Source of the DNA: an uncultured Methanosarcinales archaeon
GTDB taxonomy: Archaea; Nanobdellota; Nanobdellia; Woesearchaeales; ARS49
DNA: 64,000 nucleotides
Direction of reading: 5' to 3'
Assembly: GCA_964637115.1 (NCBI GenBank)
Contig: CAZWVL010000002.1
Location: forward strand, 64,001-128,000
In this document: positions 1 through 64,000 of the stretch, piece after piece
Position numbering within the stretch: position 1 is the first letter of the stretch
How the letters are laid out: each line of letters starts with the position of its first letter
Program-made: the position numbers and the translations under genes
The notes under the pieces: generated by a model
Told to the model about the DNA's origin: nothing
Database searches by the model: none
What the model saw: the letters and a program-made list of their open reading frames with translations, nothing else

Positions 1-1
1 A

Positions 2-211
2 CTGAGCCTAGTATTGCTGTTACTGGTAAGCTGCGCGCCAAAACAGAGGGTAACACCACCCGCTGTTCAGGTAATACCGCCAGCTGTGCCAATAACCCAG
101 CCGGCAGCATCTGTTGCCAGCGGAGTTATAGAAGTAGACAGCTTTGACCAGGATCTCAGCGAGCTGGACAAATTAGATGCCGATTTGAAAGAATTAGAGA
201 CAATCGGTTAA
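2..211 (+). CDS. Small predicted lipoprotein, 5'-partial
   Basis: The frame is open from the window edge (LSLVLLLLVSCAPK). It has a hydrophobic stretch with a lipobox-like LVSC, then a Pro/Ala-rich linker and an acidic tail. Confidence 0.6.
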   Translation: MSLVLLLLVSCAPKQRVTPPAVQVIPPAVPITQPAASVASGVIEVDSFDQDLSELDKLDADLKELETIG

Positions 212-214
212 TTG

Positions 215-300
215 TCGGAAATTTAGAAGAGTCATATATAGATTCTTCAAATTTCCGAGCACCATCGGAAATCTTCGATTTCCGAGGTTTTTATTTTTTT
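215..300. repeat. Two tandem inverted repeats followed by a T-tract (terminator or REP-like)
   Basis: TCGGAAATTT (215-224) pairs with AAATTTCCGA (249-258), with an inner GAAGAGTC/GATTCTTC stem. A second hairpin TCGGAAATC-TTC-GATTTCCGA lies at 265-285 and a T-rich run follows. Confidence 0.8.
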
Positions 301-339
301 TTCTTAACTTTTTTATACTGACTTCTTATTCTTCACATA

Positions 340-1419
340 ATGATAATTCTTGACGGCAGCTCTGGAGAAGGAGGAGGGCAAATAGTCAGAACAGCACTCG
401 CTTTAAGCAGTCTAACAGGCCAGCCGTTCAGAATCAAGAATATACGCGCAGGCAGGAAAGATGCAGGACTAAAAACGCAGCACGTGCACTGCGTAAAAGC
501 ATTACAGCAGCTCTGTAGCGCGAAAGCTGAAGGAGCAGAAATTGGAAGCAGTGAAGTACTGTACGTGCCAGGCAAGATTTCTGCGAAAAACATTACAATA
601 GACATCGGCACAGCAGGAAGCATTACATTACTCTTGCAGGCAGTTCTGTTGCCGTGCATGTTTGCACAGAAAACCCACACACTAACGCTTGTTGGAGGTA
701 CGGACACAGAATGGAGCATGCCAGTAGATTACTTCACGCACGTTCTAGTGCCACAATATAGAAGAATGTGCGGAATTGACGTCAAAGTGCTCAAACGCGG
801 ATATTATCCCAAAGGAGGAGGTCAAGTTCAGTTAATCATCAAACCAGAAATAAAAAGAAACGAATTTGAAACTTTTGAAGCATTCCAGGCAGCATTAAAG
901 CACAAAGCATTTTCTTTAATTGAACAAGGAGAGCTTACCAGCATAAAAGGAACATCTCATGCCAGCAAAGACCTGGCTAATGCACAAGTGGCAGAACGGC
1001 AGGCATCAGCTGCAAAACAAGCGCTTGCCAGCTTCAAAGTACCGATTGAAATAACAGTTGAGTATGCCGATACTTTTTCAACAGGCTCAGGAATCACATT
1101 GTGGGCAATTTTTTCAAAAAACGATGATGTGAATATTGAAAATCCAATACGACTTGGTGCAGATGCACTTGGTGCACCTGGAAAACAATCTGAAAAAGTA
1201 GGACAAGAAGCAGCAGAGAAGTTAATCAAAGAAATTCAGAGTAAGGCACCCGTAGACGGTCATCTTGCAGACAATTTGATACCATTAATTGCGCTTTGCA
1301 GGCCGAGCAGCATAAAAGTTTCAAGTATTACTTCACATGCGCGGACGAATATGGCAGTGGTGGAAGCGTTCTTAGGAAAGATATTTTCTGAGAAAGACAA
1401 TATTGTCTCTTCTAAGTAA
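340..1419 (+). CDS. rtcA: RNA 3'-terminal phosphate cyclase
   Basis: N-terminal LDGSSGEGGGQIVRTALALS, RGYYPKGGG and the catalytic HLADNL motif; 359 aa. Confidence 0.95.
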   Translation: MIILDGSSGEGGGQIVRTALALSSLTGQPFRIKNIRAGRKDAGLKTQHVHCVKALQQLCSAKAEGAEIGSSEVLYVPGKISAKNITIDIGTAGSITLLLQAVLLPCMFAQKTHTLTLVGGTDTEWSMPVDYFTHVLVPQYRRMCGIDVKVLKRGYYPKGGGQVQLIIKPEIKRNEFETFEAFQAALKHKAFSLIEQGELTSIKGTSHASKDLANAQVAERQASAAKQALASFKVPIEITVEYADTFSTGSGITLWAIFSKNDDVNIENPIRLGADALGAPGKQSEKVGQEAAEKLIKEIQSKAPVDGHLADNLIPLIALCRPSSIKVSSITSHARTNMAVVEAFLGKIFSEKDNIVSSK

Positions 1420-1480
1420 CGTAGAACTTTAATATCAATAGAAATTAGTAAAGTTCTGCGGACTAAGTAAACAATGTTTA

Positions 1481-3835
1481 CTAAGTAAGTGTTGCAAGCT
1501 TGATGCTTGCCTTCAAGTCCTTAACGTCGTACATCAGCACGCGTTTTTCATTCTGGTTGTTAACTTTGCCAATCAGGTATTCCGCTTCCGCGACCAAGCG
1601 GACAGCCTGATCAAGACTGCCCCGCATAACTTTCTCACGAGCATCATCCAACATTGCGTGAATTTCCGGATTCATTATTTCCCTGCCAGGCTTGCCCTGC
1701 TTAACACGCTCAACTTCCTCGCGTAAATATTCAGAGAATGCACGTTCCTTACGTGATTCAAGTCCTTCCACTTCGTGCTCCTGTTCAATCAACTTCCTGA
1801 CTTCAAGTTCAACCCCTTTTTCCCGCATCGCAAGCTCGCTCTCGCGCTCTTTGAATAACCTGCCAGTTGATGGGCGCGCGCCTACATACATTGCACGCGC
1901 TTCAAGCTTCCTGATAACCCTCTGCAATTCTTCATATCTGTGCTCCATCTTAGGCAGCATTTTTTTCAATTCACGCGCACGGTAAATAGCATCTTTATCC
2001 TGCTCAATCTTTCGCCTTTCAGCCTCAATAAATTTCATGCCCTTTTGAACAACGCGTTCGCCGCCAATAACTCGCTTTTCTTTTGATTCGGTAAGTGCTC
2101 TTTCCCGCTCAAACTGGGCTTTTGCGTGCCCAAGTTCGCGCACACGCCTGATTATTGCTTTTTCTTCATCTTCAAGCTTCTGCTTGTCTTTCTCAAGCAT
2201 AGTGATAGTTTGAACAAGCTCTTCCTCCTTGTCCTTCAATAAAAGAACGTCTCCTTCAACCAATTTGCGAACATCGGTTTTCTCGCTTCTCAGCTCTTTC
2301 TTTTCTTCTGTCAGCGAATCAAACTTCTTGTCCCATTCCTGCTGTATAAGCAAAAATTCAGCTTTTCTGGAGTTAACTTCATCCTGGAATTCCTTCTTTT
2401 GCTGTTCAAGCATGCGCGCAGCTTCTTTCAATGCCTTGTCGTGCTCGACAAAAGCGGCTTCTCGCGTAATAATGTTGCCTTCCTTAGACTCAAGCAATTT
2501 AAGTTTCTTTTCAGCATCACGATGAGTAACGGCCATGTCGTGCTCAGCTTTTCTAGCGGCCTTTTCACGCTCATGCATTTCCTGAATAGTATTGCTGTTT
2601 TGTGCAATGGCAGTTCTTAGTTCATTCAGAATGTGTTTCTTTTCTTCAACAAGAGCAGTAAGTTCTTGTTTTGTTTTTTCTGCACCGGCATTTTCTGCCT
2701 TCATTCTTTCAAGCTCGCGCATTTTATTGTCAACCCGCTGTTCCATCACTAACAGCTGCCGGTCGCGCTGGGCAATGAAAGCACCTTTTTTTTGCAGTTG
2801 GTCTTTTGTAAGCATGACACTTTTGACAGCATCTTCCATATCAGCAAGTTCGCGCTCGGCCAAAAGAATCTTCTTCTGACGATCAGCAATCTCAGCATCA
2901 ATTTTCTTTTTCGTGGGGGATATTTGCTCGACTGCTGAACGCATTTCTTCCAATTTCTGCAGGGTGCGTTCACTTTCTGATTTTTGTTTTGAGAGAATTC
3001 TCTCACCATCAGCAACACGCTGCTCCATTTTGGAAACCTTATCACTAACTGAGCGTTCCTTCGCAGATAACTGCTCCAGAGAAGACTCAATCTTGTTCAA
3101 CTCAGCACGTTTTTGTGATAATGCAGAAACTTCCTTAGTGAGAGCCACAACCGTCTTCTGACGTTCTTTCAAAACAGATTCCTTTTCATCGGTAACATGT
3201 TTAATAGAAGCAAGCCTCTGGATTGCCTTTTCCTCATCTGACTTCAAAGCCTGCAATCTGGCTGTTTCCTTAGCAAGAGTTCGCTCGCGTTCAGCCAGTG
3301 CTTTTTCTAATTCACGCAACTGTTCATCCCTTTTTTTAGAAAGCGCCAAACGCCTGTCAGCTTCAGCACGCAAGCTGTTCAAAGCCTGCTCTTCCTTCTT
3401 GTTGAGCTCAATTCTTCGCTCTGCTTCTGCTACTATGCGCCCAGCTTCGCTTTTAGTCTGGCTGAGCGCTTTTTCAGCAACAGAAAGTTCTTGTTGAACT
3501 TTTTCCTTTTCCAATTTCAATTCTTCCAAACGGGCAGATTCCCTGCTGAGAGTCTTTTCACTGCCAGAAAGCGCTTTTTCCATTTCACGCAACTGCGCAT
3601 CCCTTTTTTCAGCAAGTGCTACGCGCTTGTTGGCCTCAGCACGCAAGCTGTTCAAAGCCTGTTCTTCCTTCTTGTCATTCGCAATTCTTCGCTCTGCTTC
3701 AGAAACAAGGCGTTCAGACTCATACTTGAGCTGGTTGCGTTCCTTTCTTTTTTCAGAAATTTCTGCTTCCAATTCGCGAAGCAATCTTTTCTCTTTTTCA
3801 ACCTTAGAAGGCTCTGATTTCCCAAACAACCCCAT
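1481..3835 (-). CDS. Very long coiled-coil protein with a small helical C-terminal domain
   Basis: 784 aa, E/K/L/R heptad-rich throughout. No Walker A/B motifs, signal peptide or TM segment. Confidence 0.8.
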   Translation of the reverse strand: MGLFGKSEPSKVEKEKRLLRELEAEISEKRKERNQLKYESERLVSEAERRIANDKKEEQALNSLRAEANKRVALAEKRDAQLREMEKALSGSEKTLSRESARLEELKLEKEKVQQELSVAEKALSQTKSEAGRIVAEAERRIELNKKEEQALNSLRAEADRRLALSKKRDEQLRELEKALAERERTLAKETARLQALKSDEEKAIQRLASIKHVTDEKESVLKERQKTVVALTKEVSALSQKRAELNKIESSLEQLSAKERSVSDKVSKMEQRVADGERILSKQKSESERTLQKLEEMRSAVEQISPTKKKIDAEIADRQKKILLAERELADMEDAVKSVMLTKDQLQKKGAFIAQRDRQLLVMEQRVDNKMRELERMKAENAGAEKTKQELTALVEEKKHILNELRTAIAQNSNTIQEMHEREKAARKAEHDMAVTHRDAEKKLKLLESKEGNIITREAAFVEHDKALKEAARMLEQQKKEFQDEVNSRKAEFLLIQQEWDKKFDSLTEEKKELRSEKTDVRKLVEGDVLLLKDKEEELVQTITMLEKDKQKLEDEEKAIIRRVRELGHAKAQFERERALTESKEKRVIGGERVVQKGMKFIEAERRKIEQDKDAIYRARELKKMLPKMEHRYEELQRVIRKLEARAMYVGARPSTGRLFKERESELAMREKGVELEVRKLIEQEHEVEGLESRKERAFSEYLREEVERVKQGKPGREIMNPEIHAMLDDAREKVMRGSLDQAVRLVAEAEYLIGKVNNQNEKRVLMYDVKDLKASIKLATLT
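3364..3675 (-). repeat. Intragenic 273-bp (91-aa) tandem duplication
   Basis: CAGCACGCAAGCTGTTCAAAGCCTG occurs at 3364 and 3637. The protein repeats EAERRI...KKEEQALNSLRAEA...KRD.QLRE.EKAL. Confidence 0.85.
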
Positions 3836-3958
3836 GCCCTGATAAACCCGAAACTCGATTTATATACTTTTGTTATCTCTGGAGAATGGTACTTCCGTAC
3901 TCTATATAGTGATGTATCAATCATAACATTTTTAAACCCCTAGCTTTCAGCTCGAACT

Positions 3959-4126
3959 ATGATTACTCAATGTATAACGTGCAAAAAATCAATTACCGGG
4001 TTATCAGGTGTTGCCCGCTTCAAGTGCCCAAAATGCATGAAATATGAAATTCTTAGATGCGGACACTGCAGAGAAATAGCGGCAAAATACAATTGCCCAG
4101 AATGCAAGTTTGAGGGACCGAACTAG
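3959..4126 (+). CDS. Small double zinc-ribbon protein (DUF1610/HVO_2753-like), absent from the ORF track
   Basis: Translated by hand: MITQCITCKKSITGLSGVARFKCPKCMKYEILRCGHCREIAAKYNCPECKFEGPN*. It has four CxxC pairs and abuts EF-1beta, the usual archaeal context. Confidence 0.9.
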   Translation: MITQCITCKKSITGLSGVARFKCPKCMKYEILRCGHCREIAAKYNCPECKFEGPN

Positions 4127-4417
4127 ATGGCAAGTGTAGTTGTCACGCTCAGAATCATGCCGAAAGGCCCTGAAGTCAATCTGGACAAAGTCTATGATGA
4201 AGCCTGCAAGCACGTACGCGAGTTTGTAGACCAAAAGCACAAAGAAGGGGAAATAAGAAAGGAAATAGAGCCAATTGGCTTTGGATTAAAAGCATTAAAA
4301 CTACTTTTCGTTATGGACGAAGCACTTGGCGCAACAGATAAGCTTGAGGACAAGATAAAGGCGCTGCCAGACGTGGAGTCGGTGGAAGCAATAGATGTGA
4401 GGAGAGCAGTCGGATGA
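4127..4417 (+). CDS. ef1b: Translation elongation factor 1-beta
   Basis: IMPKGPEVNLD and EPIGFGLKAL motifs, C-terminal VESVEAIDVRR; 96 aa. Confidence 0.95.
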   Translation: MASVVVTLRIMPKGPEVNLDKVYDEACKHVREFVDQKHKEGEIRKEIEPIGFGLKALKLLFVMDEALGATDKLEDKIKALPDVESVEAIDVRRAVG

Positions 4418-5358
4418 AAAAAGCATTTTTGCTACTTATCTTACTGGCAGCATGTGTTGTACAACCGACAGTTGAGAAAAACGTTACTCCTGAAAATATT
4501 ACATCAAATGGTGCTACTTATGGCGACCTTGTCTCTATAAATTATGTTCTTACGCTAGAAAACGGCACGATAGTAGACACGAACAATGTAGAGCTTGCAG
4601 CTCAATATGGAATTACTAATTATGTCAAAGGACCGTTCGCATTCATTTTAGGCCAGAGTGGCAAAGTGAAAGGCTTTGATGACTCGCTGCTTGACATGAA
4701 AACAGGGGAACACAGAGAAACCATCATAGAGCCAAGCGAAGATGAAGTCGTTTTCGTCATCAACAAGACAAAAATCGTGAACAGGTTTATCACTATTAAC
4801 AAGCAGCAGGCATTCCCGCGCGGATCCTTTGAACGCTATTTCAAAAAAGCTCCTATCAAAGGTGACGTTGTTAAAAGTCCTGAGTTTGTTTTCAAGTACA
4901 AAGTACTCAATGCTACAAATGAATCAGTCCTGACTGAAATGGTTTTGAAAGAAGGCGAATCATATGTGTTAACGAACACCTACTGGAACAGCAGCGTGGT
5001 AAAAGTGGCAAAAGAAGACGTCATGTTCTACCAGCAACCAGAAGAGAATCAGACTGTTGATGCTCCATTCGGCAAAACAGTCATAAACATGACTAAGAGC
5101 AAAATGTTCCTCAACTTCCAGCCGGAAATACATAAAGTATTCAACAAGACAATTGAAATTGGCAGCGGCTTTACAATACCGCAGCAATTCCAAGTAACTG
5201 AAATACGCGATGAGGATTTTGTCATAAAGAAATACGGCAATTTAGCAGACAAACGATTGAAGATAAAGATTGACATGTTAGAAATTACTCCAGATGTCAA
5301 GAAAATAAAACAAACAGCACCATTTATCACTGAAGTAAAAAGCAAGACCGAAAACTAA
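4414..5358 (+). CDS. Exported FKBP-type peptidyl-prolyl isomerase family lipoprotein
   Basis: Lipobox LLAAC; FKBP-like GDLVSINYVLTLENGTIVDTN...PFAFILGQSGKVKGFDDSLLDMKTGE; closing LADKRLKIKIDMLEI. Confidence 0.75.
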   Translation: MKKAFLLLILLAACVVQPTVEKNVTPENITSNGATYGDLVSINYVLTLENGTIVDTNNVELAAQYGITNYVKGPFAFILGQSGKVKGFDDSLLDMKTGEHRETIIEPSEDEVVFVINKTKIVNRFITINKQQAFPRGSFERYFKKAPIKGDVVKSPEFVFKYKVLNATNESVLTEMVLKEGESYVLTNTYWNSSVVKVAKEDVMFYQQPEENQTVDAPFGKTVINMTKSKMFLNFQPEIHKVFNKTIEIGSGFTIPQQFQVTEIRDEDFVIKKYGNLADKRLKIKIDMLEITPDVKKIKQTAPFITEVKSKTEN

Positions 5359-5742
5359 TTATTGTTTTTTTATTGCACCAGCGGCTGCACACTTATCACT
5401 GCAGAAAAACAATGTTTCATCTTTCAACTTGCGCTCTATAACGCCTTCTTCTCTATCGCCTAACGGTTTATGACAATGAGCACAATGGCCACCCTCAGTG
5501 CCTGCTGCACCTGCTGCAAAGCCCTCTTCCCAAGGAGCAATCTCTCCTTCGTCCTCTTCTAATTCTTCCCTGCCTTCTTCGGTGTAAACGTCAGCTTCCT
5601 TATCGCCAACCTGCATTTTCACAGTAAAGTTTTCAGGAGTTTCTGGATGCTCTTCGCCTTCCAAGAACTCGTTAGGCTCGTCAATAATCTCTTCCTTCTC
5701 TCCTTTTGGCTGGTCAAAAATACTACCTTTCTTTTTGGGCAT
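5359..5742 (-). CDS. Acidic protein with a C-terminal Cys cluster (TRASH/zinc-finger-like)
   Basis: Start revised to MPKKKG (ATG at 5742). Glu-rich body, then CAHCHKPL...FFCSDKC. Confidence 0.65.
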   Translation of the reverse strand: MPKKKGSIFDQPKGEKEEIIDEPNEFLEGEEHPETPENFTVKMQVGDKEADVYTEEGREELEEDEGEIAPWEEGFAAGAAGTEGGHCAHCHKPLGDREEGVIERKLKDETLFFCSDKCAAAGAIKKQ

Positions 5743-5807
5743 ACGTTTGAGCAAGAATGGAGATATATAAAGTTTGTTATGCAGTTGTATTATAAGAGAA
5801 GGCATTT

Positions 5808-6131
5808 CTATCGGTGGAATTGGCTGTTTTGATTCCGCCTGAAACTCCGTTGCCGGCCCTTTTCCAGTGCATCGAGATGCTCTTTTGTTTCCGTAGGGTC
5901 AGGCAAGTAGATTTTCTGGTGATACTCAATAATGGTTTCAAGCTGTGCTTTCTTGAAACCCTCGCTACGAAGCGTTTTCCTGAGTTCAGCGACGTCCTTG
6001 TTTTGGGCAAAGGGACGCTCGATAACTGGTTCGCCCCTCGACATGGGGAAGAAAACGTACATCTGTTCCTCAGACTTATCTTTGAGCGAGACGTATGTCA
6101 CGTGATAAATCTGATGGCTGTCAATCCCCAT
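5808..6131 (-). CDS. Hypothetical protein
   Basis: 107-aa ORF filling the gap between co-oriented genes. Confidence 0.55.
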   Translation of the reverse strand: MGIDSHQIYHVTYVSLKDKSEEQMYVFFPMSRGEPVIERPFAQNKDVAELRKTLRSEGFKKAQLETIIEYHQKIYLPDPTETKEHLDALEKGRQRSFRRNQNSQFHR

Positions 6132-6164
6132 GAATTTCTTAAAGCGATAGTTGTATAATAATGT

Positions 6165-8009
6165 TTATGCCAATCTGCCAAAAAATCTCGCTATCTCCTC
6201 TTCATAATCAACCGTAATGTTCATCTCCCATTCTGGAGGGAAGCAGGACTTGTAACGCGGCCAGGCATAACGCTCGTCAAGGAATACAAGAATACCGCGG
6301 TCAGTTTCAGAACGGATGCACCTGCCGGCATTCTGAATGCAGCGCGTCATTGCTGGTAGAATATAGCCGTACTCCCAGCCTTTGCCGAATTTTTTGTCGT
6401 AATATGAAATTAATTCGGTTGTTTCAAGGTCTGGTCTGTCCAAAGGAAGGCCGACAACAATCACGCCCTTGATGATTCCTGGCAGGTCAATGCCCTCGCC
6501 AAAAGAACCGGCAGCAACTGCCATCAAAGCGCCCTTTGAAATTGAAAATTTGTCAAGCAGTTTCTGCTTTTCTTCCTTGTCCAAGCCTGGAGATTCGTAT
6601 AAAATGGATTTTTTGTATTCCTCAGCAAAAAAATGAGCGACTTCATCTCTCACCTTGTAGCTTGGGAAGAACAACATAACACAGCCAGGCACTTTGTTTG
6701 CAATATCGGCACAAACAGAAGCGATCTCCCTATACTGGCGTTCGCTTCTAAGAGTGAATTTTGTAGTAGTTCTTGGAATAATAAGTGAAAGCCTGTTATG
6801 CTCTGGAAAAGGGCTTGGGAATGATTTGTTAACTGCCTTCTGCAGCCCAAGAACATCAGCATACATTGAAGTAGGACTTAAAGTGCCGGACATAACAACA
6901 GAACTGTAACAGTTATCAAACACGTCTTTTGTAAGAATGGCAGGGTCAAGACAGCGAATGCTGAGCATAACAAACATATCCTTTCTTGAAATAATTCTGG
7001 CAGAGCCAGAACTGTCGATTTTCCACTCTTCCAAGAATTTTGCAACACTGCCGATGTGGGAAATCTTTTGGTCTTCCCTCACCATTTCAGCCGCCAAATC
7101 AAGCTCGGCAACAATCTCGTCATAAGGCCTGAATTTGTTCAACGGATCAATAAACTGCTCTTTCTTGATGAGCTTTTCATCTTTCAAATTATCGCTCAGC
7201 TTGTTCAATGCGTCCTGAATTTCAACCAAGTCTGAAACAGCGTCTTCGATGTTGTATTTTTTTGCTTCCTGAATGGCCTGTTTCATCAGCTTATTTGACA
7301 AACGGAAAGTCAAAAGGTCGCGGACTCTTGCCGGCAGATTGTGGCCTTCATCAACAATCACAATTGCCTGCTCAAGTTTTTTCTTTATCTTGCCAAACAA
7401 GGCTTCCCTGATGTGCGGGTTAAAAAGATAGAAATAATCGCACACGATTACCTTACTATCTTCTGCCAACATCAAACTCATTTCGTAAGGACAGACTTTT
7501 TCCTGAATGCATTTCATCATAACAGTCTCGGTAGGCAGGGGCGCATCTGCTTTTAAGTCCGCCAATACTTTCTGCGCAACAAAATTCACTTTACCGCGCG
7601 CATTTGTGTAAAATTCACATTGATTGCCCTCAACCATTGACTTGCAGTATTCTGAAAAGTCGCCGGAAGGCAGGTTCTGCACGTTTTCCTGCGCACACAT
7701 CCACTTCTTGCCTATCAGGCTGGCGACGGCAAAGTGCATGTTGTTCTTCTCCATCACTTTCCTTGCAGTCTCAAGCACAATCTTGTGCTGAGTATGCCTT
7801 GAAGTCAAGAAGAAAACTGTCAAGTCGCGCTGCAATGCCAGGTCTAATGCAGGACAGAGCACTGCAGCGGTTTTACCCAGGCCAGTTGGAGCGTGTACGA
7901 GCACGTTTTTCTTCTCTTTCAATGCTTTCGTAACTGTTTCAACCAGCTCCTTCTGACTCGGACGTATTTCATCATGAGAAAATAACATTTCTTCCCCGTT
8001 TTTCATCAA
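6165..8009 (-). CDS. xpd: ATP-dependent DNA helicase, XPD/Rad3/DinG family (Fe-S)
   Basis: Q motif RPSQ, HAPTGLGKT, Fe-S cysteines (MCAQ, YCK, QCEF, VCPY), DEGHN, SGTL, GSFGEGID and QNAGRCIRSETDRG. Confidence 0.9.
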   Translation of the reverse strand: MMKNGEEMLFSHDEIRPSQKELVETVTKALKEKKNVLVHAPTGLGKTAAVLCPALDLALQRDLTVFFLTSRHTQHKIVLETARKVMEKNNMHFAVASLIGKKWMCAQENVQNLPSGDFSEYCKSMVEGNQCEFYTNARGKVNFVAQKVLADLKADAPLPTETVMMKCIQEKVCPYEMSLMLAEDSKVIVCDYFYLFNPHIREALFGKIKKKLEQAIVIVDEGHNLPARVRDLLTFRLSNKLMKQAIQEAKKYNIEDAVSDLVEIQDALNKLSDNLKDEKLIKKEQFIDPLNKFRPYDEIVAELDLAAEMVREDQKISHIGSVAKFLEEWKIDSSGSARIISRKDMFVMLSIRCLDPAILTKDVFDNCYSSVVMSGTLSPTSMYADVLGLQKAVNKSFPSPFPEHNRLSLIIPRTTTKFTLRSERQYREIASVCADIANKVPGCVMLFFPSYKVRDEVAHFFAEEYKKSILYESPGLDKEEKQKLLDKFSISKGALMAVAAGSFGEGIDLPGIIKGVIVVGLPLDRPDLETTELISYYDKKFGKGWEYGYILPAMTRCIQNAGRCIRSETDRGILVFLDERYAWPRYKSCFPPEWEMNITVDYEEEIARFFGRLA

Positions 8010-8155
8010 ATGTAAGTCGTTTATATGCTTATCGCAAGAATTTTTAAATAGTTGTTCAAATATGCACGATAAAATGCGGTTTTATCGACGATAAAATCGC
8101 GGCTACGAAACATTTAAATATATATTCAAATACAATGATTACATAATCATTCGGG

Positions 8156-8437
8156 GTGGGTCTCGTGAATAAAAACAAGGAAATATTCAAAACATTCTTC
8201 CGTGAGAAACCAGCCATGATGCTGGTCGAGTTAAGAAACGCCAAAAGCGAAGTGTATGCAAGCTCTTTGGCAAAAACAATCGACTGCACATATTCGCACG
8301 TTGTGAAAATACTTCAGGAAATGGAAACTGAAGGCTTGGTTAACTTTGACAAGCAAGGCAGATTAAAATTGCTAACCTTAACAAAGAAGGGAACTGATGT
8401 CGCATTAAGGATTGACGATATCAGAGGACTTCTCTAA
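8156..8437 (+). CDS. Winged-helix (MarR-like) DNA-binding protein
   Basis: YASSLAKTIDCTYSHVVKILQEMETEGLVNFDKQGRLKLLTLTKKG is a wHTH pattern. Confidence 0.8.
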   Translation: MGLVNKNKEIFKTFFREKPAMMLVELRNAKSEVYASSLAKTIDCTYSHVVKILQEMETEGLVNFDKQGRLKLLTLTKKGTDVALRIDDIRGLL

Positions 8438-8468
8438 TTCTTTTATTTTTCGTTTGTTGATTTTTCGT

Positions 8469-8483
8469 CGAAAGATTTATAAA
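8469..8483 (+). promoter_or_regulatory. BRE/TATA promoter of rps15
   Basis: CGAAAGA is followed by TTTATAAA (8476-8483), which predicts a transcription start near 8506. Confidence 0.65.
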
Positions 8484-8505
8484 CAACCCTCTTGGAATTC
8501 AGTTT

Positions 8506-8564
8506 GTTCAAGAGACAAGTCGGTGATGAGCTTGCTTGTACTGGCGACAGATATTTTCTTGAAC
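8506..8564 (+). promoter_or_regulatory. Structured 5' leader of rps15 (candidate autoregulatory r-protein leader)
   Basis: P1 is GTTCAAGA/TCTTGAAC, P2 is ACAAG...CTTGT and P3 is CTG-GCGA-CAG with a GNRA loop. It ends directly before the SD-like GGAG. Confidence 0.55.
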
Positions 8565-8574
8565 GGAGAATACT

Positions 8575-9030
8575 ATGGCAAAGATGCACTCACGTGCCCG
8601 CGGAAATGCAGGCAGCAAGAAACCATTGAAAGTAAGCATGCCAACCTGGGCGCGCTACAAACCAAAAGAAATCGAATTACTTGTGGGCAAGTTCGCAAAA
8701 GAAGGGAAAACCTCAAGTGAGATAGGCATCATACTCAGAGATAGCTACGGCGTGCCAAGCGTTAAATTGCTTACGGGCAAACGCCTGCAGGAGATCCTGG
8801 CAGAGAAAAAGCAGGCCCCAAAACTGCCGGAAGATTTAATGGCGCTAATGAAGAACTCTGTGCTCATCAGAAAACACATAGAAGCCAATCCACAAGACAT
8901 GACTGCCGTGCGAGGAATACAGCTGACAGAAAGCAAGATCAAGCGTCTTTCAAAATACTACAAGGAAGTCGGCAAGCTTGCACTAGACTGGAAATACGAT
9001 CCAAAAGCAGTCAAGATCTACACCGAATAA
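8575..9030 (+). CDS. rps15: 30S ribosomal protein S15 (uS15/S13e)
   Basis: MAKMHSRARGNAGSKKP, SEIGIILRDSYGVPSVK, LPEDLMALM and GIQLTESKIKRLSKYYK. Confidence 0.97.
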   Translation: MAKMHSRARGNAGSKKPLKVSMPTWARYKPKEIELLVGKFAKEGKTSSEIGIILRDSYGVPSVKLLTGKRLQEILAEKKQAPKLPEDLMALMKNSVLIRKHIEANPQDMTAVRGIQLTESKIKRLSKYYKEVGKLALDWKYDPKAVKIYTE

Positions 9031-9070
9031 GCGCAAGGTTTTTAAGTAACGACTATACGGTAGTACTCTT

Positions 9071-9787
9071 ATGGGGGGCAGATATATCTTCATTTTATTT
9101 CTTATTTTCCTCGTAGCCTGCCAGCCATATATCCAGACAGTGCCTACGTCTCAACATCAAGGTGCAGTTGTTGTAGAACTTTCTGAAGCACAAACAGATT
9201 TGTGCGAAAACGTCACGTGTTCAGATGGTCAAGTCTGCAAAGATGGAAAGTGCGAATGCCAGAATGGCAAAAAATTGTGTGGCAATGAATGCATCGACAG
9301 TAAAGATTGCTGCAGCGGTAAAGACTGTGCTTCAGGAATCTGTGATGAAGGCGTCTGCGGTGAAGCGCCAGACTGCAGATACGGTGAAATTTTGAAAAAT
9401 GGCAAGTGCCAGTGCGCTGCTGATAAACTATACTGCAAAGAGCAAGACAAATGCATTGGCAGAAATGATTGCTGCGTGCACAGCCAGTGCGAAAGATTTG
9501 AAAGATGTGTGGAAACCAATTACCGCGTTTCACTCTGTGCAAAAGTTGACGAAAAAAAGATTTGCAAAATTGTTGCAGACAGAAACAGAACAGAGCTGTA
9601 TGAGATAAAAGAAAATACGTTCACAGTCGAGCCGCTTAGCTGGCTCAGTGATGGTAGTGTTGAATTAAACGTAAGCAATGAAACCATCCGCCTTGCAGGA
9701 AACGTAACAACGCAATACGGAAATGTGACGCTCTTCCAAGAAGGAATTGAAGTAACCGGCGGATTCTGCAAAGAAGATGAAGATTAA
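9071..9787 (+). CDS. Cysteine-rich lipoprotein
   Basis: Lipobox FLVAC, followed by about 30 Cys in repeated CxxxxC/CC modules and a beta-rich C-terminus. Confidence 0.75.
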   Translation: MGGRYIFILFLIFLVACQPYIQTVPTSQHQGAVVVELSEAQTDLCENVTCSDGQVCKDGKCECQNGKKLCGNECIDSKDCCSGKDCASGICDEGVCGEAPDCRYGEILKNGKCQCAADKLYCKEQDKCIGRNDCCVHSQCERFERCVETNYRVSLCAKVDEKKICKIVADRNRTELYEIKENTFTVEPLSWLSDGSVELNVSNETIRLAGNVTTQYGNVTLFQEGIEVTGGFCKEDED

Positions 9788-9793
9788 TTCTTA

Positions 9794-9866
9794 TAGCCCT
9801 GGGCGGATTCGAACCGCCGTCACAGGAGTCAGAGTCCCGTATACTTGACCGCTATACGACAGGGCT
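9794..9866 (-). tRNA. tRNA-Gln(CTG)
   Basis: Cloverleaf on the minus strand: acceptor AGCCCTG/CAGGGCT, anticodon arm CGGGA-CT-CTG-AC-TCCTG, T-loop GGTTCGAATCC. Confidence 0.95.
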
Positions 9867-9891
9867 GTTGCTTGGAAAACGCCAAACACTG

Positions 9892-10269
9892 CTATTTAAA
9901 CTTTGCCTGCATCTTAGTGTATTTCAAAACGTCTTCAGAACGGAGCAATAAAGACACGGCAAGATAAGGCTCAACTTTCGTTAGCAGACCCTGGAAGTGT
10001 TTTTCTCCGCGTTCAGTAAGTTTTAATGATCTGCTGTCATAAGAAATGAGTTTTTTTGATTCCAAATCTTCCAAGTTCTTGTACATCGCGCGTTCGCCCT
10101 TGCTAACCATTCCGGCAGCACGGGCAAGCTCGATAAAAGATTTCTTGGACATTTGCACAACAAGCGGTTTACCTGCAAAACGCCTATCACACTCCTCATA
10201 ACAACGCCCCAGCGCGAACAGGACAAACGCCTGCGGCTTTGACAACCCCATACCAGAAATAGTGCTCAT
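9892..10269 (-). CDS. Putative winged-helix protein
   Basis: KGERAMYKNLEDLESKKLISYDSRSLKLTERG is a wHTH-like segment. Confidence 0.6.
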   Translation of the reverse strand: MSTISGMGLSKPQAFVLFALGRCYEECDRRFAGKPLVVQMSKKSFIELARAAGMVSKGERAMYKNLEDLESKKLISYDSRSLKLTERGEKHFQGLLTKVEPYLAVSLLLRSEDVLKYTKMQAKFK

Positions 10270-10725
10270 TTAACTTATAAATCTTGCTGCCAACCAGATG
10301 CTGATGCCGCCAATGATAACGCCCAAAATCAATCCGCCAAGAACATCATTTACGTCATGACGCTTCGTCATAACTCGCGATACAGCAACTGCAACAGCAG
10401 CCAATGCAAACAAAGGCGTGAGCCAGAAGTTCTCAAAAAATGCGCTTAAAATAGTGGCCAGCACAGCGGCACGCATTGCGTGAAGACTGGGAAAGCTTGA
10501 CGCGTCAATCTTTTCAACAATGTTTCTGTATGTTTGTTTGTCAGGACGCCTTTTGAAATAAACAAGACGAATAAAAAAAGTGACTGCATAAGCAAGAATC
10601 AGACCAATAATCAGTTGATATGCAAGTGCATTTTTCTGCAGCAGGAAAGATATGACAATAATAACTACAAAGAACGGAACGCCGCTCAGTCCCTTGATGT
10701 CCTGCCACAATTCTTCTTTGTACAT
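10270..10725 (-). CDS. PAP2 family membrane phosphatase
   Basis: Start revised to MYKEELW because the longer ORF runs into the tRNA. Motifs KRRP, SFPSLH and SRVMTKRHDVNDV; several TM helices. Confidence 0.9.
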   Translation of the reverse strand: MYKEELWQDIKGLSGVPFFVVIIVISFLLQKNALAYQLIIGLILAYAVTFFIRLVYFKRRPDKQTYRNIVEKIDASSFPSLHAMRAAVLATILSAFFENFWLTPLFALAAVAVAVSRVMTKRHDVNDVLGGLILGVIIGGISIWLAARFIS

Positions 10726-10737
10726 ATAGCCTCGACA

Positions 10738-10810
10738 TAGCCCCGACCGGATTCGAACCGGTGTCAACGGGTCCAAAGCCCGCTATACTTGACCGCTGTA
10801 CGACGGGGCT
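10738..10810 (-). tRNA. tRNA-Gln(TTG)
   Basis: Cloverleaf with anticodon arm GCGGG-CT-TTG-GA-CCCGT and T-loop GGTTCGAATCC. Confidence 0.95.
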
Positions 10811-10840
10811 GTATAGTACACAGAAAGCCCCGACAGTAAC

Positions 10841-11602
10841 TTATAAAGATTTCTGCTGTTTAAGTGCTTCTTCTTCAAGAAAATGCAGACTTCCCGGCAC
10901 AATTAACGCGTGCGGGGCAGGACCAAAGTCAGCATCTGAGACTTGTGTAACAGTGCCCGCAACAATCTTCTGGTCTTTTGCGCCCAAGCGGGCAACGCCA
11001 ACACACCAGTCTTTCGGCATGAAAACACCTTCTTTGCGGTTTCTTTCAATTTTTCTGAGGACTTCGATAGCTTCATTGACTGACATAAATTTATCATTTT
11101 CTGGGTCGAGATCGAGAAGAACTAATGTGTGCGCGCCAATAGACTTGTTTTCCTTGATGACATTATAGAAAGTTTCTGGCTCAAAATTTTCTCTTGGAAA
11201 CGGAATGCTGGTAGTTTTTCCAAACTTGTAAACTTGGAGACCTGTGGAGCCAATAGCGTTAATGACTGAAGCATTATGAATAACTTCGGTCTTAATTTTC
11301 TGTTCTTTTGCTCTCTGCAGAATATCCCAATGAGTTGTTGCGCACAAAGGATCCCCGATAATCAAGAGTGCAACATCCTGTTTTTTTGCCTCAGCAAGAA
11401 TCTGGGAGGCATCTTCAACTAGCTGACGATTTGCTAATTCAATCTTCTTGCCATATAGCTTTTCGAGATCTTTCACGCTGCAGGCGAGTTTTGAAGTGTA
11501 TGATTCCAGGTAGAGCTTGCCGCATTTCTTCACTACTTCCAGACCTTTCACAGTAATGTCTTTCTCGTCTGAAAGGCCGAGGCCGATTAGGTAGAGTGTC
11601 AT
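10841..11602 (-). CDS. dph5: Diphthine synthase
   Basis: LYLIGLGLSDEKDITVKGLE, LESYTS, IIGDPLCATTH, GLQVYKFGKTTSIPF, HTLVLLDL and PHALIVPGSLH. Confidence 0.95.
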   Translation of the reverse strand: MTLYLIGLGLSDEKDITVKGLEVVKKCGKLYLESYTSKLACSVKDLEKLYGKKIELANRQLVEDASQILAEAKKQDVALLIIGDPLCATTHWDILQRAKEQKIKTEVIHNASVINAIGSTGLQVYKFGKTTSIPFPRENFEPETFYNVIKENKSIGAHTLVLLDLDPENDKFMSVNEAIEVLRKIERNRKEGVFMPKDWCVGVARLGAKDQKIVAGTVTQVSDADFGPAPHALIVPGSLHFLEEEALKQQKSL

Positions 11603-11691
11603 ATGAGAAAAATGCCTATTGGCCGTTTAAAAACATTACTGAAAATGTCGGCAATTCACATTGTCGAGCACCTTTTCTCGCTATCGCTCAA

Positions 11692-11800
11692 AAAGGAAAG
11701 AAAAAAAGAACCCCCCCAACCGGGAGGGCCAAGGGTCTTATTGCCTTCAAGCTGCGCGTTAGCGCATGGGGGTGGTATGAATGAAGGCAGAGAAACACCC
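11692..11800 (-). terminator. GC-rich structured 3' element and terminator-like hairpin with U-tract after ftsZ2
   Basis: On the minus strand TGCCTTCA/TGAAGGCA encloses TGCGC-TAAC-GCGCA. A CCCTCC/GGGGGG hairpin and TTCTTTTTTTCTTT follow. Confidence 0.5.
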
Positions 11801-11806
11801 GAGATC

Positions 11807-12874
11807 TTAACGGATGATTTCGATGCCTAATTCGTCACTAACCTGACGAGCGGCAACCGAATGCCTATCCGGCGTTGACTTGCCAACAATGCTTGTGCTC
11901 TTCACGCCAGTGATGATAGTCATAACCATCAATTTGCCCTTCATGTCATCTGAGACTCTTGCGCCCCAGATAACGTTTGCATCCTCGTCCAAGGATTCGG
12001 TAACAAGCTCACCAACATGGTTGATTTCTTCCAACGTCATGTCAGGACCGCCCCAGACGTGAATCAAGGCACCTGTTGCGCCAGTGTAGTTTATGTCAAG
12101 CAATGGGTTTTCCAAAGCGCCTTTGCAGGCTTCTTCAACTCTGTTTGTAGTATCTGAGCTTCCAACACCAATGGCTGCAACGCCGCCGTTGGTCATGATG
12201 GCTTTTACGTCTGCAAAGTCCAAGTTGACCAATGAAGGAATTGCAATAGTTTCAACAATTCCCTTAATCATTGTGGCAACAAGTTCGTTTGCAACAGCAA
12301 ATGCCTGCTGAACCGGCAGATTACCTGCAATCTGAACCAATCTGTTGTTGTCGATAACAATAACAGTGTCAGAAGCCTTCCTTAATTGTTCAAGCCCGTG
12401 CTCGGCCTTCTCGATTCTTGCACGTTCAATGTTGAAAGGCATTGTAACAGTACCAATCACAATTGCACCCATGTCCTTGCACAATTGTGCGGTAACAGGA
12501 GCAGAACCAGTACCAGTTCCGCCACCCATACCTGCGCATACAAACACCATGTCCGCACCCTTCAGGGCAGTTTTCAACTCAGTAATAGATTCCTGAGCAG
12601 CTTCAGCCCCTTTCTGCGGGAAGCCTCCACAGCCAAGACCTCTTGTCAATTCTTTTCCGATGATGAACTTCTTATCAGCTTCACTAATCTTCAAATGCTG
12701 ATGATCTGTGTTGACTGCAATAATTTCTGCGCCCTTAATTCCGCGCTTGTAGAGCCAGGTAACCATATTGTTGCCTGCCCCACCGCAACCAATAACCTTG
12801 ATATTTGCCTGACCAACAGCCAGACCCTCAAAAGTAGTTTCGTTTTTTTGCGCGTTTTCAACCAAAAATTCCAT
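11807..12874 (-). CDS. ftsZ2: Cell division protein FtsZ (FtsZ2 clade)
   Basis: [32 protein letters not shown] and IIWGAR-like motifs. It is not in the secE-spt5 cluster. Confidence 0.95.
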   Translation of the reverse strand: MEFLVENAQKNETTFEGLAVGQANIKVIGCGGAGNNMVTWLYKRGIKGAEIIAVNTDHQHLKISEADKKFIIGKELTRGLGCGGFPQKGAEAAQESITELKTALKGADMVFVCAGMGGGTGTGSAPVTAQLCKDMGAIVIGTVTMPFNIERARIEKAEHGLEQLRKASDTVIVIDNNRLVQIAGNLPVQQAFAVANELVATMIKGIVETIAIPSLVNLDFADVKAIMTNGGVAAIGVGSSDTTNRVEEACKGALENPLLDINYTGATGALIHVWGGPDMTLEEINHVGELVTESLDEDANVIWGARVSDDMKGKLMVMTIITGVKSTSIVGKSTPDRHSVAARQVSDELGIEIIR

Positions 12875-13289
12875 GTTTTTTATCCCCCCGTTTTGCGGTG
12901 TGTGTTTTACTCCCCCCTGGTAACAGATAAAAATTAAATATAGGGAGCACTAACTGCTATCCAGAAGGTGTTGTAATCGCGCCAACGATTTTAACATCTA
13001 GTTTAACAGAACAAATACATTATACGAACGATGCGTCCAAGTCGTCGCCAAACGATTTGAACACGCCAAAACCATATACCAACTTTCCGCCAAGAAAGTT
13101 ATTAATTTTTCTTTCAGCTTTATGGCATTTATAAACATTGCTATGAAGGAAACTATGTATTGCAGTGGTGAAGTATTGAAAAAAATTCTTTATTGACGAT
13201 AAAAAGCTCAGAAAAAAGTGTTGCTACTCTGATGTGAAAAATTCATTTTTCGTCACCTGTGGCAGATGATATCGACGAGAATTGAGAAA

Positions 13290-13922
13290 TTATTGCTGCA
13301 TTCTTCTCGCAAAACCTTTTACTAATTCCTTGCCTTTCTTGATGGCTTTTTGCACGTGCTCGCCATACCATTCATAATATGCAGCAAGGTCCTTTATCCT
13401 GTTGCCCCAGCCTTCAATGTAAGTAACATTTTCCATCGTGTAACGCAACGGCATAGGAACTTTCTCATCAGGATAACCAAGAGGAACAATTGCCTGAACA
13501 AAGACATCGTCAGGAATGTTGAAAATTCGTTTGATTGCCTCATCCTCAAATGCTCCAATCCAGCAGCTGCCCAAACCTTCAGCATGAGCTGCAAGCAGCA
13601 TGTTCTGGACAACAGCAGCACCATTCTGAATGCTGTACTTTTCACCTGACCTGCCATAAAAACGTTTGGTTCTTTCAGGCTCAGTGCAGACTATGATAAT
13701 AATGGGAGCGGTTGCAAGCCAATACTGCTCGACACAAGCTTTTGCCACTTCCTGCCGCATTTTTTCCTCTGTAACGAGAATGAATTTCCAATCCTGCAAG
13801 TTGCCCGCGCTTGGAGCAAACCTGCCTGCATCCAGAACATTGCCTACTTTTTCAAACTCAACAGGAATGTCCAAGAATTTACGAATACTCCTTCTCGTTG
13901 CAATGCACTCAAGCGCGTCCAT
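13290..13922 (-). CDS. Nitroreductase family flavoprotein
   Basis: RRSIRKF, APSAGNLQDW and QNMLLAAHAEGLGSCWIGAF. Confidence 0.92.
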   Translation of the reverse strand: MDALECIATRRSIRKFLDIPVEFEKVGNVLDAGRFAPSAGNLQDWKFILVTEEKMRQEVAKACVEQYWLATAPIIIIVCTEPERTKRFYGRSGEKYSIQNGAAVVQNMLLAAHAEGLGSCWIGAFEDEAIKRIFNIPDDVFVQAIVPLGYPDEKVPMPLRYTMENVTYIEGWGNRIKDLAAYYEWYGEHVQKAIKKGKELVKGFARRMQQ

Positions 13923-13988
13923 TATGTTCCTCTTTTTGCACGATAAACGGTTATACCATATTTAAACTTTTGTAGAAGAGAAAAAAAG

Positions 13989-14489
13989 CTACTTCTGCGC
14001 TGCCTTCATGGCAGCTTCTGCCTGCTTCATCATCTCGCTCATATCCTGGAATTGGACATCTGAGGGCGGAGTAAACATCGACTCGTCAAAGCTAGCAGTT
14101 TCGCACTTGACATTCTGCTGAGCAGCAACGATTTCTTCCTGCGTCTTTGGCCTTAGTTGCTGGCCTGCCTGTTGAGACAAACGCTTGACTTCTTCCATTT
14201 TCATCATCATACCTTCGGTGCCTTTCCACGTGTACATCGTGTCTTCTGTGTAGATGCCGTGAGCATCGGCAGGCAGGGTATCCATGCGCATCTTGCTGCC
14301 CTTCATATGGATAGTAACACGCTGGTCAGCTTGTTCAGAGACGCACTTAACCGGCTTGCCTAATTTCGTCGCCATAGCTATGTCAACAACTTCTGCTTTT
14401 GCTATTGGTTCAGGTGCTGTTTCCTGCTTCACTGCAGGCTTTGCACACGCGATCAAGAATATCATCAAAACGAAAATCTGCCATTTCAT
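13989..14489 (-). CDS. Hypothetical lipoprotein
   Basis: Lipobox FLIAC, a beta-rich core and the C-terminal FDESMFTPPSDVQFQD typical of LolA/DUF4412-like folds. Confidence 0.65.
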   Translation of the reverse strand: MKWQIFVLMIFLIACAKPAVKQETAPEPIAKAEVVDIAMATKLGKPVKCVSEQADQRVTIHMKGSKMRMDTLPADAHGIYTEDTMYTWKGTEGMMMKMEEVKRLSQQAGQQLRPKTQEEIVAAQQNVKCETASFDESMFTPPSDVQFQDMSEMMKQAEAAMKAAQK

Positions 14490-16258
14490 TATTGTTCACC
14501 TCTTCCACGCTGACTTCCAGCTAATACGGCAACATCTTCCACTGTATTAATATCTTCCGATGAACGATCAGTTCTGAGTTTGACTAATCTTGGAAAGCGA
14601 AGCGCAAAACCGGACGAATATGTCGGCGATTTCTGAATTTCCTCATAATCAACTTCTATGACAATTTCAGGGCGAACTTTTACTTCTTTTCCTTTTTCCT
14701 CGATAATCAAAGGCTGCAGGAGTTGTGTGAGCTGCTCGAAACTTACACCCTCCTCAACTTTTTCCTTAATGCCTGTGCCAACTCTGCCGATTTCAACAAA
14801 ACTATTTGTTTCAGGATCCCTGATTGCAATAACAAATGATGAAAGCCAGCTGCTTCGCTTGCCCTCACCCCATTCAGCACCAACAATAACTACTTCCAAA
14901 GTATCCATGGTAGGCTTGACCTTAACACCAAAGCCGACACGAGAACCAGGCTTATAGATGCCCTGCAAATTCTTTGCCATAACGCCTTCATTGCCCGCTT
15001 CCAGTGAATCTTTGTAAAATTTTTCAGCAACTGCATCATCATCAGTTATCACCTGTTCTGCCATCTTCAGCTCGTGCTTAAGTTCGGTTATAATCTTCTT
15101 CATAACATTTCTGCGTTCAATGAAAGGAGTTTTAAGAAGACTTCTGCCTTCGTAGAACAAGACATCAAACACGTTGACTTCAACCGGAAATTTCTCGGCA
15201 ATCTCCTGGATGTCATATTTTCTTTTGATACGCTGGCTGATACTTTGAAATGGCAGGTATTTTTTTGTCTTCTGGTCAATACCAACAACTTCGGCGTCAA
15301 TAATGAAGTTGTCTCCTTTAACCTGTTTTGCAATCTTTTTCACCACGTCAGGAAACTGGGCAGTCACATCTTCCAAGCGGCGCGTGTATAATGTCAACCT
15401 GCCATTATGCCTGTGAATTTGCAAACGGAAACCATCATACTTCTGCTCGAAAGCAGCAGGCTTGCCAACGGTTACAAATGCATCTGCAATGTTCTTTGCT
15501 TTCTGGAAAAGCATTACTTTCACAGGCTTGCCAGGCAGCAATGTGATATTTTGCAAGCCAGGTTCGCCTTTTTCTTTAGCAACTCTGGCCACATCAGCAA
15601 AATCATTGGCAACATCCAAAGCTTCCTGGACTAAAGTAACATATTTATCGTAATTAATTCTTTCTTCCTCAGAGAGCGTTAGATCATTTGTTGTCTTGTC
15701 ATATTTCACGCCTGCCTTGTCAGCAAAAAAAGCCCAGACAATCGCATCTCTTATTGTTCCTTCACCAAGGCCGACTCTCAATTCTCCTAAAATAGTGCGA
15801 ATAATATATTTTGATTCATTTGGCTTTGCACTAGTCATTAATTCTGCAACCAATTGAACTTTCCTGTCAACAGTGCCAGCACCTTCCATCTCTGAAATTT
15901 TTCTTAAGTTTTCAAAGACTTTCTGAACAGTTAATGGCTGGGAGAATAATGTGGCTTGGGATTTTTTTGTTGTCAATTCTGCTGCAACATTGCCTAAATC
16001 TCCTGTTGTTTTCCAGACAGCCTCAATTTTTTCCAAAGACGCGCCAGTAGCAGTTGAAATCGCTTTCAGCAGTAATCTAGAAGCCATTCCCAGCTCGCGC
16101 TGGTCCCAATTCGGAAACAATCTTCCTTGAACCAGCAGCAGGACTTTGTCAAGGTCATCTGCAGACTTCAAAAATTCTGAAAGTATGAATGTTTTTTCAA
16201 GCCGTTTTGTAGTAGCTTCAAGACGTTCGTATACCTCTACCAATACCTCGTACTTCAT
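14489..16258 (-). CDS. lig: ATP-dependent DNA ligase
   Basis: Motif I EQKYDGFRLQ, IIDAEV, VNVFDVL, EGVMAK, EVDYEEIQKSP and ALRFPR. Confidence 0.97.
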   Translation of the reverse strand: MKYEVLVEVYERLEATTKRLEKTFILSEFLKSADDLDKVLLLVQGRLFPNWDQRELGMASRLLLKAISTATGASLEKIEAVWKTTGDLGNVAAELTTKKSQATLFSQPLTVQKVFENLRKISEMEGAGTVDRKVQLVAELMTSAKPNESKYIIRTILGELRVGLGEGTIRDAIVWAFFADKAGVKYDKTTNDLTLSEEERINYDKYVTLVQEALDVANDFADVARVAKEKGEPGLQNITLLPGKPVKVMLFQKAKNIADAFVTVGKPAAFEQKYDGFRLQIHRHNGRLTLYTRRLEDVTAQFPDVVKKIAKQVKGDNFIIDAEVVGIDQKTKKYLPFQSISQRIKRKYDIQEIAEKFPVEVNVFDVLFYEGRSLLKTPFIERRNVMKKIITELKHELKMAEQVITDDDAVAEKFYKDSLEAGNEGVMAKNLQGIYKPGSRVGFGVKVKPTMDTLEVVIVGAEWGEGKRSSWLSSFVIAIRDPETNSFVEIGRVGTGIKEKVEEGVSFEQLTQLLQPLIIEEKGKEVKVRPEIVIEVDYEEIQKSPTYSSGFALRFPRLVKLRTDRSSEDINTVEDVAVLAGSQRGRGEQ

Positions 16259-16291
16259 TCTTTAGACGGAGAAAATGAGAGTATATATTGC

Positions 16292-17206
16292 TTACGCAGC
16301 AGCCTTGCCGCTGTAGCCACTGCCTTTGCCTGCACCAAAGTTGCCTTTGATGACGTTTCCGTTGTAGTTCTTGTCATTATACGTTGCTGCAGTTTTGCCC
16401 ATCTTTGGAGAAACGTAAGTTCCCAAACTCGCGTAATTTGAAGTAACTTTACCTGCCCTGTCGCTTGCAATTGCTGCCAAATCCTTATCGCCCCTTGCAG
16501 TAAAGTATTCTTTCAATGTATGCTCGACATCTAATTCAGCAGCAATATGGTCAAAGTACTTTCCTTTCTGAGAAGCGTGCACAAACTCGTGCGCCATCAC
16601 ATAGCTAATTGCGCGCTGTTTTGAAATGCCATAATTTCCTGCAAATGCGGATATTTTCTTGTCAAAGTTTTTGTCACCAATCAACGCTGCTTCATTTCCC
16701 TGAATTGCTAAAGCTGCAATCGCGCCTTCCAAATTTTGAGTTCCAATTTTGGTAATCTCATAAAAGTCACGATTTTTACTTTTCAAATGCGCATACAACT
16801 CTCTTCCCTCGCCTATCAAATACTGCTTTGCAATATCTGCAAAAGAGCCAGAATATTGTGATTTGAGGCTCTTGCCGCCAGATGCAGTGTCGCGCTTGAA
16901 ATTATAGCCGCTCTTTGGCCCAACTTTTTTCTCAACCTCATAACGCTGCTCTGCAATCCAGCCTTGCAGGTCATCACTCTGCTTTGCCATCCGTTCAAGC
17001 ACTTGATTGCCGGTTTCATACGTCTGAGAATCAGCACGATAGGCTCCGGATTCTCCTTTGTAAATAGAAGGATCAAGTTTTACTGTTGCTTTTTCAAAGA
17101 ATTCCTTATGCTGCTGTTTAGTCAGGGGTTTGTCTATCGAGAGAAAATCCCATTTGTTTTTTGTCTCTCTTACAATATCATCTACTGTTTGTGACTTTGC
17201 TGTCAT
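16292..17206 (-). CDS. Hypothetical protein with an HEXXH zinc-metallopeptidase motif
   Basis: YVMAHEFVHASQ with a downstream Glu (AAELD); no signal peptide. Confidence 0.55.
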   Translation of the reverse strand: MTAKSQTVDDIVRETKNKWDFLSIDKPLTKQQHKEFFEKATVKLDPSIYKGESGAYRADSQTYETGNQVLERMAKQSDDLQGWIAEQRYEVEKKVGPKSGYNFKRDTASGGKSLKSQYSGSFADIAKQYLIGEGRELYAHLKSKNRDFYEITKIGTQNLEGAIAALAIQGNEAALIGDKNFDKKISAFAGNYGISKQRAISYVMAHEFVHASQKGKYFDHIAAELDVEHTLKEYFTARGDKDLAAIASDRAGKVTSNYASLGTYVSPKMGKTAATYNDKNYNGNVIKGNFGAGKGSGYSGKAAA

Positions 17207-17315
17207 AATTTAACGTATTAAGACGTTGAACGATAAAAAGTTTGGTGACAAAAAAGTCAGTTTTTTAATTACATTTATAAATGGAAAACAACAGGATAAC
17301 CTAAAAAGTGTTGGT

Positions 17316-19076
17316 ATGGATCGGAAAGCTGAAGTTACGGTTTTGATAATGGTGCTGGTTGTAGCAGCTATAGCCGGCACGCTTGCATTAATAGGCAAAG
17401 AAAAAGAATCAGCTACGCCAACGGGCTACGTGCCTGCTCCCGAAGAACAAGCACTCGATTATTTGCCGGCTGAGCAACAAATACCTGAATATGATGTCGA
17501 AGAGCAACCAGCAAGTTCTGCCTCTACTCCACAAGAACAGAACCAAAAATCTGCACCAATCACCGGATATGCACCATTTGGAATAAACACTTGCGCTTCT
17601 CCCTGTATTACAAATTCAGACTGCAGTGTAGATGAATCGTGCAACAGCGGTTGTTGTGAACCAATACCTTGCGTCACAGATACAGATTGTCCTTATCCTT
17701 GTTCAACAGTTACTGGTTTCAGTCTTGCATTTTGCAATTCTTGTGTAGACGGTTTCTGCAAAGACCCGTGCAGTTGCGGCTTTAAGCTATGCACAGTTAA
17801 TGCAGATTGCCCGGCTGCTCAGGGCTTCACAGGTTGCGTTAGTGGGCAATGCACATGTGGAGTCAACGGTCCGTGTCCTGCGTCAGGTGTTGGTAATGCA
17901 CAAAAGTTATTTTGTATTGACAATGGTGGCACCTTTTGTCCACCATCAGTGGCAGCAAACTGCAATTGTCGCGATTGCAGTTCAGACATCTGTGGTACGA
18001 GTTGCCGATCTTCGATACCATGCAGCGTCAACAGCGACTGCCCCTTACGCAGGCCCGTTTGCTGTGATGGAGAATGTACTGCAGGCGATGCAACGCTTAG
18101 TGTTTGCCATAGGCAATGCAATACTGCGAATTTCCAATGCCAGCCTGGAGCATCACCTTCATGTCTAACTCCAACTCCGACTTCTACGCCGACGTCAACT
18201 CCGACGAGCACGCCAACTTCAACTCCGACTTCTACGCCGACTGAAACTCCTACTTCAACGCCTACTGAAACGCCTACGTCTACTCCGACAGAGACTCCTA
18301 CTTCGACACCTACTGAAACGCCTACGTCGACTCCTACAGAGACTCCGACAAACACTCCGACTGCTACCCCTACAAATACGCCGACTTTAACTCCTACGAA
18401 TACTCCTACTTCAACGCCGACAAATACTCCCACTTCAACTCCTACGAATACTCCTACTTCAACGCCAACAAGCACTCCGACTTCTACTCCGACTTCAACG
18501 CCGACAAGAACTCCGACTAGTACTCCAACTTCAACGCCGACAAGTACACCTACTTCAACACCAACTTCGACTCCTACTCCAGTTCCACCGCCAACTGTAG
18601 GAGCACCAGGTGCAGGTGGTGGAAGCAACAAATTTGTCACCTACAGTCCCAATTACTGCAGTTGTGTTACTCCTGAAGGCAGGTATGAACCAGAAGGATG
18701 TACTATTCGTCCAAGCATGCGCGGCAATCATCCGCTGTGTTCACGTGCATCGCCAGGAACAGCGGTGGCAGTTGCAGCAGAGCCTTCTAAGCCCAAGCCA
18801 CCACGGGAGCAAGCACCAGAACAAAATGTAGCGCCACCAGAACAAAATGTGGTATTGCCAGAAATTATAGAGCAGCTACCACCATACCGGCCGATTGAAA
18901 GTGCTGTGACAGAAGAAATAGATACGCAAGACTCATCTGTAACAGCAGCTTTGTTGATTATCCTGCTAATATTGGCTGCTCTTGGCTATTTTTACCGCCA
19001 AGAAATAATGGCGCTGTTTAAGCACAAGGCTTCAAAATCACACAAAAAAACAAGCGGTAAAGTAAAGACAAAGTAA
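17316..19076 (+). CDS. Cys-rich, Pro/Thr-repeat (mucin-like) membrane-anchored surface protein
   Basis: Start revised to MDRKAEV. It has an N-terminal hydrophobic helix, CxxxxDC repeats, a stalk of about 140 aa of PT(S/E/N)T, a second Cys module, and a C-terminal TM helix with a basic tail. Confidence 0.85.
18168..18596 (+). repeat. Degenerate 12-bp coding tandem repeat ([12 protein letters not shown])
   Basis: About 35 tetrapeptide units with synonymous codon variation and no unique spacers. Confidence 0.9.
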
Positions 19077-19103
19077 AAATCAATTAATATTTCCATCGAT
19101 GGC

Positions 19104-19111
19104 TTTATAAA
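19104..19111 (+). promoter_or_regulatory. TATA box of tRNA-Arg
   Basis: TTTATAAA ends 25 nt before the tRNA 5' end. Confidence 0.6.
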
Positions 19112-19135
19112 CCGTTTACTTCTCGACAATATTGT

Positions 19136-19209
19136 GCCCGCGTAGGCTAGCTTGGATAGACTGGAGGGTTGCGGTCCCTTCGACCTGGGTTCAAATCCCA
19201 GCGCGGGCG
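19136..19209 (+). tRNA. tRNA-Arg(GCG)
   Basis: Acceptor GCCCGCG/CGCGGGC, anticodon arm GAGGG-TT-GCG-GT-CCCTT, T-loop GGTTCAAATCC. Confidence 0.95.
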
Positions 19210-19304
19210 TAAATTCCCTTTTTGGGATTTGAACATCTGGAAGACTTCGTCTTCCAGCCCCTTCGTTTTCTGCGCAAACTTCAGGGAATCCCAGCGCGGG
19301 CGTA
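19194..19304 (+). repeat. 18-bp direct repeat of the tRNA-Arg 3' end (att-like) enclosing a 75-bp palindromic insert
   Basis: AATCCCAGCGCGGGCGTA occurs at 19194-19211 and 19287-19304. An inner perfect hairpin CTGGAAGAC-TTC-GTCTTCCAG lies at 19237-19257. Confidence 0.85.
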
Positions 19305-20330
19305 TTATTTTTTTCGTGCAATCAATTCCTCATAAATGCCTGGCGTAAATTGCCTCCAATAATGAACTTTGTCTTGAACAAATAAGTCGTAATAAACGAT
19401 ATAACTCTCAATTTCTGACTTAAATAATTCTATGCTTGAATTAAGCTCTTGCGGGTTTCTGGCATTCAGATAAAGAATCATGTCATAATCGCCGATCATT
19501 TTTCCTGCATAGAAAATATTTTGTAATTTGCTAAACGGTTTTTTCAGGATCTCAAGCGGTGTATCCTGCTCAACTCTTACAAGTAAATAATAAGTAATAA
19601 AGCCCTGCTTTGAATGATTAGGTATTCCACCAAAATTTAAGATTATTTTATTCTGAATAAGGCTGATTATTCTCTTTTTGACGGTATTTCTGTCAATTTT
19701 CAATTTTCTGCCAATGTCAATCAGTGATTCTTGGGGATTATCTGCTAAAAGCCTGAGAATTTCTATCTCTGCTTTTGTAGGCTCGTACTTCTCAAAGTCA
19801 GGATCAACGGGAAAATTTCTAGTTGCCAATACGCCGCTAAAAGAATGGTCCAGTTTCTTCTGAAATCTCGTCTTTAAGTCAAGCACAGGACTTAGTTGTG
19901 TAAATTCAAGATCTGAAAGATGGGTTAATATGAAATATTCTTTTATTTTGTTTTTACAGATTTTAAACAAGTCCTCTCTGATTTTGTTCAGATGGAATCC
20001 GTCTATTGCGTCAACAATGATCTGTAAATCATATCTTCCGATAAAAGAATTAATCCACATCACAAATTTATGTCTAGACAGATCATCATACAACTTCTGT
20101 TTGTCTTTAATACCTGCTTTAAACTTAATGAGAATGTGATAGCGCGTAAACCCCAATCTTCTGGCATCAACAAACAGGACGTATTGTTTGATAAACTCTG
20201 ATTTTTCCAAGTGCTTGATTTTATAGGAAATTGTGTCTTTTGAAACTTTGAGAGCCTGCGCTATCGTTGTATGTGAAACTCTGCAATTTTGAGCAAATAT
20301 CTCCATAATCTGCAGATCCTTTTTGTCCAT
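19305..20330 (-). CDS. Tandem (double) Lrp/AsnC family transcriptional regulator
   Basis: Two HTH+RAM units: MDKKDLQIMEIFAQNCRVSHTTIAQALKVSKDTISYKIKHLEK...GRYDL and EIEILRLLADNPQESLIDIGRKLKIDRNTVKKRI...GDYDM. Confidence 0.9.
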   Translation of the reverse strand: MDKKDLQIMEIFAQNCRVSHTTIAQALKVSKDTISYKIKHLEKSEFIKQYVLFVDARRLGFTRYHILIKFKAGIKDKQKLYDDLSRHKFVMWINSFIGRYDLQIIVDAIDGFHLNKIREDLFKICKNKIKEYFILTHLSDLEFTQLSPVLDLKTRFQKKLDHSFSGVLATRNFPVDPDFEKYEPTKAEIEILRLLADNPQESLIDIGRKLKIDRNTVKKRIISLIQNKIILNFGGIPNHSKQGFITYYLLVRVEQDTPLEILKKPFSKLQNIFYAGKMIGDYDMILYLNARNPQELNSSIELFKSEIESYIVYYDLFVQDKVHYWRQFTPGIYEELIARKK

Positions 20331-20439
20331 TTTTCAGAATAATGCTGTATTTCTATATAAATATTACACATTTTTCTTAAAAATGAATAGCAGATTTATT
20401 ATATTGTTTTATTCGTATTCTTTACTAGTGGGTGGTGAA

Positions 20440-21108
20440 ATGAATATTGAACAAAATCTAACCGGAACTGCAGTCAAGAACGGTTATGAAATTCTCCAAG
20501 ACAGAGGACTGGCAGTCGTTGGTATGAGTATCGGGAATAGTTATTTCAAAAAAGACCGAATAGATGCTTTACTCAAATATTGCACAAGAGTATTTTCTCA
20601 AGTTAGAATCCTGATTGCTGATAAGCCAATGGAACATACCTACAGAGCAATGGGTTATTCTTCTGCAAATGCAGGAACAAAAGCAAGATTAAAGGGAAAT
20701 GCATTGCAGAATCATAGTCAAAGAAGTATTGATGTGATTTTGGGAGGAGATATCAGATTAATTCAGTGGGAAAATGATATTCATCCCCGTGAAGCATATC
20801 AAAGAGAACTGCGAAGATTTGAAGAATTATATGGTGATGCTGATGGTTTTAAACAAGAAATAAGAGACACCACAAGAACAGTTTTGGATGGAAAACTAAA
20901 GCAGGGAGTAAAAATTGAGAGCGCTATTGATGAGGGAATTCATTATTTGTTAAAAGAGCTGGCATTTGTGTCCGCAAGTCCTGAAATACTTGGAACTCAA
21001 AAGGTGGCATATGTTTATCATACTCGGTGGAAAATATATGAAGATTTCGTTGACGGAAAATTTGACGGCCAAAAGAGAAGAGACTTGGGTTTTGTAGTTA
21101 TTAAATAG
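20440..21108 (+). CDS. tRNA-dependent cyclodipeptide synthase (CDPS), NYH subfamily
   Basis: Start revised to MNIEQ, with the SD GGTGGTG upstream; 222 aa. Motifs GMSIGNSYF (S30, N33), HYLLKEL (Y169, E173) and YVYH (Y193, H194) have the spacing of AlbC S37/N40/Y178/E182/Y202/H203. Confidence 0.88.
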   Translation: MNIEQNLTGTAVKNGYEILQDRGLAVVGMSIGNSYFKKDRIDALLKYCTRVFSQVRILIADKPMEHTYRAMGYSSANAGTKARLKGNALQNHSQRSIDVILGGDIRLIQWENDIHPREAYQRELRRFEELYGDADGFKQEIRDTTRTVLDGKLKQGVKIESAIDEGIHYLLKELAFVSASPEILGTQKVAYVYHTRWKIYEDFVDGKFDGQKRRDLGFVVIK

Positions 21109-21257
21109 AATTCCTTTGACATGGATCTAACGTCCAGATTAACCCTTCACAATCCATATTAAAAGCGCTTTCTTTGGAGATATCAATACCGACCATTTAC
21201 GAAGGAGGTGATTACCCAAAATAAAAACAAACGGAGGTGGTTAATGCCAACATTCTT

Positions 21258-21288
21258 CTGGTGGGCAGATGCCCACCGGAGCTTTTTT
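21258..21288 (+). terminator. Hairpin with U-tract
   Basis: CTGGTGGGC-AGAT-GCCCACCGG is followed by AGCTTTTTT. Confidence 0.6.
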
Positions 21289-21391
21289 ATAATTGCTCTT
21301 TTCCACAAATTCCTGAAGACAAAACATTCTTTATCACTCTTCAGTAGTTAAAATGGAAAGCTTTATAAATGGTGGAAAGAGAAGCAAAACT

Positions 21392-22582
21392 ATGGCGTCA
21401 GAACCAAATGAACAGAAAATAGTCATCACGCTCGACCAGTTACTTCTTAACGTAAGAGAGAGGATAGGAGAACTAAAGGACGGGCTAATTTGCGCGATTT
21501 TAGAAAAAGTATCACAGGGTATCACTGATTTTAAAGGGAAAGAAGCATTTTTGGTGAAGGAATACTTTCCTGCAGGCTATCTGCTGAACTCGGCAAACTA
21601 CTTTAGTGAAACTCTTGAAGATGTCAAACGTGATCCGCTGATAGAGGGACATGGTAATTCTGAACTTAGAGGAAGAATAATGAGTCAGATTGATGAAATG
21701 AAAAATGACGCTTCTAAGATTTTAAAAGATATGACTTGCACTGGTCTGGTTGATTTGAGTGCGAAATCCAGACGCCTCTATAAGGAAATGCTTCCAATAG
21801 TTGAGGAGAGCAGACAGATAGATCACAGAACAGGCCTCAAGATTTCTGACTCCCTCACGAACATATTATTCGCAAGTTTCAAGGATTACATTTCACAGCC
21901 TAACAAACACGTTTCAATAGTATATCTTGATATGAACAACTTCAAGCTTTACAACGACATTGCCAAATCAGAACAAGCAGACGTTGCCATTCAGCAGACA
22001 GCAGGACTCCTCAAGCAACTGCCGGAGGACGTTGTTGTAACAAGAAAAAATGACAAGAGAGGAGACGAATTCGTGTTGTTCATGCATAAAGATTATGACG
22101 GGGCAAGCAGAATAATGCATAAAATGTTTATCCCTCAGTTTGATGAAAAACTTCCAGCCATGATTAGGACAGCAATGGAAAAAAGCGCGCAAAAATACGA
22201 AGATAATTTTGACAAACTGGGAGGAAAATTAACATTCGCGATAGGAATAAGTTCAACTTTGCTGCAAGACGATATGACAATATTTGCAAGAGCAAAAAAA
22301 AGATTCGGGCAATCAAATGAAGAACTTTCGAGAGGTCTCGACAACTTTACTGCGTGCAGTCCAGCAGATTGGCATGATAAATACGATGGCCTGAGCCCCG
22401 GAGTTAGAAAAGATATAATTACGGTACTTAAAGGAACATTGCAAGCCGAAGCAGAAGCCGCAGCACACTGGGCAAAAAACCTGTCAAAAGACCGGCATAA
22501 CAAGGAATTTTATGAAAAAACAGTTCTGCGGGTATATGATCCAAAAGTTTTAGAATCAACTTATACTTATATTGGGCGCTGA
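21392..22582 (+). CDS. GGDEF-domain (diguanylate-cyclase-like) protein, variant RGDEF
   Basis: Start revised to MASEP, 23 nt after TTTATAAA at 21362-21369. Motifs DHRTGL, LDMNNFKLYND, AD, RGDEFVL, LTFAIGIS and AEAAAHWAK appear in GGDEF order. Confidence 0.75.
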   Translation: MASEPNEQKIVITLDQLLLNVRERIGELKDGLICAILEKVSQGITDFKGKEAFLVKEYFPAGYLLNSANYFSETLEDVKRDPLIEGHGNSELRGRIMSQIDEMKNDASKILKDMTCTGLVDLSAKSRRLYKEMLPIVEESRQIDHRTGLKISDSLTNILFASFKDYISQPNKHVSIVYLDMNNFKLYNDIAKSEQADVAIQQTAGLLKQLPEDVVVTRKNDKRGDEFVLFMHKDYDGASRIMHKMFIPQFDEKLPAMIRTAMEKSAQKYEDNFDKLGGKLTFAIGISSTLLQDDMTIFARAKKRFGQSNEELSRGLDNFTACSPADWHDKYDGLSPGVRKDIITVLKGTLQAEAEAAAHWAKNLSKDRHNKEFYEKTVLRVYDPKVLESTYTYIGR

Positions 22583-22998
22583 ACTTTCTTTCGAAGATCT
22601 ACGTGTTTTGTCTCTTCAGCTTCCATTGTAATCCGAATTCCTGCTATTGAATTATCGTGATCGATAACATACGTGTTGCCGTCAGAATGCTTGAAAACAG
22701 GATCTTTGAATTGTCCAAGCAAACTTGCCGCTTTTTCTCCAGCCGGCTTCCTTAAATCAAGCGTAAGACAATGATAAGAAATCCCATCCTTATCAATGAT
22801 GCCAGCACCAATCAGCTGGCCGCTGGTAACGTCCAGCGCACGATTCTGAACATAAACTTCTGGATGAGGGGCATATTGGGAGCCTGCAAAATCCTCTTTT
22901 AATCTTTTGAGAGCAATCAGAATATGAAAGTGGTCTTGCAGGCGTTCGGCTTCGTCCAATGTTGCCGTTATCTCATCAACCAAATCACGCTCTGGCAT
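22567..22998 (-). CDS. Hypothetical protein
   Basis: 143-aa ORF with a TATA-like TTTAAA upstream on the minus strand. Confidence 0.6.
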   Translation of the reverse strand: MPERDLVDEITATLDEAERLQDHFHILIALKRLKEDFAGSQYAPHPEVYVQNRALDVTSGQLIGAGIIDKDGISYHCLTLDLRKPAGEKAASLLGQFKDPVFKHSDGNTYVIDHDNSIAGIRITMEAEETKHVDLRKKVQRPI

Positions 22999-23024
22999 AT
23001 GTTATCACTAGGTAGTTGTTCTAT

Positions 23025-24491
23025 TTAAAGGTTTCCTTCACCGACCTGATTTTTTACAGATTTTGCAACTGCTGCGCCAAGAATTTCAGACAATTTTTCC
23101 ATTGGAACCTTTCTGATGTCGCCCAAATCCTTGATTCCAGAACGAAACAGTTTTCTTGCACGGACACGGCCAATCCCTTCCAAACGGATTAATGGCAAGA
23201 GTTCCTCTTTCACCCCATATTTCAAGCGCAAGCGCACTTTAGTAATCTCAGAGAGCAACTTTTGATACTGCATCAAACGGGCAAGCTCATTGCAGGCATA
23301 CAACAGCCAGTCAGCATTGTCAATCTTTGCCCTTGTTTCACCAGGCCTGCTGTCATATCTTTCCAGAACCCATTCTTCATCCTTTTCATCAATCCAATCT
23401 TCCAGCATCAACGCAGTTTTAACGCTGTCAAGCCAATCTTCATACTCAGGTTCAAACATACTGGGCTCGTGCTCAAGAAGATAAGGCTCAAGCAACGCAT
23501 ACTTTTGCGTAACATCATCATATTCTTTCTGCCTAACTCGCAGCAAAGGACGCATTTCGAGTGTATTAGAGACTGCGTGCAAGAAAGAAATAGATTTCAA
23601 AGTAATATGAGTTGCGCGTTCCAAGCGGTTCAGCAAGTTGAAAGCAGTTAGAGGGTCGAGATAAAGCTCTGCAACTCTTTTTCCAAGCATGGTTGCCCTG
23701 TAGCCTTCCTGCACTTCCTGCAAGAATCCCCATTCAACAAGGAGTTTCAAAGTTCTGTCAATAATGCGCTCCATTCTGGCCAAATCTTTGTACTGGTATG
23801 CCCAGAAAGTCTTGCTGAAAAAATCAAGAATAGACTCATTCGAGGAAATAATGCGGGAAGAAATTAATGACAACAAGTATGTTCGCAAGACGGGCTCGAC
23901 TGCCAACTTGCTGTAAATATCTTCTGGAATTCCCTTTAGATAATGCTCAGTGATGTATTCCTTATCTGTTTCTGTCTGTGCGAGCACAATTGTTTCACCA
24001 AAAGTATCATATTTCGGCCTGCCAGCCCTACCGGCCATCTGAAGAAATTCCAATACAGGAATATGCGCCATGCCATGCATGCCGAATCTTTTTACATCGC
24101 GGATAATTGAACGGAAGGCAGGCAAGTCAACTCCTGCTGCTAAAGTTGGCGTACAGCAGATAATTTTGATAAGTCCAGAACGGAAAGCATCCTCAATAAG
24201 TTCCTTCTGCTTTGAATGCAAGCCGGCATGATGAAAAGCAATGCCGTGCTTTGCACACAACGCCAAACGCTCGCACTGCTTTGTTGGTTTTGAGAGAACG
24301 GTGAGCACGGATTCGGATAATTTGTCAAGCTCGGCACTCTTCAAAGGTGCCTTCTTGCCAATGTCTTCAGCCACTTTTTCAGCAGAACGCTTGGCGTTCA
24401 CAAACAGCAATGCCTGCTTCTTGATTTCAATGGTGTCAAGAGCAAGATTAATGACAGGATCAGAGGTTTTTTCGAGGATTTTCATGTTCAT
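23025..24491 (-). CDS. hel308: Hel308/Ski2-like helicase, C-terminal half only (no RecA1 domain)
   Basis: LLFVNAKRSAE, GIAFHHAGL, CTPTLAAGVDLPA, QMAGRAGRPKYD and the HhH LEGIGRVRARKLF are present. Walker A and DExH are absent, and an in-frame TAA lies 11 codons upstream of the ATG. Confidence 0.85.
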   Translation of the reverse strand: MNMKILEKTSDPVINLALDTIEIKKQALLFVNAKRSAEKVAEDIGKKAPLKSAELDKLSESVLTVLSKPTKQCERLALCAKHGIAFHHAGLHSKQKELIEDAFRSGLIKIICCTPTLAAGVDLPAFRSIIRDVKRFGMHGMAHIPVLEFLQMAGRAGRPKYDTFGETIVLAQTETDKEYITEHYLKGIPEDIYSKLAVEPVLRTYLLSLISSRIISSNESILDFFSKTFWAYQYKDLARMERIIDRTLKLLVEWGFLQEVQEGYRATMLGKRVAELYLDPLTAFNLLNRLERATHITLKSISFLHAVSNTLEMRPLLRVRQKEYDDVTQKYALLEPYLLEHEPSMFEPEYEDWLDSVKTALMLEDWIDEKDEEWVLERYDSRPGETRAKIDNADWLLYACNELARLMQYQKLLSEITKVRLRLKYGVKEELLPLIRLEGIGRVRARKLFRSGIKDLGDIRKVPMEKLSEILGAAVAKSVKNQVGEGNL

Positions 24492-24562
24492 AGCAACGCC
24501 TTCAGCAGTTCTTAATATTTACCATAATGTTTAAAAAGCGTTCTTCTCCCACGAACAGATAC

Positions 24563-24636
24563 GAGCCCGTAGCTTAGCCTGGTGGAGCACTCGACTGATA
24601 ATCGAGAGGTCCGGAGTTCGAATCTCCGCGGGCTCA
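24563..24636 (+). tRNA. tRNA-Ile(GAT)
   Basis: Acceptor GAGCCCG/CGGGCTC, anticodon arm CTCGA-CT-GAT-AA-TCGAG, T-loop AGTTCGAATCT. Confidence 0.95.
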
Positions 24637-24698
24637 TTATTTCTTTTTGCCGCAACGCTTTTAAAGGGCTACCTTTTTATAGACGACAGGTGGGTGAT

Positions 24699-25769
24699 GT
24701 GGCATTTACAGAGATAGCACACGCGTATGACCAAAGCGTCATTGACCGATTTAATGTAGCATTCTCTAGATACTTCAAGCGCACGCTTGACAGGGGCAAG
24801 CCAGATGTTCAAGGACTTGAACACCTTCTAACTATTCCCAAAGACGCTTCAGCTGTTTTAGTATCAATCCACAAAAGCCACCTTGACTATGTAGTGATTC
24901 CTTGGGTGCTCCAGAACAATTTTCTTCCGCCAAGACTCAATGGACCCAGACCTCTTGCAATAGCGGCAGGCGATAATTTGTGCAAGCGCATTGCAAAATG
25001 GGATTTTGGCAAGATCTTGCGCAAGTGCGGAGCATACAAAATAATCAGGAATCCCGAGCCCGGCAAAATCATTGAAACCACAGGAACACTGCTAAAATAC
25101 ACAGGCGAGCTCATGGTGGCAGGAGACTGGTTACTGAATTTCCCAGAACGAAGCAGGTCATACACAGGCGAAATACTTCCTTTTGATCCGGCCGCCATAG
25201 GCATACTCCAAAAGTCAGAAAGACGAGCAGGCAGGCCGGTTGTGTACGTGCCTGTCGCAGTCTCGTACGAACGCGTGCCCGAAGACAGATGGTTCCCAAC
25301 ATTTGCCAAATATAAGTCAAGCGCTTCGCTCATTGGAAAACTCATTTATTATATGCTTGATTGGCCGTTAATTTTGGCGCAGCCGTCTTTAGGAATATGG
25401 AACAAGCCGATAGGGCAAATATCAGTGCGCTTTGGACAACCAATTACCAGCTCAGGAGACAAGGAAACATTTGCCAAGAAACTGGAAGATGAATGCAAAT
25501 CATTGGTAACTGCGTTTTCCACAAACATACTCTGCGCTGCTTTGCTTAAAGGTGGTCCCTTTGAATTAGCTGACAACCTTTTGGAAATTTATGGCGCGCT
25601 AGAAAAGCGCGGAGTTTTGGCAGAAAATATGGGGTTTAGAGAAGCAATCGACCGAGGCTTTCGCTTCCTTGACGCCCCATTCAGAAGATTTTTCAACCAC
25701 GCATTCAGCTTCAGAAAAGACATAGCGGAGTATTATCGGAACTGCATTGCGCATTATTTAAAACCCTAA
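24699..25769 (+). CDS. Glycerolipid acyltransferase, PlsB/PlsC (LPLAT) superfamily
   Basis: Start revised to the GTG after the tRNA. Block I HKSHLDY (HxxxxD), AAGDNL, GAYKIIR, block III FPERSRSYTG and block IV VPVAVSYERVPE. Confidence 0.82.
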   Translation: MAFTEIAHAYDQSVIDRFNVAFSRYFKRTLDRGKPDVQGLEHLLTIPKDASAVLVSIHKSHLDYVVIPWVLQNNFLPPRLNGPRPLAIAAGDNLCKRIAKWDFGKILRKCGAYKIIRNPEPGKIIETTGTLLKYTGELMVAGDWLLNFPERSRSYTGEILPFDPAAIGILQKSERRAGRPVVYVPVAVSYERVPEDRWFPTFAKYKSSASLIGKLIYYMLDWPLILAQPSLGIWNKPIGQISVRFGQPITSSGDKETFAKKLEDECKSLVTAFSTNILCAALLKGGPFELADNLLEIYGALEKRGVLAENMGFREAIDRGFRFLDAPFRRFFNHAFSFRKDIAEYYRNCIAHYLKP

Positions 25770-28012
25770 CAAGTTTCGCCAAATACGTCCTTCACCACAC
25801 CAAGAATTACTTTTCTTAGTAATTCAACAATATCATTTGTATTATATGCATTATTTCCATCCTGATCAAGGTCCACGACACATTCACCTGCAGAAGGAGC
25901 AATGCATGAAGTTGTGTTAGTATTATAAGCTGTCAAGAGCAAAATCATATCACCGACATCAGCGTTTGTGTTATTGTTTAAATCGATATTTGAAATGCAC
26001 GGTGATGAAATGACTTTCACATCCACGCTTGCGTTGGCTGAACTGCCGTTGACAGTCGAAACTGCGGTAAGCCCGTGCATTCCTTCTGACAGATTGACCG
26101 TAATGCCAGAGCCTGTGCCAAGACTGCCGGAAACATTTGAAAACCAGCTGATAGTGCCGGCCGGAGAACTATTTGCAATAAGATTTGTGCCGTTAGAAAT
26201 AAGCACTGAATTTTGCCCAGGACTTAGAATGCTGACGGAAATATTGACGGGAGAATAAATAACGTTGAGTATAATGCTTGTTGTTGCAGATTCATTACCC
26301 TCAGTAACTGTTGCGGCAATTGTGTGGCTGTCAACAGACAAGGTTACGTCAACGCTTGCACCTTCTCCAAGAATTCCTGAGACGTTTGAAGTCCAGACAA
26401 CAGTAAAGTTATCTGAATTGTTGCCAGCAATTAAGGCAGTCAATGTAGTGCTGGAATAAACAGTAGCATTGTCAGCTGGAGCAGAAATGCTAATGTTCAA
26501 AGGTTCATCGGGAGCGGGAGGAGAATTGATTATGATGCTAACATTTGCAGATATAGTCTGATTTCCTTCTGCAGCAGTTGCAATAATAAAGTGAGCTCCA
26601 GGTGTCAGGTTAACAGCAATGCTCTCGCCCACTCCAAGCAGTCCAGAAACATTTGATGTCCATTCCACAGTTGCAGGTGATGAATTGCCAGACACGTTTG
26701 CAGACAGCAAAACTTCTCCTGTTATTGAAGCATTTTCCAAAGGAGAAATAATTGAAATTTCCAATTGCGCAGATGATGCATTATAGCCAAGATATTCAAG
26801 AGCTGCAAGGATATTAATGCGCGGATAACCGCTAATGTTCTTTCCAGTAGCCATAAGAGCTTCCCTGATGTCGGTAGGAGTTAAGGACTGGCTAGTCAAT
26901 CTAGCATATTGCTGCAGCAATGCAACAGCGCCAGAAACGTGCGGAGTTGACATCGAAGTGCCTGTCAATGAGCCGTATTTGTTCGGTGCTTGCGTGCTCA
27001 CGATAGATACACCTGGTGCAAGAACATCAAGCAAAGGACCACGATTTGAAAATGACGCCATAATGTCGGATTTATCTGTTGCACCAACACTGATCGCATT
27101 CGGCGAACAACCAGGATAATTAACTCCGTTAGCGTAACCATTATTGCCGGATGCAAACACACTAGTAATGCCCGCATTGTAAGCTGCATCAATTCCGGAA
27201 TCAAAGTAAGTCGGGCAGTTAGACTGGTTAACATAATTTCCTCCATCACCAATACTGCCGCTGATAACAGTAATGTTATAATCATCCTTGTGAGCAATGC
27301 AAAAGTCAATGCCTGCAACTATATCGGACAACGTGCAGGTATTCGAACAAATCTTTACTGAAACAATATTTACTCCAGGAGCAACTCCTACATACGTGCC
27401 ATTTGCACCGATAGTTCCGGAGACGTGAGTGCCATGGCTTGAAGAATGGACGTCAGTTGCAACATCATCCTCGGGAAGACCATTTGCACAACAATTTGAT
27501 GAACAATAGCACTTTTGCGCAACCACCCTGTTTTGGAATGCAGGATGAGAAGCTTGAATGCCGGTATCAAGCACACAAGCAGCAACGCCTTGGCCGGTCA
27601 GCGACGTGCCATTGATGACAATTGAATTAACAGCAGTTGCATTAATCAAAGGAGCGCTTTCTGACAAAGTCAATGAGAATGCAATGTCGGGGTACACTGC
27701 CTCGACTAATGGATGGTTTTTCAGCTTCTCAACACCCTCATCTGTTGCTTCGACGACCAAAATTGGCAGAGTTTCAAGCGTGCGTTCAGCCTGGACATCG
27801 CCTGTCTGGTCAACGCCTAAAACACTTTCCAGAAGACTTGGACTGTTAACGTCGTCCAGCACTTCCTGCTTTGAAATCTCTTCATTGAGAATTACTACCA
27901 CGCGCTCTGTTGGAATATCATATACTCTGCCAGTAATTGAAGGAGAACTGAAAAATAGCAATGTACCAAATGCAAACAAAACTGCAATACAAAGCATTAT
28001 TCTTGAATCCAT
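25766..28012 (-). CDS. Secreted S8 subtilisin-like protease with propeptide, Ig-like repeats and a C-terminal dockerin-like domain
   Basis: Catalytic triad VLDTG, SHGTHVSG and GTSMSTPHVSG. Three ISI.SP..N...W.SNVSG.LG.G repeats follow, then paired Ca-loops DLNNNTNADVGD-MILLL and DLDQDGNNAYNTND-IVELL. Confidence 0.92.
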   Translation of the reverse strand: MDSRIMLCIAVLFAFGTLLFFSSPSITGRVYDIPTERVVVILNEEISKQEVLDDVNSPSLLESVLGVDQTGDVQAERTLETLPILVVEATDEGVEKLKNHPLVEAVYPDIAFSLTLSESAPLINATAVNSIVINGTSLTGQGVAACVLDTGIQASHPAFQNRVVAQKCYCSSNCCANGLPEDDVATDVHSSSHGTHVSGTIGANGTYVGVAPGVNIVSVKICSNTCTLSDIVAGIDFCIAHKDDYNITVISGSIGDGGNYVNQSNCPTYFDSGIDAAYNAGITSVFASGNNGYANGVNYPGCSPNAISVGATDKSDIMASFSNRGPLLDVLAPGVSIVSTQAPNKYGSLTGTSMSTPHVSGAVALLQQYARLTSQSLTPTDIREALMATGKNISGYPRINILAALEYLGYNASSAQLEISIISPLENASITGEVLLSANVSGNSSPATVEWTSNVSGLLGVGESIAVNLTPGAHFIIATAAEGNQTISANVSIIINSPPAPDEPLNISISAPADNATVYSSTTLTALIAGNNSDNFTVVWTSNVSGILGEGASVDVTLSVDSHTIAATVTEGNESATTSIILNVIYSPVNISVSILSPGQNSVLISNGTNLIANSSPAGTISWFSNVSGSLGTGSGITVNLSEGMHGLTAVSTVNGSSANASVDVKVISSPCISNIDLNNNTNADVGDMILLLTAYNTNTTSCIAPSAGECVVDLDQDGNNAYNTNDIVELLRKVILGVVKDVFGETC

Positions 28013-28101
28013 AGATGTCCTCTTTTAATATCAGAAACACAAGTTCGTTTTTAATAATTGCGATGATAAGTTTTAAATAGAAAGCAACCCGCAATTTCAA
28101 C

Positions 28102-28896
28102 ATGAGGTGTGCATTATTGTTATTTGTTCTTGTCTCAGCAGTTGCTGTTCTCGCTGACACTTTTACATTGCAACCAGACACATCAACGATACAAACTCCT
28201 GGAAACATAATAATGAACTTAAATGCAAGCAACACACAGCCAATCTATGGACTGGAGCTCACAGTCGAAGATGAACCTGAGCGCGCCGTATTCTCGCACA
28301 TAGAAATAACCAGCAGGACAACAGGTGCAATCGTAACAAGCGCAACGCAAGGAAACGACATAGTCAAAGTAGCATTAATTTTGAGCGGAACTGGAAACGG
28401 CATAGCTCCAGGCAACGGTAGCATACTCAAAATCCACTATTCAGCCACGGGCTCAGGAAAAGTGAATTTTGACCCGTCCAACCTGAAAGTGTACAGCAAG
28501 AACGGAACGGCTATTGGCGGAAGCAGTATAGACGACACAGAAGTAACTCTTCAGCCAGGAAGCACATCAAGGAGTTCAAGCAGTTCTGGAAGTTCTGGCG
28601 GCGGAGGAAGCGGGAGCAGCGGAAAAAGTTCCGGCAAGTCAAGCTCAACTGCCAGCACCTCAGCAAACACACAACTTCCATTCCAGTTCACAGAATCAAA
28701 GCCATCAAAAGAAAACCTGGCGCCAACACTGCCTCCAGAAGTAATAGAAACAACAGCAAATGCAGAAATAGCACCAATACCACAGCAAATACCAGAACCT
28801 GGGAAAACATTCTGGCCGTGGATAATAGGAGCACTAGTTTCTCTTGCGGGTGGAGCGCTCCTTGTGTACGCGTACAAAAAACAGTCAAAAATATAG
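28102..28896 (+). CDS. Membrane-anchored cohesin-like protein
   Basis: Signal peptide, a beta domain of about 135 aa (IMNLNASNTQPIYGLELTVEDEP...IAPGNGSILKIHYSAT), a Ser/Gly then Pro/Glu linker, and a C-terminal TM helix with KK tail. Confidence 0.62.
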   Translation: MRCALLLFVLVSAVAVLADTFTLQPDTSTIQTPGNIIMNLNASNTQPIYGLELTVEDEPERAVFSHIEITSRTTGAIVTSATQGNDIVKVALILSGTGNGIAPGNGSILKIHYSATGSGKVNFDPSNLKVYSKNGTAIGGSSIDDTEVTLQPGSTSRSSSSSGSSGGGGSGSSGKSSGKSSSTASTSANTQLPFQFTESKPSKENLAPTLPPEVIETTANAEIAPIPQQIPEPGKTFWPWIIGALVSLAGGALLVYAYKKQSKI

Positions 28897-28898
28897 AA

Positions 28899-29198
28899 TT
28901 AACGAACCAACACTGTCTGCACCAAAGGCACGCCAACAAAATTGCTACCCTGCTGGCACACACTCAGCAATGTTCCCCATTCATTGGTATAAACCTGCTG
29001 TGGGTAAACAGGCTGCAAACCAGCATAAATGCATGCCTCGTTCGGCTGCATTTGCGCGCGCTGAGGACCATAATACCATCTGCCACCGCCACTAGCATAA
29101 TATTGACCGGTCAAAGTGTTCTGCAACTGGATAATGAGGCCTCCGATAGCAACAAGTGCTATTAAGCCAAGAAAAATGACTCCGAGTTTTTGCACCAT
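28899..29198 (-). CDS. Small membrane-anchored protein
   Basis: N-terminal TM helix, LTGQY motif and two Cys. Confidence 0.6.
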   Translation of the reverse strand: MVQKLGVIFLGLIALVAIGGLIIQLQNTLTGQYYASGGGRWYYGPQRAQMQPNEACIYAGLQPVYPQQVYTNEWGTLLSVCQQGSNFVGVPLVQTVLVR

Positions 29199-29244
29199 CT
29201 TTTTTCATACAATAAAACGATTAATGCTTATATAAAGGTTGCGC

Positions 29245-29499
29245 TTAAGGGAATTCTGTAGAGCCAACCGTTGCTGGCAGCACAACAAAATGGTGCAGTG
29301 CATCAGACAAAATTAATGCAGCTCCAACTATGAAAGCCCATTCTGAAAATGTTTTAAAAAAAAGAAGCACAATTCCGACATAACCGTGATGAGTACGTAC
29401 CGGCCATTGAACATCACGTGCGCGAATTTTGAAACCAAACCTTCCAAGACAGGTGAATAATTCGAGAACTGCGGTTAGCACAAGAATTTCTGCAAGCAT
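29245..29499 (-). CDS. Small membrane protein
   Basis: Three hydrophobic segments with HHGY and DALHH. Confidence 0.6.
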   Translation of the reverse strand: MLAEILVLTAVLELFTCLGRFGFKIRARDVQWPVRTHHGYVGIVLLFFKTFSEWAFIVGAALILSDALHHFVVLPATVGSTEFP

Positions 29500-29502
29500 A
29501 AG

Positions 29503-29575
29503 CGCCCCCGAGGAGACTCGAACTCCTGACCTATGGATTAACAGTCCATCGCTCTACCGGCTGAGCTACGGGGGC
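29503..29575 (-). tRNA. tRNA-Asn(GTT)
   Basis: Acceptor GCCCCCG/CGGGGGC, anticodon arm ATGGA-CT-GTT-AA-TCCAT, T-loop AGTTCGAGTCT. Confidence 0.95.
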
Positions 29576-29655
29576 ATACGCTTGAGGGGCTAGCAGGAAC
29601 TTTTAAAGCTTTCTGCCAAGCAAACTTTATATACACCGGCGAAGGAAAATCGAAT

Positions 29656-29916
29656 ATGCTTGAAAATTACGATTTAGAATTAGAGGCAGTAGAACAAAAA
29701 ATCAAGGCAGAAAAAGCCAAAATCGTCTGCGTACAACTTCCAGATGGACTGAAGCCTTACGCAAAAGAGATAGTTGATGAACTGCACAAGAGAACCGGTG
29801 CAACCATTATTATCTGGCTCGGCAGCTGCTGGGGCGCGTGTGATGTTCCATTGGAAGTAAACAGATTGGGCGTTGATTTGCTAGTGCAATGGGGGCATTC
29901 TGAATGGGGACATTAG
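29656..29916 (+). CDS. dph2: Diphthamide synthesis Dph2, N-terminal domain only (86 aa)
   Basis: VQLPDGLK, SCWGACD and LLVQWGHS are present. Full-length archaeal Dph2 is about 340 aa. Confidence 0.85.
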   Translation: MLENYDLELEAVEQKIKAEKAKIVCVQLPDGLKPYAKEIVDELHKRTGATIIIWLGSCWGACDVPLEVNRLGVDLLVQWGHSEWGH

Positions 29917-30200
29917 CACAAGTAGCACCAGTACTTGGGATTCTTGCAGGATTCATAATAGCCAAGCTTACACCATACGAATTCAAACAGGGTGAAAAGT
30001 ATTTCAGACGTTTAATGTATGCGCTAGCAATAGTCATTATTGGCGTTGCGGCATGGCAGTACACTCACGGGCACGGCATGCAGCTTGAAGTGCCAATATT
30101 TCTCTTCTTCATCCCCTTCGGAACACTTTACCACAAACGCTATCTTCTATTGGGCAGCGCGGCAGTCATATACGCTGCTATAGCTCTATTGCTTTTCTAG
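29904..30200 (+). CDS. Small membrane protein
   Basis: 98 aa with about 4 hydrophobic segments; it overlaps the dph2 stop. Confidence 0.6.
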   Translation: MGTLAQVAPVLGILAGFIIAKLTPYEFKQGEKYFRRLMYALAIVIIGVAAWQYTHGHGMQLEVPIFLFFIPFGTLYHKRYLLLGSAAVIYAAIALLLF

Positions 30201-30687
30201 CACGCCAGAAATATTGCAGAGCTGAAACAACTGACAAGACAACTGCAACAAGCAAGATCCACCAGGCAAACGGTGCACCCAACAAAATAGCTATTATACC
30301 TGCCATCTCTGCAGCAGTTTTCAATTTACCAAGAATGGAGGCAGAAATTATTATTTTTGGCGAGACAAGCAAACGGAAACCCAAAACGGCAAATTCCCTT
30401 GCAATGATAACCCAAGCCATCCACACAGGAACCCCCCATTCAATAAGAAAAATCAGTGCAGTCATTATCAGCAACTTATCCGCAACAGGGTCCAGGATTA
30501 TGCCAAACTTAGTAACCTTTTTCTGTTTGCGTGCTACGTAACCGTCTACGGCATCTGTAGCGGCCAAAATGCAAAAAACAACTGCGGCAATCCAATTTCT
30601 AAAAGGAGTATCAGCATGCAGAATTGCAACAAAAACAGGAATGAAAAAAATCCTTGCAAGCGTCAACAAATTAGCCCAGTTTACCAT
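30178..30687 (-). CDS. pgsA: CDP-alcohol phosphatidyltransferase (PgsA-like)
   Basis: NLLTLARI, signature DAVDGYVARKQKKVTKFGIILDPVADK, IIAREF and LGKLKT. Confidence 0.9.
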   Translation of the reverse strand: MVNWANLLTLARIFFIPVFVAILHADTPFRNWIAAVVFCILAATDAVDGYVARKQKKVTKFGIILDPVADKLLIMTALIFLIEWGVPVWMAWVIIAREFAVLGFRLLVSPKIIISASILGKLKTAAEMAGIIAILLGAPFAWWILLVAVVLSVVSALQYFWRARKAIEL

Positions 30688-31187
30688 TTGACATCACGAA
30701 CACCCAGCCAATATCCGATATGATTGGTTACGATATGACCAAAAGCACTGATGAAGACAACCAAGAATGCGGAAAACCAGCCCGGAAAGAAAACAATGCT
30801 GCCAAAAATCAACGCACCAACAGTATAGTCAATCTGGTCAAATGGAATCCACGGCTTACCGCTTTTGATGCCCACTCGGCGTTTGAAAAAACTCTTCACA
30901 GCATCGCCGATTAAAGCGCCGCAGCCAACCAAGACAGACCATGTCAGAGCTGAAAAGTCAAACGGCCAATACAATCGTGATAAAATCATGCCTGCAAGCA
31001 CGGCAACCAAAACACCTATGACAAAACCAGCCCAAGTCTTATGACTGCCAAATATCCTTATTCCGCCAAGAGACAAGCCAAAGTCCATAGAGGCATTAAA
31101 AGGACTGTATTTCGCCAGCACAGGCGGCGCCATATTTGCAAGATAAGCAGGAATCATGAGGTAAAATAGCTGCAATATTGTAACCAT
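30681..31187 (-). CDS. carS: CDP-archaeol synthase
   Basis: PAYLANMAP, GSHKTWAG and GDAVKSFFKRRVGIKSGKPWIPFDQID. Confidence 0.9.
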   Translation of the reverse strand: MVTILQLFYLMIPAYLANMAPPVLAKYSPFNASMDFGLSLGGIRIFGSHKTWAGFVIGVLVAVLAGMILSRLYWPFDFSALTWSVLVGCGALIGDAVKSFFKRRVGIKSGKPWIPFDQIDYTVGALIFGSIVFFPGWFSAFLVVFISAFGHIVTNHIGYWLGVRDVKW

Positions 31188-31253
31188 GCCTTTATTGATT
31201 ACAGAAACCTTTAAATAGATTTAGAATCACTTTAAAAAGAAAAAGAGGCAATA

Positions 31254-31559
31254 ATGTTAACGATATACGACTGGGTCTATGGCATCGCCACGCTTACAGT
31301 TGTCATTCTAAGCATAATAGCAGGATTTATTTCCATAACAATGTTTCATTCAACTGTGCATAGAAAGTATCTTGCGGCATGGAGATATCTTCTGGTTGCA
31401 CTGATATTGTTTGCTATCGAAGAACTTGTAGGAACATTGAAAGTCTTCGGCATCTGGAGTACTCCGTGGCTAACGCACGTCATTCCAAGCTTCATCCTTG
31501 TATTTTTGATAGCAGCACTGATTGCCCAAATTAACATCACGCGAGGATGCCACGAATGA
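31254..31559 (+). CDS. Three-TM membrane protein (paralogue 1)
   Basis: WRYLLVALILFAIEELVGTL motif. Confidence 0.7.
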   Translation: MLTIYDWVYGIATLTVVILSIIAGFISITMFHSTVHRKYLAAWRYLLVALILFAIEELVGTLKVFGIWSTPWLTHVIPSFILVFLIAALIAQINITRGCHE

Positions 31560-31864
31560 TAGGACTCAGCCTTGCAGAAGCCGCACCATTGTATAACCTC
31601 GGCTTTGTCATAATTGCAATGTTCTTATTCATCAAATTGTTTACTACTCCAGTCAGAGACAGAAGAGTTTACCTGATGCCGTGGAAACTTTTGTTTTTCG
31701 CATTAATGGTGTTCGTAGTGGAAGAAGTCCTAACCGTGCTCAGACAAATGGAAATCATAAACATTCCAAAACACATCAACGGATTCTTTGAACTGATAAT
31801 CATATGCACGTTCATTTACACTTTACTTCTGCAGAAAGAACACATAAAATTCACGAAAGCCTAG
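31547..31864 (+). CDS. Three-TM membrane protein (paralogue 2)
   Basis: WKLLFFALMVFVVEEVLTVL motif, matching the preceding gene. Confidence 0.7.
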   Translation: MPRMIGLSLAEAAPLYNLGFVIIAMFLFIKLFTTPVRDRRVYLMPWKLLFFALMVFVVEEVLTVLRQMEIINIPKHINGFFELIIICTFIYTLLLQKEHIKFTKA

Positions 31865-32081
31865 AACGAGCTTTTAACGCTTCCTCGTGCATGCCAACAA
31901 GATCATAAGCTGCAGAAGCCATCCTGAACTTTCTTTGCAATGCGTACAAGTTTGCCAGCATAATCACTGCTGAACGCAAGTCACGGCCACGCAATTTAGG
32001 AAGCAAACGTTCAAGAATGCTCACTCTTTCCTTGTCAGAACGCGCAATGTCAACCAGCTGTTCGACATCAGCAAACTTCAT
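31851..32081 (-). CDS. Small helical hypothetical protein
   Basis: 76 aa; its start is coupled to the stop of the upstream gene. Confidence 0.55.
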   Translation of the reverse strand: MKFADVEQLVDIARSDKERVSILERLLPKLRGRDLRSAVIMLANLYALQRKFRMASAAYDLVGMHEEALKARSRLS

Positions 32082-32428
32082 ACCCTGACGTTGATTGTTT
32101 TTGAAACCTGCATTTTGCCGTCGCTGGCCGTAATCGAAACCTGGCCATCCTTTTCAGTTATTATTATCAGAACATCACCGCTCAAGCCAGCACCGACACC
32201 AGGGCTCGGAGAGACGCTGAATGACAATGGATCTCCATCGGGGTCAAAAAAAGCAGCGTTCAAATCAAGATTCAAACGGTTGCCATTCGTGCTAAAATCA
32301 GATGTGGGAAAGTCCCACTGTGGAGGAAGATTACCTGCAAATGCGCCTGTAGGGGTCGTGACACTCGAAAAACCAGCAAGCACGCCCAACATTAGCAAAA
32401 TGACGCTCAGATACCAAACTTCCTTCAT
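32078..32428 (-). CDS. Secreted Ig/cadherin-like domain protein
   Basis: Start revised to MKEVW after a GGTGA SD. Signal helix, then NLPPQW, FFDPDGDPLSFS and ITASDG. Confidence 0.7.
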   Translation of the reverse strand: MKEVWYLSVILLMLGVLAGFSSVTTPTGAFAGNLPPQWDFPTSDFSTNGNRLNLDLNAAFFDPDGDPLSFSVSPSPGVGAGLSGDVLIIITEKDGQVSITASDGKMQVSKTINVRV

Positions 32429-32433
32429 TTCAG

Positions 32434-32721
32434 TCACCTTTTTAGAGTTCTTCTTTTCACAGCCCTGCATTCAAGGCAAGTAATGACTTGTCTGCCAGAG
32501 CGAACGCGTATCATTGCGTTCTTTCCCGCTGACAAAAAGGCATTGCATGCCCTGCAAAAACGGCTCTTCCACTTCTGCGGAATGCGCACCTTGTGGCGCG
32601 ATGCCATCTTTCTGGCCAGCGTAACATAACGCTTTGCAAAAGCTGAACGTATAAGCGCTTGTTCAAAAAGCGCTTCTATTCGTTTTGCAGCGATGCGTTG
32701 TCTCGCGGCAGCAGGTTTCAC
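32434..32721 (-). CDS. rnp4: Ribonuclease P protein component 4 (Rpp21)
   Basis: IAAKRIEALFEQA, RYVTLARKMASRHKVRIP and the zinc ribbon FCRAC...TCLEC. Confidence 0.9.
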   Translation of the reverse strand: MKPAAARQRIAAKRIEALFEQALIRSAFAKRYVTLARKMASRHKVRIPQKWKSRFCRACNAFLSAGKNAMIRVRSGRQVITCLECRAVKRRTLKR

Positions 32722-32774
32722 ACAGATACTCTAGTCAATAAAACTATTTAAACATTTGGTTTAAATTTTATGAT

Positions 32775-33950
32775 ATGCAATGGCTAAAGAACCTGTTCAG
32801 AGAGAAAAAGACGTTTGAACAGATAAAACCCTGGATTGATGAAAAAATGGACGAATTCAGCAGAGAAAGAAAACAGTCCATTGCAACAGCGGAGCAGGAA
32901 TTTCCTCAATTGCTAATAACGGCCAAACAATCAATAGTTTCCCTTGAACAAGCAGAATTGCGCAATCCAGATATTCCTGAACGCGCGAAACACTTCATGC
33001 AAGGAAACAGAGACCAATTCCTTAAGTTAACCAGGCGCTTTCTGGAAAATCTTCTTGTGCCAAAAGAAGCTCCGGATTTCAGCCAGATGGATCTTCTGTT
33101 CCATCAGTATGCACAAAACACTGCACGTCCTGGAGCAATCTTATCAGAATTTTTCGGCGCGGAAGTAAGCAATATCAGAAAAGCACTTGCTGAAATTGAA
33201 AAACAAATTCAAGAAATCAAAAGAGTTCAGATAAAAATGGATGGAATGCAAAAAATCAATGGCATTCTTACACAAATTGAAAACGTGAAAAAAGAACGAG
33301 AATCAATAGAAAAACAGCAAGCCGATTTTGAAAAACAGCTGCAACAATTCAAAACAGTCTACGAAACTCTCAAAAAAGAAAAAGAAGACTTCATCAACAA
33401 GCCAGATTATGTGAAAGTCAAAGAAGACCTGGTAAGTGCGGCAAAAGAACGCCAGGAAGCAGAGCAATCCATTGCGAGCATTTTCCTTCCTTTATCCGAT
33501 GCATTAAAAAAATATGCGCACGACATAAAAAATGAAAAGCTGGCAGGTTATGCAGACAATCCGCTCACTGCACTGATGCACGATTATTCATTCAGCATTT
33601 TAAAATACGTTCCTGGCTTGATTGAAGCAATAAACAGCGGAAAACTGGGGCTTAAGCCAGAAAAAACGCAGAAAGCACTTGAAGCATTAGGCCACGTCAA
33701 CAAAGATGAACTCGGTCCAATGTTGCACCGCTATGCAAACGCAAAAAAACGCGAAACCGACATTCATCACGATGTCGCACAAAGGCCCGTAATCAAAGAA
33801 TACGAACAATACGCAATATCTTTGAAAACGAAAGCAGCAGAAATACAACAATTGGAGGGCACTATTGCAAAACTTATCCTGCCAACTGATGAACAGCTGA
33901 AAGAAGAATTAAAGCAGGAATTGGAAAAAAACAGAATTGTGCTAATTTAA
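32775..33950 (+). CDS. Coiled-coil hypothetical protein
   Basis: 391 aa, E/K/Q-rich and helical. Confidence 0.7.
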   Translation: MQWLKNLFREKKTFEQIKPWIDEKMDEFSRERKQSIATAEQEFPQLLITAKQSIVSLEQAELRNPDIPERAKHFMQGNRDQFLKLTRRFLENLLVPKEAPDFSQMDLLFHQYAQNTARPGAILSEFFGAEVSNIRKALAEIEKQIQEIKRVQIKMDGMQKINGILTQIENVKKERESIEKQQADFEKQLQQFKTVYETLKKEKEDFINKPDYVKVKEDLVSAAKERQEAEQSIASIFLPLSDALKKYAHDIKNEKLAGYADNPLTALMHDYSFSILKYVPGLIEAINSGKLGLKPEKTQKALEALGHVNKDELGPMLHRYANAKKRETDIHHDVAQRPVIKEYEQYAISLKTKAAEIQQLEGTIAKLILPTDEQLKEELKQELEKNRIVLI

Positions 33951-35096
33951 TATGTTTTCTTTCAAGGCTGTAATGCCCGGCAGATTCTTGCCTTCCAAAA
34001 ACTCCAATGCTGCACCGCCGCCAGTGCTGACATGAGTGAATTTGTTCTCTAATTTTGCTCTTTCGATTGCAGCAACAGAATCTCCACCGCCAACAATAGT
34101 AACGCCTTTGCATTTCGACATTGCTTTTGCAACTGCCAAAGTGCCTTTGTCAAAAGGTTTTTTCTCAAACATACCCATCGGGCCGTTCCAAAACACATTT
34201 TTTGCTTCTTTAATGATTTCCGCATAAATCGCCTGCGTTTCAGGACCAATGTCCAAACCAACAGCAGATTTCGGCATTCTATGAATTGAAACAGCCTTCT
34301 TTGAATCAAGAACAACATCAACAGGCAGAATAATTTTCTTTTTTCCTTTCTTCAGCAAAGATTTTGCCAAAGACACTTTATTTGGCTCAAATCTGCTTTT
34401 GCCGACTTTATAACCCAATGCTTTGTAGAAAGTAAACATCATTGCACCGCCAATAAGAATGGAGTCAACTTTTTTCAACAGATTCTCAATAACGCCAATC
34501 TTGTCGCTCACTTTAGCGCCGCCCATAATGGCAATAAAAGGGTGCTTTGGGTTTTTCAACAGCGATGAGAGCATTGTGATTTCTTTTTCCAATGAGAAGC
34601 CGGCATATGAGGGCAGGAATTCTGTAATTGCGCTGACGCTCGAATGCGCTCTATGACAGACAGAAAAGGCATCATTAACATAGATGTCTGCAATGGCGGC
34701 CAATTTTTGTGCAAAACCCTTGTCGTTTGCCTCTTCCTCTGGATAAAAGCGCAGATTTTCCAAGAGCAAAACATCGCCTTCGTGCATTCCTCTTACTCTT
34801 TCTTCCACATCACTGCCAATGCAGTCAGGCTCGTATAATACAGGATATTTCAATAATTTGGACAACTTTTTTGCAACAGGAGCAAGCCTAAGCTCTTCAA
34901 CAACCGCACCATTAGGCCTGCCCAAGTGTGACATAAGAATTACTTTTGCTCCTTTTTTCCTCAAGAAGTTAATAGTGGGCAGGGCAGCACGCAAACGCTT
35001 GTCGTCTGTTACCTTGCCGTTCTTCAAAGGCACGTCAAACCCAACACGCACAAGAACATTTTTGCCAGCAACACCTGCCTCTTTAACTGAACGCAT
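33942..35096 (-). CDS. pgk: Phosphoglycerate kinase
   Basis: Start revised to MRSVKE. Motifs [50 protein letters not shown] and STGGGA. Confidence 0.97.
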
Positions 35097-35160
35097 ATGA
35101 TGACTTCCGTACCATACTTTTAAATATTTTTGCATAAGTCACATAAGAAAAGGTGATTAA

Positions 35161-35580
35161 ATGGACTTGTTATACTTCATTCCCGCATTGCGCATAATAC
35201 TTGGCATACTCTTTATCATCACGGGAGCAATCAAATTTCCCAATCTCAAAGGATTCAGCGTTATTGTAGCGTCTTATGGATTACTTCCACGGCAGGTTGT
35301 AAAGCCAGCAGCATATGCACAGCCATTTATTGAATTTATTATAGGCTGGTGGATATTGTCAGGCAAACAATTGTTCTACGCGTCAATTGCAGGTTTTTTG
35401 ATGATGATTGTTGCAGACATCTTCATCATAAAAGGACTTATGCAGAAAAAGAAAATGGAAAACTGCGGTTGCTATGGTGTGGCGATAAAAGTTCCTTTAA
35501 CGTGGAAGAAACTCGTTGAAAACATTGTATGGACAATACTTTTCATTGTTTTGATAATTGCGGCAAAGCCAGTTATGTGA
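35161..35580 (+). CDS. MauE/DoxX family membrane protein
   Basis: LGILFIITGAIK, PFIEFIIG and NCGCYG. Confidence 0.85.
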   Translation: MDLLYFIPALRIILGILFIITGAIKFPNLKGFSVIVASYGLLPRQVVKPAAYAQPFIEFIIGWWILSGKQLFYASIAGFLMMIVADIFIIKGLMQKKKMENCGCYGVAIKVPLTWKKLVENIVWTILFIVLIIAAKPVM

Positions 35581-36589
35581 TTTTATTCTTCGGCACGCCT
35601 GCCAAGAAAGCATTAATGTTTTCAATTGTGGTATCGAGAATCCTCGATAATGCTTCATTGCTGTTAAAGGCGTTATGAGGAGTAATGATGACCTGAGGGT
35701 GTTCAAGCAAGATATGCTCTTCCAATAAAGTCTTCATATCACAGGCCTTCTGGAAAGTTTCGTGCAACAATTCAGGCTCTTCCTTAATAGCGCACTCCTC
35801 TTCCAGCACGTCAAGACCGCAGGCAGAGAAAATACCCTCCTTCAAGCCAACAAGTATTGCTTCAGTATCAATCAAACCGCCTCTGGCAGTGTTGATAAGC
35901 ACGCAGCCCTTCTTGATTTTTCTGACATTATCTTTGTTAATAATGTGATGCGTTTCAGGCATTTCAGGCAAGTGCAAACTAAGAACATCCGATTGTGCTA
36001 ATAATTCGTCAAAAGAAACGTAAGTAAAGCCGCACTCCTTTGCCAATGCCTCATTGGGAAATTTGTCGAATGCAATAACGCGCATTCCAAATGCTTCAGC
36101 ATAATGAGCAACGTTCCTGCCAATTCGTCCAGAACCCAAAATGCCCAAAGTCTTGCCTTTCAAATCAAAGCCGCGCAAGCCTTCCAAGCCGAAATTCCCT
36201 TTTCTTGTGCGTTCAACACTTGGAATTAATTTTCTTGAAATGGCTAATAAGAGAGCCATAGCGTGTTCTGCAACAGTATTGTCGCCATAAGCCGGAACAT
36301 TGCAGGCAACGATATTTCTTTTCCTGCAAGCTTCAACATCAATATGGTCAAAGCCGGTAGACATTGTTGTGACTAACTTTGCTTTCCCGAGTTTTTTCAA
36401 CAGAGCATCATTAATTTTGGAATAAATGAATAAAGCAATAACATCACAATCAGCAACTTTGTCAGCGTTCTGCTCAGTCAAAGGCTCGTCAAAGAAAAGA
36501 ATTTCCTGGCCTTTAATGAACTTCCTGATATAGTCCTGCATTCCGCCAAGACCAAACTTGGCCAGCTCAAAAAACGCTATTTTTGCCAT
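35573..36589 (-). CDS. D-isomer-specific 2-hydroxyacid dehydrogenase (D-lactate dehydrogenase-like)
   Basis: STGFDHID, VAEHA, GSGRIG, LINTARGGL, LDVLEEE and TPHNAFN. Confidence 0.93.
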   Translation of the reverse strand: MAKIAFFELAKFGLGGMQDYIRKFIKGQEILFFDEPLTEQNADKVADCDVIALFIYSKINDALLKKLGKAKLVTTMSTGFDHIDVEACRKRNIVACNVPAYGDNTVAEHAMALLLAISRKLIPSVERTRKGNFGLEGLRGFDLKGKTLGILGSGRIGRNVAHYAEAFGMRVIAFDKFPNEALAKECGFTYVSFDELLAQSDVLSLHLPEMPETHHIINKDNVRKIKKGCVLINTARGGLIDTEAILVGLKEGIFSACGLDVLEEECAIKEEPELLHETFQKACDMKTLLEEHILLEHPQVIITPHNAFNSNEALSRILDTTIENINAFLAGVPKNKIT

Positions 36590-36627
36590 CTTTTTTCAAG
36601 AAAGCCGCTTTCAGAAGTATTTAAGCG

Positions 36628-37068
36628 TTATGCTACTATACGAATACAAGTCTTGCGAATTACTGGTGCATACTTTGGCAAATCTTCAGCCAGATGAACA
36701 AATACTTCAGAAGGTTCTCTTATTTTTCTGGCAGTTACTGCAGCATCGTCATAATACATTTGTGCGTTTAGTTCTAATCTTATTGGGCACGGTTCCTGCC
36801 AATATACACGCCAATACAGAATGCCATCAGCAAGCTGGCGCAAATGTTCAAACCTGTCAGAAGGTTCATGCGGAATTTTCAGATGACGTTCGATTACTGC
36901 CTGTAAAAGATCTTTAGGCGGGCGTTTAGTTACTTTCGCTGTTATTAACTGAATAATGTAGCTATGAACCGTTGTAGGAGTCCATACTCTTTCCTCTCTT
37001 TCTGATTCCTTAAAAGCAGACTCAATTAAGGTTTTCAGATGCGCTTTCGGATTTATCAGATCCTCCAT
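36628..37068 (-). CDS. Hypothetical protein
   Basis: 146-aa ORF in a co-oriented run. Confidence 0.55.
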   Translation of the reverse strand: MEDLINPKAHLKTLIESAFKESEREERVWTPTTVHSYIIQLITAKVTKRPPKDLLQAVIERHLKIPHEPSDRFEHLRQLADGILYWRVYWQEPCPIRLELNAQMYYDDAAVTARKIREPSEVFVHLAEDLPKYAPVIRKTCIRIVA

Positions 37069-37092
37069 TTTAGATGCAGAAATTAAACTTAA

Positions 37093-37788
37093 TTAAATAT
37101 TTTTCTTTGGAATAGCGACTTCAAGCTCAACTTTCACTTCCTTATCCTTAATGTTATGAACCGAGACGTAAACGTCCATCCACACTTTTTCAGTCCGAGC
37201 CATTTTGGGCTTATATAGCTTGCCGCGCTCGTCACGCAATATCAATTGTTCTCCATCTGAAGGACGCTCCTGGCAATATAAATCTTGAAATTGAACTGCG
37301 TCAGAACTTGGGGTATTGTAATCAAAACCATTACTATTTTTGAAAAAGTTTCCGACTGACTCGAAGCTTATTTTTTTTACCGGCAATCGTGCAACAAGCG
37401 GCAGCAAATACAATACGTCCTTTTCTTTTGGTTTTGTTAAATCTCCGATATCAGTGTTTTCTCCCACGGCATAGGTCTTTGAGAATTTCACTTTAACCTC
37501 ATTTGAGACAATGCCCTGATCCCGTTTGGGATGAACTGACAACAGATATTTTCTCGCATCAATTTCAACTTCAAATTCCTTTGTCATTCTGTTTATCGGC
37601 TGGCCAATGTACTTTACCCTGTCCCCATGCTTGCGTTCAACATTTAGCGGACTGTTGCCTTCAAGCCAGCTGACGAGTTCATCCTGCGGAACAGAACGCA
37701 AACCAAAACCAAGATCAAGCAGAAGTTCCAAGTCATTAAATCCAGAAATTTGCTTCACTGCCCTACTCACGTCAGACAATCCCGGCAT
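37093..37788 (-). CDS. Hypothetical protein
   Basis: Start revised to MPGLSD, which follows a TATA-like TTTAAA on the minus strand. Confidence 0.6.
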   Translation of the reverse strand: MPGLSDVSRAVKQISGFNDLELLLDLGFGLRSVPQDELVSWLEGNSPLNVERKHGDRVKYIGQPINRMTKEFEVEIDARKYLLSVHPKRDQGIVSNEVKVKFSKTYAVGENTDIGDLTKPKEKDVLYLLPLVARLPVKKISFESVGNFFKNSNGFDYNTPSSDAVQFQDLYCQERPSDGEQLILRDERGKLYKPKMARTEKVWMDVYVSVHNIKDKEVKVELEVAIPKKNI

Positions 37789-37931
37789 AGCATCACTCAC
37801 TACAAGTATCCAAAAGTGTATACTGGCTTGCTTTAAATACGTTATGACTAAAAAAGAGCATTTGAAGGAAAGTTGACGTAAATGTGTCAAGTTCGGTACA
37901 TTTTTATATGTGAAATGCTTGTAAACTTTTC

Positions 37932-38549
37932 ATGGAAAGCATAAACCAGCAAGTGTGGAAAGCGCTGCAGACTGACCCTGCGATAATGAGAGACTTACAA
38001 AGAAAGTTGGTCAACACAAGAGCTTTGGCAAAATATTTGATACAAAAATATGACTTTAAAGTAAGCTTGGACGCAATTATTTCTTCAATAAGGCGCTTCC
38101 CGTTGGATGCTTACCAAGAAGAAGAAAAAATACTGCAGCACATATTCAAGGAAGCAATTGTCAGCACAAAAAATAACATTGCCTGCGTTACTGTAAACAT
38201 GGCTCCGAACGAAGCATTTGCAAAAATCTGCGGGCTAAACCTGCCCCTGCTGCGAATGACGACAGGAACTGAGGAAGTCAAGATCCTTGTTGAAAACGGC
38301 ATGGCAGAAAAAATCGCAAAACTTTTCAAAAATCCAGAAATTGAGCACAATCTGAGCGAGATAAGCATCACAGTTGCAGAGAAAGCACACAGGACAAAAG
38401 GAGTGCTGGCAAGAATGGCAGCAGAAATGGCCCTGGCAAACATAAACATACACGAGTTATGCATGTGCTCACCAGAATACTTGATTTACGTATCACAAAA
38501 AGACATTGTGAAAGCGCACGAAAGAATAATTACGCTCACACAAAGTTAA
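37932..38549 (+). CDS. HTH plus ACT-domain protein
   Basis: N-terminal LQRKLVNTRALAKYL...DAIISSIRR and C-terminal ACT GVLARMAAEMALANINIHE. Confidence 0.8.
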   Translation: MESINQQVWKALQTDPAIMRDLQRKLVNTRALAKYLIQKYDFKVSLDAIISSIRRFPLDAYQEEEKILQHIFKEAIVSTKNNIACVTVNMAPNEAFAKICGLNLPLLRMTTGTEEVKILVENGMAEKIAKLFKNPEIEHNLSEISITVAEKAHRTKGVLARMAAEMALANINIHELCMCSPEYLIYVSQKDIVKAHERIITLTQS

Positions 38550-38658
38550 TATAAGATAGAAGAGCATTTTAATAAAAAAAGGTGAATTATGGTAAGAGTT
38601 GCTATTAAGGCAGCGCCAAGCAGAGCTTGGCTGGCCATTAATTGCAAGAGGTGCATAA

Positions 38659-40091
<1,433 letters not shown>

Positions 40092-40092
<1 letters not shown>

Positions 40093-40760
40093 TACACAAT
40101 GTGCGCCTTGATTATCTTCACTTCAGTCTTCGGCTTGTCACCAGGATTTGTAGGTGTTGAACCAATCTTGTCCAACACATCAACGCCCTCCATAACTTCT
40201 CCGAAAATGGCGTGCTTGCCGTCAAGCCAAGGTGTAGGGACAAGCGTAATGAAAAACTGACTTCCGCCAGAGTTAGGGCCTGAATTTGCCATGCTTAAGA
40301 TGCCTTTCTTGTCGTGCTTCAAACCAGGACCGAATTCGTCTGGAATTTTGTAGCCAGGACCGCCTGTGCCAGTTCCAGTTGGATCTCCGCCCTGAATCAT
40401 AAAGTTCTTTATGACTCTGTGGAAGATTGTGCCATCATAATATCCTTTTTCAATTAAATCCTTGAAATTCTTGACCGTCTTTGGCGCTTTGTCATCAAAC
40501 AATCTTACTTTCATATTACCCATAGTTGTTTCCAGAACTACAATATTTCCCATACTTTTCTCCTCCACTTCCAATTTTTCAACTTCTTCCAATACTTTTT
40601 CAGCCTCAACACTTTCAGACTCTATTTTCTCTGCATCAGACTGAGCCTGCTCTACCTGCTCAGCCGCCTTTGAAACATCATCTAATTCATCTTTAATTAT
40701 CGGCTTGGCCGGCTGCGCGCACGCGACCAATATTAACATAAATAATATAATCCATTTCAT
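40092..40760 (-). CDS. Cyclophilin-type peptidyl-prolyl isomerase, lipoprotein
   Basis: Lipobox LVAC, then [31 protein letters not shown] and [10 protein letters not shown]. Confidence 0.95.
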
Positions 40761-40761
40761 T

Positions 40762-41706
40762 TTAGTCCTCCTTCCGTATCCCAGCTACGAAAAATCCCTC
40801 AGTATCGTTATCCTGAGGCCACATCCTCAGACAGTTGTGAACTTCAGGATTATAAATTTCTCCGTCAAATTCTAAAATAGGCTTGCTCTTGATAGGCAGG
40901 TCAATTTCCAGCATTCTTGCATCTTTTGCGTTTTCCAACAAATAACTAACTACAGCTTCATTCTCTTCCGGCTCAGTCGAACAAGTACTGTAAACCAAAG
41001 TGCCCCCTGGCTTCAAAACTTTCCAAGCAGCCATTATTAACTTCCTTTGCATTCTTGACAATCTTTTCACCATGTCCGGATTCCACATCATAATGGTCTT
41101 GGGAGATTTTCTTATTGTGCCTGTACCTGAACAGGGAGCATCCAGCAGCACTTTGTCAAACACCACTCCAGCATCAGCAAACTTCTCGCCCTGCATCAAA
41201 GTAATAATGTGATTATAGCTGCCAATGCGCTGCATGTTAATGCCTAAAGCAGCCAAACGGTCGCCCTTGACGTCATTTGCAACAACCATTCCCTCGTTCT
41301 TCAAATATTGCGCGATTTGGGAAGCTTTGCTGCCAGGAGAAGCAGCCATATCAAGAATAATGTCGCCTGGCTGAGGGTCAAGAACGACAGGAGGAATCAT
41401 ACTTGCAGCTTCCTGAACATAATAATAACCTAATGCGTGCTCAATTGTGTTGCCAACGTCTAATCTGCCGCCTTTATGCTCAATGAAAAATCCTTCCTTG
41501 CACCAGAGAACCGGCTCAAGATTCCAGTCATTCTGAAGTCTTTTGGCGCATTCTTCAACAGAAATCTTTAATGTGTTAATCCTGATTGATTTGCGCAAAA
41601 AAGAAAGCGTGTATTTCTTGAATTCTTCCCAGTCAGTCAGCTTGCTATAACGCTCTACAAATTTGTCCTTGAATACGTATTTTGCTGCATCTGGAAAAGG
41701 CTTCAT
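40762..41706 (-). CDS. RsmB/NOP2 family RNA cytosine-C5 methyltransferase
   Basis: [36 protein letters not shown] and GFFVA. Confidence 0.93.
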
Positions 41707-43355
41707 AATGTTTTGCTCACGTATGGTCCATCAATTTTATAGCCCAATTTATAATAGTATTCCCTTGCACCAATGCCGGAAATTACGAGAATCTTTTCGC
41801 ATTTGAATTCTTCCTTCGCAATCCGTTCTGCCTCTGCCATCAACTGCCTGCCAAGACCTTTGTGCTGCACATCACCCTGCTCGCCTAACGGGACAGCTTG
41901 ACCATAGACGTGCAGTTCCCTTATGCCGGCACTGTTCTTTGGAATTTCAGAACGGTGAGACTCTGGAACAATTCTTAACCTGCAAAAGCCGAGCAACAAG
42001 TCATTTTTTGTGTCTTCAAATGACAGGAAAATTTCTTTTCCGCCACTTGCTTCGTAATCTTCACGCAATAATTTGACTGAAGACCAATCAATAACGTGTT
42101 CACGCGGCTCCCTGCAGCGAATGCAGCGACATTTCAAGCCCTTTTCCTTCAGTTTCTGTTCAACCAACTGGCGCATATTCGTCAAATTAGGGCCGGCATC
42201 AATCACAGTGCTTGGAATATCTCTTTGCACGCGCATAATCCTGCACCACTTTGGAACGTGCTTCTTAGCTTCAACAATAATATCTGCAGCATCCTCTGAA
42301 GATAATGGGAGGTACTTGCCAGCTTTCCAAAGACCGTACAGGCCAGTGCCTTTCAAGACAGTTGTCGGATAAATTTTGATTGCATCAGGCATATAATCAG
42401 AATTTGTAAAGAGCTCTTTGTAATCTTCCAAGTCCATGTGCTTGGTCATGCCAGGCAAACCAGGCATCATATGATAGCCAACCTTTAGCAAACTATTGCG
42501 CATTAATTTTGTAGCTTTGACAGCGTCCTGGAGCGTGTGCCCACGGTGAGTTGATTTCATAACATTTTCGCGCAAACACTGCACGCCCATTTCAACTCTT
42601 GTCGTGCCAAGTTTCAGCATTCCATCAATATGAGGCTCGAAACACCAATCAGGTTTTGTCTCAATGCAGAGAGCAACGCAACGGATTTTAGCTTTTTCAT
42701 TACGCATTTGCTCTGCCTCAAGAGAACTTGCACCTTTGAGTTTCAGTTCCTTTTCGTGAATGTGCTTTGTTCTTTCAGCATCACCAACTTTGCCAGGCAG
42801 TTCAAAGAACGACAAGAACTTATCCATGTCAACTTCTTCTTTATAGAACATTTCGCCAAAATCATTCATTGCCTTTAGCGCATATGTGATGAAATCTTCC
42901 TGATACTGCACAGGCAGAGCAGGAAAAGTGCCTCCCTGCACGATAACTTCAGTTTTTTGAGGTAGGTGGCCAGTTGCAATGAATTGTTCCAATCTGTTAA
43001 AAACAATCAAATAAGGGTCATAAAAATTCCTGATGCCTCGCATCGTACTTGGCTCTTTTCCTGTGTATGACTGCGGAACATTGCCGAACGGAGAATCAGG
43101 ACCGCCAGGACAATAAACGCACTTTCCGTGCGGACAGGAAAAAGGAGCGGTCATCAACGCAAGTGGAGAAACACCAGACATAGTGCGCATAGGCTTTGTC
43201 TGCACTTTAGCCTTAGTGCGTAGAAAAACTTCAACATTACTCGGAATACTGGCCAGATTGTATTTTTTTGAGAGCTTGACCTTAAGCTTGGCTAGAGCTT
43301 CCTTTGAAACACCCTTCCTTACAGCTTCCTCAACTTCAACAAAAAACCCATTCAT
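41703..43355 (-). CDS. elp3: Elp3 radical SAM/KAT tRNA uridine(34) acetyltransferase
   Basis: CPHGKCVYCPGG, ETKPD, KIYPT, RVQRDIP and RELHVYG...QHKGLG. Confidence 0.96.
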   Translation of the reverse strand: MNGFFVEVEEAVRKGVSKEALAKLKVKLSKKYNLASIPSNVEVFLRTKAKVQTKPMRTMSGVSPLALMTAPFSCPHGKCVYCPGGPDSPFGNVPQSYTGKEPSTMRGIRNFYDPYLIVFNRLEQFIATGHLPQKTEVIVQGGTFPALPVQYQEDFITYALKAMNDFGEMFYKEEVDMDKFLSFFELPGKVGDAERTKHIHEKELKLKGASSLEAEQMRNEKAKIRCVALCIETKPDWCFEPHIDGMLKLGTTRVEMGVQCLRENVMKSTHRGHTLQDAVKATKLMRNSLLKVGYHMMPGLPGMTKHMDLEDYKELFTNSDYMPDAIKIYPTTVLKGTGLYGLWKAGKYLPLSSEDAADIIVEAKKHVPKWCRIMRVQRDIPSTVIDAGPNLTNMRQLVEQKLKEKGLKCRCIRCREPREHVIDWSSVKLLREDYEASGGKEIFLSFEDTKNDLLLGFCRLRIVPESHRSEIPKNSAGIRELHVYGQAVPLGEQGDVQHKGLGRQLMAEAERIAKEEFKCEKILVISGIGAREYYYKLGYKIDGPYVSKTL

Positions 43356-43386
43356 TTCAGAAAAGTTCCCGACGATGTTTATAAAT

Positions 43387-44007
43387 TTATTCGCTTTCCA
43401 TCTTTTTCAAGTATTCTGGGCCAAGCATTTTTTGTTGAAGAGCGTTTAGAGCATAACCAAAACAAACAGGAATTCCGAGCGAATTCAGGCCTTTCTCAGC
43501 TCTAATACCTGCGATGAAATCCATGGGCCAACTAGTGTTCAATGGAGGAGGGCCAACAAGTCCAATAGTATACATGTAATCTTTCCAAGCGCCTCTCGAA
43601 TCACCCATCGCTTGCAAAGCCCTTCCACGTTTTGCGTAACGCAAAGCCTCTTCCGGCTCCAAATTTATAGCACGATTAAAATTTGTTATGGCCTCAGAAA
43701 AATTTCCTCTTTTGCTTAAGATTGTTCCAAGCTTGCTATATGCGGTTGCTAGTCCATTAATGCTCAGAGCGCAAACCTTTGAATCATGCATTTCCAATAA
43801 ACGCTCCAAATCGGCAACAGCTTCATCAAATCTTTTTAGTCCTATGAATGCTAGAGAACGACTGTGATAAGCGTAAGCGTTGTTAGGATGCAGTTCGATT
43901 AAATCAGAACAGATGCCGATTACTTTATTGAGGTTTGGAATTTCATCTGACCAATATGCTGCCCTGAGTGTGTCGCGTGCCAATTCAACCTGTGTATCCG
44001 GATCCAT
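43387..44007 (-). CDS. TPR-repeat protein
   Basis: AYAYHSRSLAF...AVADLER and AYSKLGTILSKRGNFSEAITNFNRAINLEP. Confidence 0.85.
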   Translation of the reverse strand: MDPDTQVELARDTLRAAYWSDEIPNLNKVIGICSDLIELHPNNAYAYHSRSLAFIGLKRFDEAVADLERLLEMHDSKVCALSINGLATAYSKLGTILSKRGNFSEAITNFNRAINLEPEEALRYAKRGRALQAMGDSRGAWKDYMYTIGLVGPPPLNTSWPMDFIAGIRAEKGLNSLGIPVCFGYALNALQQKMLGPEYLKKMESE

Positions 44008-44064
44008 CTTAGCATATGACGAGAAGGTTTTTAATTAAGTTTTCGCAGACCTTTTAAACCTATT

Positions 44065-44610
44065 TTATTCGCCCGGCGCAGAGAATCTGATGCTGGAAAT
44101 GTGCAAAGCAGTTCCGGGTTCAAGAATCACGTCAAGGTATAATGTCAAACTGCTGAACAATGAATCATCAAGAAGACAAGTTTCCGCGCACTCGTTCCTG
44201 AATGCGCCTTCAATTGTTTTATAGCCAGTTGGAAGCGATTCAATCTTGTCAATCTTATTCCCGGGCTCAATGTTTAATTCACTAACTGTCATTCCTGTAA
44301 TGACTTCCATTGCGGAACCCGGCTTTTTCTTATTTGAAAATACAAGCCAGCGCAAATTACCATCAGACAAGTACACGTTCACCAGGCCTGCACCTTTGAC
44401 TGTTCCGGTCAGTGCAAGCGAGGAAATCTTCATCAGCTCGCCTGAAGACGCGGTAAGAATAAAACGCTGGCTTTCTGAAACGTCAATATTTAATTCCTGA
44501 GAATACGTTTCAGTCGGCACAAAACCAGTGATGCTCGGCTTTCCCAGCAAAAGTGCTGCACAAACAAGACCAAGCACAATCAATCCAAGCACCGCACGGT
44601 GAAATTCCAT
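44065..44610 (-). CDS. Secreted or anchored beta-domain protein
   Basis: Signal helix with ITGFV; it shares a domain with 45302-46120. Confidence 0.7.
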   Translation of the reverse strand: MEFHRAVLGLIVLGLVCAALLLGKPSITGFVPTETYSQELNIDVSESQRFILTASSGELMKISSLALTGTVKGAGLVNVYLSDGNLRWLVFSNKKKPGSAMEVITGMTVSELNIEPGNKIDKIESLPTGYKTIEGAFRNECAETCLLDDSLFSSLTLYLDVILEPGTALHISSIRFSAPGE

Positions 44611-44615
44611 GAGTT

Positions 44616-45320
44616 TTACTCTCCTGAAAGCTGTTTATAAATCTTTTCGATTTCGTCACGCTCAGAAGCATTACCCATTGAATCAATTTTTTTCAGCACG
44701 TTAGTCCATTCATCTTTAACAAGATCATCAGTGTTGACTTTTTCTCCTGTTTTCTCCGCCCTCTTGAGACGTGCTGCAACCTTTTCCGCAACTTCCTCAA
44801 TCTGACTCTTCAATTTTGCGGCAACAGGCGAGCTTTTCTCCCTGACTTTGGAAAGAAAGGACCTGACCCTGTCTTTTAGGGGCACTGGAGGCTCTAGATG
44901 CATGCCAATATCTCCTGTCTCCTTCCATTTTGAGACTGCGCTGTTCAAATTGCTCACGATATGCTCATGAATGCGCTCACGCATTTCTTCCTTTTCCTGC
45001 TTTTTCAATTGCTCGGCATCAAGCTCTTCTTCAATCTCTGCAGTTTCAAGAATTTCTTTCTCTTTCTTGGCAGAATCAATCTCCCTTTCAGGAACTGCAG
45101 CGCCCTCTGCAGTAATTCTGATACCGTGCTCTATTGCAACAGATTCTTTCTCAACTGATTTTTCTTCAACCGGCTGCTCAGGAACATCTTCAACGATTTC
45201 CTTGAACAATCCGGCCACTTTGTGCTTGAATAACGAGAATTTAGAAGAGTCTCTCTGTTTGCCGTGCTCGTGATGTTCAGCACGGTGCTTTTCGTGATGG
45301 TTCACTTCTTTTGCTCCCAT
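44616..45320 (-). CDS. Charged helical hypothetical protein
   Basis: Start revised to MGAKEV; His-rich N-terminus and E/K-rich body. Confidence 0.6.
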   Translation of the reverse strand: MGAKEVNHHEKHRAEHHEHGKQRDSSKFSLFKHKVAGLFKEIVEDVPEQPVEEKSVEKESVAIEHGIRITAEGAAVPEREIDSAKKEKEILETAEIEEELDAEQLKKQEKEEMRERIHEHIVSNLNSAVSKWKETGDIGMHLEPPVPLKDRVRSFLSKVREKSSPVAAKLKSQIEEVAEKVAARLKRAEKTGEKVNTDDLVKDEWTNVLKKIDSMGNASERDEIEKIYKQLSGE

Positions 45321-46120
45321 TCTTCTTCTGCCTCTTCCAATTCCTTCCATACGCTAACAGATGGCTTGGCTGGGTCTTTATTCATCTGCAGCATTTCAAA
45401 AGCCAGGAGGGCGAATAATATGATAAATACGCCTGCAGCACAAATACTTGCCGCTTTTTTTGCAGTAACTGCGATAGCGGCCGTTGGAGCGGCAACTGAA
45501 ACGCCGAATACGCCGCCCAATATTAAAAACGCGCCCAGAAAAACCATAACAAGGATTTTCTTTGTTGTGGGATTATTGCAGAAATGGCCAACGGTGTGCG
45601 ATCCAACCACTGCTACAACTAACAGCAAGACAAGCACCAGCATTGAATGATCGGGCGCGCTTGACTGTTGTATTGTTTTGATTGCAAGACCGCTTGGATT
45701 TAAGGGCACGGAAAAGTGAAGCGCGTCAATAGAAAGCATACCAGGACCTGAGATGTATACGAACAACTGTTTTGGTATTACGCCCGGCAGGTCACAGCTT
45801 TCTATGCACGCAGAGTCAAAGCTCGCGCCAAAAGCAGAGAGTTCGACTGTCTCCATCAATACTCCAGTATCAAAAACCAACCAACGCTCAGGACCTTCAG
45901 TAACGAGCCATACTTGCGCATAACCAGGACCCTCCCACGAGCCAGAAATTCCAAAACCGCTTAGAGGAAAAGAACGCAAAAACGGAATTTCTTTTGTTTC
46001 AGAAAAACGATAATGAGCTTCTTCAGTAAACTCAGTAACTTGCGCGGGCTTGACTGATATGACGCCCAGAACAATTCCAATAACAATGGTAGTAATCAGC
46101 ACTGCTTTTTTCCACATCAT
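45302..46120 (-). CDS. Membrane protein with an extracellular beta domain
   Basis: Signal helix, a beta domain (GxGx..V(W/Y)L...RWLVF...C.E(S/T)C), then three TM helices. Confidence 0.7.
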   Translation of the reverse strand: MMWKKAVLITTIVIGIVLGVISVKPAQVTEFTEEAHYRFSETKEIPFLRSFPLSGFGISGSWEGPGYAQVWLVTEGPERWLVFDTGVLMETVELSAFGASFDSACIESCDLPGVIPKQLFVYISGPGMLSIDALHFSVPLNPSGLAIKTIQQSSAPDHSMLVLVLLLVVAVVGSHTVGHFCNNPTTKKILVMVFLGAFLILGGVFGVSVAAPTAAIAVTAKKAASICAAGVFIILFALLAFEMLQMNKDPAKPSVSVWKELEEAEEEWEQKK

Positions 46121-46677
46121 TGCACCACTGCCGTGATAACATCAAAGTAAAGATCGTTTTTCTCAGGGCAAGCGTTGTTGCACTTCACAATATCATCCCA
46201 CGCATTTTCCACTTTCCTGTCCTGCGATTCCTTCACCTGCTCGTTAGCAATACTCAATGCCTTTGAAAATTCCAACAAGTGTTCAGGATCTCCCCAGTAC
46301 TTTGCTGTCGCGATAATGTTGATTAATAATGCGCTTTCTGGTATGTCCTTTTCGAAAGCGGCAACTGTAACCAATACCATATCAAGATAAGCTTCATCAG
46401 GGCAGGCAGTTGACAAGCACTTAGTCATCCTGTCCCATTGATCCTTCACTTCAGCACTGTCAGATTCTGCGACAAGGTCGTCCAAATTGCTGATAAGATT
46501 GGCACGGTCAACAGGGTCAGCAGCTTTTCTCAGCTCAATACTCTTGTAAATAATAGGCTTTACTGGAGGCTCGCTGGACACCACTTTAACGATAATCATA
46601 ACTGCGGCAACAATGATGATAATGCCCAGAATTGAAAATATAACAGTGCTAAAACCTCTTTGAACGGCCATGCCCAA
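46117..46677 (-). CDS. Anchored helical protein with a class III (pilin-type) signal-like N-terminus
   Basis: QRG|FSTVIFSILGIII, and two Cys pairs (CLSTAC, CNNAC). Confidence 0.6.
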   Translation of the reverse strand: MGMAVQRGFSTVIFSILGIIIIVAAVMIIVKVVSSEPPVKPIIYKSIELRKAADPVDRANLISNLDDLVAESDSAEVKDQWDRMTKCLSTACPDEAYLDMVLVTVAAFEKDIPESALLINIIATAKYWGDPEHLLEFSKALSIANEQVKESQDRKVENAWDDIVKCNNACPEKNDLYFDVITAVVQ

Positions 46678-46717
46678 CTTAACAGTTTAACTATATTAAA
46701 AGGTTACGGTATAAGAA

Positions 46718-47485
46718 TTATTTCTTTGCTTCTGGTTTTGCAGCCGCACCAGGAGCGCCCGGCTTTGCACCTGGAGCGCCAGGAGCAGCAGCGCCTTCAA
46801 CCGGCAGCAATTCTTCAATAATGACAGTTGGAATCTTTGCCTCAACCAATTTTGCCTTAATGGCTCCTCTCGGCTGGCCGGCCATACTTTCAATAATTTG
46901 CTTCGCAGTTGCCATAAACTCAGCCTTACGTTTTTCGATGTCAGCAAGCAGTTTTTGTTTCTTCTGCTCGAGCTCTCTCAACTCTTCAGCTGACAACTCT
47001 GTTTTCTCTGCCTTGATTTCAGCATCATACTGGCCGCTGTTGATATCCTGAATAGTTTCAACTGCCCTCTTGCCCTCGATCATAACACCCATACTGTTAC
47101 AAGTGCCGGCAATTTCCTTAACCATTGCAAACATGTCCCTGCCGGACAAATTATCCTGTTTCATTTTGGCTATTTTAATGACCTGCTCAATCTTCAAATC
47201 TGCAACAAGGTCAGTCTCTGGAGAACCAGAACCCTTCTCAATATGAGCTTCCTGTTTGACCAACGCGCTTGCAGGAGGAGTGCCAACAGTAATTGTAACA
47301 TTCTTAGCTTCATCAACAACAATCTTGACAGGAACCTGAACGCCCTTGAAGTCAGCAGTTTTCTTATTGATATCAGAAATAATCTGGCCTATGTTTACGC
47401 CCAACGGACCTAGAGCTGGACCTAACGGAGGTGCAGCTGATGCTTTACCACCTTCAATCATTGCGTCTACAGTCTGCTTAGGCAT
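46718..47485 (-). CDS. rpl11: 50S ribosomal protein L11 with a long C-terminal extension
   Basis: GGKASAAPPLGPALGPLG, VGTPPAS and GTCNSMG, plus about 90 extra C-terminal residues. Confidence 0.95.
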   Translation of the reverse strand: MPKQTVDAMIEGGKASAAPPLGPALGPLGVNIGQIISDINKKTADFKGVQVPVKIVVDEAKNVTITVGTPPASALVKQEAHIEKGSGSPETDLVADLKIEQVIKIAKMKQDNLSGRDMFAMVKEIAGTCNSMGVMIEGKRAVETIQDINSGQYDAEIKAEKTELSAEELRELEQKKQKLLADIEKRKAEFMATAKQIIESMAGQPRGAIKAKLVEAKIPTVIIEELLPVEGAAAPGAPGAKPGAPGAAAKPEAKK

Positions 47486-47525
47486 GTATATGGTCCCCCT
47501 ATGCTTCCTTTAAAAAGCTTTCTCT

Positions 47526-48140
47526 CTAAAGTTCATCTTCAGATGATGCTTCTGCTGTTTCAGTTTCCCTTCTGATGACCTTCACAGCATCCATCTTGAC
47601 AGTAATCGGAATTGGTACAGCTGCACCAAGAAGCTCGACAACGACTTCTTCTTTTGTCTTGTCAATTCTTGTAACCTTGGCCTGCTCGCGCTTGAACGGA
47701 CCTGAAATAATCTCAACAATGTCGCTCTTGCGAATATCAACCTCGCGCTTAACTTGTTCAAGCATGTGCTCAATTTCCGAGTAATTAATTTCCTTCGGCA
47801 AAATGCCTCTGGCATATGGAACGTTAAAAGCAGCCTGCTCTGCAGACTGCCTGTCAGCAGCTTCTACGAAAATATAGCCGCGCATACCGTGCGGACGGAT
47901 AACAGAGAAAACAGGAAGCTTCTTTTTCTTAACATTGCTTACTAAGAAATCCAAAACCTGATCTTCACGGTTGGCAGTTGTTCTTAATGCGAAAATGAGA
48001 GTTCCTAATTCTTCTTTCTTCGGAGCTTCAACTTTTTTTTCTTCGACAACTTCTGGCGCTTTAACTTCTTCAACTGCACCAGCAATCGTAGGAATACCTA
48101 CCGGCGCCTTTTGCTCTCCACCCTGCTCGTTTTCTTCCAT
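47526..48140 (-). CDS. spt5: Transcription elongation factor Spt5 (NusG)
   Basis: LRTTANRE, GYIFVEA, the KOW motif IVEIISGPFKREQAKVTRID and PIPITV. Confidence 0.95.
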   Translation of the reverse strand: MEENEQGGEQKAPVGIPTIAGAVEEVKAPEVVEEKKVEAPKKEELGTLIFALRTTANREDQVLDFLVSNVKKKKLPVFSVIRPHGMRGYIFVEAADRQSAEQAAFNVPYARGILPKEINYSEIEHMLEQVKREVDIRKSDIVEIISGPFKREQAKVTRIDKTKEEVVVELLGAAVPIPITVKMDAVKVIRRETETAEASSEDEL

Positions 48141-48200
48141 TTTTCAAATCTCCGAGAATAATGAGAGTGAAAAGTAGTCGGTTGTTTATAAAGTTTACGA

Positions 48201-48572
48201 TTAGAACAATATTTCCTTCAAGAAGTGAATGGCAAAGCCAATGACGCCAATAATCGCCATTCCAATGGCTGAAATTTTGACAATGGTAGTAAATTCCTGC
48301 TTGTCAGGCTTTTTGGTAACTCTAAGAACACGCTTGCATTCCATGGTAAAAGCTTTCAAACGGTCAAATTTGCCAGAGATTGGAGCTCCAATCTGCTTTG
48401 GCTGCTGTTCCAACTTCTTAGGAATTTCCTGCTGTGGCTCGGCTTTAACTGCCTCTTCAACAGACTCCTGAACATCATGCAACGGCTGCTCAGATTCTGC
48501 AACTTCAGATCTTTCCTCTATCTGAGAAATCTCTTCCTGAAGCTCTTCGTCCTTTTTCTGTTCGTCCTGCAT
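48201..48572 (-). CDS. secE: Protein translocase SecE/Sec61-gamma
   Basis: RVLRVTKKPDKQEF...IGMAIIGVIGFAI with an acidic N-terminal extension. Confidence 0.9.
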   Translation of the reverse strand: MQDEQKKDEELQEEISQIEERSEVAESEQPLHDVQESVEEAVKAEPQQEIPKKLEQQPKQIGAPISGKFDRLKAFTMECKRVLRVTKKPDKQEFTTIVKISAIGMAIIGVIGFAIHFLKEILF

Positions 48573-48598
48573 ACTAAGAATTTTCTATACGTGCTTTA

Positions 48599-49126
48599 TT
48601 AATCTTTCTTAGGCTTCAAGTTAAACTTGACAAAAATCTCCTCGTAAGACCGCATGTCAATCAGTTCATCTGCAGGCACCAATTTTCCTGAGAAATAAAG
48701 ATCCATCAAGCGTACAACACCAGGAACAAACCCCCTCAGGTGATTATGAGCATCATCCAAAGCTTCTTTGCCAAATTTAATAACTTTCTGCGCATCCTTT
48801 TCTTCTTTGGTCAAACCTTGCCATGACTCTCTTTCAGCCCCGCATATAAAATCAGGATTTTGATAACGCTTGTCATTCACCCAGACATCTGTCACAATTT
48901 TTCCATTCGAATATACGTTAACAATATCGCCCTCTTTTATCAGGGTCAGCCTAATTTCCTGAGGGTTACGTTCGTATTCAAAATTCGTGTCATTTATCGT
49001 GCTAGAGATCTCAAAATAACCGCGACCGGGGATGTGGCGGCGATAAAAAGAAACGTCGACATTCGGTATAATAATTCTTTTGCGCAGTTCGGATTCAACC
49101 CTATCATCCAGTTTGCTTGCCATCAT
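48599..49126 (-). CDS. Hypothetical protein
   Basis: 175-aa ORF between ftsZ1 and secE. Confidence 0.6.
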   Translation of the reverse strand: MMASKLDDRVESELRKRIIIPNVDVSFYRRHIPGRGYFEISSTINDTNFEYERNPQEIRLTLIKEGDIVNVYSNGKIVTDVWVNDKRYQNPDFICGAERESWQGLTKEEKDAQKVIKFGKEALDDAHNHLRGFVPGVVRLMDLYFSGKLVPADELIDMRSYEEIFVKFNLKPKKD

Positions 49127-49132
49127 AAGAAA

Positions 49133-50254
49133 TTAATCCACAAACTCAATGCCAAGCTCAGACTGCATCTCCTCTCTGGTTGCTTCAGAGAGTTTCTTGG
49201 TCTTGCCAAAGATTTGTGGAGACTTCACCCCAGTCACTATCAACATAACTCTAAGCATACTGCCCAAGTCCTCATAAATCTGCGCGCCCCAAATGATTTT
49301 TGCATCTTCTGATAATCTTTCAGAAATGGTTTCAACAACCCTTCTTGCCTCGTTCAAAGTAAGATCTTTGCTTCCAGCAACATTAATCAACGCGCCAGTT
49401 GCACCAGTAATGTCAACATCCAATAATGGATTGTTGATTGCCTTTTCAACAGCCTCTGTTGCCCTGTTTTCAGAATCACTTTCACCAACACCAATCAATG
49501 CAACACCACCGTTGCTCATGACTGCACGGATGTCTGCAAAGTCCAAGTTAACAAGACCTGCTTTAGTTACTAATTCTGCGATGCCCTTCACTGCATTAGT
49601 CAAGATTTCATCTGCAACCTTGAACGCAGTGTGCAAGGGCAGGTCAGGAGCAAGCTCCAGCAACTTGTCATTAGGGATAACGATGAGCGTGTCAACATAC
49701 TGCTGCAATTTTTCCAAGCCGATAACCGCGTTCTCATATCTCCTGTTGCCTTCCATCGTAAACGGCATCGTAACAATTCCAACAGTCAGGGCACCCATCT
49801 TCTTGGCAGTTTCTGCAACAACGGGAGCAGAACCAGTACCGGTGCCACCACCCATACCACATGTGATGAACACCATATCAGCATCAGCAAGAGCAGTCTT
49901 CAAATCGTGTTCGTTCTCTCTGGCTGCTTCCTCGCCAACTCTTGGATCAGAGCCTGCGCCAAGACCTTTTGTAACTTCACGGCCAATCAAGATTTTCTTG
50001 TCAGCATTAGTATAAAGAAGATCTTGCGCATCAGTGTTAACTGCAACAGTTTCTGCGCCTTGAACGCCAACCTCAGTAATTCTGTTAATGGTATTATTAC
50101 CACCACCGCCACAGCCAACCACCTTTATGCTTGCTCTTTGCTTGGAAAGAAGCTCTTCAAGTTCTGTGTCAAGAGGGTGGGCACTATTTCTTTTCTGCGT
50201 CAGCTTCGGATCGTTAGAATTTTGCTGAGTTTGTGGCGGTTTTATGAAATCCAT
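49133..50254 (-). CDS. ftsZ1: Cell division protein FtsZ (FtsZ1 clade)
   Basis: [28 protein letters not shown] and VNLDFAD. It lies upstream of secE-spt5-rpl11. Confidence 0.96.
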
Positions 50255-50322
50255 AGTTCCCCTTTACCTAAAATTTTGCAGACTGAAGAACTATTTAAGC
50301 ATTATGAGGCAAGAGAATATAT

Positions 50323-50964
50323 TTACTTCTTTGCAGAGAATTCTGCTTCAAGACTTGTCAGTTCAGCAATTTTTTTTGCTAATTCCTTGCTGATTGGCTC
50401 TGGCAGTTCAGACGGGAAAGTGATAATCGCTTTCTTTTCCTTCAATTCAACAGGCACTTTGAGGCCAAGAAGGACTTTCAATAAAGCTTCAACCTGTGCT
50501 TTCTTTTCAGTTACAATCCTGTTGGCCTTCAAATCATACGAAACATCCCTGCCGGCAAGAGGATGGTTAAAATCAACAACAGTCCTGCCGCCACTGACAG
50601 TCTTCACAATGCCAACATAATTGTCAATGTTCAACCTCAAGCCAGGCACTGGCTTAATGCCCTGTTCAGTGAACTTGCTAGTAGGAACCATAGTGACTAA
50701 TTTAGGATTCTTGGCACCAAATGCCTTTGCCGCCGGTAAGTCTAAAGTGTACTTGCCCGGCTCCTTGCCTTCCAAAAACTCATCAATGCCCTTCAGGATT
50801 TGGTGCTCTCCAATGCAAATAATGACTGGAGAATATTCGCCTTTTTCAGAGAAAATCTGAGCTTCTTTTGCAGTATTAACATCAGTAGTATCAAACACTT
50901 CGTTAGTATCTTTCAAACGACCCGTGTATTCAATTTCCACAAAATCGTGCTTTTTGATAGGCAT
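50323..50964 (-). CDS. FKBP-type peptidyl-prolyl isomerase (SlyD-like, long archaeal type)
   Basis: DFVEIEYTGRL...FDTT and VDFNHPLAG. Confidence 0.92.
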   Translation of the reverse strand: MPIKKHDFVEIEYTGRLKDTNEVFDTTDVNTAKEAQIFSEKGEYSPVIICIGEHQILKGIDEFLEGKEPGKYTLDLPAAKAFGAKNPKLVTMVPTSKFTEQGIKPVPGLRLNIDNYVGIVKTVSGGRTVVDFNHPLAGRDVSYDLKANRIVTEKKAQVEALLKVLLGLKVPVELKEKKAIITFPSELPEPISKELAKKIAELTSLEAEFSAKK

Positions 50965-51038
50965 GCCGAGAGGGGACTAGAGATTGTTTAAAAAACTTAC
51001 TCTGGGAAAAGTTAAATGACAGTGTGCCGCAGTTCAGC

Positions 51039-51081
51039 TCAGTTTTTCTCTCCCCCACAAGTGCGGGGAGAGAAAAACTGA
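51039..51081. repeat. Perfect 17-bp inverted repeat in a divergent intergenic region
   Basis: TCAGTTTTTCTCTCCCC (51039-51055) pairs with GGGGAGAGAAAAACTGA (51065-51081). Confidence 0.9.
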
Positions 51082-51171
51082 CATTGTGCTTAGTACGAGG
51101 CGCGCGGCCATTAATTTCTCATTATTGCCCTCTGCAAAAGCTTTTTATATAGAGATACATAAACAATCCGC

Positions 51172-51660
51172 ATGAAAAGAGGTCAGCTGAAGGCAATTAT
51201 CATTATCCTTCTTATCATTGGCGTTGTTGTGAGCTTTCTAATGTTTTCACAAAAACAAGCAGGAAAAGCAGTATATCAAGAAATCCCTTCAGTGTATGAA
51301 GAAAAACCTGTAGAACAAATAATTTACAAAGTTCCGGAAGCACCTGCTCCGAAAAAGCCTGCTCCAGAAATACCTGTTCCCGTGGCAACAATACAACCAC
51401 CGGCAGCACCAAAACCTTGCATTGCAACATTTGATGCTGTCTCTTGCCACGCAGCAACAGCGCTTGCAATGAAAAAATGCCCGTCAAATTACAAGTGCAA
51501 GACAACATCAATATGGGTGGCAGCGGAAGGATGCGGAATAGAAGTAACGTGCACTCCGCCAACCAGCGGCATCAAACAACCAGAATATCCGAGAGAAGGA
51601 GAAAAACTGCCATACGCAGCAGGATACTACCGCCAGCCGGCATCAAGCGGATATTCATAG
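51172..51660 (+). CDS. Anchored protein with a class III signal-like N-terminus, Pro-rich linker and Cys domain
   Basis: MKRG|QLKAIIIILLIIG, then PAPKKPAPE and six Cys. Confidence 0.65.
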   Translation: MKRGQLKAIIIILLIIGVVVSFLMFSQKQAGKAVYQEIPSVYEEKPVEQIIYKVPEAPAPKKPAPEIPVPVATIQPPAAPKPCIATFDAVSCHAATALAMKKCPSNYKCKTTSIWVAAEGCGIEVTCTPPTSGIKQPEYPREGEKLPYAAGYYRQPASSGYS

Positions 51661-52194
51661 TTTAGATTTGATAAAGTTAAGAACTTTCTGGACAGACTGT
51701 TCAATCGTCATTCCGGTTGTATCTAGAGCAAAGTCGTAGTTTTTTTCATCTGAAATGTCAACAGAATACCATTTCTTGTAACGTTCAACATCATCTTTCC
51801 ACCTTTTTATAACAGCATTCAGCATGCCTTCAACAGTCTTTTGATGCTTTTCATCTGGACGCTGGTTGGCAAAAATACGCTCCGCAGCTTTTTTCATATC
51901 ACACGCCAGAAAGATTTTGACAGAATTGGGAATGAAATGCCATGCTGTCCTGCTGTCCATCACAAAATCATCTTGGGTCTTTCCAAAATGTTCAACCTTC
52001 TTATCAATTTCCTTATCAGTCCAATCTTCTTTCTTGCCAATTTCATTCAACTGGTCAATCGTCAAGCCGCGCTCCATGGCAAGCTGGCCGCGCATGTCAC
52101 CACCAGAATAATGCTTGTAGCCAAGCTTTTTTGCCAAAGCCTTTGCCAGAGTTGTCTTGCCAGAACCAGGAGTTCCGTTAATGGTAATAATCAT
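51655..52194 (-). CDS. cmk: Cytidylate kinase (archaeal type)
   Basis: ITINGTPGSGKTT, DKEID, RYKKWYSVDISD and YDFALDT. Confidence 0.9.
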   Translation of the reverse strand: MIITINGTPGSGKTTLAKALAKKLGYKHYSGGDMRGQLAMERGLTIDQLNEIGKKEDWTDKEIDKKVEHFGKTQDDFVMDSRTAWHFIPNSVKIFLACDMKKAAERIFANQRPDEKHQKTVEGMLNAVIKRWKDDVERYKKWYSVDISDEKNYDFALDTTGMTIEQSVQKVLNFIKSKL

Positions 52195-52544
52195 ACTTGA
52201 ATAACACCCATGGCGTACAAAAATTTTTCTCGCATACGCGCCAACGTTTCGGGAGGATATTGCGACAACTTTATAGGTGAAAAAAATGAATAAATCGCTT
52301 CCGCATCATCTTTCCATGTCGAAAGTCTGTGCTGTTTTCTTTTTGTTTGTATGCTTGGCACGAGTTTGTCAATAGCGGGCATTAGTTCGTCAATAGATGA
52401 AATGACTCTTTGTGCAAGATTAATAACCGGCTGCCCTGGTGCAAACTCACCAATGGCGTGCGCACGCTCCACTTTTTCACATTCTGAATTCATCTGCTGG
52501 TATAATTGATGCACTTCAGCAACATATGTCTTCACGCTGTCCAT
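52191..52544 (-). CDS. Hypothetical helical protein
   Basis: 117 aa, translationally coupled to cmk. Confidence 0.55.
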   Translation of the reverse strand: MDSVKTYVAEVHQLYQQMNSECEKVERAHAIGEFAPGQPVINLAQRVISSIDELMPAIDKLVPSIQTKRKQHRLSTWKDDAEAIYSFFSPIKLSQYPPETLARMREKFLYAMGVIQV

Positions 52545-52649
52545 CTTTTCTGAGCACAGTCCATTTGGATATAAAAAGTTATGTTATAGAGCATTATATG
52601 GCAAACTTTTTAAATGAGTGCTTAGATTTGTATATGGGAGTGAAGAACT

Positions 52650-53429
52650 ATGGAAAAAACTGAGCCTGTTGCTGAACAGACATGTGGTCACTTTGTTGAA
52701 GGCGATGATATATCAAAGTTCTGCTACTTAACCGGTGATAAAAACAAGGCGCATCAGGGAGATTTGGCAGTGGTTCCAGCGTTCATGCTTGACTTCTATG
52801 CAAAACGAGCTTCCGATGAACATCCTCAAAGGGAAGGACTTCAGTTTATCACACTAAACACTCATTTCCACGATATCATACGCAAAGGTGAAAAGTTCAA
52901 AATAAGCCACGCCGGAATAGGCACGAATGATGGCAACATGGTATGTTATTTTGAAATCCGCAAAATCGGCGATGAAGACCCAGCAAAAAAACCAGTAGCC
53001 GCAGTCGAAGTCGAATATGGCAAAATGCTTCCTTCACCGGCAGCAGTCCGCTACGATAACCGCGGTAACCCAAGCACACAGAAAACACACTCCTATACTC
53101 TTGATCTGAACCAACTGCAAGAAGTCAAAGAAGTACTCAAATTACCTCGAACTGCAGATTTAGAGTCACGTCTTATAACGGCCGTCAGCTTAAGTGCCAA
53201 TGCACTTCTCGCGGGCTTTGATGAAAGTTCGGGCAAACAACCCTTTTTCGGTGGCCACAAGCTAACAGTTTATGATGGATTCGATGCCGCGCTTGCAGAA
53301 AGTGAAATTTTACTCACCGTCAGAGCAGACAAAAAACCACAAAACGCTCCACCTGTCTATGTCCGCGGAGAAAGCAAGAATGGTAGGCGAATCTTCGACC
53401 TTCAAGCAACCATCTTTTATGCAGCCTAA
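52650..53429 (+). CDS. Putative MaoC-like hot-dog fold protein
   Basis: [17 protein letters not shown] resembles the MaoC hydratase motif F..L(S/T)GD.NP.H, followed by [11 protein letters not shown]. The length fits a double hot-dog. Confidence 0.5.
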
Positions 53430-53485
53430 ACGGCGCAAGCTATTTAAATAAGCTCTCATCTCAAAATCTCAATCTGGGGGTTATT

Positions 53486-55117
53486 ATGTCAAATCGAGAA
53501 ATACAACCTATATTCATATTGCCGGAAGGCACACAGCGAACTACTGGCAGGAATGCACAACGCAACAACATAATGGCAGCAAAACTCGTTGCTGAGACTG
53601 TCAGAACAACACTAGGTCCAAAAGGAATGGACAAGATGATAGTTGACAGCATGGGCGACATTACTATCACAAATGACGGTGTAACGATTCTCGAAGAAAT
53701 GCAGGTAGAACATCCAGCAGCCAAGATGATTGTAGAAGTTGCAAAAACACAGGAAGCAGAAGTAGGAGATGGAACGACGACAGCTGTTGTAATTGCAGGC
53801 GAATTATTGAGAAGAGCAGAAGAACTACTTGACCTGAATGTACACCCGACTGTTGTCGCACGCGGCTACAGGATGGCAGAAGAAAAAGCGCAGGAAATAT
53901 TGAATAAAATTGCTGAAAACGTCAAACCAGAAAATATTGATATACTCCAAAAGATAGCCGTGACTGCATTAACAGGCAAGGGAGCAGAAAGCGCAAAAGA
54001 AAAACTTTCAGTACTTGCAGTAACTGCAGTAAAAAACGTATCAGAATACTTGAATGGAGCGTTCCATTTTGACAAAGAAAACATCAAGCTTGAAAAAAGA
54101 ACCGGCGGATCTGTAGAAGACACGGAGCTCATTCAAGGCATCTTACTAGAGAAAGAAGCAGTGCACCCAGGAATGCCTAAAATTATTAAGAATCCAAAAA
54201 TAGCATTACTAGACTCTGCGCTTGAAATCAAGGACACGGAAATTGATGCCAAGATTGAAATAACAAACCCGTTGCAAATGCAGGAGTTCCTCCAGCAGGA
54301 AGAAAAAATGCTTTCTGACATGGTTGACAAGATAGTAGCATCAGGAGCGAACGCAGTCTTCTGCCAAAAAGGCATAGATGACGTGGCACAGCATTTCCTT
54401 GCGAAAAAAGGAATCTATGCAGCAAGACGCGTCAAGAAATCAGACATGGAAGCACTTGCACGCGCAACAGGAGCACGTATAGTAACTTCATTGCGCGACT
54501 TAAGCTCAAAAGACCTTGGAACAGCAGGCGTAATCGAAGAAAAGAAAATAGGCGCGGACGAAATGACCTGCGTAACAGGATGCAAGAATCCAAAAGCAGT
54601 CACGATATTAGTCAGAGGCGGAACGGAACACGTTGTAGATGAAGCAAAACGCGCGCTTACTGACGCCATTGGAGACGTTGCAGCAGCACTAAAGAACGGC
54701 AAAGTAGTTGCAGGAGCAGGAGCGTCAGAAATCGAAGTTGCCAAAGAACTGCGCAAATACGCAGACGGACTTGAAGGCAGAGAACAGCTTGCAGTAATGG
54801 CATTTGCAGAAGCACTTGAAGTCATACCAAGAACACTTGCAGAAAATGCAGGAATGGACCCAATCAACATTTTAGTGGAGCTGAAAGCAGCCCACGACAA
54901 AAAGCAAATCTGGGCAGGCATAGACGTGTTCAAGGGAAAAGTTGTGGATGCGTGGAGAGCCGGCGTCATAGAGCCATTAAAGATAAAGACACAGGCATTA
55001 AGCTCAGCATCAGAAGTTGCACAAATGATTTTGCGCATCGACGATGTCATCGCTGGCGGAAAAGCACCGCCACCGCAAATGCCACCCGGCATGGGCGGAC
55101 ACGGAATGGAATTCTAA
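53486..55117 (+). CDS. ths: Thermosome subunit (group II chaperonin)
   Basis: [26 protein letters not shown] and a C-terminal MPPGMGG. Confidence 0.97.
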
Positions 55118-55905
55118 CGTTTCAGCTCGTCATACTGGTATGAAACAACAGAAGTGAACTGCTTAATAGGCATCGGCTTCTTGAAAAAATTCCAATTCTG
55201 CCCGTGCTCTGTTTTAGTCACGTAAGACTTAATCGGAGGATGAGTCTTCTTCTGAGGAAACATTCCAGCCAAAAATCTGAAAATATCCATTTCTTCACTA
55301 GCACATCCTGCAACAACATATGGAGGATCTTCATCTGAAACGCCAAGCTTGCGCAGCATCAAATACGCCCGCTTTCTGCCAGCAGATAAACACATTTCAA
55401 CACTCCTGTCGAAATAACTATCCGTCCAGAAAGAAAACGCGTGCAACTGATAAGGACGCCACAAAGGCACATTCTGGATGAGAACACCATTTGTTTCACG
55501 AGAAGGGCCTTGCTTTTTCTTATACACTCTGGCCATTTCGAAAGTAAACGTCTTGGTGCTGATACGATCAACGTCTGGAAGCTTCCGCTCAGAAGCACTT
55601 CCCGCCTCGACAGGCAGGTAACGATTATCAAACAAATTCAACACTCTTTCAGGCAAATTGCCGCTTCCCTTGACATCAGCTCCAACCAGATTATACGGCA
55701 CGTTTTCGGAGGAATCATCATGCGGAAACTTTTCAAGCTCAAGCCAAGAATTTCCAAGCGCCAGCCACAAAATATCATCGCGGTACGTCTGCAAACTGTC
55801 AAAGAAAGGATCAGCCTGCTCAGGCCTAAACAACGTCGCCTCTATATTCAACCTCGCCTCTGTATTCAGCCTCATTTTTGTCTTCACTTGCGCAGACGAA
55901 ACCAA
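55114..55905 (-). CDS. Hypothetical protein
   Basis: 263-aa ORF; no motif recognised. Confidence 0.6.
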
Positions 55906-55967
55906 CCGCTCCTTTAAAAGCGTTTTGATTCACAGCCTTTTTATAGTCGACAGGCAGTTTTGAGAAA

Positions 55968-56498
55968 ATGCGCTCGGTTATCAAAGGAAAAAGAGTGACA
56001 TTGCGGAAGCCGCGGATGAAAGATGCTGATAAGATAACTGAATACTGTCAAGATAAAACACTGTACAAGTATACGCTACGGCTTCCCTGGCCTTACAAGC
56101 GGAAACACGCAATTTCGTACCTTAAAGATTGCGCAAAAAAATGGAAAACAAAGAAAGGATATGCTTATATTATTGAATTCGAAGGCCAGCCAATCGGCAT
56201 GGTAGACTTGCGACCTGAAGAAGGAGACAAAGCATCATTCGGCTACTGGATAGCACATCCGTACTGGGGTAAAGGATTCGCGACAGAAGCGACAAAATTA
56301 GTCATGAAAGAAGGATTCAAAACACTCAAACTTCACAGAATATATTCAATGCATAATCCAAAAAATCCAGCCAGCGGGCGCGTGATGGAAAAACTCGGAA
56401 TGAAATATGAAGGATTGCTTCGAGAGCACGACAAGAAAGGCAAAAAGTATATTGATTCGGTCTATCGTGGAATTCTAAGGCGGGAGTTTAAGGGGTAG
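55968..56498 (+). CDS. RimJ/RimL-type GNAT N-acetyltransferase
   Basis: GYWIAHPYWGKGFATEA and NPASGRVMEKLGMKYEG. Confidence 0.92.
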   Translation: MRSVIKGKRVTLRKPRMKDADKITEYCQDKTLYKYTLRLPWPYKRKHAISYLKDCAKKWKTKKGYAYIIEFEGQPIGMVDLRPEEGDKASFGYWIAHPYWGKGFATEATKLVMKEGFKTLKLHRIYSMHNPKNPASGRVMEKLGMKYEGLLREHDKKGKKYIDSVYRGILRREFKG

Positions 56499-56556
56499 AA
56501 ATCTTTATATACCAACTTGCCTCTTTTTCCAACATATAGATAAAAAAGGTGATTAT

Positions 56557-57084
56557 ATGGCAGACGATGAAACTCCTTCAGAAGACGAATACGAACTTCT
56601 TCCGCACAAAGAAATAGAAGACTTGAAAGAAGAACTCTCAAAGCTAAAGGAATTTGAGATAGCACCAAGCAAGAAAATGCAAGTTAGTTTGCTTGAGCTC
56701 AACACCAAACTTGACAAATTGCTTACCATCTTTGAAGATGCAACGCACGAAATGAGAATAGAAGAAGGCGGATTAAGCTTTACAGAAAAAATGAAGCCAC
56801 TTCTTGAAAAAATGAACAAGATTCTGGAACAGAATTCGGAAATTGCAAGCGGCATATTGGCACTTGCAGATATGGTGAAAGAAGTAAAAGAAACAAAAGA
56901 AGCGCCAAGAATGGAAGCGCCGCCATCTTTTGCGCCAGAAGCACCAATGCCGCCAATGCCACCAATGGGAATGGAAGCACCAAGGCCACCAATGATGGCG
57001 CCGCCGCGCGGACCAATGCCGCCAGGAGTTCCGCCAGGAATTCCGCTGCCTCCAATGCCAAGACGGAGAACATTCGGGCTATGA
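56557..57084 (+). CDS. Coiled-coil protein with a Pro/Met-rich C-terminal tail
   Basis: GGTGA SD upstream; EYELLPHKEIEDLKEEL and a PPM-rich tail. Confidence 0.7.
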   Translation: MADDETPSEDEYELLPHKEIEDLKEELSKLKEFEIAPSKKMQVSLLELNTKLDKLLTIFEDATHEMRIEEGGLSFTEKMKPLLEKMNKILEQNSEIASGILALADMVKEVKETKEAPRMEAPPSFAPEAPMPPMPPMGMEAPRPPMMAPPRGPMPPGVPPGIPLPPMPRRRTFGL

Positions 57085-57620
57085 GCCTGCCGTTAGACAC
57101 CGGCGACCAATTAATTGACCGGACAAAAAGCGCGATGTACCTTTACTATTTAGCACGCGCGATGCACAGAGTAGATGGAAGAGAGCTGGCACGCAAAAAA
57201 GTGGAGCTTTCAATAAAGCAACTGAAGAAAATAAGCACGAAAGATTTGCATTCTCACATCGAAGAACTTGAAGGACACATAACAGAAGCAATACACAGAG
57301 AAAAGCAGATACAAGGACACCAGAAAGGAGAAGAATCAGTCCACGGAGAGCTTACGCACAAGATTGTAAAGCTCGAAAAAAAATTAGGACGTTATCTTGA
57401 AACACAAGAAGAGCGCAAGACCAGAATACAAGAGCTTGAAAACAAGATTAAGAGCAAATTTGAGTCAAAAAAAGAAAGAATTGAGATTTTTAAGAAGGAT
57501 CTGCAAAAGCTGCTGAAACTTTACCACGGAGCAAAAAGAGCAAAAGCGTCAAAAGAACAATTATTATCCATTGCACGACGAATGGAGCAAGTGAAGTGCA
57601 GGATTGCGGTTCTAAAGTAA
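57081..57620 (+). CDS. Basic coiled-coil hypothetical protein
   Basis: 179 aa with an ATGA overlap with the previous gene. Confidence 0.65.
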   Translation: MSLPLDTGDQLIDRTKSAMYLYYLARAMHRVDGRELARKKVELSIKQLKKISTKDLHSHIEELEGHITEAIHREKQIQGHQKGEESVHGELTHKIVKLEKKLGRYLETQEERKTRIQELENKIKSKFESKKERIEIFKKDLQKLLKLYHGAKRAKASKEQLLSIARRMEQVKCRIAVLK

Positions 57621-57695
57621 TCCCTCATTAGTAGTTACATTAGAAACCTTTATAAATGCAGTGTTCTTAGTCCTATTAGGGGAATTTTAATAAAC

Positions 57696-58484
57696 ATGAA
57701 AGATATGCTTGTTGATATGGGGGAGTTTATTTGGAGTCCTAGTAATGGCATTGACGTATCAAGCCACGGCAGGCCACCCTACAAACTTTTCAGCCCTTTT
57801 TCTCATAATCCAGAATACCAAATACCAGTTCCTGGAAGCGAATACCTCCGAGCAGATTCCGTAGAAGGCATATGGCAGGGACTGAAAATTCTCAATGGCA
57901 CAACTGATACTTCTCTTTTCACAGGCAGGCCGCAAAAGAGAAAAGGAACACCAGACGGGCATATTTATGGAAAAGAAGTTCTAAACTGCGTTGATGCCAG
58001 AAAAAATATTTACGTTCCGGCATATATTTATCACGCAATCAATAACGCCCTGCCAAAAGCTTGGCCAAGTCTTGAGCGCATGCTAAAAGACGGCTGTGTT
58101 GTTCTGCACGATATCGAAAAAAACGGGTCAATAGAAAATTCCACACGCTCACTTGCACATTCCGCCATTCTTGTTGAACTTCTAAATGTGATTAAAGGCG
58201 CGCCAATTCCGAAAACAGATGCCGGCCATCCAAATCCAACAGCTTTCCGATATCTTCACGAACAAGTTGATGCATTGGCGGATTACAGGAAAAACCTTCC
58301 AGCAGACAAAAAACGTTTGTTGGACGAAGTAGTCACGTTTGCCTATCTATTCTCACCAAGCGAGCACAAACAGACATTTGCACTTCGTATGATAAAAGCA
58401 GCAGATATACATACAGAGCGACTTGAAAGATACAAGCCAACAGAACGGACTAAAACACCTTATCAAGATTGCTTACGGCGCTGA
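57696..58484 (+). CDS. DUF6939-type protein, NADAR-like
   Basis: DVSSHGRPPYKLFSPF, IPVP, SVEGIWQGLK, GH and ARKNIYVPAY. FSPF and S.E..WQ..K parallel the NADAR motifs (L/F)SNF and S.E.(Y/F)QA.K. Confidence 0.65.
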   Translation: MKDMLVDMGEFIWSPSNGIDVSSHGRPPYKLFSPFSHNPEYQIPVPGSEYLRADSVEGIWQGLKILNGTTDTSLFTGRPQKRKGTPDGHIYGKEVLNCVDARKNIYVPAYIYHAINNALPKAWPSLERMLKDGCVVLHDIEKNGSIENSTRSLAHSAILVELLNVIKGAPIPKTDAGHPNPTAFRYLHEQVDALADYRKNLPADKKRLLDEVVTFAYLFSPSEHKQTFALRMIKAADIHTERLERYKPTERTKTPYQDCLRR

Positions 58485-58942
58485 ATGCTCAATTCAAGAA
58501 TATCATTTTCTGATAGAATACTTTCAACAGCAAAATGCACAACGCTGCGGGAAGCCTTAAGCCAGACCCGATCAACAGGAACTGCCAATTCAAGCCAAAC
58601 TTCTGTATCAGCAGATTTTGAACCAAGCTCCTTGCAAATGGCAGCTTCAGGCCAGTCCTGCATGACTCCTCTGGGCGCCAAATAGACAAACGGATCTTCA
58701 AGCGAAGGTTCAATACGTCGCATGGAACGAATCTGTGTCGCGTTTTCCCAAGCAGTATAATGAATGCACTTGATGTATACATTAGAATCGGTTACCTTCA
58801 AGCCCTGAATCACTTTGCCGTCAACATATACAAAATTATCCTTGAATTCAAATATAACTTTTTTTGCAGGAAAAATCTTTTTCTCAATAACCTCCTTTAA
58901 ACGATAATATCCGCCATAAGATGCGCTCGGTACTTCTGTCAT
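58463..58942 (-). CDS. Putative HYD/HYE-clade ADP-ribosyltransferase-fold protein
   Basis: IHYTAWENATQIRSMRRIEPS...FVYLAP...VWLELAVP matches the HYT...I....I.PS...VYL...(I/L)E pattern of Tox-ART-HYD-type domains. Confidence 0.55.
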   Translation of the reverse strand: MTEVPSASYGGYYRLKEVIEKKIFPAKKVIFEFKDNFVYVDGKVIQGLKVTDSNVYIKCIHYTAWENATQIRSMRRIEPSLEDPFVYLAPRGVMQDWPEAAICKELGSKSADTEVWLELAVPVDRVWLKASRSVVHFAVESILSENDILELSIQRRKQS

Positions 58943-59199
58943 TTGTAGTTTAGCCAGATTTTCTTAACAAACGGAATCGTAAGCGTAGAAATAAGAAAGG
59001 CCACTGCAGGAACAACAGAATTAACAAAAGGTTTTGGAAGACCAGCAAAATAAAAGAAAACAACCACGACAAAATAAGTCAAAACTGCAATCAATACTTT
59101 CCGCGTCCAGCTTGTTTCCCACGCCTTATCTGCCTCAACGCGCCTGTTCCTTTCTTTAATTTGTTTAATTTCTTTTTCCAACTGCTTAACAGATATCAT
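58939..59199 (-). CDS. Small membrane protein
   Basis: RNRRVEADKAWETSWTRK followed by two TM helices. Confidence 0.7.
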   Translation of the reverse strand: MISVKQLEKEIKQIKERNRRVEADKAWETSWTRKVLIAVLTYFVVVVFFYFAGLPKPFVNSVVPAVAFLISTLTIPFVKKIWLNYK

Positions 59200-60899
59200 T
59201 TGTGCGCGAACCAGAAAGTGATCTTATTCTTCTGTTTGCTGTCTAATCTACAAAAGCCGAATCTTTCAAACTGCACCATTGTGCCGACAGCAAGGTCCTT
59301 TAAGCCAGCTTCACCAATTCCCTTTTTCAGCTTCTTGTCGGGCATTAACACTTCAACATCAATAATCTCGCCGCCGACAGGCAGCCAATGAATTGTAGCT
59401 TCGCCATTTTTGTGGAAAATGTCATAGCCGGTGCTGTCAAACAGACAATCCTTGCCTTCTTTCTTGAAGTTCAAACAATCCTTCAAGCGATACAGCTTCG
59501 TGGCTTTTACAGAAGCAGAATCATCTTTGGTAATGTAAAAGTCTGACTTTGTCTGGAATGTTCGTTTGCCACGGTTTTCGTCGTCAGGATGCAAAGGAAT
59601 CTGCACAGTCTGCTCAGGCGCATTTTTTACAGTTATTTTCACAGGGTCCCAGACAAAGAAATACCTGTTTGCAATCGGGTCAATAATCGCGCGATTGTGA
59701 GCTTCCAAACTCTTGAAAAAGTCATCTTTGGGAACAACTTTATCATTCAGGCCAACACCCATATCCATTGCGAATGCCTGGAATGCGCCCGACTGGAAGC
59801 CTCTTCTTCTCATCGCCGCCAAGAACGGCAGCCTGATGTCATCCCAGTCATCATACTCACCGCGCTCAATCGCGGCTTTTGTCTTTCTTTTACTGACTTC
59901 AATACCTTCAAAATTAATCCTGCCAATGTATGAATGGAACGGCTCTTTCCACCCGAAGAAGTCATAGATGTGCTTCTGGCGCTTTGCATTATCAAAATGG
60001 TCTTTTCCCCTGATGGAATGAGTGACCCCGAGATCATGGTCATCAACGGCAACTGCAAAATTCATCAACGGCCAGACCTTATACTTGTCCTTTGTTCTAG
60101 GATGCACATTATGGTTAATTCTCAAAGCAGGCCAGTCGCGCATGGCAGGATTCGGGTCATTAATATCAGTCTTGATCCTCACAACAGCAGCGCCGGGCTC
60201 GTACTCAACAAACATCTTGTCCCAGCGCGCCAACTGCTCTTTGATTGACAAGTCCCGGCACGGACACGCCTGTTTTTTCAGTGACAAATTTCTGAACATA
60301 TCAGATGAACAAGTGCATATGTACGCTTTTCCTTTGCTGATGAGCTTTTCAGCATAATCGTAATACGCTTCCAACCGGTCGCTTTGGAACAGTATTTTGG
60401 CAATTCTGTTATCGGTCAGCCAGTTTAAATCTTCCTCGTCCATCTTGTAGGCGGGGACGTAAATTTCCTCTGGATTTGTGTCTTCAATGCGCAAAATTAA
60501 CCTGCCATCATATTCCTTGCAGTACAAATGGCTCAATGAGAACACAATTGCATGGCCAATGTGCATTGGGCCACTTGGGCTGGGAGCAAGACGCATGACG
60601 ACTTTGCCTTTTTCCATACCTTGCAATGGCTTCAGCTTCTTTTCTTCAACAATATGTTTTTCAACCAACAGTTCAGGCGCAATTTTCTGCAATTCTGCAA
60701 TCTGGTCATTAACAGTCATCAAGCGAACTTCATCGCAAATCTTTTTTATTTCAGGCGAGAGTTTTTTCAATTCTGCCTTCAATTCAGGACGCTCTCCAAG
60801 AATTCTGCCTATAACAGAGCCCATATTTGGAACGCCATTGTATCTTCTGGCGTTGTCCAAAGCATACTTGCGAACACTCTTTTTCAGCTCTTCGTCCAT
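59196..60899 (-). CDS. gltX: Glutamate--tRNA ligase (archaeal type)
   Basis: RLAPSPSGPMHIGH, LRIEDTN, NPAMRDW, VTHSIRGKDH, WDDIRL and QFERFGFCRLD. Confidence 0.96.
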   Translation of the reverse strand: MDEELKKSVRKYALDNARRYNGVPNMGSVIGRILGERPELKAELKKLSPEIKKICDEVRLMTVNDQIAELQKIAPELLVEKHIVEEKKLKPLQGMEKGKVVMRLAPSPSGPMHIGHAIVFSLSHLYCKEYDGRLILRIEDTNPEEIYVPAYKMDEEDLNWLTDNRIAKILFQSDRLEAYYDYAEKLISKGKAYICTCSSDMFRNLSLKKQACPCRDLSIKEQLARWDKMFVEYEPGAAVVRIKTDINDPNPAMRDWPALRINHNVHPRTKDKYKVWPLMNFAVAVDDHDLGVTHSIRGKDHFDNAKRQKHIYDFFGWKEPFHSYIGRINFEGIEVSKRKTKAAIERGEYDDWDDIRLPFLAAMRRRGFQSGAFQAFAMDMGVGLNDKVVPKDDFFKSLEAHNRAIIDPIANRYFFVWDPVKITVKNAPEQTVQIPLHPDDENRGKRTFQTKSDFYITKDDSASVKATKLYRLKDCLNFKKEGKDCLFDSTGYDIFHKNGEATIHWLPVGGEIIDVEVLMPDKKLKKGIGEAGLKDLAVGTMVQFERFGFCRLDSKQKNKITFWFAHK

Positions 60900-60935
60900 A
60901 TATTAAGAGGAAAAGAGTCAGTATTTAAAGATTGT

Positions 60936-61640
60936 TTAGAACGGCTCGACTTTTCGCTTTGCACTCTTAAGGTAAGCACCCGTTTTTTGCATCTTAACTG
61001 CAAATGCATCAGCAGCTCTTTCTTCTTTTTCAACTGAAGCTGATGAAAACCAGGCAATGGGAGAAAACACGCGCACAAAACCAACACTGAACTTTCCCCA
61101 GGATGCACGTGATTTCACATGATGCAATTCGTGCAAGAGAACAGCGTCCAATTCCTTCTTTGAAAGCAGTTCAAACATGCCGACGGATATGAAAATCTTC
61201 TTTCCAAGCGTGAAAGCGACCGGCTTTGCTTTGTCAACCAAAAATAATTCTGCCTTAATCCCTGCTATCCTGCACAATTCTTTGAATTGTTTAAAGGACA
61301 GCGGTTTAGAAATTTTTCTGTATATGCGAGGGATGATGGCATATCCTGCAACAAATGACAATGCCATCACGACAGGCAGGAAGTAAATGACAAATTTAGT
61401 CAGCAGCGTCGTGCACCATTCAAGCAATCCCTGTGCAAAACTCATACTGCAATTAATTGACAGAGCAAAATAAAACAATGGTGACACCAAGAAAAACAAG
61501 TGCGCATACAGCAGTGCAGGCCTGTCATATTTTTTCCAGGCAAAAAACGCAACACTGGCAAACAGCAAGGAAGCCACCACTAATAGCATCTTTGCAGGGT
61601 CGGTTGCAAACAACACCGCACTATCAATAATTCCATTCAC
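60936..61640 (-). CDS. M56/M48 family zinc metallopeptidase (BlaR1/MecR1-like sensor)
   Basis: Three N-terminal TM helices, AFTLG, AVLLHELHHVK and EERAADAFA. Confidence 0.85.
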   Translation of the reverse strand: MNGIIDSAVLFATDPAKMLLVVASLLFASVAFFAWKKYDRPALLYAHLFFLVSPLFYFALSINCSMSFAQGLLEWCTTLLTKFVIYFLPVVMALSFVAGYAIIPRIYRKISKPLSFKQFKELCRIAGIKAELFLVDKAKPVAFTLGKKIFISVGMFELLSKKELDAVLLHELHHVKSRASWGKFSVGFVRVFSPIAWFSSASVEKEERAADAFAVKMQKTGAYLKSAKRKVEPF

Positions 61641-62002
61641 CTTTTTCTAAACCTCTCGTTAAAGTATGAAACAGCCGTCGGGCCAAAAGTTTCAATAAGC
61701 TGGTTGACTGTTTTTTCAACAACAGATTTCTCAAATGAATTCTTGTCCTGCGTTGGGTAATAAATATATCGCACGCCGCCTCTTGCCGTTTCAATCTTTC
61801 TGGCTACAATGCCCTTGTCGTGCAAACGGTCGCAAATAACAGCAACAGAACTTAGTGCGACTTTTGATTTAAGCTTTTCGTGAATCTCCCTGACGCGCAT
61901 TTTCTTGTCCGGCCAGAGCACTTTCAATACGTCACCTTCCAGCGGGCTCATTAAAGAATCAAAATCAGCAACTTTTTCTTTCATGTTTGCTATAAAGTCC
62001 AC
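61637..62002 (-). CDS. BlaI/MecI/CopY family transcriptional repressor
   Basis: LSPLEGDVLKVLW-like segment, VREIHEKL, SVAVICDRLHDKGIVAR and YIYYP. Confidence 0.9.
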   Translation of the reverse strand: MDFIANMKEKVADFDSLMSPLEGDVLKVLWPDKKMRVREIHEKLKSKVALSSVAVICDRLHDKGIVARKIETARGGVRYIYYPTQDKNSFEKSVVEKTVNQLIETFGPTAVSYFNERFRKR

Positions 62003-62039
62003 AATCTTTAAATACTTTACGCTTGGTGTAACGGTTTAG

Positions 62040-62846
62040 ATGAAACGTACACTTTTATTTATCACGCTCTTGTCATTGCTTGGCTGCGCCACGCCGCCAT
62101 TGGAAATGTCATCTATGCCGATGGAGCACGACATGAACATGGATGCGAAGATGATAGTCCATGGAGAGATGAACAATTCATTGGAGGTCATGGACTTTAA
62201 CATAGCATTCGAGCGACCACCAGCTGAAACAGGAAAAACAGCGCCTCTAAAATTCAATCTTTCACGGCAAGGCGAGCCACTGACGGAATTGCAAATAATG
62301 CATGACAAACCAATGCACGTCATCCTTGTCAGAAAAGATTTGAAGCATTTTGATCATGTCCATCCAGAGCAGCCTGAGCCAGGAATCTTTGTCGTGCCAT
62401 ACATTTTTGCTGCATCGGGAGAATACCGTATTTGGACGGATTTTATGTATGGCAACATGCAGCACATCATTGATTTTGATATTAACGTGACCGGAGAACC
62501 AGAAGCAAAAGAACCGGACAAACTCAATGGTTTACATGTTGCAATCAATCAGCCTGAACAGATAACTGAAGGAAAAGCAGCACCGTTCACTTTTACTATT
62601 ACAGATGAAACTGGAAAGGCAGTACCCATTACTGAAAAATTCCTTGCTGCCGCAGGGCATTTAATACTCATAGATGAAACTTTGAACGAATTTTCACATG
62701 CTCACGATGAGAAAATGGACAACGACAATGTCCTGTCCTTCGAATACACTCCTGAAAATCCAGGAAAACACAAAGCATGGGTTCAGTTCTCGGTCGATGG
62801 GCAAAACAGAACTGCGGCGTTTGAATTTGCTGTTCGCAAAGCTTAA
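62040..62846 (+). CDS. Exported heavy-metal-binding protein, two repeated His-motif domains
   Basis: Lipobox LLGC, a Met/His-rich MEHDMNMD, and repeated MHVILVRKDLKHFDHVHP and GHLILIDETLNEFSHAH. Confidence 0.75.
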   Translation: MKRTLLFITLLSLLGCATPPLEMSSMPMEHDMNMDAKMIVHGEMNNSLEVMDFNIAFERPPAETGKTAPLKFNLSRQGEPLTELQIMHDKPMHVILVRKDLKHFDHVHPEQPEPGIFVVPYIFAASGEYRIWTDFMYGNMQHIIDFDINVTGEPEAKEPDKLNGLHVAINQPEQITEGKAAPFTFTITDETGKAVPITEKFLAAAGHLILIDETLNEFSHAHDEKMDNDNVLSFEYTPENPGKHKAWVQFSVDGQNRTAAFEFAVRKA

Positions 62847-62876
62847 ATATAGAAGCGTTACATTAATTGTAAGACT

Positions 62877-63284
62877 ATGACACTCAAAGAAAAACTGGTG
62901 GGAAGCGCCGGAGCGGTATCAGGAGTAACGAGCGCACTGGGCGGATATCAGGTCTGCCACAATCTGTGCATGTCGGTTATTGCACTGCTTGGAATATTAG
63001 GCATAACAGTTGCAGGAATGCCACTAATGTTTCTTACAAAAATAGCAATACCATTCTGGATTGCGGCTGTTGCTATGCTTGGCGTCCTCGTCTTCATGCG
63101 CATTAGAATGAAATGCGTATCAGGAAAATTACTCGTGTTTAATTCTGGTCTCATTATCGCCGGAATACCGTTTGCACCGTTCAAAAATTACCCAGCCGCA
63201 CTCTGGAGCGTTGGCGGACTGCTAATAGTTATTACAGTTGTATCATACATTAAAGGGAAATTCAATGGCAAAAAGAAAAAATAA
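62877..63284 (+). CDS. Four-TM membrane protein with CxxxC
   Basis: YQVCHNLCM within a hydrophobic ORF. Confidence 0.7.
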   Translation: MTLKEKLVGSAGAVSGVTSALGGYQVCHNLCMSVIALLGILGITVAGMPLMFLTKIAIPFWIAAVAMLGVLVFMRIRMKCVSGKLLVFNSGLIIAGIPFAPFKNYPAALWSVGGLLIVITVVSYIKGKFNGKKKK

Positions 63285-63999
63285 ACAAAGCAATTTTATC
63301 ATTGCAGGCATTGTGATAGCAATCGTGCTTATAGCATTCAACTTCTATATGACTTCCCAAATTAAAAAACTGCAGCCGACAACACAGGAAAATGCACCGA
63401 TGATGGGAAAATCAATGTCCAGAATGGGCTTCACTGAATTTGACAAGCAAAAAGCGCGGGAATTCATGGACAAAAACAATGATGGCAAGTGCGACATCTG
63501 CGGGATGCCTATAGAGCAATGCATTGCTTCTGGCATGATGCAGTGCAGCGGCATGGACCCAAATGCCACAATGGGACTGCTCGGCTCCCAGCACATACAC
63601 GCGGACTGGAAAATTTATCTTAACGGAAAAGAATTTGACTGGTCGCCATATGCAGAGCGACACCACAAACAAATGATGGGAGACAAGAGCATTACGGATA
63701 CAAGCGCATTCATACATATCCACCCGGCCGAAGGGCAGGAAAAAGGAGGAGATATTATGCATATGCACGCGACTGGCATACCACTTAGCCTCTTCTTTGA
63801 GAGTCTGGGCATGAAATTTGACAAAAACTGCCTGGAAGCGGATAGCAAGAAATACTGTAATCTAAAAATGTACGTGAATGGAAAAGAAAATACTGAATTT
63901 GAAGAGTATGTATTCAATGATTTAGACAAAATTTTAATCACGGATAAAAAAACTGAAGAGCAAATGAAAAGCATAACAAACTTCGCGGAGGCACATTAG
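63265..63999 (+). CDS. Anchored Cys/Met/His-rich metal-binding protein
   Basis: Start revised to MAKRK. TM helix, DKNNDGKCDICGMPIEQC, HIHADW, FIHIHP and MHMHATG. Confidence 0.7.
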   Translation: MAKRKNKQSNFIIAGIVIAIVLIAFNFYMTSQIKKLQPTTQENAPMMGKSMSRMGFTEFDKQKAREFMDKNNDGKCDICGMPIEQCIASGMMQCSGMDPNATMGLLGSQHIHADWKIYLNGKEFDWSPYAERHHKQMMGDKSITDTSAFIHIHPAEGQEKGGDIMHMHATGIPLSLFFESLGMKFDKNCLEADSKKYCNLKMYVNGKENTEFEEYVFNDLDKILITDKKTEEQMKSITNFAEAH

Positions 64000-64000
64000 G

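Follow-up and report, generated by a model that had tools for sequence, protein, structure and literature searches.

Most known cyclodipeptide synthases (CDPSs) are bacterial, and the published specificity groups include cLL, cYY, cWW, cCC and cPX (PMC5816076). The best solved relative of the enzyme described here, by sequence and by fold, is YvmC, the cyclo-Leu-Leu synthase of Bacillus (PDB 3oqh). The Bacillus pulcherrimin locus yvmC-cypX has the MarR-type regulator PchR/YvmB, to which the P450 tailoring enzyme CypX and the exporter YvmA are added, and in the passage of PMC7731078 that cites Randazzo 2016 the winged-helix repressor encoded next to the YvmC CDPS binds the CDPS promoter. The reference NYH CDPS, AlbC from Streptomyces noursei (PDB 3oqv), belongs to a biosynthetic cluster in which its partner is the cyclodipeptide oxidase AlbAB. 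The locus examined here lies in a window of 64,000 nucleotides (the whole stretch of DNA that was analysed) from a tiny DPANN archaeon of symbiotic type (Woesearchaeota), and resembles that of Bacillus in that the CDPS gene adjoins a gene for a putative winged-helix regulator. This regulator, termed Lrp2, is however a fused double Lrp/AsnC protein, and the module contains neither the P450 and exporter of the Bacillus locus nor a partner like AlbAB. Positions 19305–21123 probably constitute a horizontally acquired, self-contained two-gene DPANN cassette, in which the CDPS is accompanied by its own transcription factor. The CDPS family is already known, while its pairing with a double Lrp/AsnC regulator in small archaea appears to be new; no description of this pairing was found in the literature searched, the coverage of which stopped at subscription journals. 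What is novel is the context and not the mechanism, as both the family and its chemistry are firmly established. An earlier note on this DNA had ranked the locus as its top candidate for an undescribed system, which overstates the case, since CDPSs are a familiar family and other DPANN genomes carry the module too.

The product of positions 20440–21108 (forward strand, 222 aa) was assigned using Pfam and NCBIfam profiles, residue alignment and the fold of an AF2 model. It scored 121 bits against PF16715 (cut-off 27), the profile proposed as a check in the earlier note, and 147.7 bits against TIGR04539 (cut-off 45). Alignment with AlbC paired S30, N33, Y169, E173, Y193 and H194 with S37, N40, Y178, E182, Y202 and H203, so the full set of catalytic positions that had been picked out from the sequence is present. 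All six positions are invariant or nearly so among relatives, and N33, Y193 and H194 are the counterparts of the AlbC residues N40, Y202 and H203 that define the NYH subfamily. A profile derived from the clade detected the solved enzymes YvmC and AlbC at 1e-24 and 3e-18, respectively. The AF2 model (pLDDT 94.9) has a predicted class-I aaRS-like Rossmann fold, as in solved CDPSs, and its best Foldseek matches were all CDPSs. The top of the ranking was formed by YvmC, Shae-CDPS, BtCDPS and AlbC-S37C with TM values of 0.82–0.89 (0.84–0.86 for YvmC), with Rv2275 and wild-type AlbC lower at 0.71–0.78. YvmC shares the NYH subfamily and the catalytic residues with the window enzyme at an identity of only about 24%, and AlbC has the same fold and residue counterparts at about 20%. 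The gene caller offered an alternative start at TTG 20404, giving 234 aa; ATG 20440 was preferred because homologues are 221–225 aa long and because it is preceded by the Shine-Dalgarno-like motif GGTGGTGA (20430–20437, from reading of the sequence). Taken together, the profiles, catalytic residues and model fold identify the protein as a genuine NYH-type CDPS. Such an enzyme would take two aminoacyl-tRNAs, form an aminoacyl-enzyme on Ser30 and then a dipeptidyl-enzyme, and release a cyclodipeptide (2,5-diketopiperazine).

The alignment placed V26, G28, L58, A60, W110 or E111, F176, V177 and Y191 in the P1 pocket and T144, T147, V148, G151, T195, W197 and K198 in the P2 pocket. The counterpart of AlbC position 119 is ambiguous by one residue, being E111 by sequence, yet the invariant residue is W110. 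With this ambiguity, no exact match was obtained between the pocket and the published specificity-group motifs (PMC5816076), the nearest being YvmC and the motif xGxPW(F/L)x(F/Y) of Pro- or Leu-accepting enzymes. As read from the alignment, YvmC has LGLA-F-FFL in P1 and MAAGRWK in P2, compared with VGLA-(W110 or E111)-FVY and TTVGTWK in the window enzyme. Across the synthases of the clade the P1 pocket is conserved and the P2 residues vary. The JGI name 'cyclo(L-tyrosyl-L-tyrosyl) synthase' is an automatic label without backing from the pocket residues and was set aside.

No conserved tailoring enzyme was found at the module loci, the flanks being different at each, in agreement with the earlier remark that none is adjacent. 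Since no tailoring enzyme accompanies the CDPS, the product is probably left unmodified. Two downstream candidates for module membership, a GGDEF-like gene (21353–22582) and an ORF at 22567–22998, were rejected, as both are missing at other module loci and belong to the genus backbone, as in genome G011, which has 79% nucleotide identity to window positions 21262–25469.

The partner gene is encoded divergently at 19305–20330 on the reverse strand. Its product, Lrp2 (341 aa), was assigned from Pfam and an AF2 model as a tandem fusion of two Lrp/AsnC units, each half comprising a wHTH and a RAM domain, consistent with the double Lrp/AsnC regulator described previously. PF13404 (HTH_AsnC-type) matched with 53 bits in two stretches, residues 1–42 and about 185–226, and each half of the AF2 model (pLDDT 95.4) contains a three-helix bundle. 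The RAM domains (beta-alpha-beta-beta-alpha-beta) were recognised by fold, with strands and helices at residues 47–144 and 230–325; the RAM profile PF01037 gave 21.5 bits, under its cut-off of 25, and an NCBIfam LysM-like model gave 84.9 bits, under its cut-off of 180. The halves are closest to the archaeal Lrp/FFRP proteins PH0061, PH0140 and FL11, at 20–24% identity and TM values of 0.80–0.84. Archaeal Lrp/FFRP proteins (PH0061, PH0140, FL11/PH1519, ST1022 and LysM) combine a wHTH with a RAM, as does each half of Lrp2. They are however single units of about 150 aa that form dimers, whereas Lrp2 joins two units covalently through a conserved linker of 40 residues, and the structure search returned no solved transcription factor in this fused form. 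The RAM domains of Lrp/FFRP proteins bind amino acids and their derivatives, and the PDB titles among the structural matches of Lrp2 include complexes with L-Ile, L-Leu, L-Phe and Gln. Lrp2 presumably serves the module as its dedicated sensor or transcription regulator, and would bind both DNA and a ligand. Prediction of a complex between the CDPS and Lrp2 (alignments A1 and A3, without control runs) gave a score of 0.00, which is evidence neither way.

The two genes share a control region of 109 bp (20331–20439) with a GC content of 0.229, corresponding to the AT-rich intergenic region noticed earlier. The length of the spacer is conserved, at 98–115 bp in nine loci, with a mean column identity of 70%. 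Alignment A2 revealed two TATA-like elements. Box A, TATATAAATATTAC (20354–20367, reverse strand), is nearly invariant and lies 24 nt from the Lrp2 ATG, a placement suggesting that the Lrp2 mRNA may be leaderless. Box B, TTTATTATATTG (20395–20406, forward strand), is invariant and precedes the ATG of the CDPS gene by about 40 nt. The multi-locus alignment contained no clear conserved palindromic operator between the boxes; a weak imperfect palindrome of 32 nt in the window is without conservation at other loci. In the favoured arrangement Lrp2 would act as a single-chain pseudo-dimer of two Lrp/AsnC units that binds the shared region between the two archaeal TATA boxes and sets the transcription of both the CDPS gene and its own. 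The trigger would be a small ligand on the RAM domains, which may be an amino acid or else the cyclodipeptide.

The boundaries of the module were located by comparison with genomes of the same genus. A tRNA-Arg gene with anticodon GCG, an integration hot spot adjoining the module, was identified by ARAGORN at 19135–19210 (forward strand) and is conserved in these genomes at 88–95% identity. The 18 nt at its 3' end (19194–19211) are repeated exactly at 19287–19304, on the same strand, with 0 chance matches expected, and the second att-like copy forms the left border of the module, abutting the Lrp2 stop codon. The earlier note's observation that the block starts after a duplicated tRNA-Arg 3' end is thus accurate, although the copies enclose only 75 nt (19212–19286) and the module lies outside them. 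In genome G003 the tRNA is followed by a longer spacer of about 140 nt, then by the second copy of the repeat and by the right flank that the window has, with the module absent; in G011 the sequence that starts at window position 21124 comes immediately after the tRNA-Arg, without spacer or repeat. Homology to both empty sites restarts at about 21124, and blastn gave no match to 19305–21120 in 14 same-genus genomes, though both flanks matched. The last 15 nt of the insertion (21109–21123) were placed from the junction sequences and blastn coverage. The module is a precisely bounded insertion of about 1.82 kb, and the tRNA-Arg att-like scar lies beside it. Its GC content of 0.343 falls short of the mean for the window, 0.429 (sd 0.019), by 8.6 points and is the lowest of 622 sliding windows of 1.8 kb; together with the empty sites, this upholds the earlier proposals of AT-rich foreign character and of acquisition by a reduced DPANN archaeon.

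An intact tRNA-targeted integrative element was also considered, and was rejected because the repeat brackets 75 nt only, no third att copy occurs to the right of the CDPS at up to three mismatches, and PF00589 (integrase) has no match anywhere in the 98%-complete genome. What remains is a scar next to an insertion, and the 75-nt spacer is read as the scar of an earlier element. None of the other module loci lies beside a tRNA, save for a tRNA-Thr 1.1 kb downstream in L009, indicating that tRNA targeting is not general to the module. No relatives of Lrp2 or the CDPS were found in IMG/VR viral contigs.

A survey of Lrp-CDPS synteny, as suggested in the earlier note, found the divergent pair at about 15 separate loci of DPANN archaea, the flanks of which are otherwise unrelated (L002, L004/5, L006, L007, L009, L010, L011, L012, L095, L097, L106, L109 and a Logan contig among them). 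The Lrp2 orthologues that adjoin a CDPS at other loci are 47–95% identical to that of the window. Among 401 genomes of the phylum a CDPS occurs in 16 and an Lrp2 orthologue (at least 64% identity) in seven, all seven with a CDPS neighbour. In the remaining nine CDPS-bearing genomes Lrp2 is absent, indicating that the enzyme does not need it; at L008 no Lrp2 occurs within the 388 nt before the contig end. No conserved partner was found for the DPANN CDPSs without Lrp2, the neighbours of which include OmdA, AlaE-like, Mur ligase, thymidylate synthase, transglutaminase and GatD genes. Conversely, two Lrp2 orthologues have no CDPS neighbour, L094 (71% identity) being next to a 120-aa ORF without Pfam match and L096 (58% identity) next to an MFS transporter, so Lrp2 can serve other targets. 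The identity of Lrp2 exceeds that of the CDPS in 66 of 66 locus pairs (means of 66% and 43%); L109, for example, is 74% identical to the window module in Lrp2 and 37% in the CDPS. The divergences of the two proteins correlate with a Spearman coefficient of 0.74, the pairs not being independent. In G021, from the same family, the module is at a different place and its Lrp2 is 66% similar, compared with 81–83% for the Lrp2s of another family. The cassette has spread horizontally among Woesearchaeota-type lineages.

Three other explanations were weighed against a cassette with its own transcription factor. An artefact, with the block derived from a mis-binned or chimeric bacterial fragment or with the CDPS as a dead relic, is hardly credible. 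The low GC content of the block and the mostly bacterial occurrence of known CDPSs (PMC5816076) would fit such an artefact, but the 1.8-kb block lies within one contig with flanks collinear with same-genus genomes, all relatives of at least 44% identity in both genes come from DPANN archaeal MAGs, the archaeal TATA-like boxes are conserved across loci, and the CDPS ORF is intact with complete catalytic residues. The mis-assembled bacterial fragment that the earlier note had named as a possible refutation is not supported, given the same synteny and archaeal relatives. It is very improbable that Lrp2 is an enzyme or accessory subunit of Lrp fold, comparable to NirDL/AhbAB, with a part in tailoring, binding or passing on the cyclodipeptide or tRNA substrates. 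Over its whole length Lrp2 is most similar in fold to the siroheme decarboxylase NirDL, itself a fused tandem Lrp/AsnC-like chain and the only solved full-length analogue (4ch7, TM 0.57–0.62), and Lrp2 is both more conserved than the CDPS and unusually strongly conserved over its full chain, inter-half linker included. However, identity to NirDL is 11%, the AhbA and AhbB profiles gave 25.8 and 29.2 bits, far under their cut-offs of 140 and 125, and no haem-pathway genes lie nearby. Both HTH stretches match an AsnC-type DNA-binding profile, the halves are much closer to bona fide transcription factors, and tandem Lrp paralogues are common in this archaeal order.

A special case of the cassette with its own transcription factor is a synthase-receptor pair, in which Lrp2 would sense the cyclodipeptide and activate the divergent promoters in a LuxI/LuxR-like autoinduction. 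This is unlikely. The strict head-to-head pairing with a conserved control region, the movement of the cassette as a unit, the binding of amino acids and derivatives by RAM domains and the asymmetric RAM-RAM interface that the modelled pseudo-dimer may offer are all consistent with it. A product receptor is expected to diversify together with its synthase. Lrp2 has instead changed far less than the synthase, in which the P2 pocket residues vary, and this contrast speaks against ligand and receptor having diversified in step. The orthologues L094 and L096 without a CDPS neighbour and the lack of an exporter or importer in the module also argue against it. A LuxI/LuxR-like circuit would let DPANN cells communicate with one another or with the host. 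It is quite unlikely that the cassette is a portable two-component chemical-communication device with Lrp2 as the dedicated receptor and autoregulator of the emitted cyclodipeptide; if it were, symbiotic nano-archaea could sense their own density or talk to their hosts. For the cassette as favoured here, a biological role as signal or antagonist towards the host or neighbours is suggested.

The genomes of DPANN archaea measure about 1 Mb and lack most biosynthetic pathways, and these organisms are believed to live on other cells. To our knowledge, almost nothing is known of their chemical interaction with hosts. In making a diffusible cyclic dipeptide the cassette would consume charged tRNA, and it would bring its own sensor or regulator. 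It is one of few concrete, cloneable handles on DPANN-host chemistry; with no more than two genes and a control region of 109 bp, it lends itself to tests both in vitro and in E. coli. For CDPS enzymology, the cassette draws attention to a large clade of which no characterised member was found, and whose sequences come from DPANN archaea, from CPR bacteria and from a few further phyla of bacteria.

The nearest non-archaeal relatives of the window CDPS are CDPSs with a C-terminal SBP_bac_3 fusion from CPR/Patescibacteria, Melainabacteria and Bdellovibrionota MAGs, at 33–42% identity, which the tree places in a 52-row clade with an SH-aLRT of 100. Their P1 pocket, (I/V)G(M/L)(A/P)-W-F(L/V)Y, is almost identical to that of the window enzyme, and no Lrp2 was found at their loci. 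Were the Lrp2-CDPS cassette a communication device, these CPR fusions would be its bacterial counterpart. Like the archaeal module, the fusions join a CDPS to a domain of amino-acid-binding type, giving the clade two different couplings of this kind; they are however single bacterial proteins of 450–500 aa with a periplasmic-binding-protein-type domain, whereas in the window the partner is a separate DNA-binding protein.

The open reading frame at 20440–21108 (plus strand, 222 aa) was assigned as a cyclodipeptide synthase (CDPS) from its matches to Pfam PF16715 (121 bits, cut-off 27) and TIGR04539 (147.7 bits, cut-off 45) and from its fold. The closest solved relative was YvmC of Bacillus licheniformis, with an E-value of 1.6e-17 for the single sequence and 1.1e-24 with a clade profile. 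The AlphaFold2 model had a pLDDT of 94.9, and a search of the PDB by fold returned only CDPSs at its top, with TM-scores of 0.84–0.86 against YvmC. In a profile alignment in which the chain numbering of AlbC equals the published numbering, AlbC residues S37, N40, Y178, E182, Y202 and H203 corresponded to S30, N33, Y169, E173, Y193 and H194. The gene caller placed the start at TTG 20404, giving 234 aa; ATG 20440 is the better start because homologues are 221–225 aa long and a GGTGGTGA motif lies upstream of it. The NYH signature that the earlier note had read from the sequence thus aligns with AlbC at all six positions, its choice of ATG 20440 is preferred, and the PF16715 search that it proposed gave a clear match.

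Enzymes of this family follow a ping-pong mechanism that consumes two aminoacyl-tRNAs and passes through an acyl-serine intermediate (PMC5816076, PMC3105412), and the intact residues suggest that the same chemistry would apply here. The catalytic residues are kept in nearly all of the relatives' CDPSs, the exceptions being those at locus L109 (Ser to Cys and His to Tyr) and locus L097, where both the Asn and the His are missing. The published P1 positions (AlbC numbering 33-35-65-67-119-185-186-200) and P2 positions (152-155-156-159-204-206-207; PMC5816076) correspond to V26, G28, L58, A60, W110 or E111, F176, V177 and Y191, and to T144, T147, V148, G151, T195, W197 and K198, respectively. P1 is near-constant over the whole DPANN and CPR clade of CDPSs, while P2 is variable. 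The pocket matched none of the published specificity motifs; the nearest pockets are those of YvmC and the Pro- and Leu-accepting xGxPW(F/L)x(F/Y) motifs.

The divergent gene at 19305–20330 (minus strand, 341 aa) encodes Lrp2, a protein with two AsnC-type HTH stretches. Its model (pLDDT 95.4, pTM 0.92) consists of two consecutive wHTH+RAM units with an ordered linker, about 40 residues long, between them, and each half resembles archaeal Lrp/FFRP factors at 20–24% identity and TM-scores of 0.80–0.84. Distant tandem-Lrp paralogues, 22–30% identical to Lrp2, occur commonly across this archaeal order, so the fused architecture is a habit of the lineage. Fused proteins of about 320–370 aa were seen in the related genomes G021, G018, G028 and G038 among others, with up to eight matches per genome. 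The PDB searches gave no solved transcription factor with this fused tandem form. The siroheme decarboxylase NirDL is similar in fold to Lrp2 over the whole length, yet the two share 11% identity, and Lrp2 scored far under the cut-offs of the AhbA and AhbB profiles; the likeness is architectural only, and a NirDL-like enzyme is improbable. Judged from sequence and model, the role best supported for Lrp2 is that of a transcription factor dedicated to the control region that the two genes share. Its ligand could be an amino acid or the cyclodipeptide itself. Over 12 distinct loci the mean identity was 66% for Lrp2 and 43% for CDPS, and Lrp2 was the more conserved in all 66 locus pairs; the two divergences correlate (Spearman 0.74, the pairs not being independent). 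The extremes relative to this genome were L109 (Lrp2 74%, CDPS 37%) and L097 (47% and 27%). A regulator so strongly conserved beside a fast-changing synthase is more in keeping with a common ligand, an amino acid for instance, or with strong DNA and oligomer constraints.

The spacer between the two genes is 109 bp with a GC content of 0.229, and spacers measured 98–115 bp at every module locus for which a length was obtained. The aligned spacers contain two near-invariant AT boxes, TATATAAATATTAC at 20354–20367, 24 nt from the Lrp2 ATG, and TTTATTATATTG at 20395–20406, about 40 nt ahead of the CDPS ATG. From their position and sequence both would be archaeal TATA boxes, which argues for adaptation of the cassette to archaeal transcription, and the short distance from TATATAAATATTAC to the ATG predicts a leaderless Lrp2 mRNA.

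Close CDPS homologues (44–71% identity) were found only in DPANN MAGs, labelled Woesearchaeota, Nanoarchaeota, Micrarchaeota, unclassified 'archaeon' and, in one case, Methanosarcinales, a bin which the genome search placed in the window's own order. Head-to-head pairs with an Lrp2 orthologue occur at L002, L004/L005, L006, L007, L009, L010, L011, L012, L095, L097, L106, L109 and on a Logan contig, and the outer flanking genes differ between all module loci. Of 401 genomes sampled evenly across the phylum, 16 had a CDPS above cut-off, spread over many families, and seven had an Lrp2 orthologue with an identity of 64% or more, in every case adjoining a CDPS. Among the 40 nearest relatives only G021 has either gene, and it has both; counts for relatives and for the genus include G010 and G023, both flagged unpublished. 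The two genes do not always occur together: nine of the CDPS-bearing genomes in the phylum sample are without Lrp2, no Lrp2 was present within the 388 nt available beside the Micrarchaeota CDPS at L008, and two Lrp2 orthologues have other divergent neighbours, possibly a replacement of the target under the same regulator. One of these neighbours is a 120-aa ORF that matches nothing in Pfam (L094:3543–3905, Lrp2 71% identical), the other an MFS transporter (L096:2675–3991, Lrp2 58%). The survey of Lrp-CDPS synteny suggested in the earlier note accordingly shows divergent pairing that recurs at DPANN loci with differing flanks. Its description of the host as DPANN-type is also correct, as named relatives of the window's thermosome fall only in Candidatus Woesearchaeota and Nanoarchaeia and those close to CDPS and Lrp2 are DPANN MAGs; its overall observation is confirmed and its interpretation supported.

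The module, about 1.82 kb long, is an insertion in its own right and lies exactly between the second copy of a tRNA-Arg 3'-end repeat and the old right flank. When window positions 13000–29000 were compared by blastn with the 14 other genomes of the genus, both flanks matched at 67–95% identity and 19305–21120 had no match. In G011 the tRNA-Arg is followed by six bases and then by sequence corresponding to 21124 onward; G003 lacks the module, and two of its contigs, which overlap in the spacer, run from the tRNA-Arg through roughly 140 nt of spacer and a further copy of the tRNA 3' end into the same right flank. Neither of these two genomes, which carry the junction evidence, is flagged unpublished. 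The 18-nt repeat and 75-nt spacer form an older scar that predates the module, since they are common to module-free G003. The hairpin-rich spacer of the duplication (19194–19304) measures 75 nt in this genome and some 140 nt in G003, and is absent in G011; the duplication splits the G003 assembly into contigs C8 and C5 (L121, L122). The insertion holds little beyond the two genes, the Lrp2 stop adjoining the repeat and 15 nt following the CDPS stop, and its GC content of 0.343 is the lowest of any 1.8-kb stretch in the window (0.429, sd 0.019). No tyrosine recombinase (PF00589) was matched anywhere in the source genome (1.27 Mb, 27 contigs, 98% complete), the domain being present in 14 of 14 control genomes, archaea included, and no third copy of the 18-nt repeat was found; the vehicle of insertion is gone. 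The module of G021, a genome from the same family, adjoins an orthologue of a gene 21 kb away in this window, and its Lrp2 is 66% identical to that of this genome, less than those of G305 (83%) and G401 (81%) from another family, as repeated lateral transfers inside the order would produce.

Several neighbouring genes were also noted. Directly downstream of CDPS, a 409-aa protein (21353–22582, plus strand) has a weak GGDEF match (PF00990, 28.8 bits, motif RGDEF); it was rejected as a module member, being absent from other module loci and conserved within the genus, and G011 matches 21262–25469 at 79% nucleotide identity. This GGDEF-like gene belongs to the backbone of a Woesearchaeota genus and merits its own study. 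The 488-aa ORF at 23025–24491 (minus strand) was read as the C-terminal half of Hel308 from RecA domain 2; it is conserved across the genus (73–81% nucleotide identity) and followed by a tRNA-Ile, so the truncated form is apparently normal for the genus and reflects no local break. The gene at 17226–19076 (plus strand) encodes a protein of 616 aa that is rich in Cys and contains a long (T/S)PT repeat tract; the DNA of this tract has matches at several further sites in the same genome (contigs C3, C6 and C13), suggesting a family of repeat-bearing surface proteins.

The next tier of CDPS relatives (33–42% identity) consists of 450–500-aa proteins with a C-terminal SBP_bac_3 fusion, forming one clade (SH-aLRT 100) in CPR/Patescibacteria, Melainabacteria, Bdellovibrionota and a few others. 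Their loci are L014–L067 (for example L014, L019 and L035; P0076, P0091 and P0092), one bin is labelled Woesearchaeota (L032), and their P1 pocket is almost the same as that of the archaeal enzymes. No characterised member of this clade was found. When actinomycete CDPSs serve as the outgroup of the tree, the stand-alone enzymes of archaea surround the fusion clade as an unresolved grade, and no donor can be named. Both branches would couple CDPS to an amino-acid-binding type of domain, RAM in archaea and a periplasmic-binding fold in bacteria.

Only one archaeal sequence, a member of the XYP subfamily, was noted in a 2018 census of the family (PMC5816076), and diketopiperazines have been detected in haloarchaeon cultures with no gene assigned (PMC4609331). 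Full-text searches of literature outside subscription journals turned up no account of a CDPS coupled with a regulator of the Lrp/AsnC family, nor of the DPANN or CPR clades of CDPSs. The nearest characterised regulatory analogue is the pulcherrimin locus of Bacillus, where the MarR-type PchR/YvmB represses yvmC-cypX (PMC7731078).

Follow-up and report, generated by a model that had tools for sequence, protein, structure and literature searches.

Two divergent genes lie in the part of the window described here, the window being the whole stretch of 64,000 nucleotides that was analysed. The P0001 gene (25766..28012, reverse strand) encodes, by its reading frame and Pfam, a secreted protease of 748 residues that belongs to the S8 or subtilisin family and carries a dockerin-like tail. 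The P0002 gene (28102..28896, forward strand) encodes a membrane-anchored protein of 264 residues with a single cohesin, as judged from reading frame, hydropathy and homologs. Both reading frames run exactly where the initial annotation had placed them. Between them is an AT-rich intergenic region of 89 bp (28013..28101), a putative promoter region from its sequence, and TTTAAATA stands about 25 bp upstream of the P0002 ATG. Orthologous loci have similar spacing. Convergent with the P0002 gene is a gene for a small membrane protein of 99 residues (28899..29198, reverse strand), for which Pfam has no family. It was recognized by the conservation of its neighbourhood: at all loci inspected it adjoins the cohesin gene, even when the protease gene is elsewhere, and it is a possible third component.

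The only hydrophobic window of P0001 is formed by residues 1-27 (27932..28012, reverse strand), which hydropathy suggests to be a signal peptide or signal anchor. Across the whole protein, hydropathy gives no C-terminal anchor, as had been claimed, and the chain ends in FGETC. The next region of about 110 residues (28-139; 27596..27931, reverse strand) has no Pfam match. From its position and the usual layout of subtilases, it is probably the propeptide. It is followed by the catalytic domain (residues 140-390; 26843..27595, reverse strand), matched by Pfam Peptidase_S8 with 158.5 bits and containing the motifs DTG (D149), HGTH (H193), GTSM (S353) and SGNNG (oxyanion N290). Among solved structures, Tk-subtilisin and subtilisin BPN' are nearest to the protease (E about 1e-32 to 1e-30). 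Repeat comparison then identifies three tandem Ig-like repeats of about 85 residues each (418-671; 26000..26761, reverse strand), with pairwise identities of 42-49% and a common motif, W(T/F)SNVSGxLGxG. Big_7, PKD_4 and K319L-like PKD match the equivalent position in same-genus proteases. The repeats are rich in N-x-S/T sequons.

The dockerin-like C-terminal module consists of residues 672-748 (25769..25999, reverse strand). Its elements are, in order, Cys672, loop 1 (677-688), a helix, Cys703, Cys711, loop 2 (716-727), a second helix and Cys748. Thus the two calcium loop-helix repeats that had been read at the end of the protease are present. Loop 1, DLNNNTNADVGD, has D or N at positions 1, 3, 5, 9 and 12, as described. 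Loop 2 had been started two residues too early; in the canonical 12-residue register it is DQDGNNAYNTND, with D, D, N, N and D at the same five positions and Tyr at position 8, and HMMER gives ungapped alignments of it with each of the two loops in 6kg9, a solved dockerin. Two disulfides probably staple the module.

P0002 has the layout that had been described for the divergent neighbour. It starts with a signal peptide (residues 1-18; 28102..28155, forward strand), indicated by hydropathy and conservation and putatively cleaved between AVLA and D19. The cohesin domain follows (residues 19-153; 28156..28560, forward strand). Next are a flexible Ser/Gly-rich linker (residues about 154-190) and a Pro-rich stalk (about 191-237), which together occupy 28561..28812 on the forward strand; in alignment A1 the stalk is conserved, with P193, F196, K203, E204, P211 and P212 invariant. 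Hydropathy places a transmembrane (TM) helix at residues about 238-258, and the protein ends in a short basic tail, KKQSKI, before the stop (28813..28896, forward strand). A search of the genome for an archaeosortase (PF09721) gave no match, and in same-genus anchors 60-90 residues lie beyond the TM helix, which is compatible with a plain TM anchor.

The initial annotation had proposed plain Pfam models as a test of the two modules, and these failed: neither Cohesin nor Dockerin_1 gives a match at E <= 10 in P0001, P0002 or elsewhere in the genome. Though Pfam misses it, the all-beta domain of P0002 (135 residues) is a cohesin, as profile links and structural matches attest. Pfam Cohesin directly matches two of 13 close P0002 homologs (best E 7e-4), and an ortholog with 56% identity is named "cohesin domain-containing protein" at NCBI. 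Searched against 1.8 billion representatives, the A2 profile of the P0002 family retrieves 95 proteins at E <= 1e-3. Of the ten nearest proteins outside the family, eight have a Pfam Cohesin match, seven of them above the cut-off of 24.1 bits, and in most of these outside proteins that match overlies the stretch found by A2. Likewise, A2 matches the anchor proteins of same-genus genomes with E 1e-7 to 1e-17, and the anchors so matched score 26-38 bits with Pfam Cohesin. The cut-off is passed by six of the eight same-genus anchors detected.

The possibility of a non-cohesin fold, raised at the outset, was examined with an AF2 model of the beta domain (pLDDT 69.5), and solved cohesins are its best structural matches. 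The Foldseek matches shown (E about 1e-5 to 2e-4) are all cohesins except for one YcnI chain, and include the A. fulgidus cohesin 2xdh. In VIA-align the top 14 rows are all cohesins (Z 10.8-11.9, rmsd 2.7-3.2 A, over 125-131 of the 135 residues).

The tail is an EF-hand-clan pair, and a divergent dockerin is its best interpretation, on borderline sequence evidence. The assignment is based on motif, context and weak similarity, without a significant family match. The A4 tail profile matches dockerin 6kg9 with E 1.3e-3, and its only dockerin matches are in the clostridial type I group to which 6kg9 belongs; the alignments A3 and A4 both entered the assignment. The AF2 model has two loop-helix units and is poor when the tail is modelled alone (pLDDT 58). 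Foldseek with this model returns dockerins in 16 of 17 rows, none of them significant (best E-value 0.6). In an Atlas search, Dockerin_1 accounts for 28 of the 30 nearest named clusters, with a score of 0.93.

Co-folding of the cohesin and the tail, another test proposed initially, passes its controls. The median ipSAE of three runs is 0.71 against 0.01 for the best control, the controls including a swap of the cohesin for an unrelated protein. Of 80 solved complexes, 58 reach the mark used, as do two of 110 mismatched pairs. The runs share at least 95% of their contacts, with pLDDT of at least 73 for the partner. Residues 16-29 and 56-68 of the tail module form the predicted interface, in which both dockerin helices lie on cohesin strands 3, 5, 6 and 8, the face that solved cohesin-dockerin complexes use. 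The predictor may owe this pass to its having memorised such complexes.

It is likely that the two proteins form a dedicated cohesin-dockerin tether that holds the S8 protease on the archaeon's own surface. This core reading of the initial annotation is supported and withstood the in-silico tests proposed there, apart from the plain Pfam models. The protease would be exported, and its N-terminal signal and propeptide would probably be shed, as in subtilases, after which nothing in the protease itself would attach it to the membrane. Its calcium-loop module would then plug into the single cohesin domain of P0002, presumably in a calcium-dependent manner. P0002 would be held in the cytoplasmic membrane by its C-terminal TM helix, with the linker and stalk projecting the cohesin outward. 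In this way a heavily N-glycosylated protease, carried on three Ig-like spacers, would be displayed at the cell surface. It had been suggested that other dockerin-tagged enzymes could share the anchor; the scan of the genome (98% complete, 1.27 Mb) found exactly one cohesin and one tail. The pair would therefore be a 1:1 tether rather than a multi-enzyme scaffold.

Another model is that both modules are real and are not each other's partners. Cell-cell attachment would be the function of each: the cohesin at the membrane would recognize a dockerin, or some other ligand, of a different cell, for example a host, or the protease dockerin would bind a cohesin-like surface of the host. The distribution of the modules bears on this model in both directions. 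The divergent pair recurs in each of the orthologous loci that were read (L001, L003/G156, L004, G164 and G163) and in a diverged form in G152; six loci retain the divergent adjacency. Several kb separate the two genes in three relatives. An S8 protease is encoded by each of the four tail-bearing reading frames that include the protease region; a contig end interrupts a fifth. The complete same-genus genome G159 has the cohesin anchor and no detectable tail, two others have the tail and no detected cohesin, and same-genus anchors carry two cohesin modules against one tail found per genome. Co-occurrence in the genus is imperfect, which counts against the tether; G159, the separated genes and the two-to-one ratio of modules would fit separate partners. 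Against separate partners stand the retained adjacency, the single cohesin and single tail of the present genome, the joint divergence of the two modules between two clades of the genus, and the passing co-fold with both helices on the canonical face, and the model is unlikely. The cohesin-tail system is limited to one genus.

A further explanation is that the tail is a plain calcium-binding EF-hand pair, which would stabilise or regulate a calcium-dependent subtilase, with P0002 an unrelated Ig-like neighbour. The A4 profile also matches S100-Z (1.1e-3), then troponin C and calmodulin, and the relatives' tails match Pfam EF-hand_1 (1.4e-4) better than Dockerin_1 (0.038), so that EF-hands score equal to or above dockerins. 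However, such matches are no argument against a dockerin, since Dockerin_1 itself belongs to the EF-hand clan of Pfam, and the Atlas clusters are nearly all Dockerin_1. For P0002, non-cohesin Ig-like adhesin domains reach Z 10.0-10.7, about one unit under the cohesins; set against this are the HMM links to domains that Pfam Cohesin recognizes. Close relatives share synteny over the whole neighbourhood, and the synteny of the pair is weak evidence because all genomes that have it are close kin. With the co-fold and its cohesin-swap control also opposing it, this explanation is improbable. Finally, a chance resemblance between a low-complexity Asn/Asp-rich tail and a functionally unlinked generic beta domain has very little to recommend it: P0001 is indeed Asn-rich throughout, with 29 N-x-S/T sequons, but a loose EF-hand/dockerin loop pattern matches only ten of the 15,179 six-frame reading frames of the genome, just two of them, including P0001, have two loops at dockerin spacing (20-50 residues), the tail is conserved genus-wide (E 1e-22 to 1e-37), and 23 of its columns, the four Cys included, are invariant across orthologs with 53-77% identity to the P0001 tail.

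The dedicated tether can be compared with several known systems. Archaeal cohesin and dockerin proteins outside cellulosomes are documented in ANME-1 and ANME-2 (Chadwick et al. 2022, PMC9012536), a paper whose references include Peer et al. 2009, Bayer et al. 1999 and Haimovitz et al. 2008. The A. fulgidus and ANME modules and the present pair are archaeal, unrelated to cellulose degradation, without a large multi-cohesin scaffoldin, and located on ordinary proteins that are secreted or exposed at the surface. The P0002 model is matched by 2xdh, the A. fulgidus cohesin, with Foldseek E 3.6e-5, TM 0.64 and Z 10.1. The present system differs in its reduction to a single cohesin and a single dockerin within a DPANN genome of 1.27 Mb, an S8 protease as cargo, a C-terminal TM helix as anchor, both modules under the Pfam thresholds, and four invariant Cys in the dockerin. 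The literature searched contained no paper linking dockerins with DPANN lineages.

The best structural matches for the P0002 model are clostridial type I cohesins (Z 10.7-11.9), for example from complexes of C. acetobutylicum CaCohA2-CaDoc0917 (6kgc-6kgf, 6kg9), C. thermocellum (1ohz) and C. cellulolyticum (2vn5/2vn6). Clostridial dockerins and the P0001 tail have duplicated 12-residue calcium loops followed by helices, and contact is made on cohesin strands 3, 5, 6 and 8, here by prediction. Only 6-10% of residues are identical in the cohesin, and 25-30% in the tail. Unlike in the clostridial complexes, both dockerin helices touch the cohesin in the present model. Glycoside hydrolases, CBM and a many-cohesin scaffoldin are absent from the present system, and the anchor is a TM helix instead of SLH domains or sortase. 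Proteases are also known cargo, as in Ruminococcus flavefaciens FD-1, which has dockerin-bearing peptidases beyond its carbohydrate-active enzymes (Rincon et al. 2010, PMC2930009). There they are a minority of 222 dockerin proteins in a large bacterial cellulosome, whereas here the protease is the sole cargo.

The same system is present at other same-genus Woesearchaeota loci (G152, G157 and others), where a two-cohesin membrane protein accompanies a dockerin-tailed S8 protease. Ig/PKD repeats, the four-Cys tail, a membrane cohesin protein and the 99-residue neighbour are common to these loci and the present one. Their anchors have 525-790 residues, compared with the trimmed single-cohesin anchor of 264 residues in the window's clade, which Pfam misses. 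In the four that were translated, the cohesin is followed by more extracellular sequence with a Cys-rich module; three continue into a TM helix and cytoplasmic tail, and the fourth reaches masked sequence. The G157 anchor is the only one in which Pfam detects two cohesin stretches.

The biological role of the displayed protease may be peptide scavenging or an attack on the surface of a partner cell, the initial annotation having named a host S-layer. A known module pair, the cohesin and dockerin familiar from bacterial cellulosomes, would thus be put to a neat, though not unprecedented, use in Woesearchaeota, a DPANN lineage.

The divergent gene pair in the window is a strongly diverged, minimal case of a known kind of system and not a new kind, since non-cellulosomal cohesin and dockerin modules in archaea and dockerin-bearing peptidases are both already known. 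The former have been described in A. fulgidus and in ANME lineages (PMC9012536), and binding has been verified for archaeal cohesin and dockerin modules according to that paper and the papers cited there. The latter occur in R. flavefaciens (PMC2930009). In the literature searched, no relevant description links dockerins or cohesins to Woesearchaeota, to DPANN as a whole or to its other lineages. The protease gene (P0001, 748 aa) occupies 25766-28012 on the minus strand, and the cohesin-protein gene (P0002, 264 aa) occupies 28102-28896 on the plus strand. The coordinates that the initial annotation assigned to these two ORFs are exact, and 89 bp separate them.

P0001 begins with a single hydrophobic segment (residues 1-27). 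This is followed by about 110 residues without a family match, at the position of a subtilase propeptide. Peptidase_S8 (PF00082) matches residues 140-390 with 158.5 bits, and it is the one model matched in Pfam and NCBIfam scans of P0001, P0002 and their excised modules. The triad is found in the order D149, H193, S353, together with N290 and the usual motifs, which places the protein among the S8 proteases (subtilases). Its nearest solved relatives are Tk-subtilisin (E 3e-32) and subtilisin BPN'. After the protease domain come three tandem repeats of about 85 aa. Self-BLAST of this region gives zero internal matches, and the repeats are revealed by direct alignment of the three segments, with pairwise identities of 42-49%. 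The corresponding region of same-genus proteases matches the Big_7 and PKD models. A tail of 77 residues forms the C-terminus.

There are 29 N-x-S/T sequons in P0001 (3.9 per 100 aa); over the genome the median is 0.33 and the 95th percentile 1.2. This density suggests a heavily N-glycosylated extracellular protein. Most of the sequons lie at aa 392-699, and two are inside the dockerin module. Downstream, a glycerolipid acyltransferase-like ORF at 24582-25769 (plus strand) has a stop that is convergent with that of the protease gene and overlaps it. In orthologous loci of the genus this position holds PF01553 Acyltransferase (L004) or PF02504 FA_synthesis (L003), and at the corresponding position of L001 the acyltransferase-like gene is absent.

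P0002 consists, in order, of a signal-like N-terminus, an all-beta domain of 135 aa, a Ser/Gly run, a conserved Pro-rich stalk, a hydrophobic helix at about 238-258 and a final KKQSKI. The AF2 model of the beta domain has nine main strands (pLDDT 69.5). Among the Foldseek matches listed, all are cohesins except one YcnI chain, and the archaeal cohesin 2xdh is included. In VIA-align the top 14 rows are all cohesins, with Z of 10.8-11.9 over 125-131 of the 135 residues. The initial annotation had read this domain as a cohesin, and the predicted structure agrees, being a nine-stranded beta-sandwich of jelly-roll type that can be superposed on solved cohesins. Ig-like adhesin domains follow close behind with Z of 10.0-10.7, and therefore the fold alone cannot decide between a cohesin and a domain of that kind.

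Sequence comparison bears on the same choice. The Pfam Cohesin HMM (PF00963), which the initial annotation proposed as a check, finds nothing at E <= 10 on P0002, on the domain alone or genome-wide, and it matches two of 13 close homologs (best E 7e-4). Likewise, a profile of the domain built on these homologs (A2) retrieves zero cohesins from the PDB sequences, where its best match is an unrelated protein at E 0.46. Run against 1.8 billion representatives, the same profile retrieves 95 proteins at E <= 1e-3. Of the ten nearest proteins outside the family, eight carry Pfam Cohesin, seven of them above the cut-off, mostly on the stretch that the profile matched. For instance, one such outsider, P0029, is matched by A2 over residues 29-153 (E 7.7e-21) and by Pfam Cohesin over residues 25-154 (75.6 bits). 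Larger anchors within the genus also connect the two, with A2 E-values of 1e-7 to 1e-17 and Pfam Cohesin scores of 26-38 bits (cut-off 24.1). The cohesin domains of the genus's two clades align cleanly, and an ortholog of P0002 with 56% identity has already been named "cohesin domain-containing protein" by NCBI. This chain of intermediates is solid and ties P0002 by homology to certified cohesins.

The tail of P0001 (aa 672-748) is the less certain half of the pair. An alignment of 11 orthologs has 23 invariant columns, among them Cys 672, 703, 711 and 748. The invariant blocks include D-x-G-D-M-x-L-L after loop 1 and C-x-V-D-L-x-Q at the start of loop 2. Loop 1 is DLNNNTNADVGD at residues 677-688, as the initial annotation had it. 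The second loop that it reported is also present; the string given for it began two residues early, and the canonical register is DQDGNNAYNTND at residues 716-727. In this register HMMER aligns the loop without gaps to each of the two loops of 6kg9, a solved dockerin of C. acetobutylicum. The tail thus holds two tandem segments, each with a 12-residue Ca loop bearing D/N at positions 1, 3, 5, 9 and 12 and then a helix, and the key loop columns are invariant in the 11 orthologs. The AF2 model, which is weak (pLDDT 58), likewise has loop-helix twice, with helices at residues 17-27 and 56-67 of the excised module.

The family evidence does not separate dockerins sharply from other EF-hand proteins. 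The proposed search with Dockerin_1 (PF00404) gave zero matches at E <= 10 on the tail or genome-wide. On 14 tails of the family, Dockerin_1 matched one (E 0.038), and EF-hand_1 did better (1.4e-4). Against the PDB sequences, the tail-family profile gives a weak dockerin match only (E 0.68), and a wider tail profile places S100-Z (1.1e-3) about level with the dockerin 6kg9 (1.3e-3), followed by troponin C and calmodulin. In the structure comparison dockerins make up 16 of 17 Foldseek rows, though the best E-value is 0.6. An Atlas search gives Dockerin_1 for 28 of the 30 nearest named clusters (score 0.93). Since the family evidence is consistent but borderline, the tail is best regarded as a pair of the EF-hand clan whose architecture and context make it a dockerin, and not as a certified PF00404 member.

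Co-folding of the two module alignments gave an ipSAE of 0.71 (median of three runs). Of 80 solved complexes, 58 attained that mark, as did 2 of 110 mismatched pairs, and the best of the three controls scored 0.01. At least 95% of the contacts are common to the runs, and partner pLDDT is at least 73. On the dockerin side the predicted contacts involve both helices (module residues 16-29 and 56-68). On the cohesin side they involve residues 31-34, 59-65, 71-79 and 111-119, on strands 3, 5, 6 and 8 of the model. These strands make up the 8-3-6-5 sheet, with which cohesins contact dockerins in solved complexes. Since many structures of such complexes have been solved, the result of the prediction shows likeness to them and is not a demonstration that the modules of P0001 and P0002 bind.

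With 1.27 Mb on 27 contigs, the genome is 98% complete. Four custom HMMs (A2, the two tail profiles and a two-clade cohesin profile) and a loop regular expression find in it exactly one cohesin and one tail. Three S8 proteases are encoded. The second S8 domain lies inside an open frame of 2004 aa on contig C1 (about 80447-81175, plus strand, outside the window), and the third, of 385 aa, is on contig C5; neither protease has a dockerin-like tail. The initial annotation had supposed that further dockerin-tagged enzymes could use the same anchor. This is unsupported, because a genome with three S8 proteases holds a single tail and a single cohesin. Its description of the pair as "cellulosome-like" holds for the two modules; one cohesin, one dockerin-like tail and a protease as cargo do not make a cellulosome.

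A loose loop pattern occurs in 10 of the 15,179 six-frame ORFs of the genome, and two loops 20-50 aa apart occur in two ORFs only. The other double-loop ORF encodes 1709 aa on the minus strand of contig C4 (76438-81564), outside the window. Its Ca-binding repeats, DPDKDKLTNLQE and DTDGDGWKDGVE, are 22 aa apart. It was ruled out as a dockerin, as its repeats are thrombospondin-type-3-like.

Within the order sample the two modules are confined to the genus of the window, and neither was found in 150 other genomes from 136 families. Counts within the genus cover the 14 published genomes searched, with the unpublished G160 left out. The tail is present in 12 of the 14, in one copy each (E 1e-22 to 1e-37), the cohesin in 11, and both together in 10. 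Two fragmented assemblies (G155 and G151) have the tail without the cohesin, G159 (100% complete) has the cohesin without the tail, and G162 has neither. Where the protease region is present, the tail-bearing ORFs are all S8 proteases with Ig/PKD repeats (4/4); a fifth, in G154, is truncated where its contig stops and retains PKD repeats and the tail only. The four cysteines are kept in all five.

The divergent arrangement, whose conservation the initial annotation had asked about, recurs beyond the window. It is found at L001, L003 (in G156, NCBI GCA_038868995.1, labelled Candidatus Woesearchaeota) and L004, in G164 and G163, and as a diverged pair in G152. In G157, G161 and G153 the protease and cohesin genes are on one contig, several kb apart. 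As the carriers are closely related, the counts characterize the system of a single lineage and do not amount to independent replication. For the two families a mirror-tree or covariation test was rejected, since with all carriers in one genus shared descent would dominate.

Sister-clade anchors are larger, with 530-580 aa (L021:5144-6733, L022:1679-3418, L026:2009-3637 and L027:2394-3995). Past the cohesin they have further extracellular sequence that includes a Cys-rich module with CxxC-type runs and a Pro/Gln/Thr linker; in three of the four, a TM helix and a cytoplasmic tail of 60-90 aa come next. Among these four, a second Pfam cohesin stretch is found in the G157 protein only, and each genome has one dockerin tail. 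Directly upstream of this two-cohesin anchor, L022:3376-4425 (minus strand) encodes a membrane protein of 350 aa. Its C-terminus has a weak dockerin-like match (E 0.006) with a DNDGDGLIDF loop, which makes the protein a possible second cargo there.

A third gene lies next to the pair. It is found at 28899-29198 on the minus strand, convergent to the cohesin gene, and encodes a 99-aa protein with an N-terminal TM segment and two Cys that matches zero Pfam families. It neighbours the cohesin gene in every locus inspected; in most it follows immediately, and in G157 it is about 0.5 kb off. It stays by the cohesin gene where the protease gene has moved (G157, G153 and G161) or is undetected (G159). 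The protein is strongly conserved: 12 of the 13 other published members of the genus have it, with 53-87% identity, and outside the genus there are weak matches only. G162 lacks it, as it lacks both modules. In G152 there is a weak match elsewhere only, and the contig ends just past the cohesin gene.

These three genes might be a self-contained surface module of the genus, by which a DPANN episymbiont holds a protease at the host contact zone. The S8 protease would be glycosylated and end in a mini-dockerin stapled by disulfides, and the other parts would be the membrane cohesin and the strictly co-located membrane protein of 99 aa. We regard this reading as rather unlikely. If true, no smaller cohesin-dockerin system would occur in nature, as each genome has a single plug and a single socket, and the module would be a starting point for learning how such archaea feed on partner cells or attach to them.

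For the protease and cohesin pair itself, the following mechanism is proposed. P0001 would be exported, and its N-terminal signal and propeptide would then be removed, as subtilase biology suggests. The mature protease would be retained through its dockerin in the cohesin of P0002, which the C-terminal TM helix would fix in the membrane. A genome scan with PF09721, the one archaeosortase model used, gave zero matches, and the anchors of relatives have long cytoplasmic tails past the helix, which fits a plain TM anchor; the helix of P0002 is preceded by WPW and not by the PGF of a PGF-CTERM sorting signal. Spaced by the Ser/Gly linker, the stalk and the three Ig-like repeats, the catalytic domain would lie well off the membrane. 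The substrate could be environmental peptides or the surface of a partner cell.

Cellulosomes are the best-known setting of cohesin-dockerin pairs, whose functions apart from cellulose degradation are poorly understood. An unusually clean natural example is a reduced genome of 1.27 Mb in which a single plug and a single socket would serve one protease. Partner assignment is unambiguous and the modules are small, and the predicted Ca-dependent 1:1 binding and surface-retained protease are directly testable. The pair also shows that diverged cohesin and dockerin modules of such lineages fall below Pfam thresholds. To the Woesearchaeota, whose cell-cell interactions are largely unknown, the pair adds a concrete surface feature.
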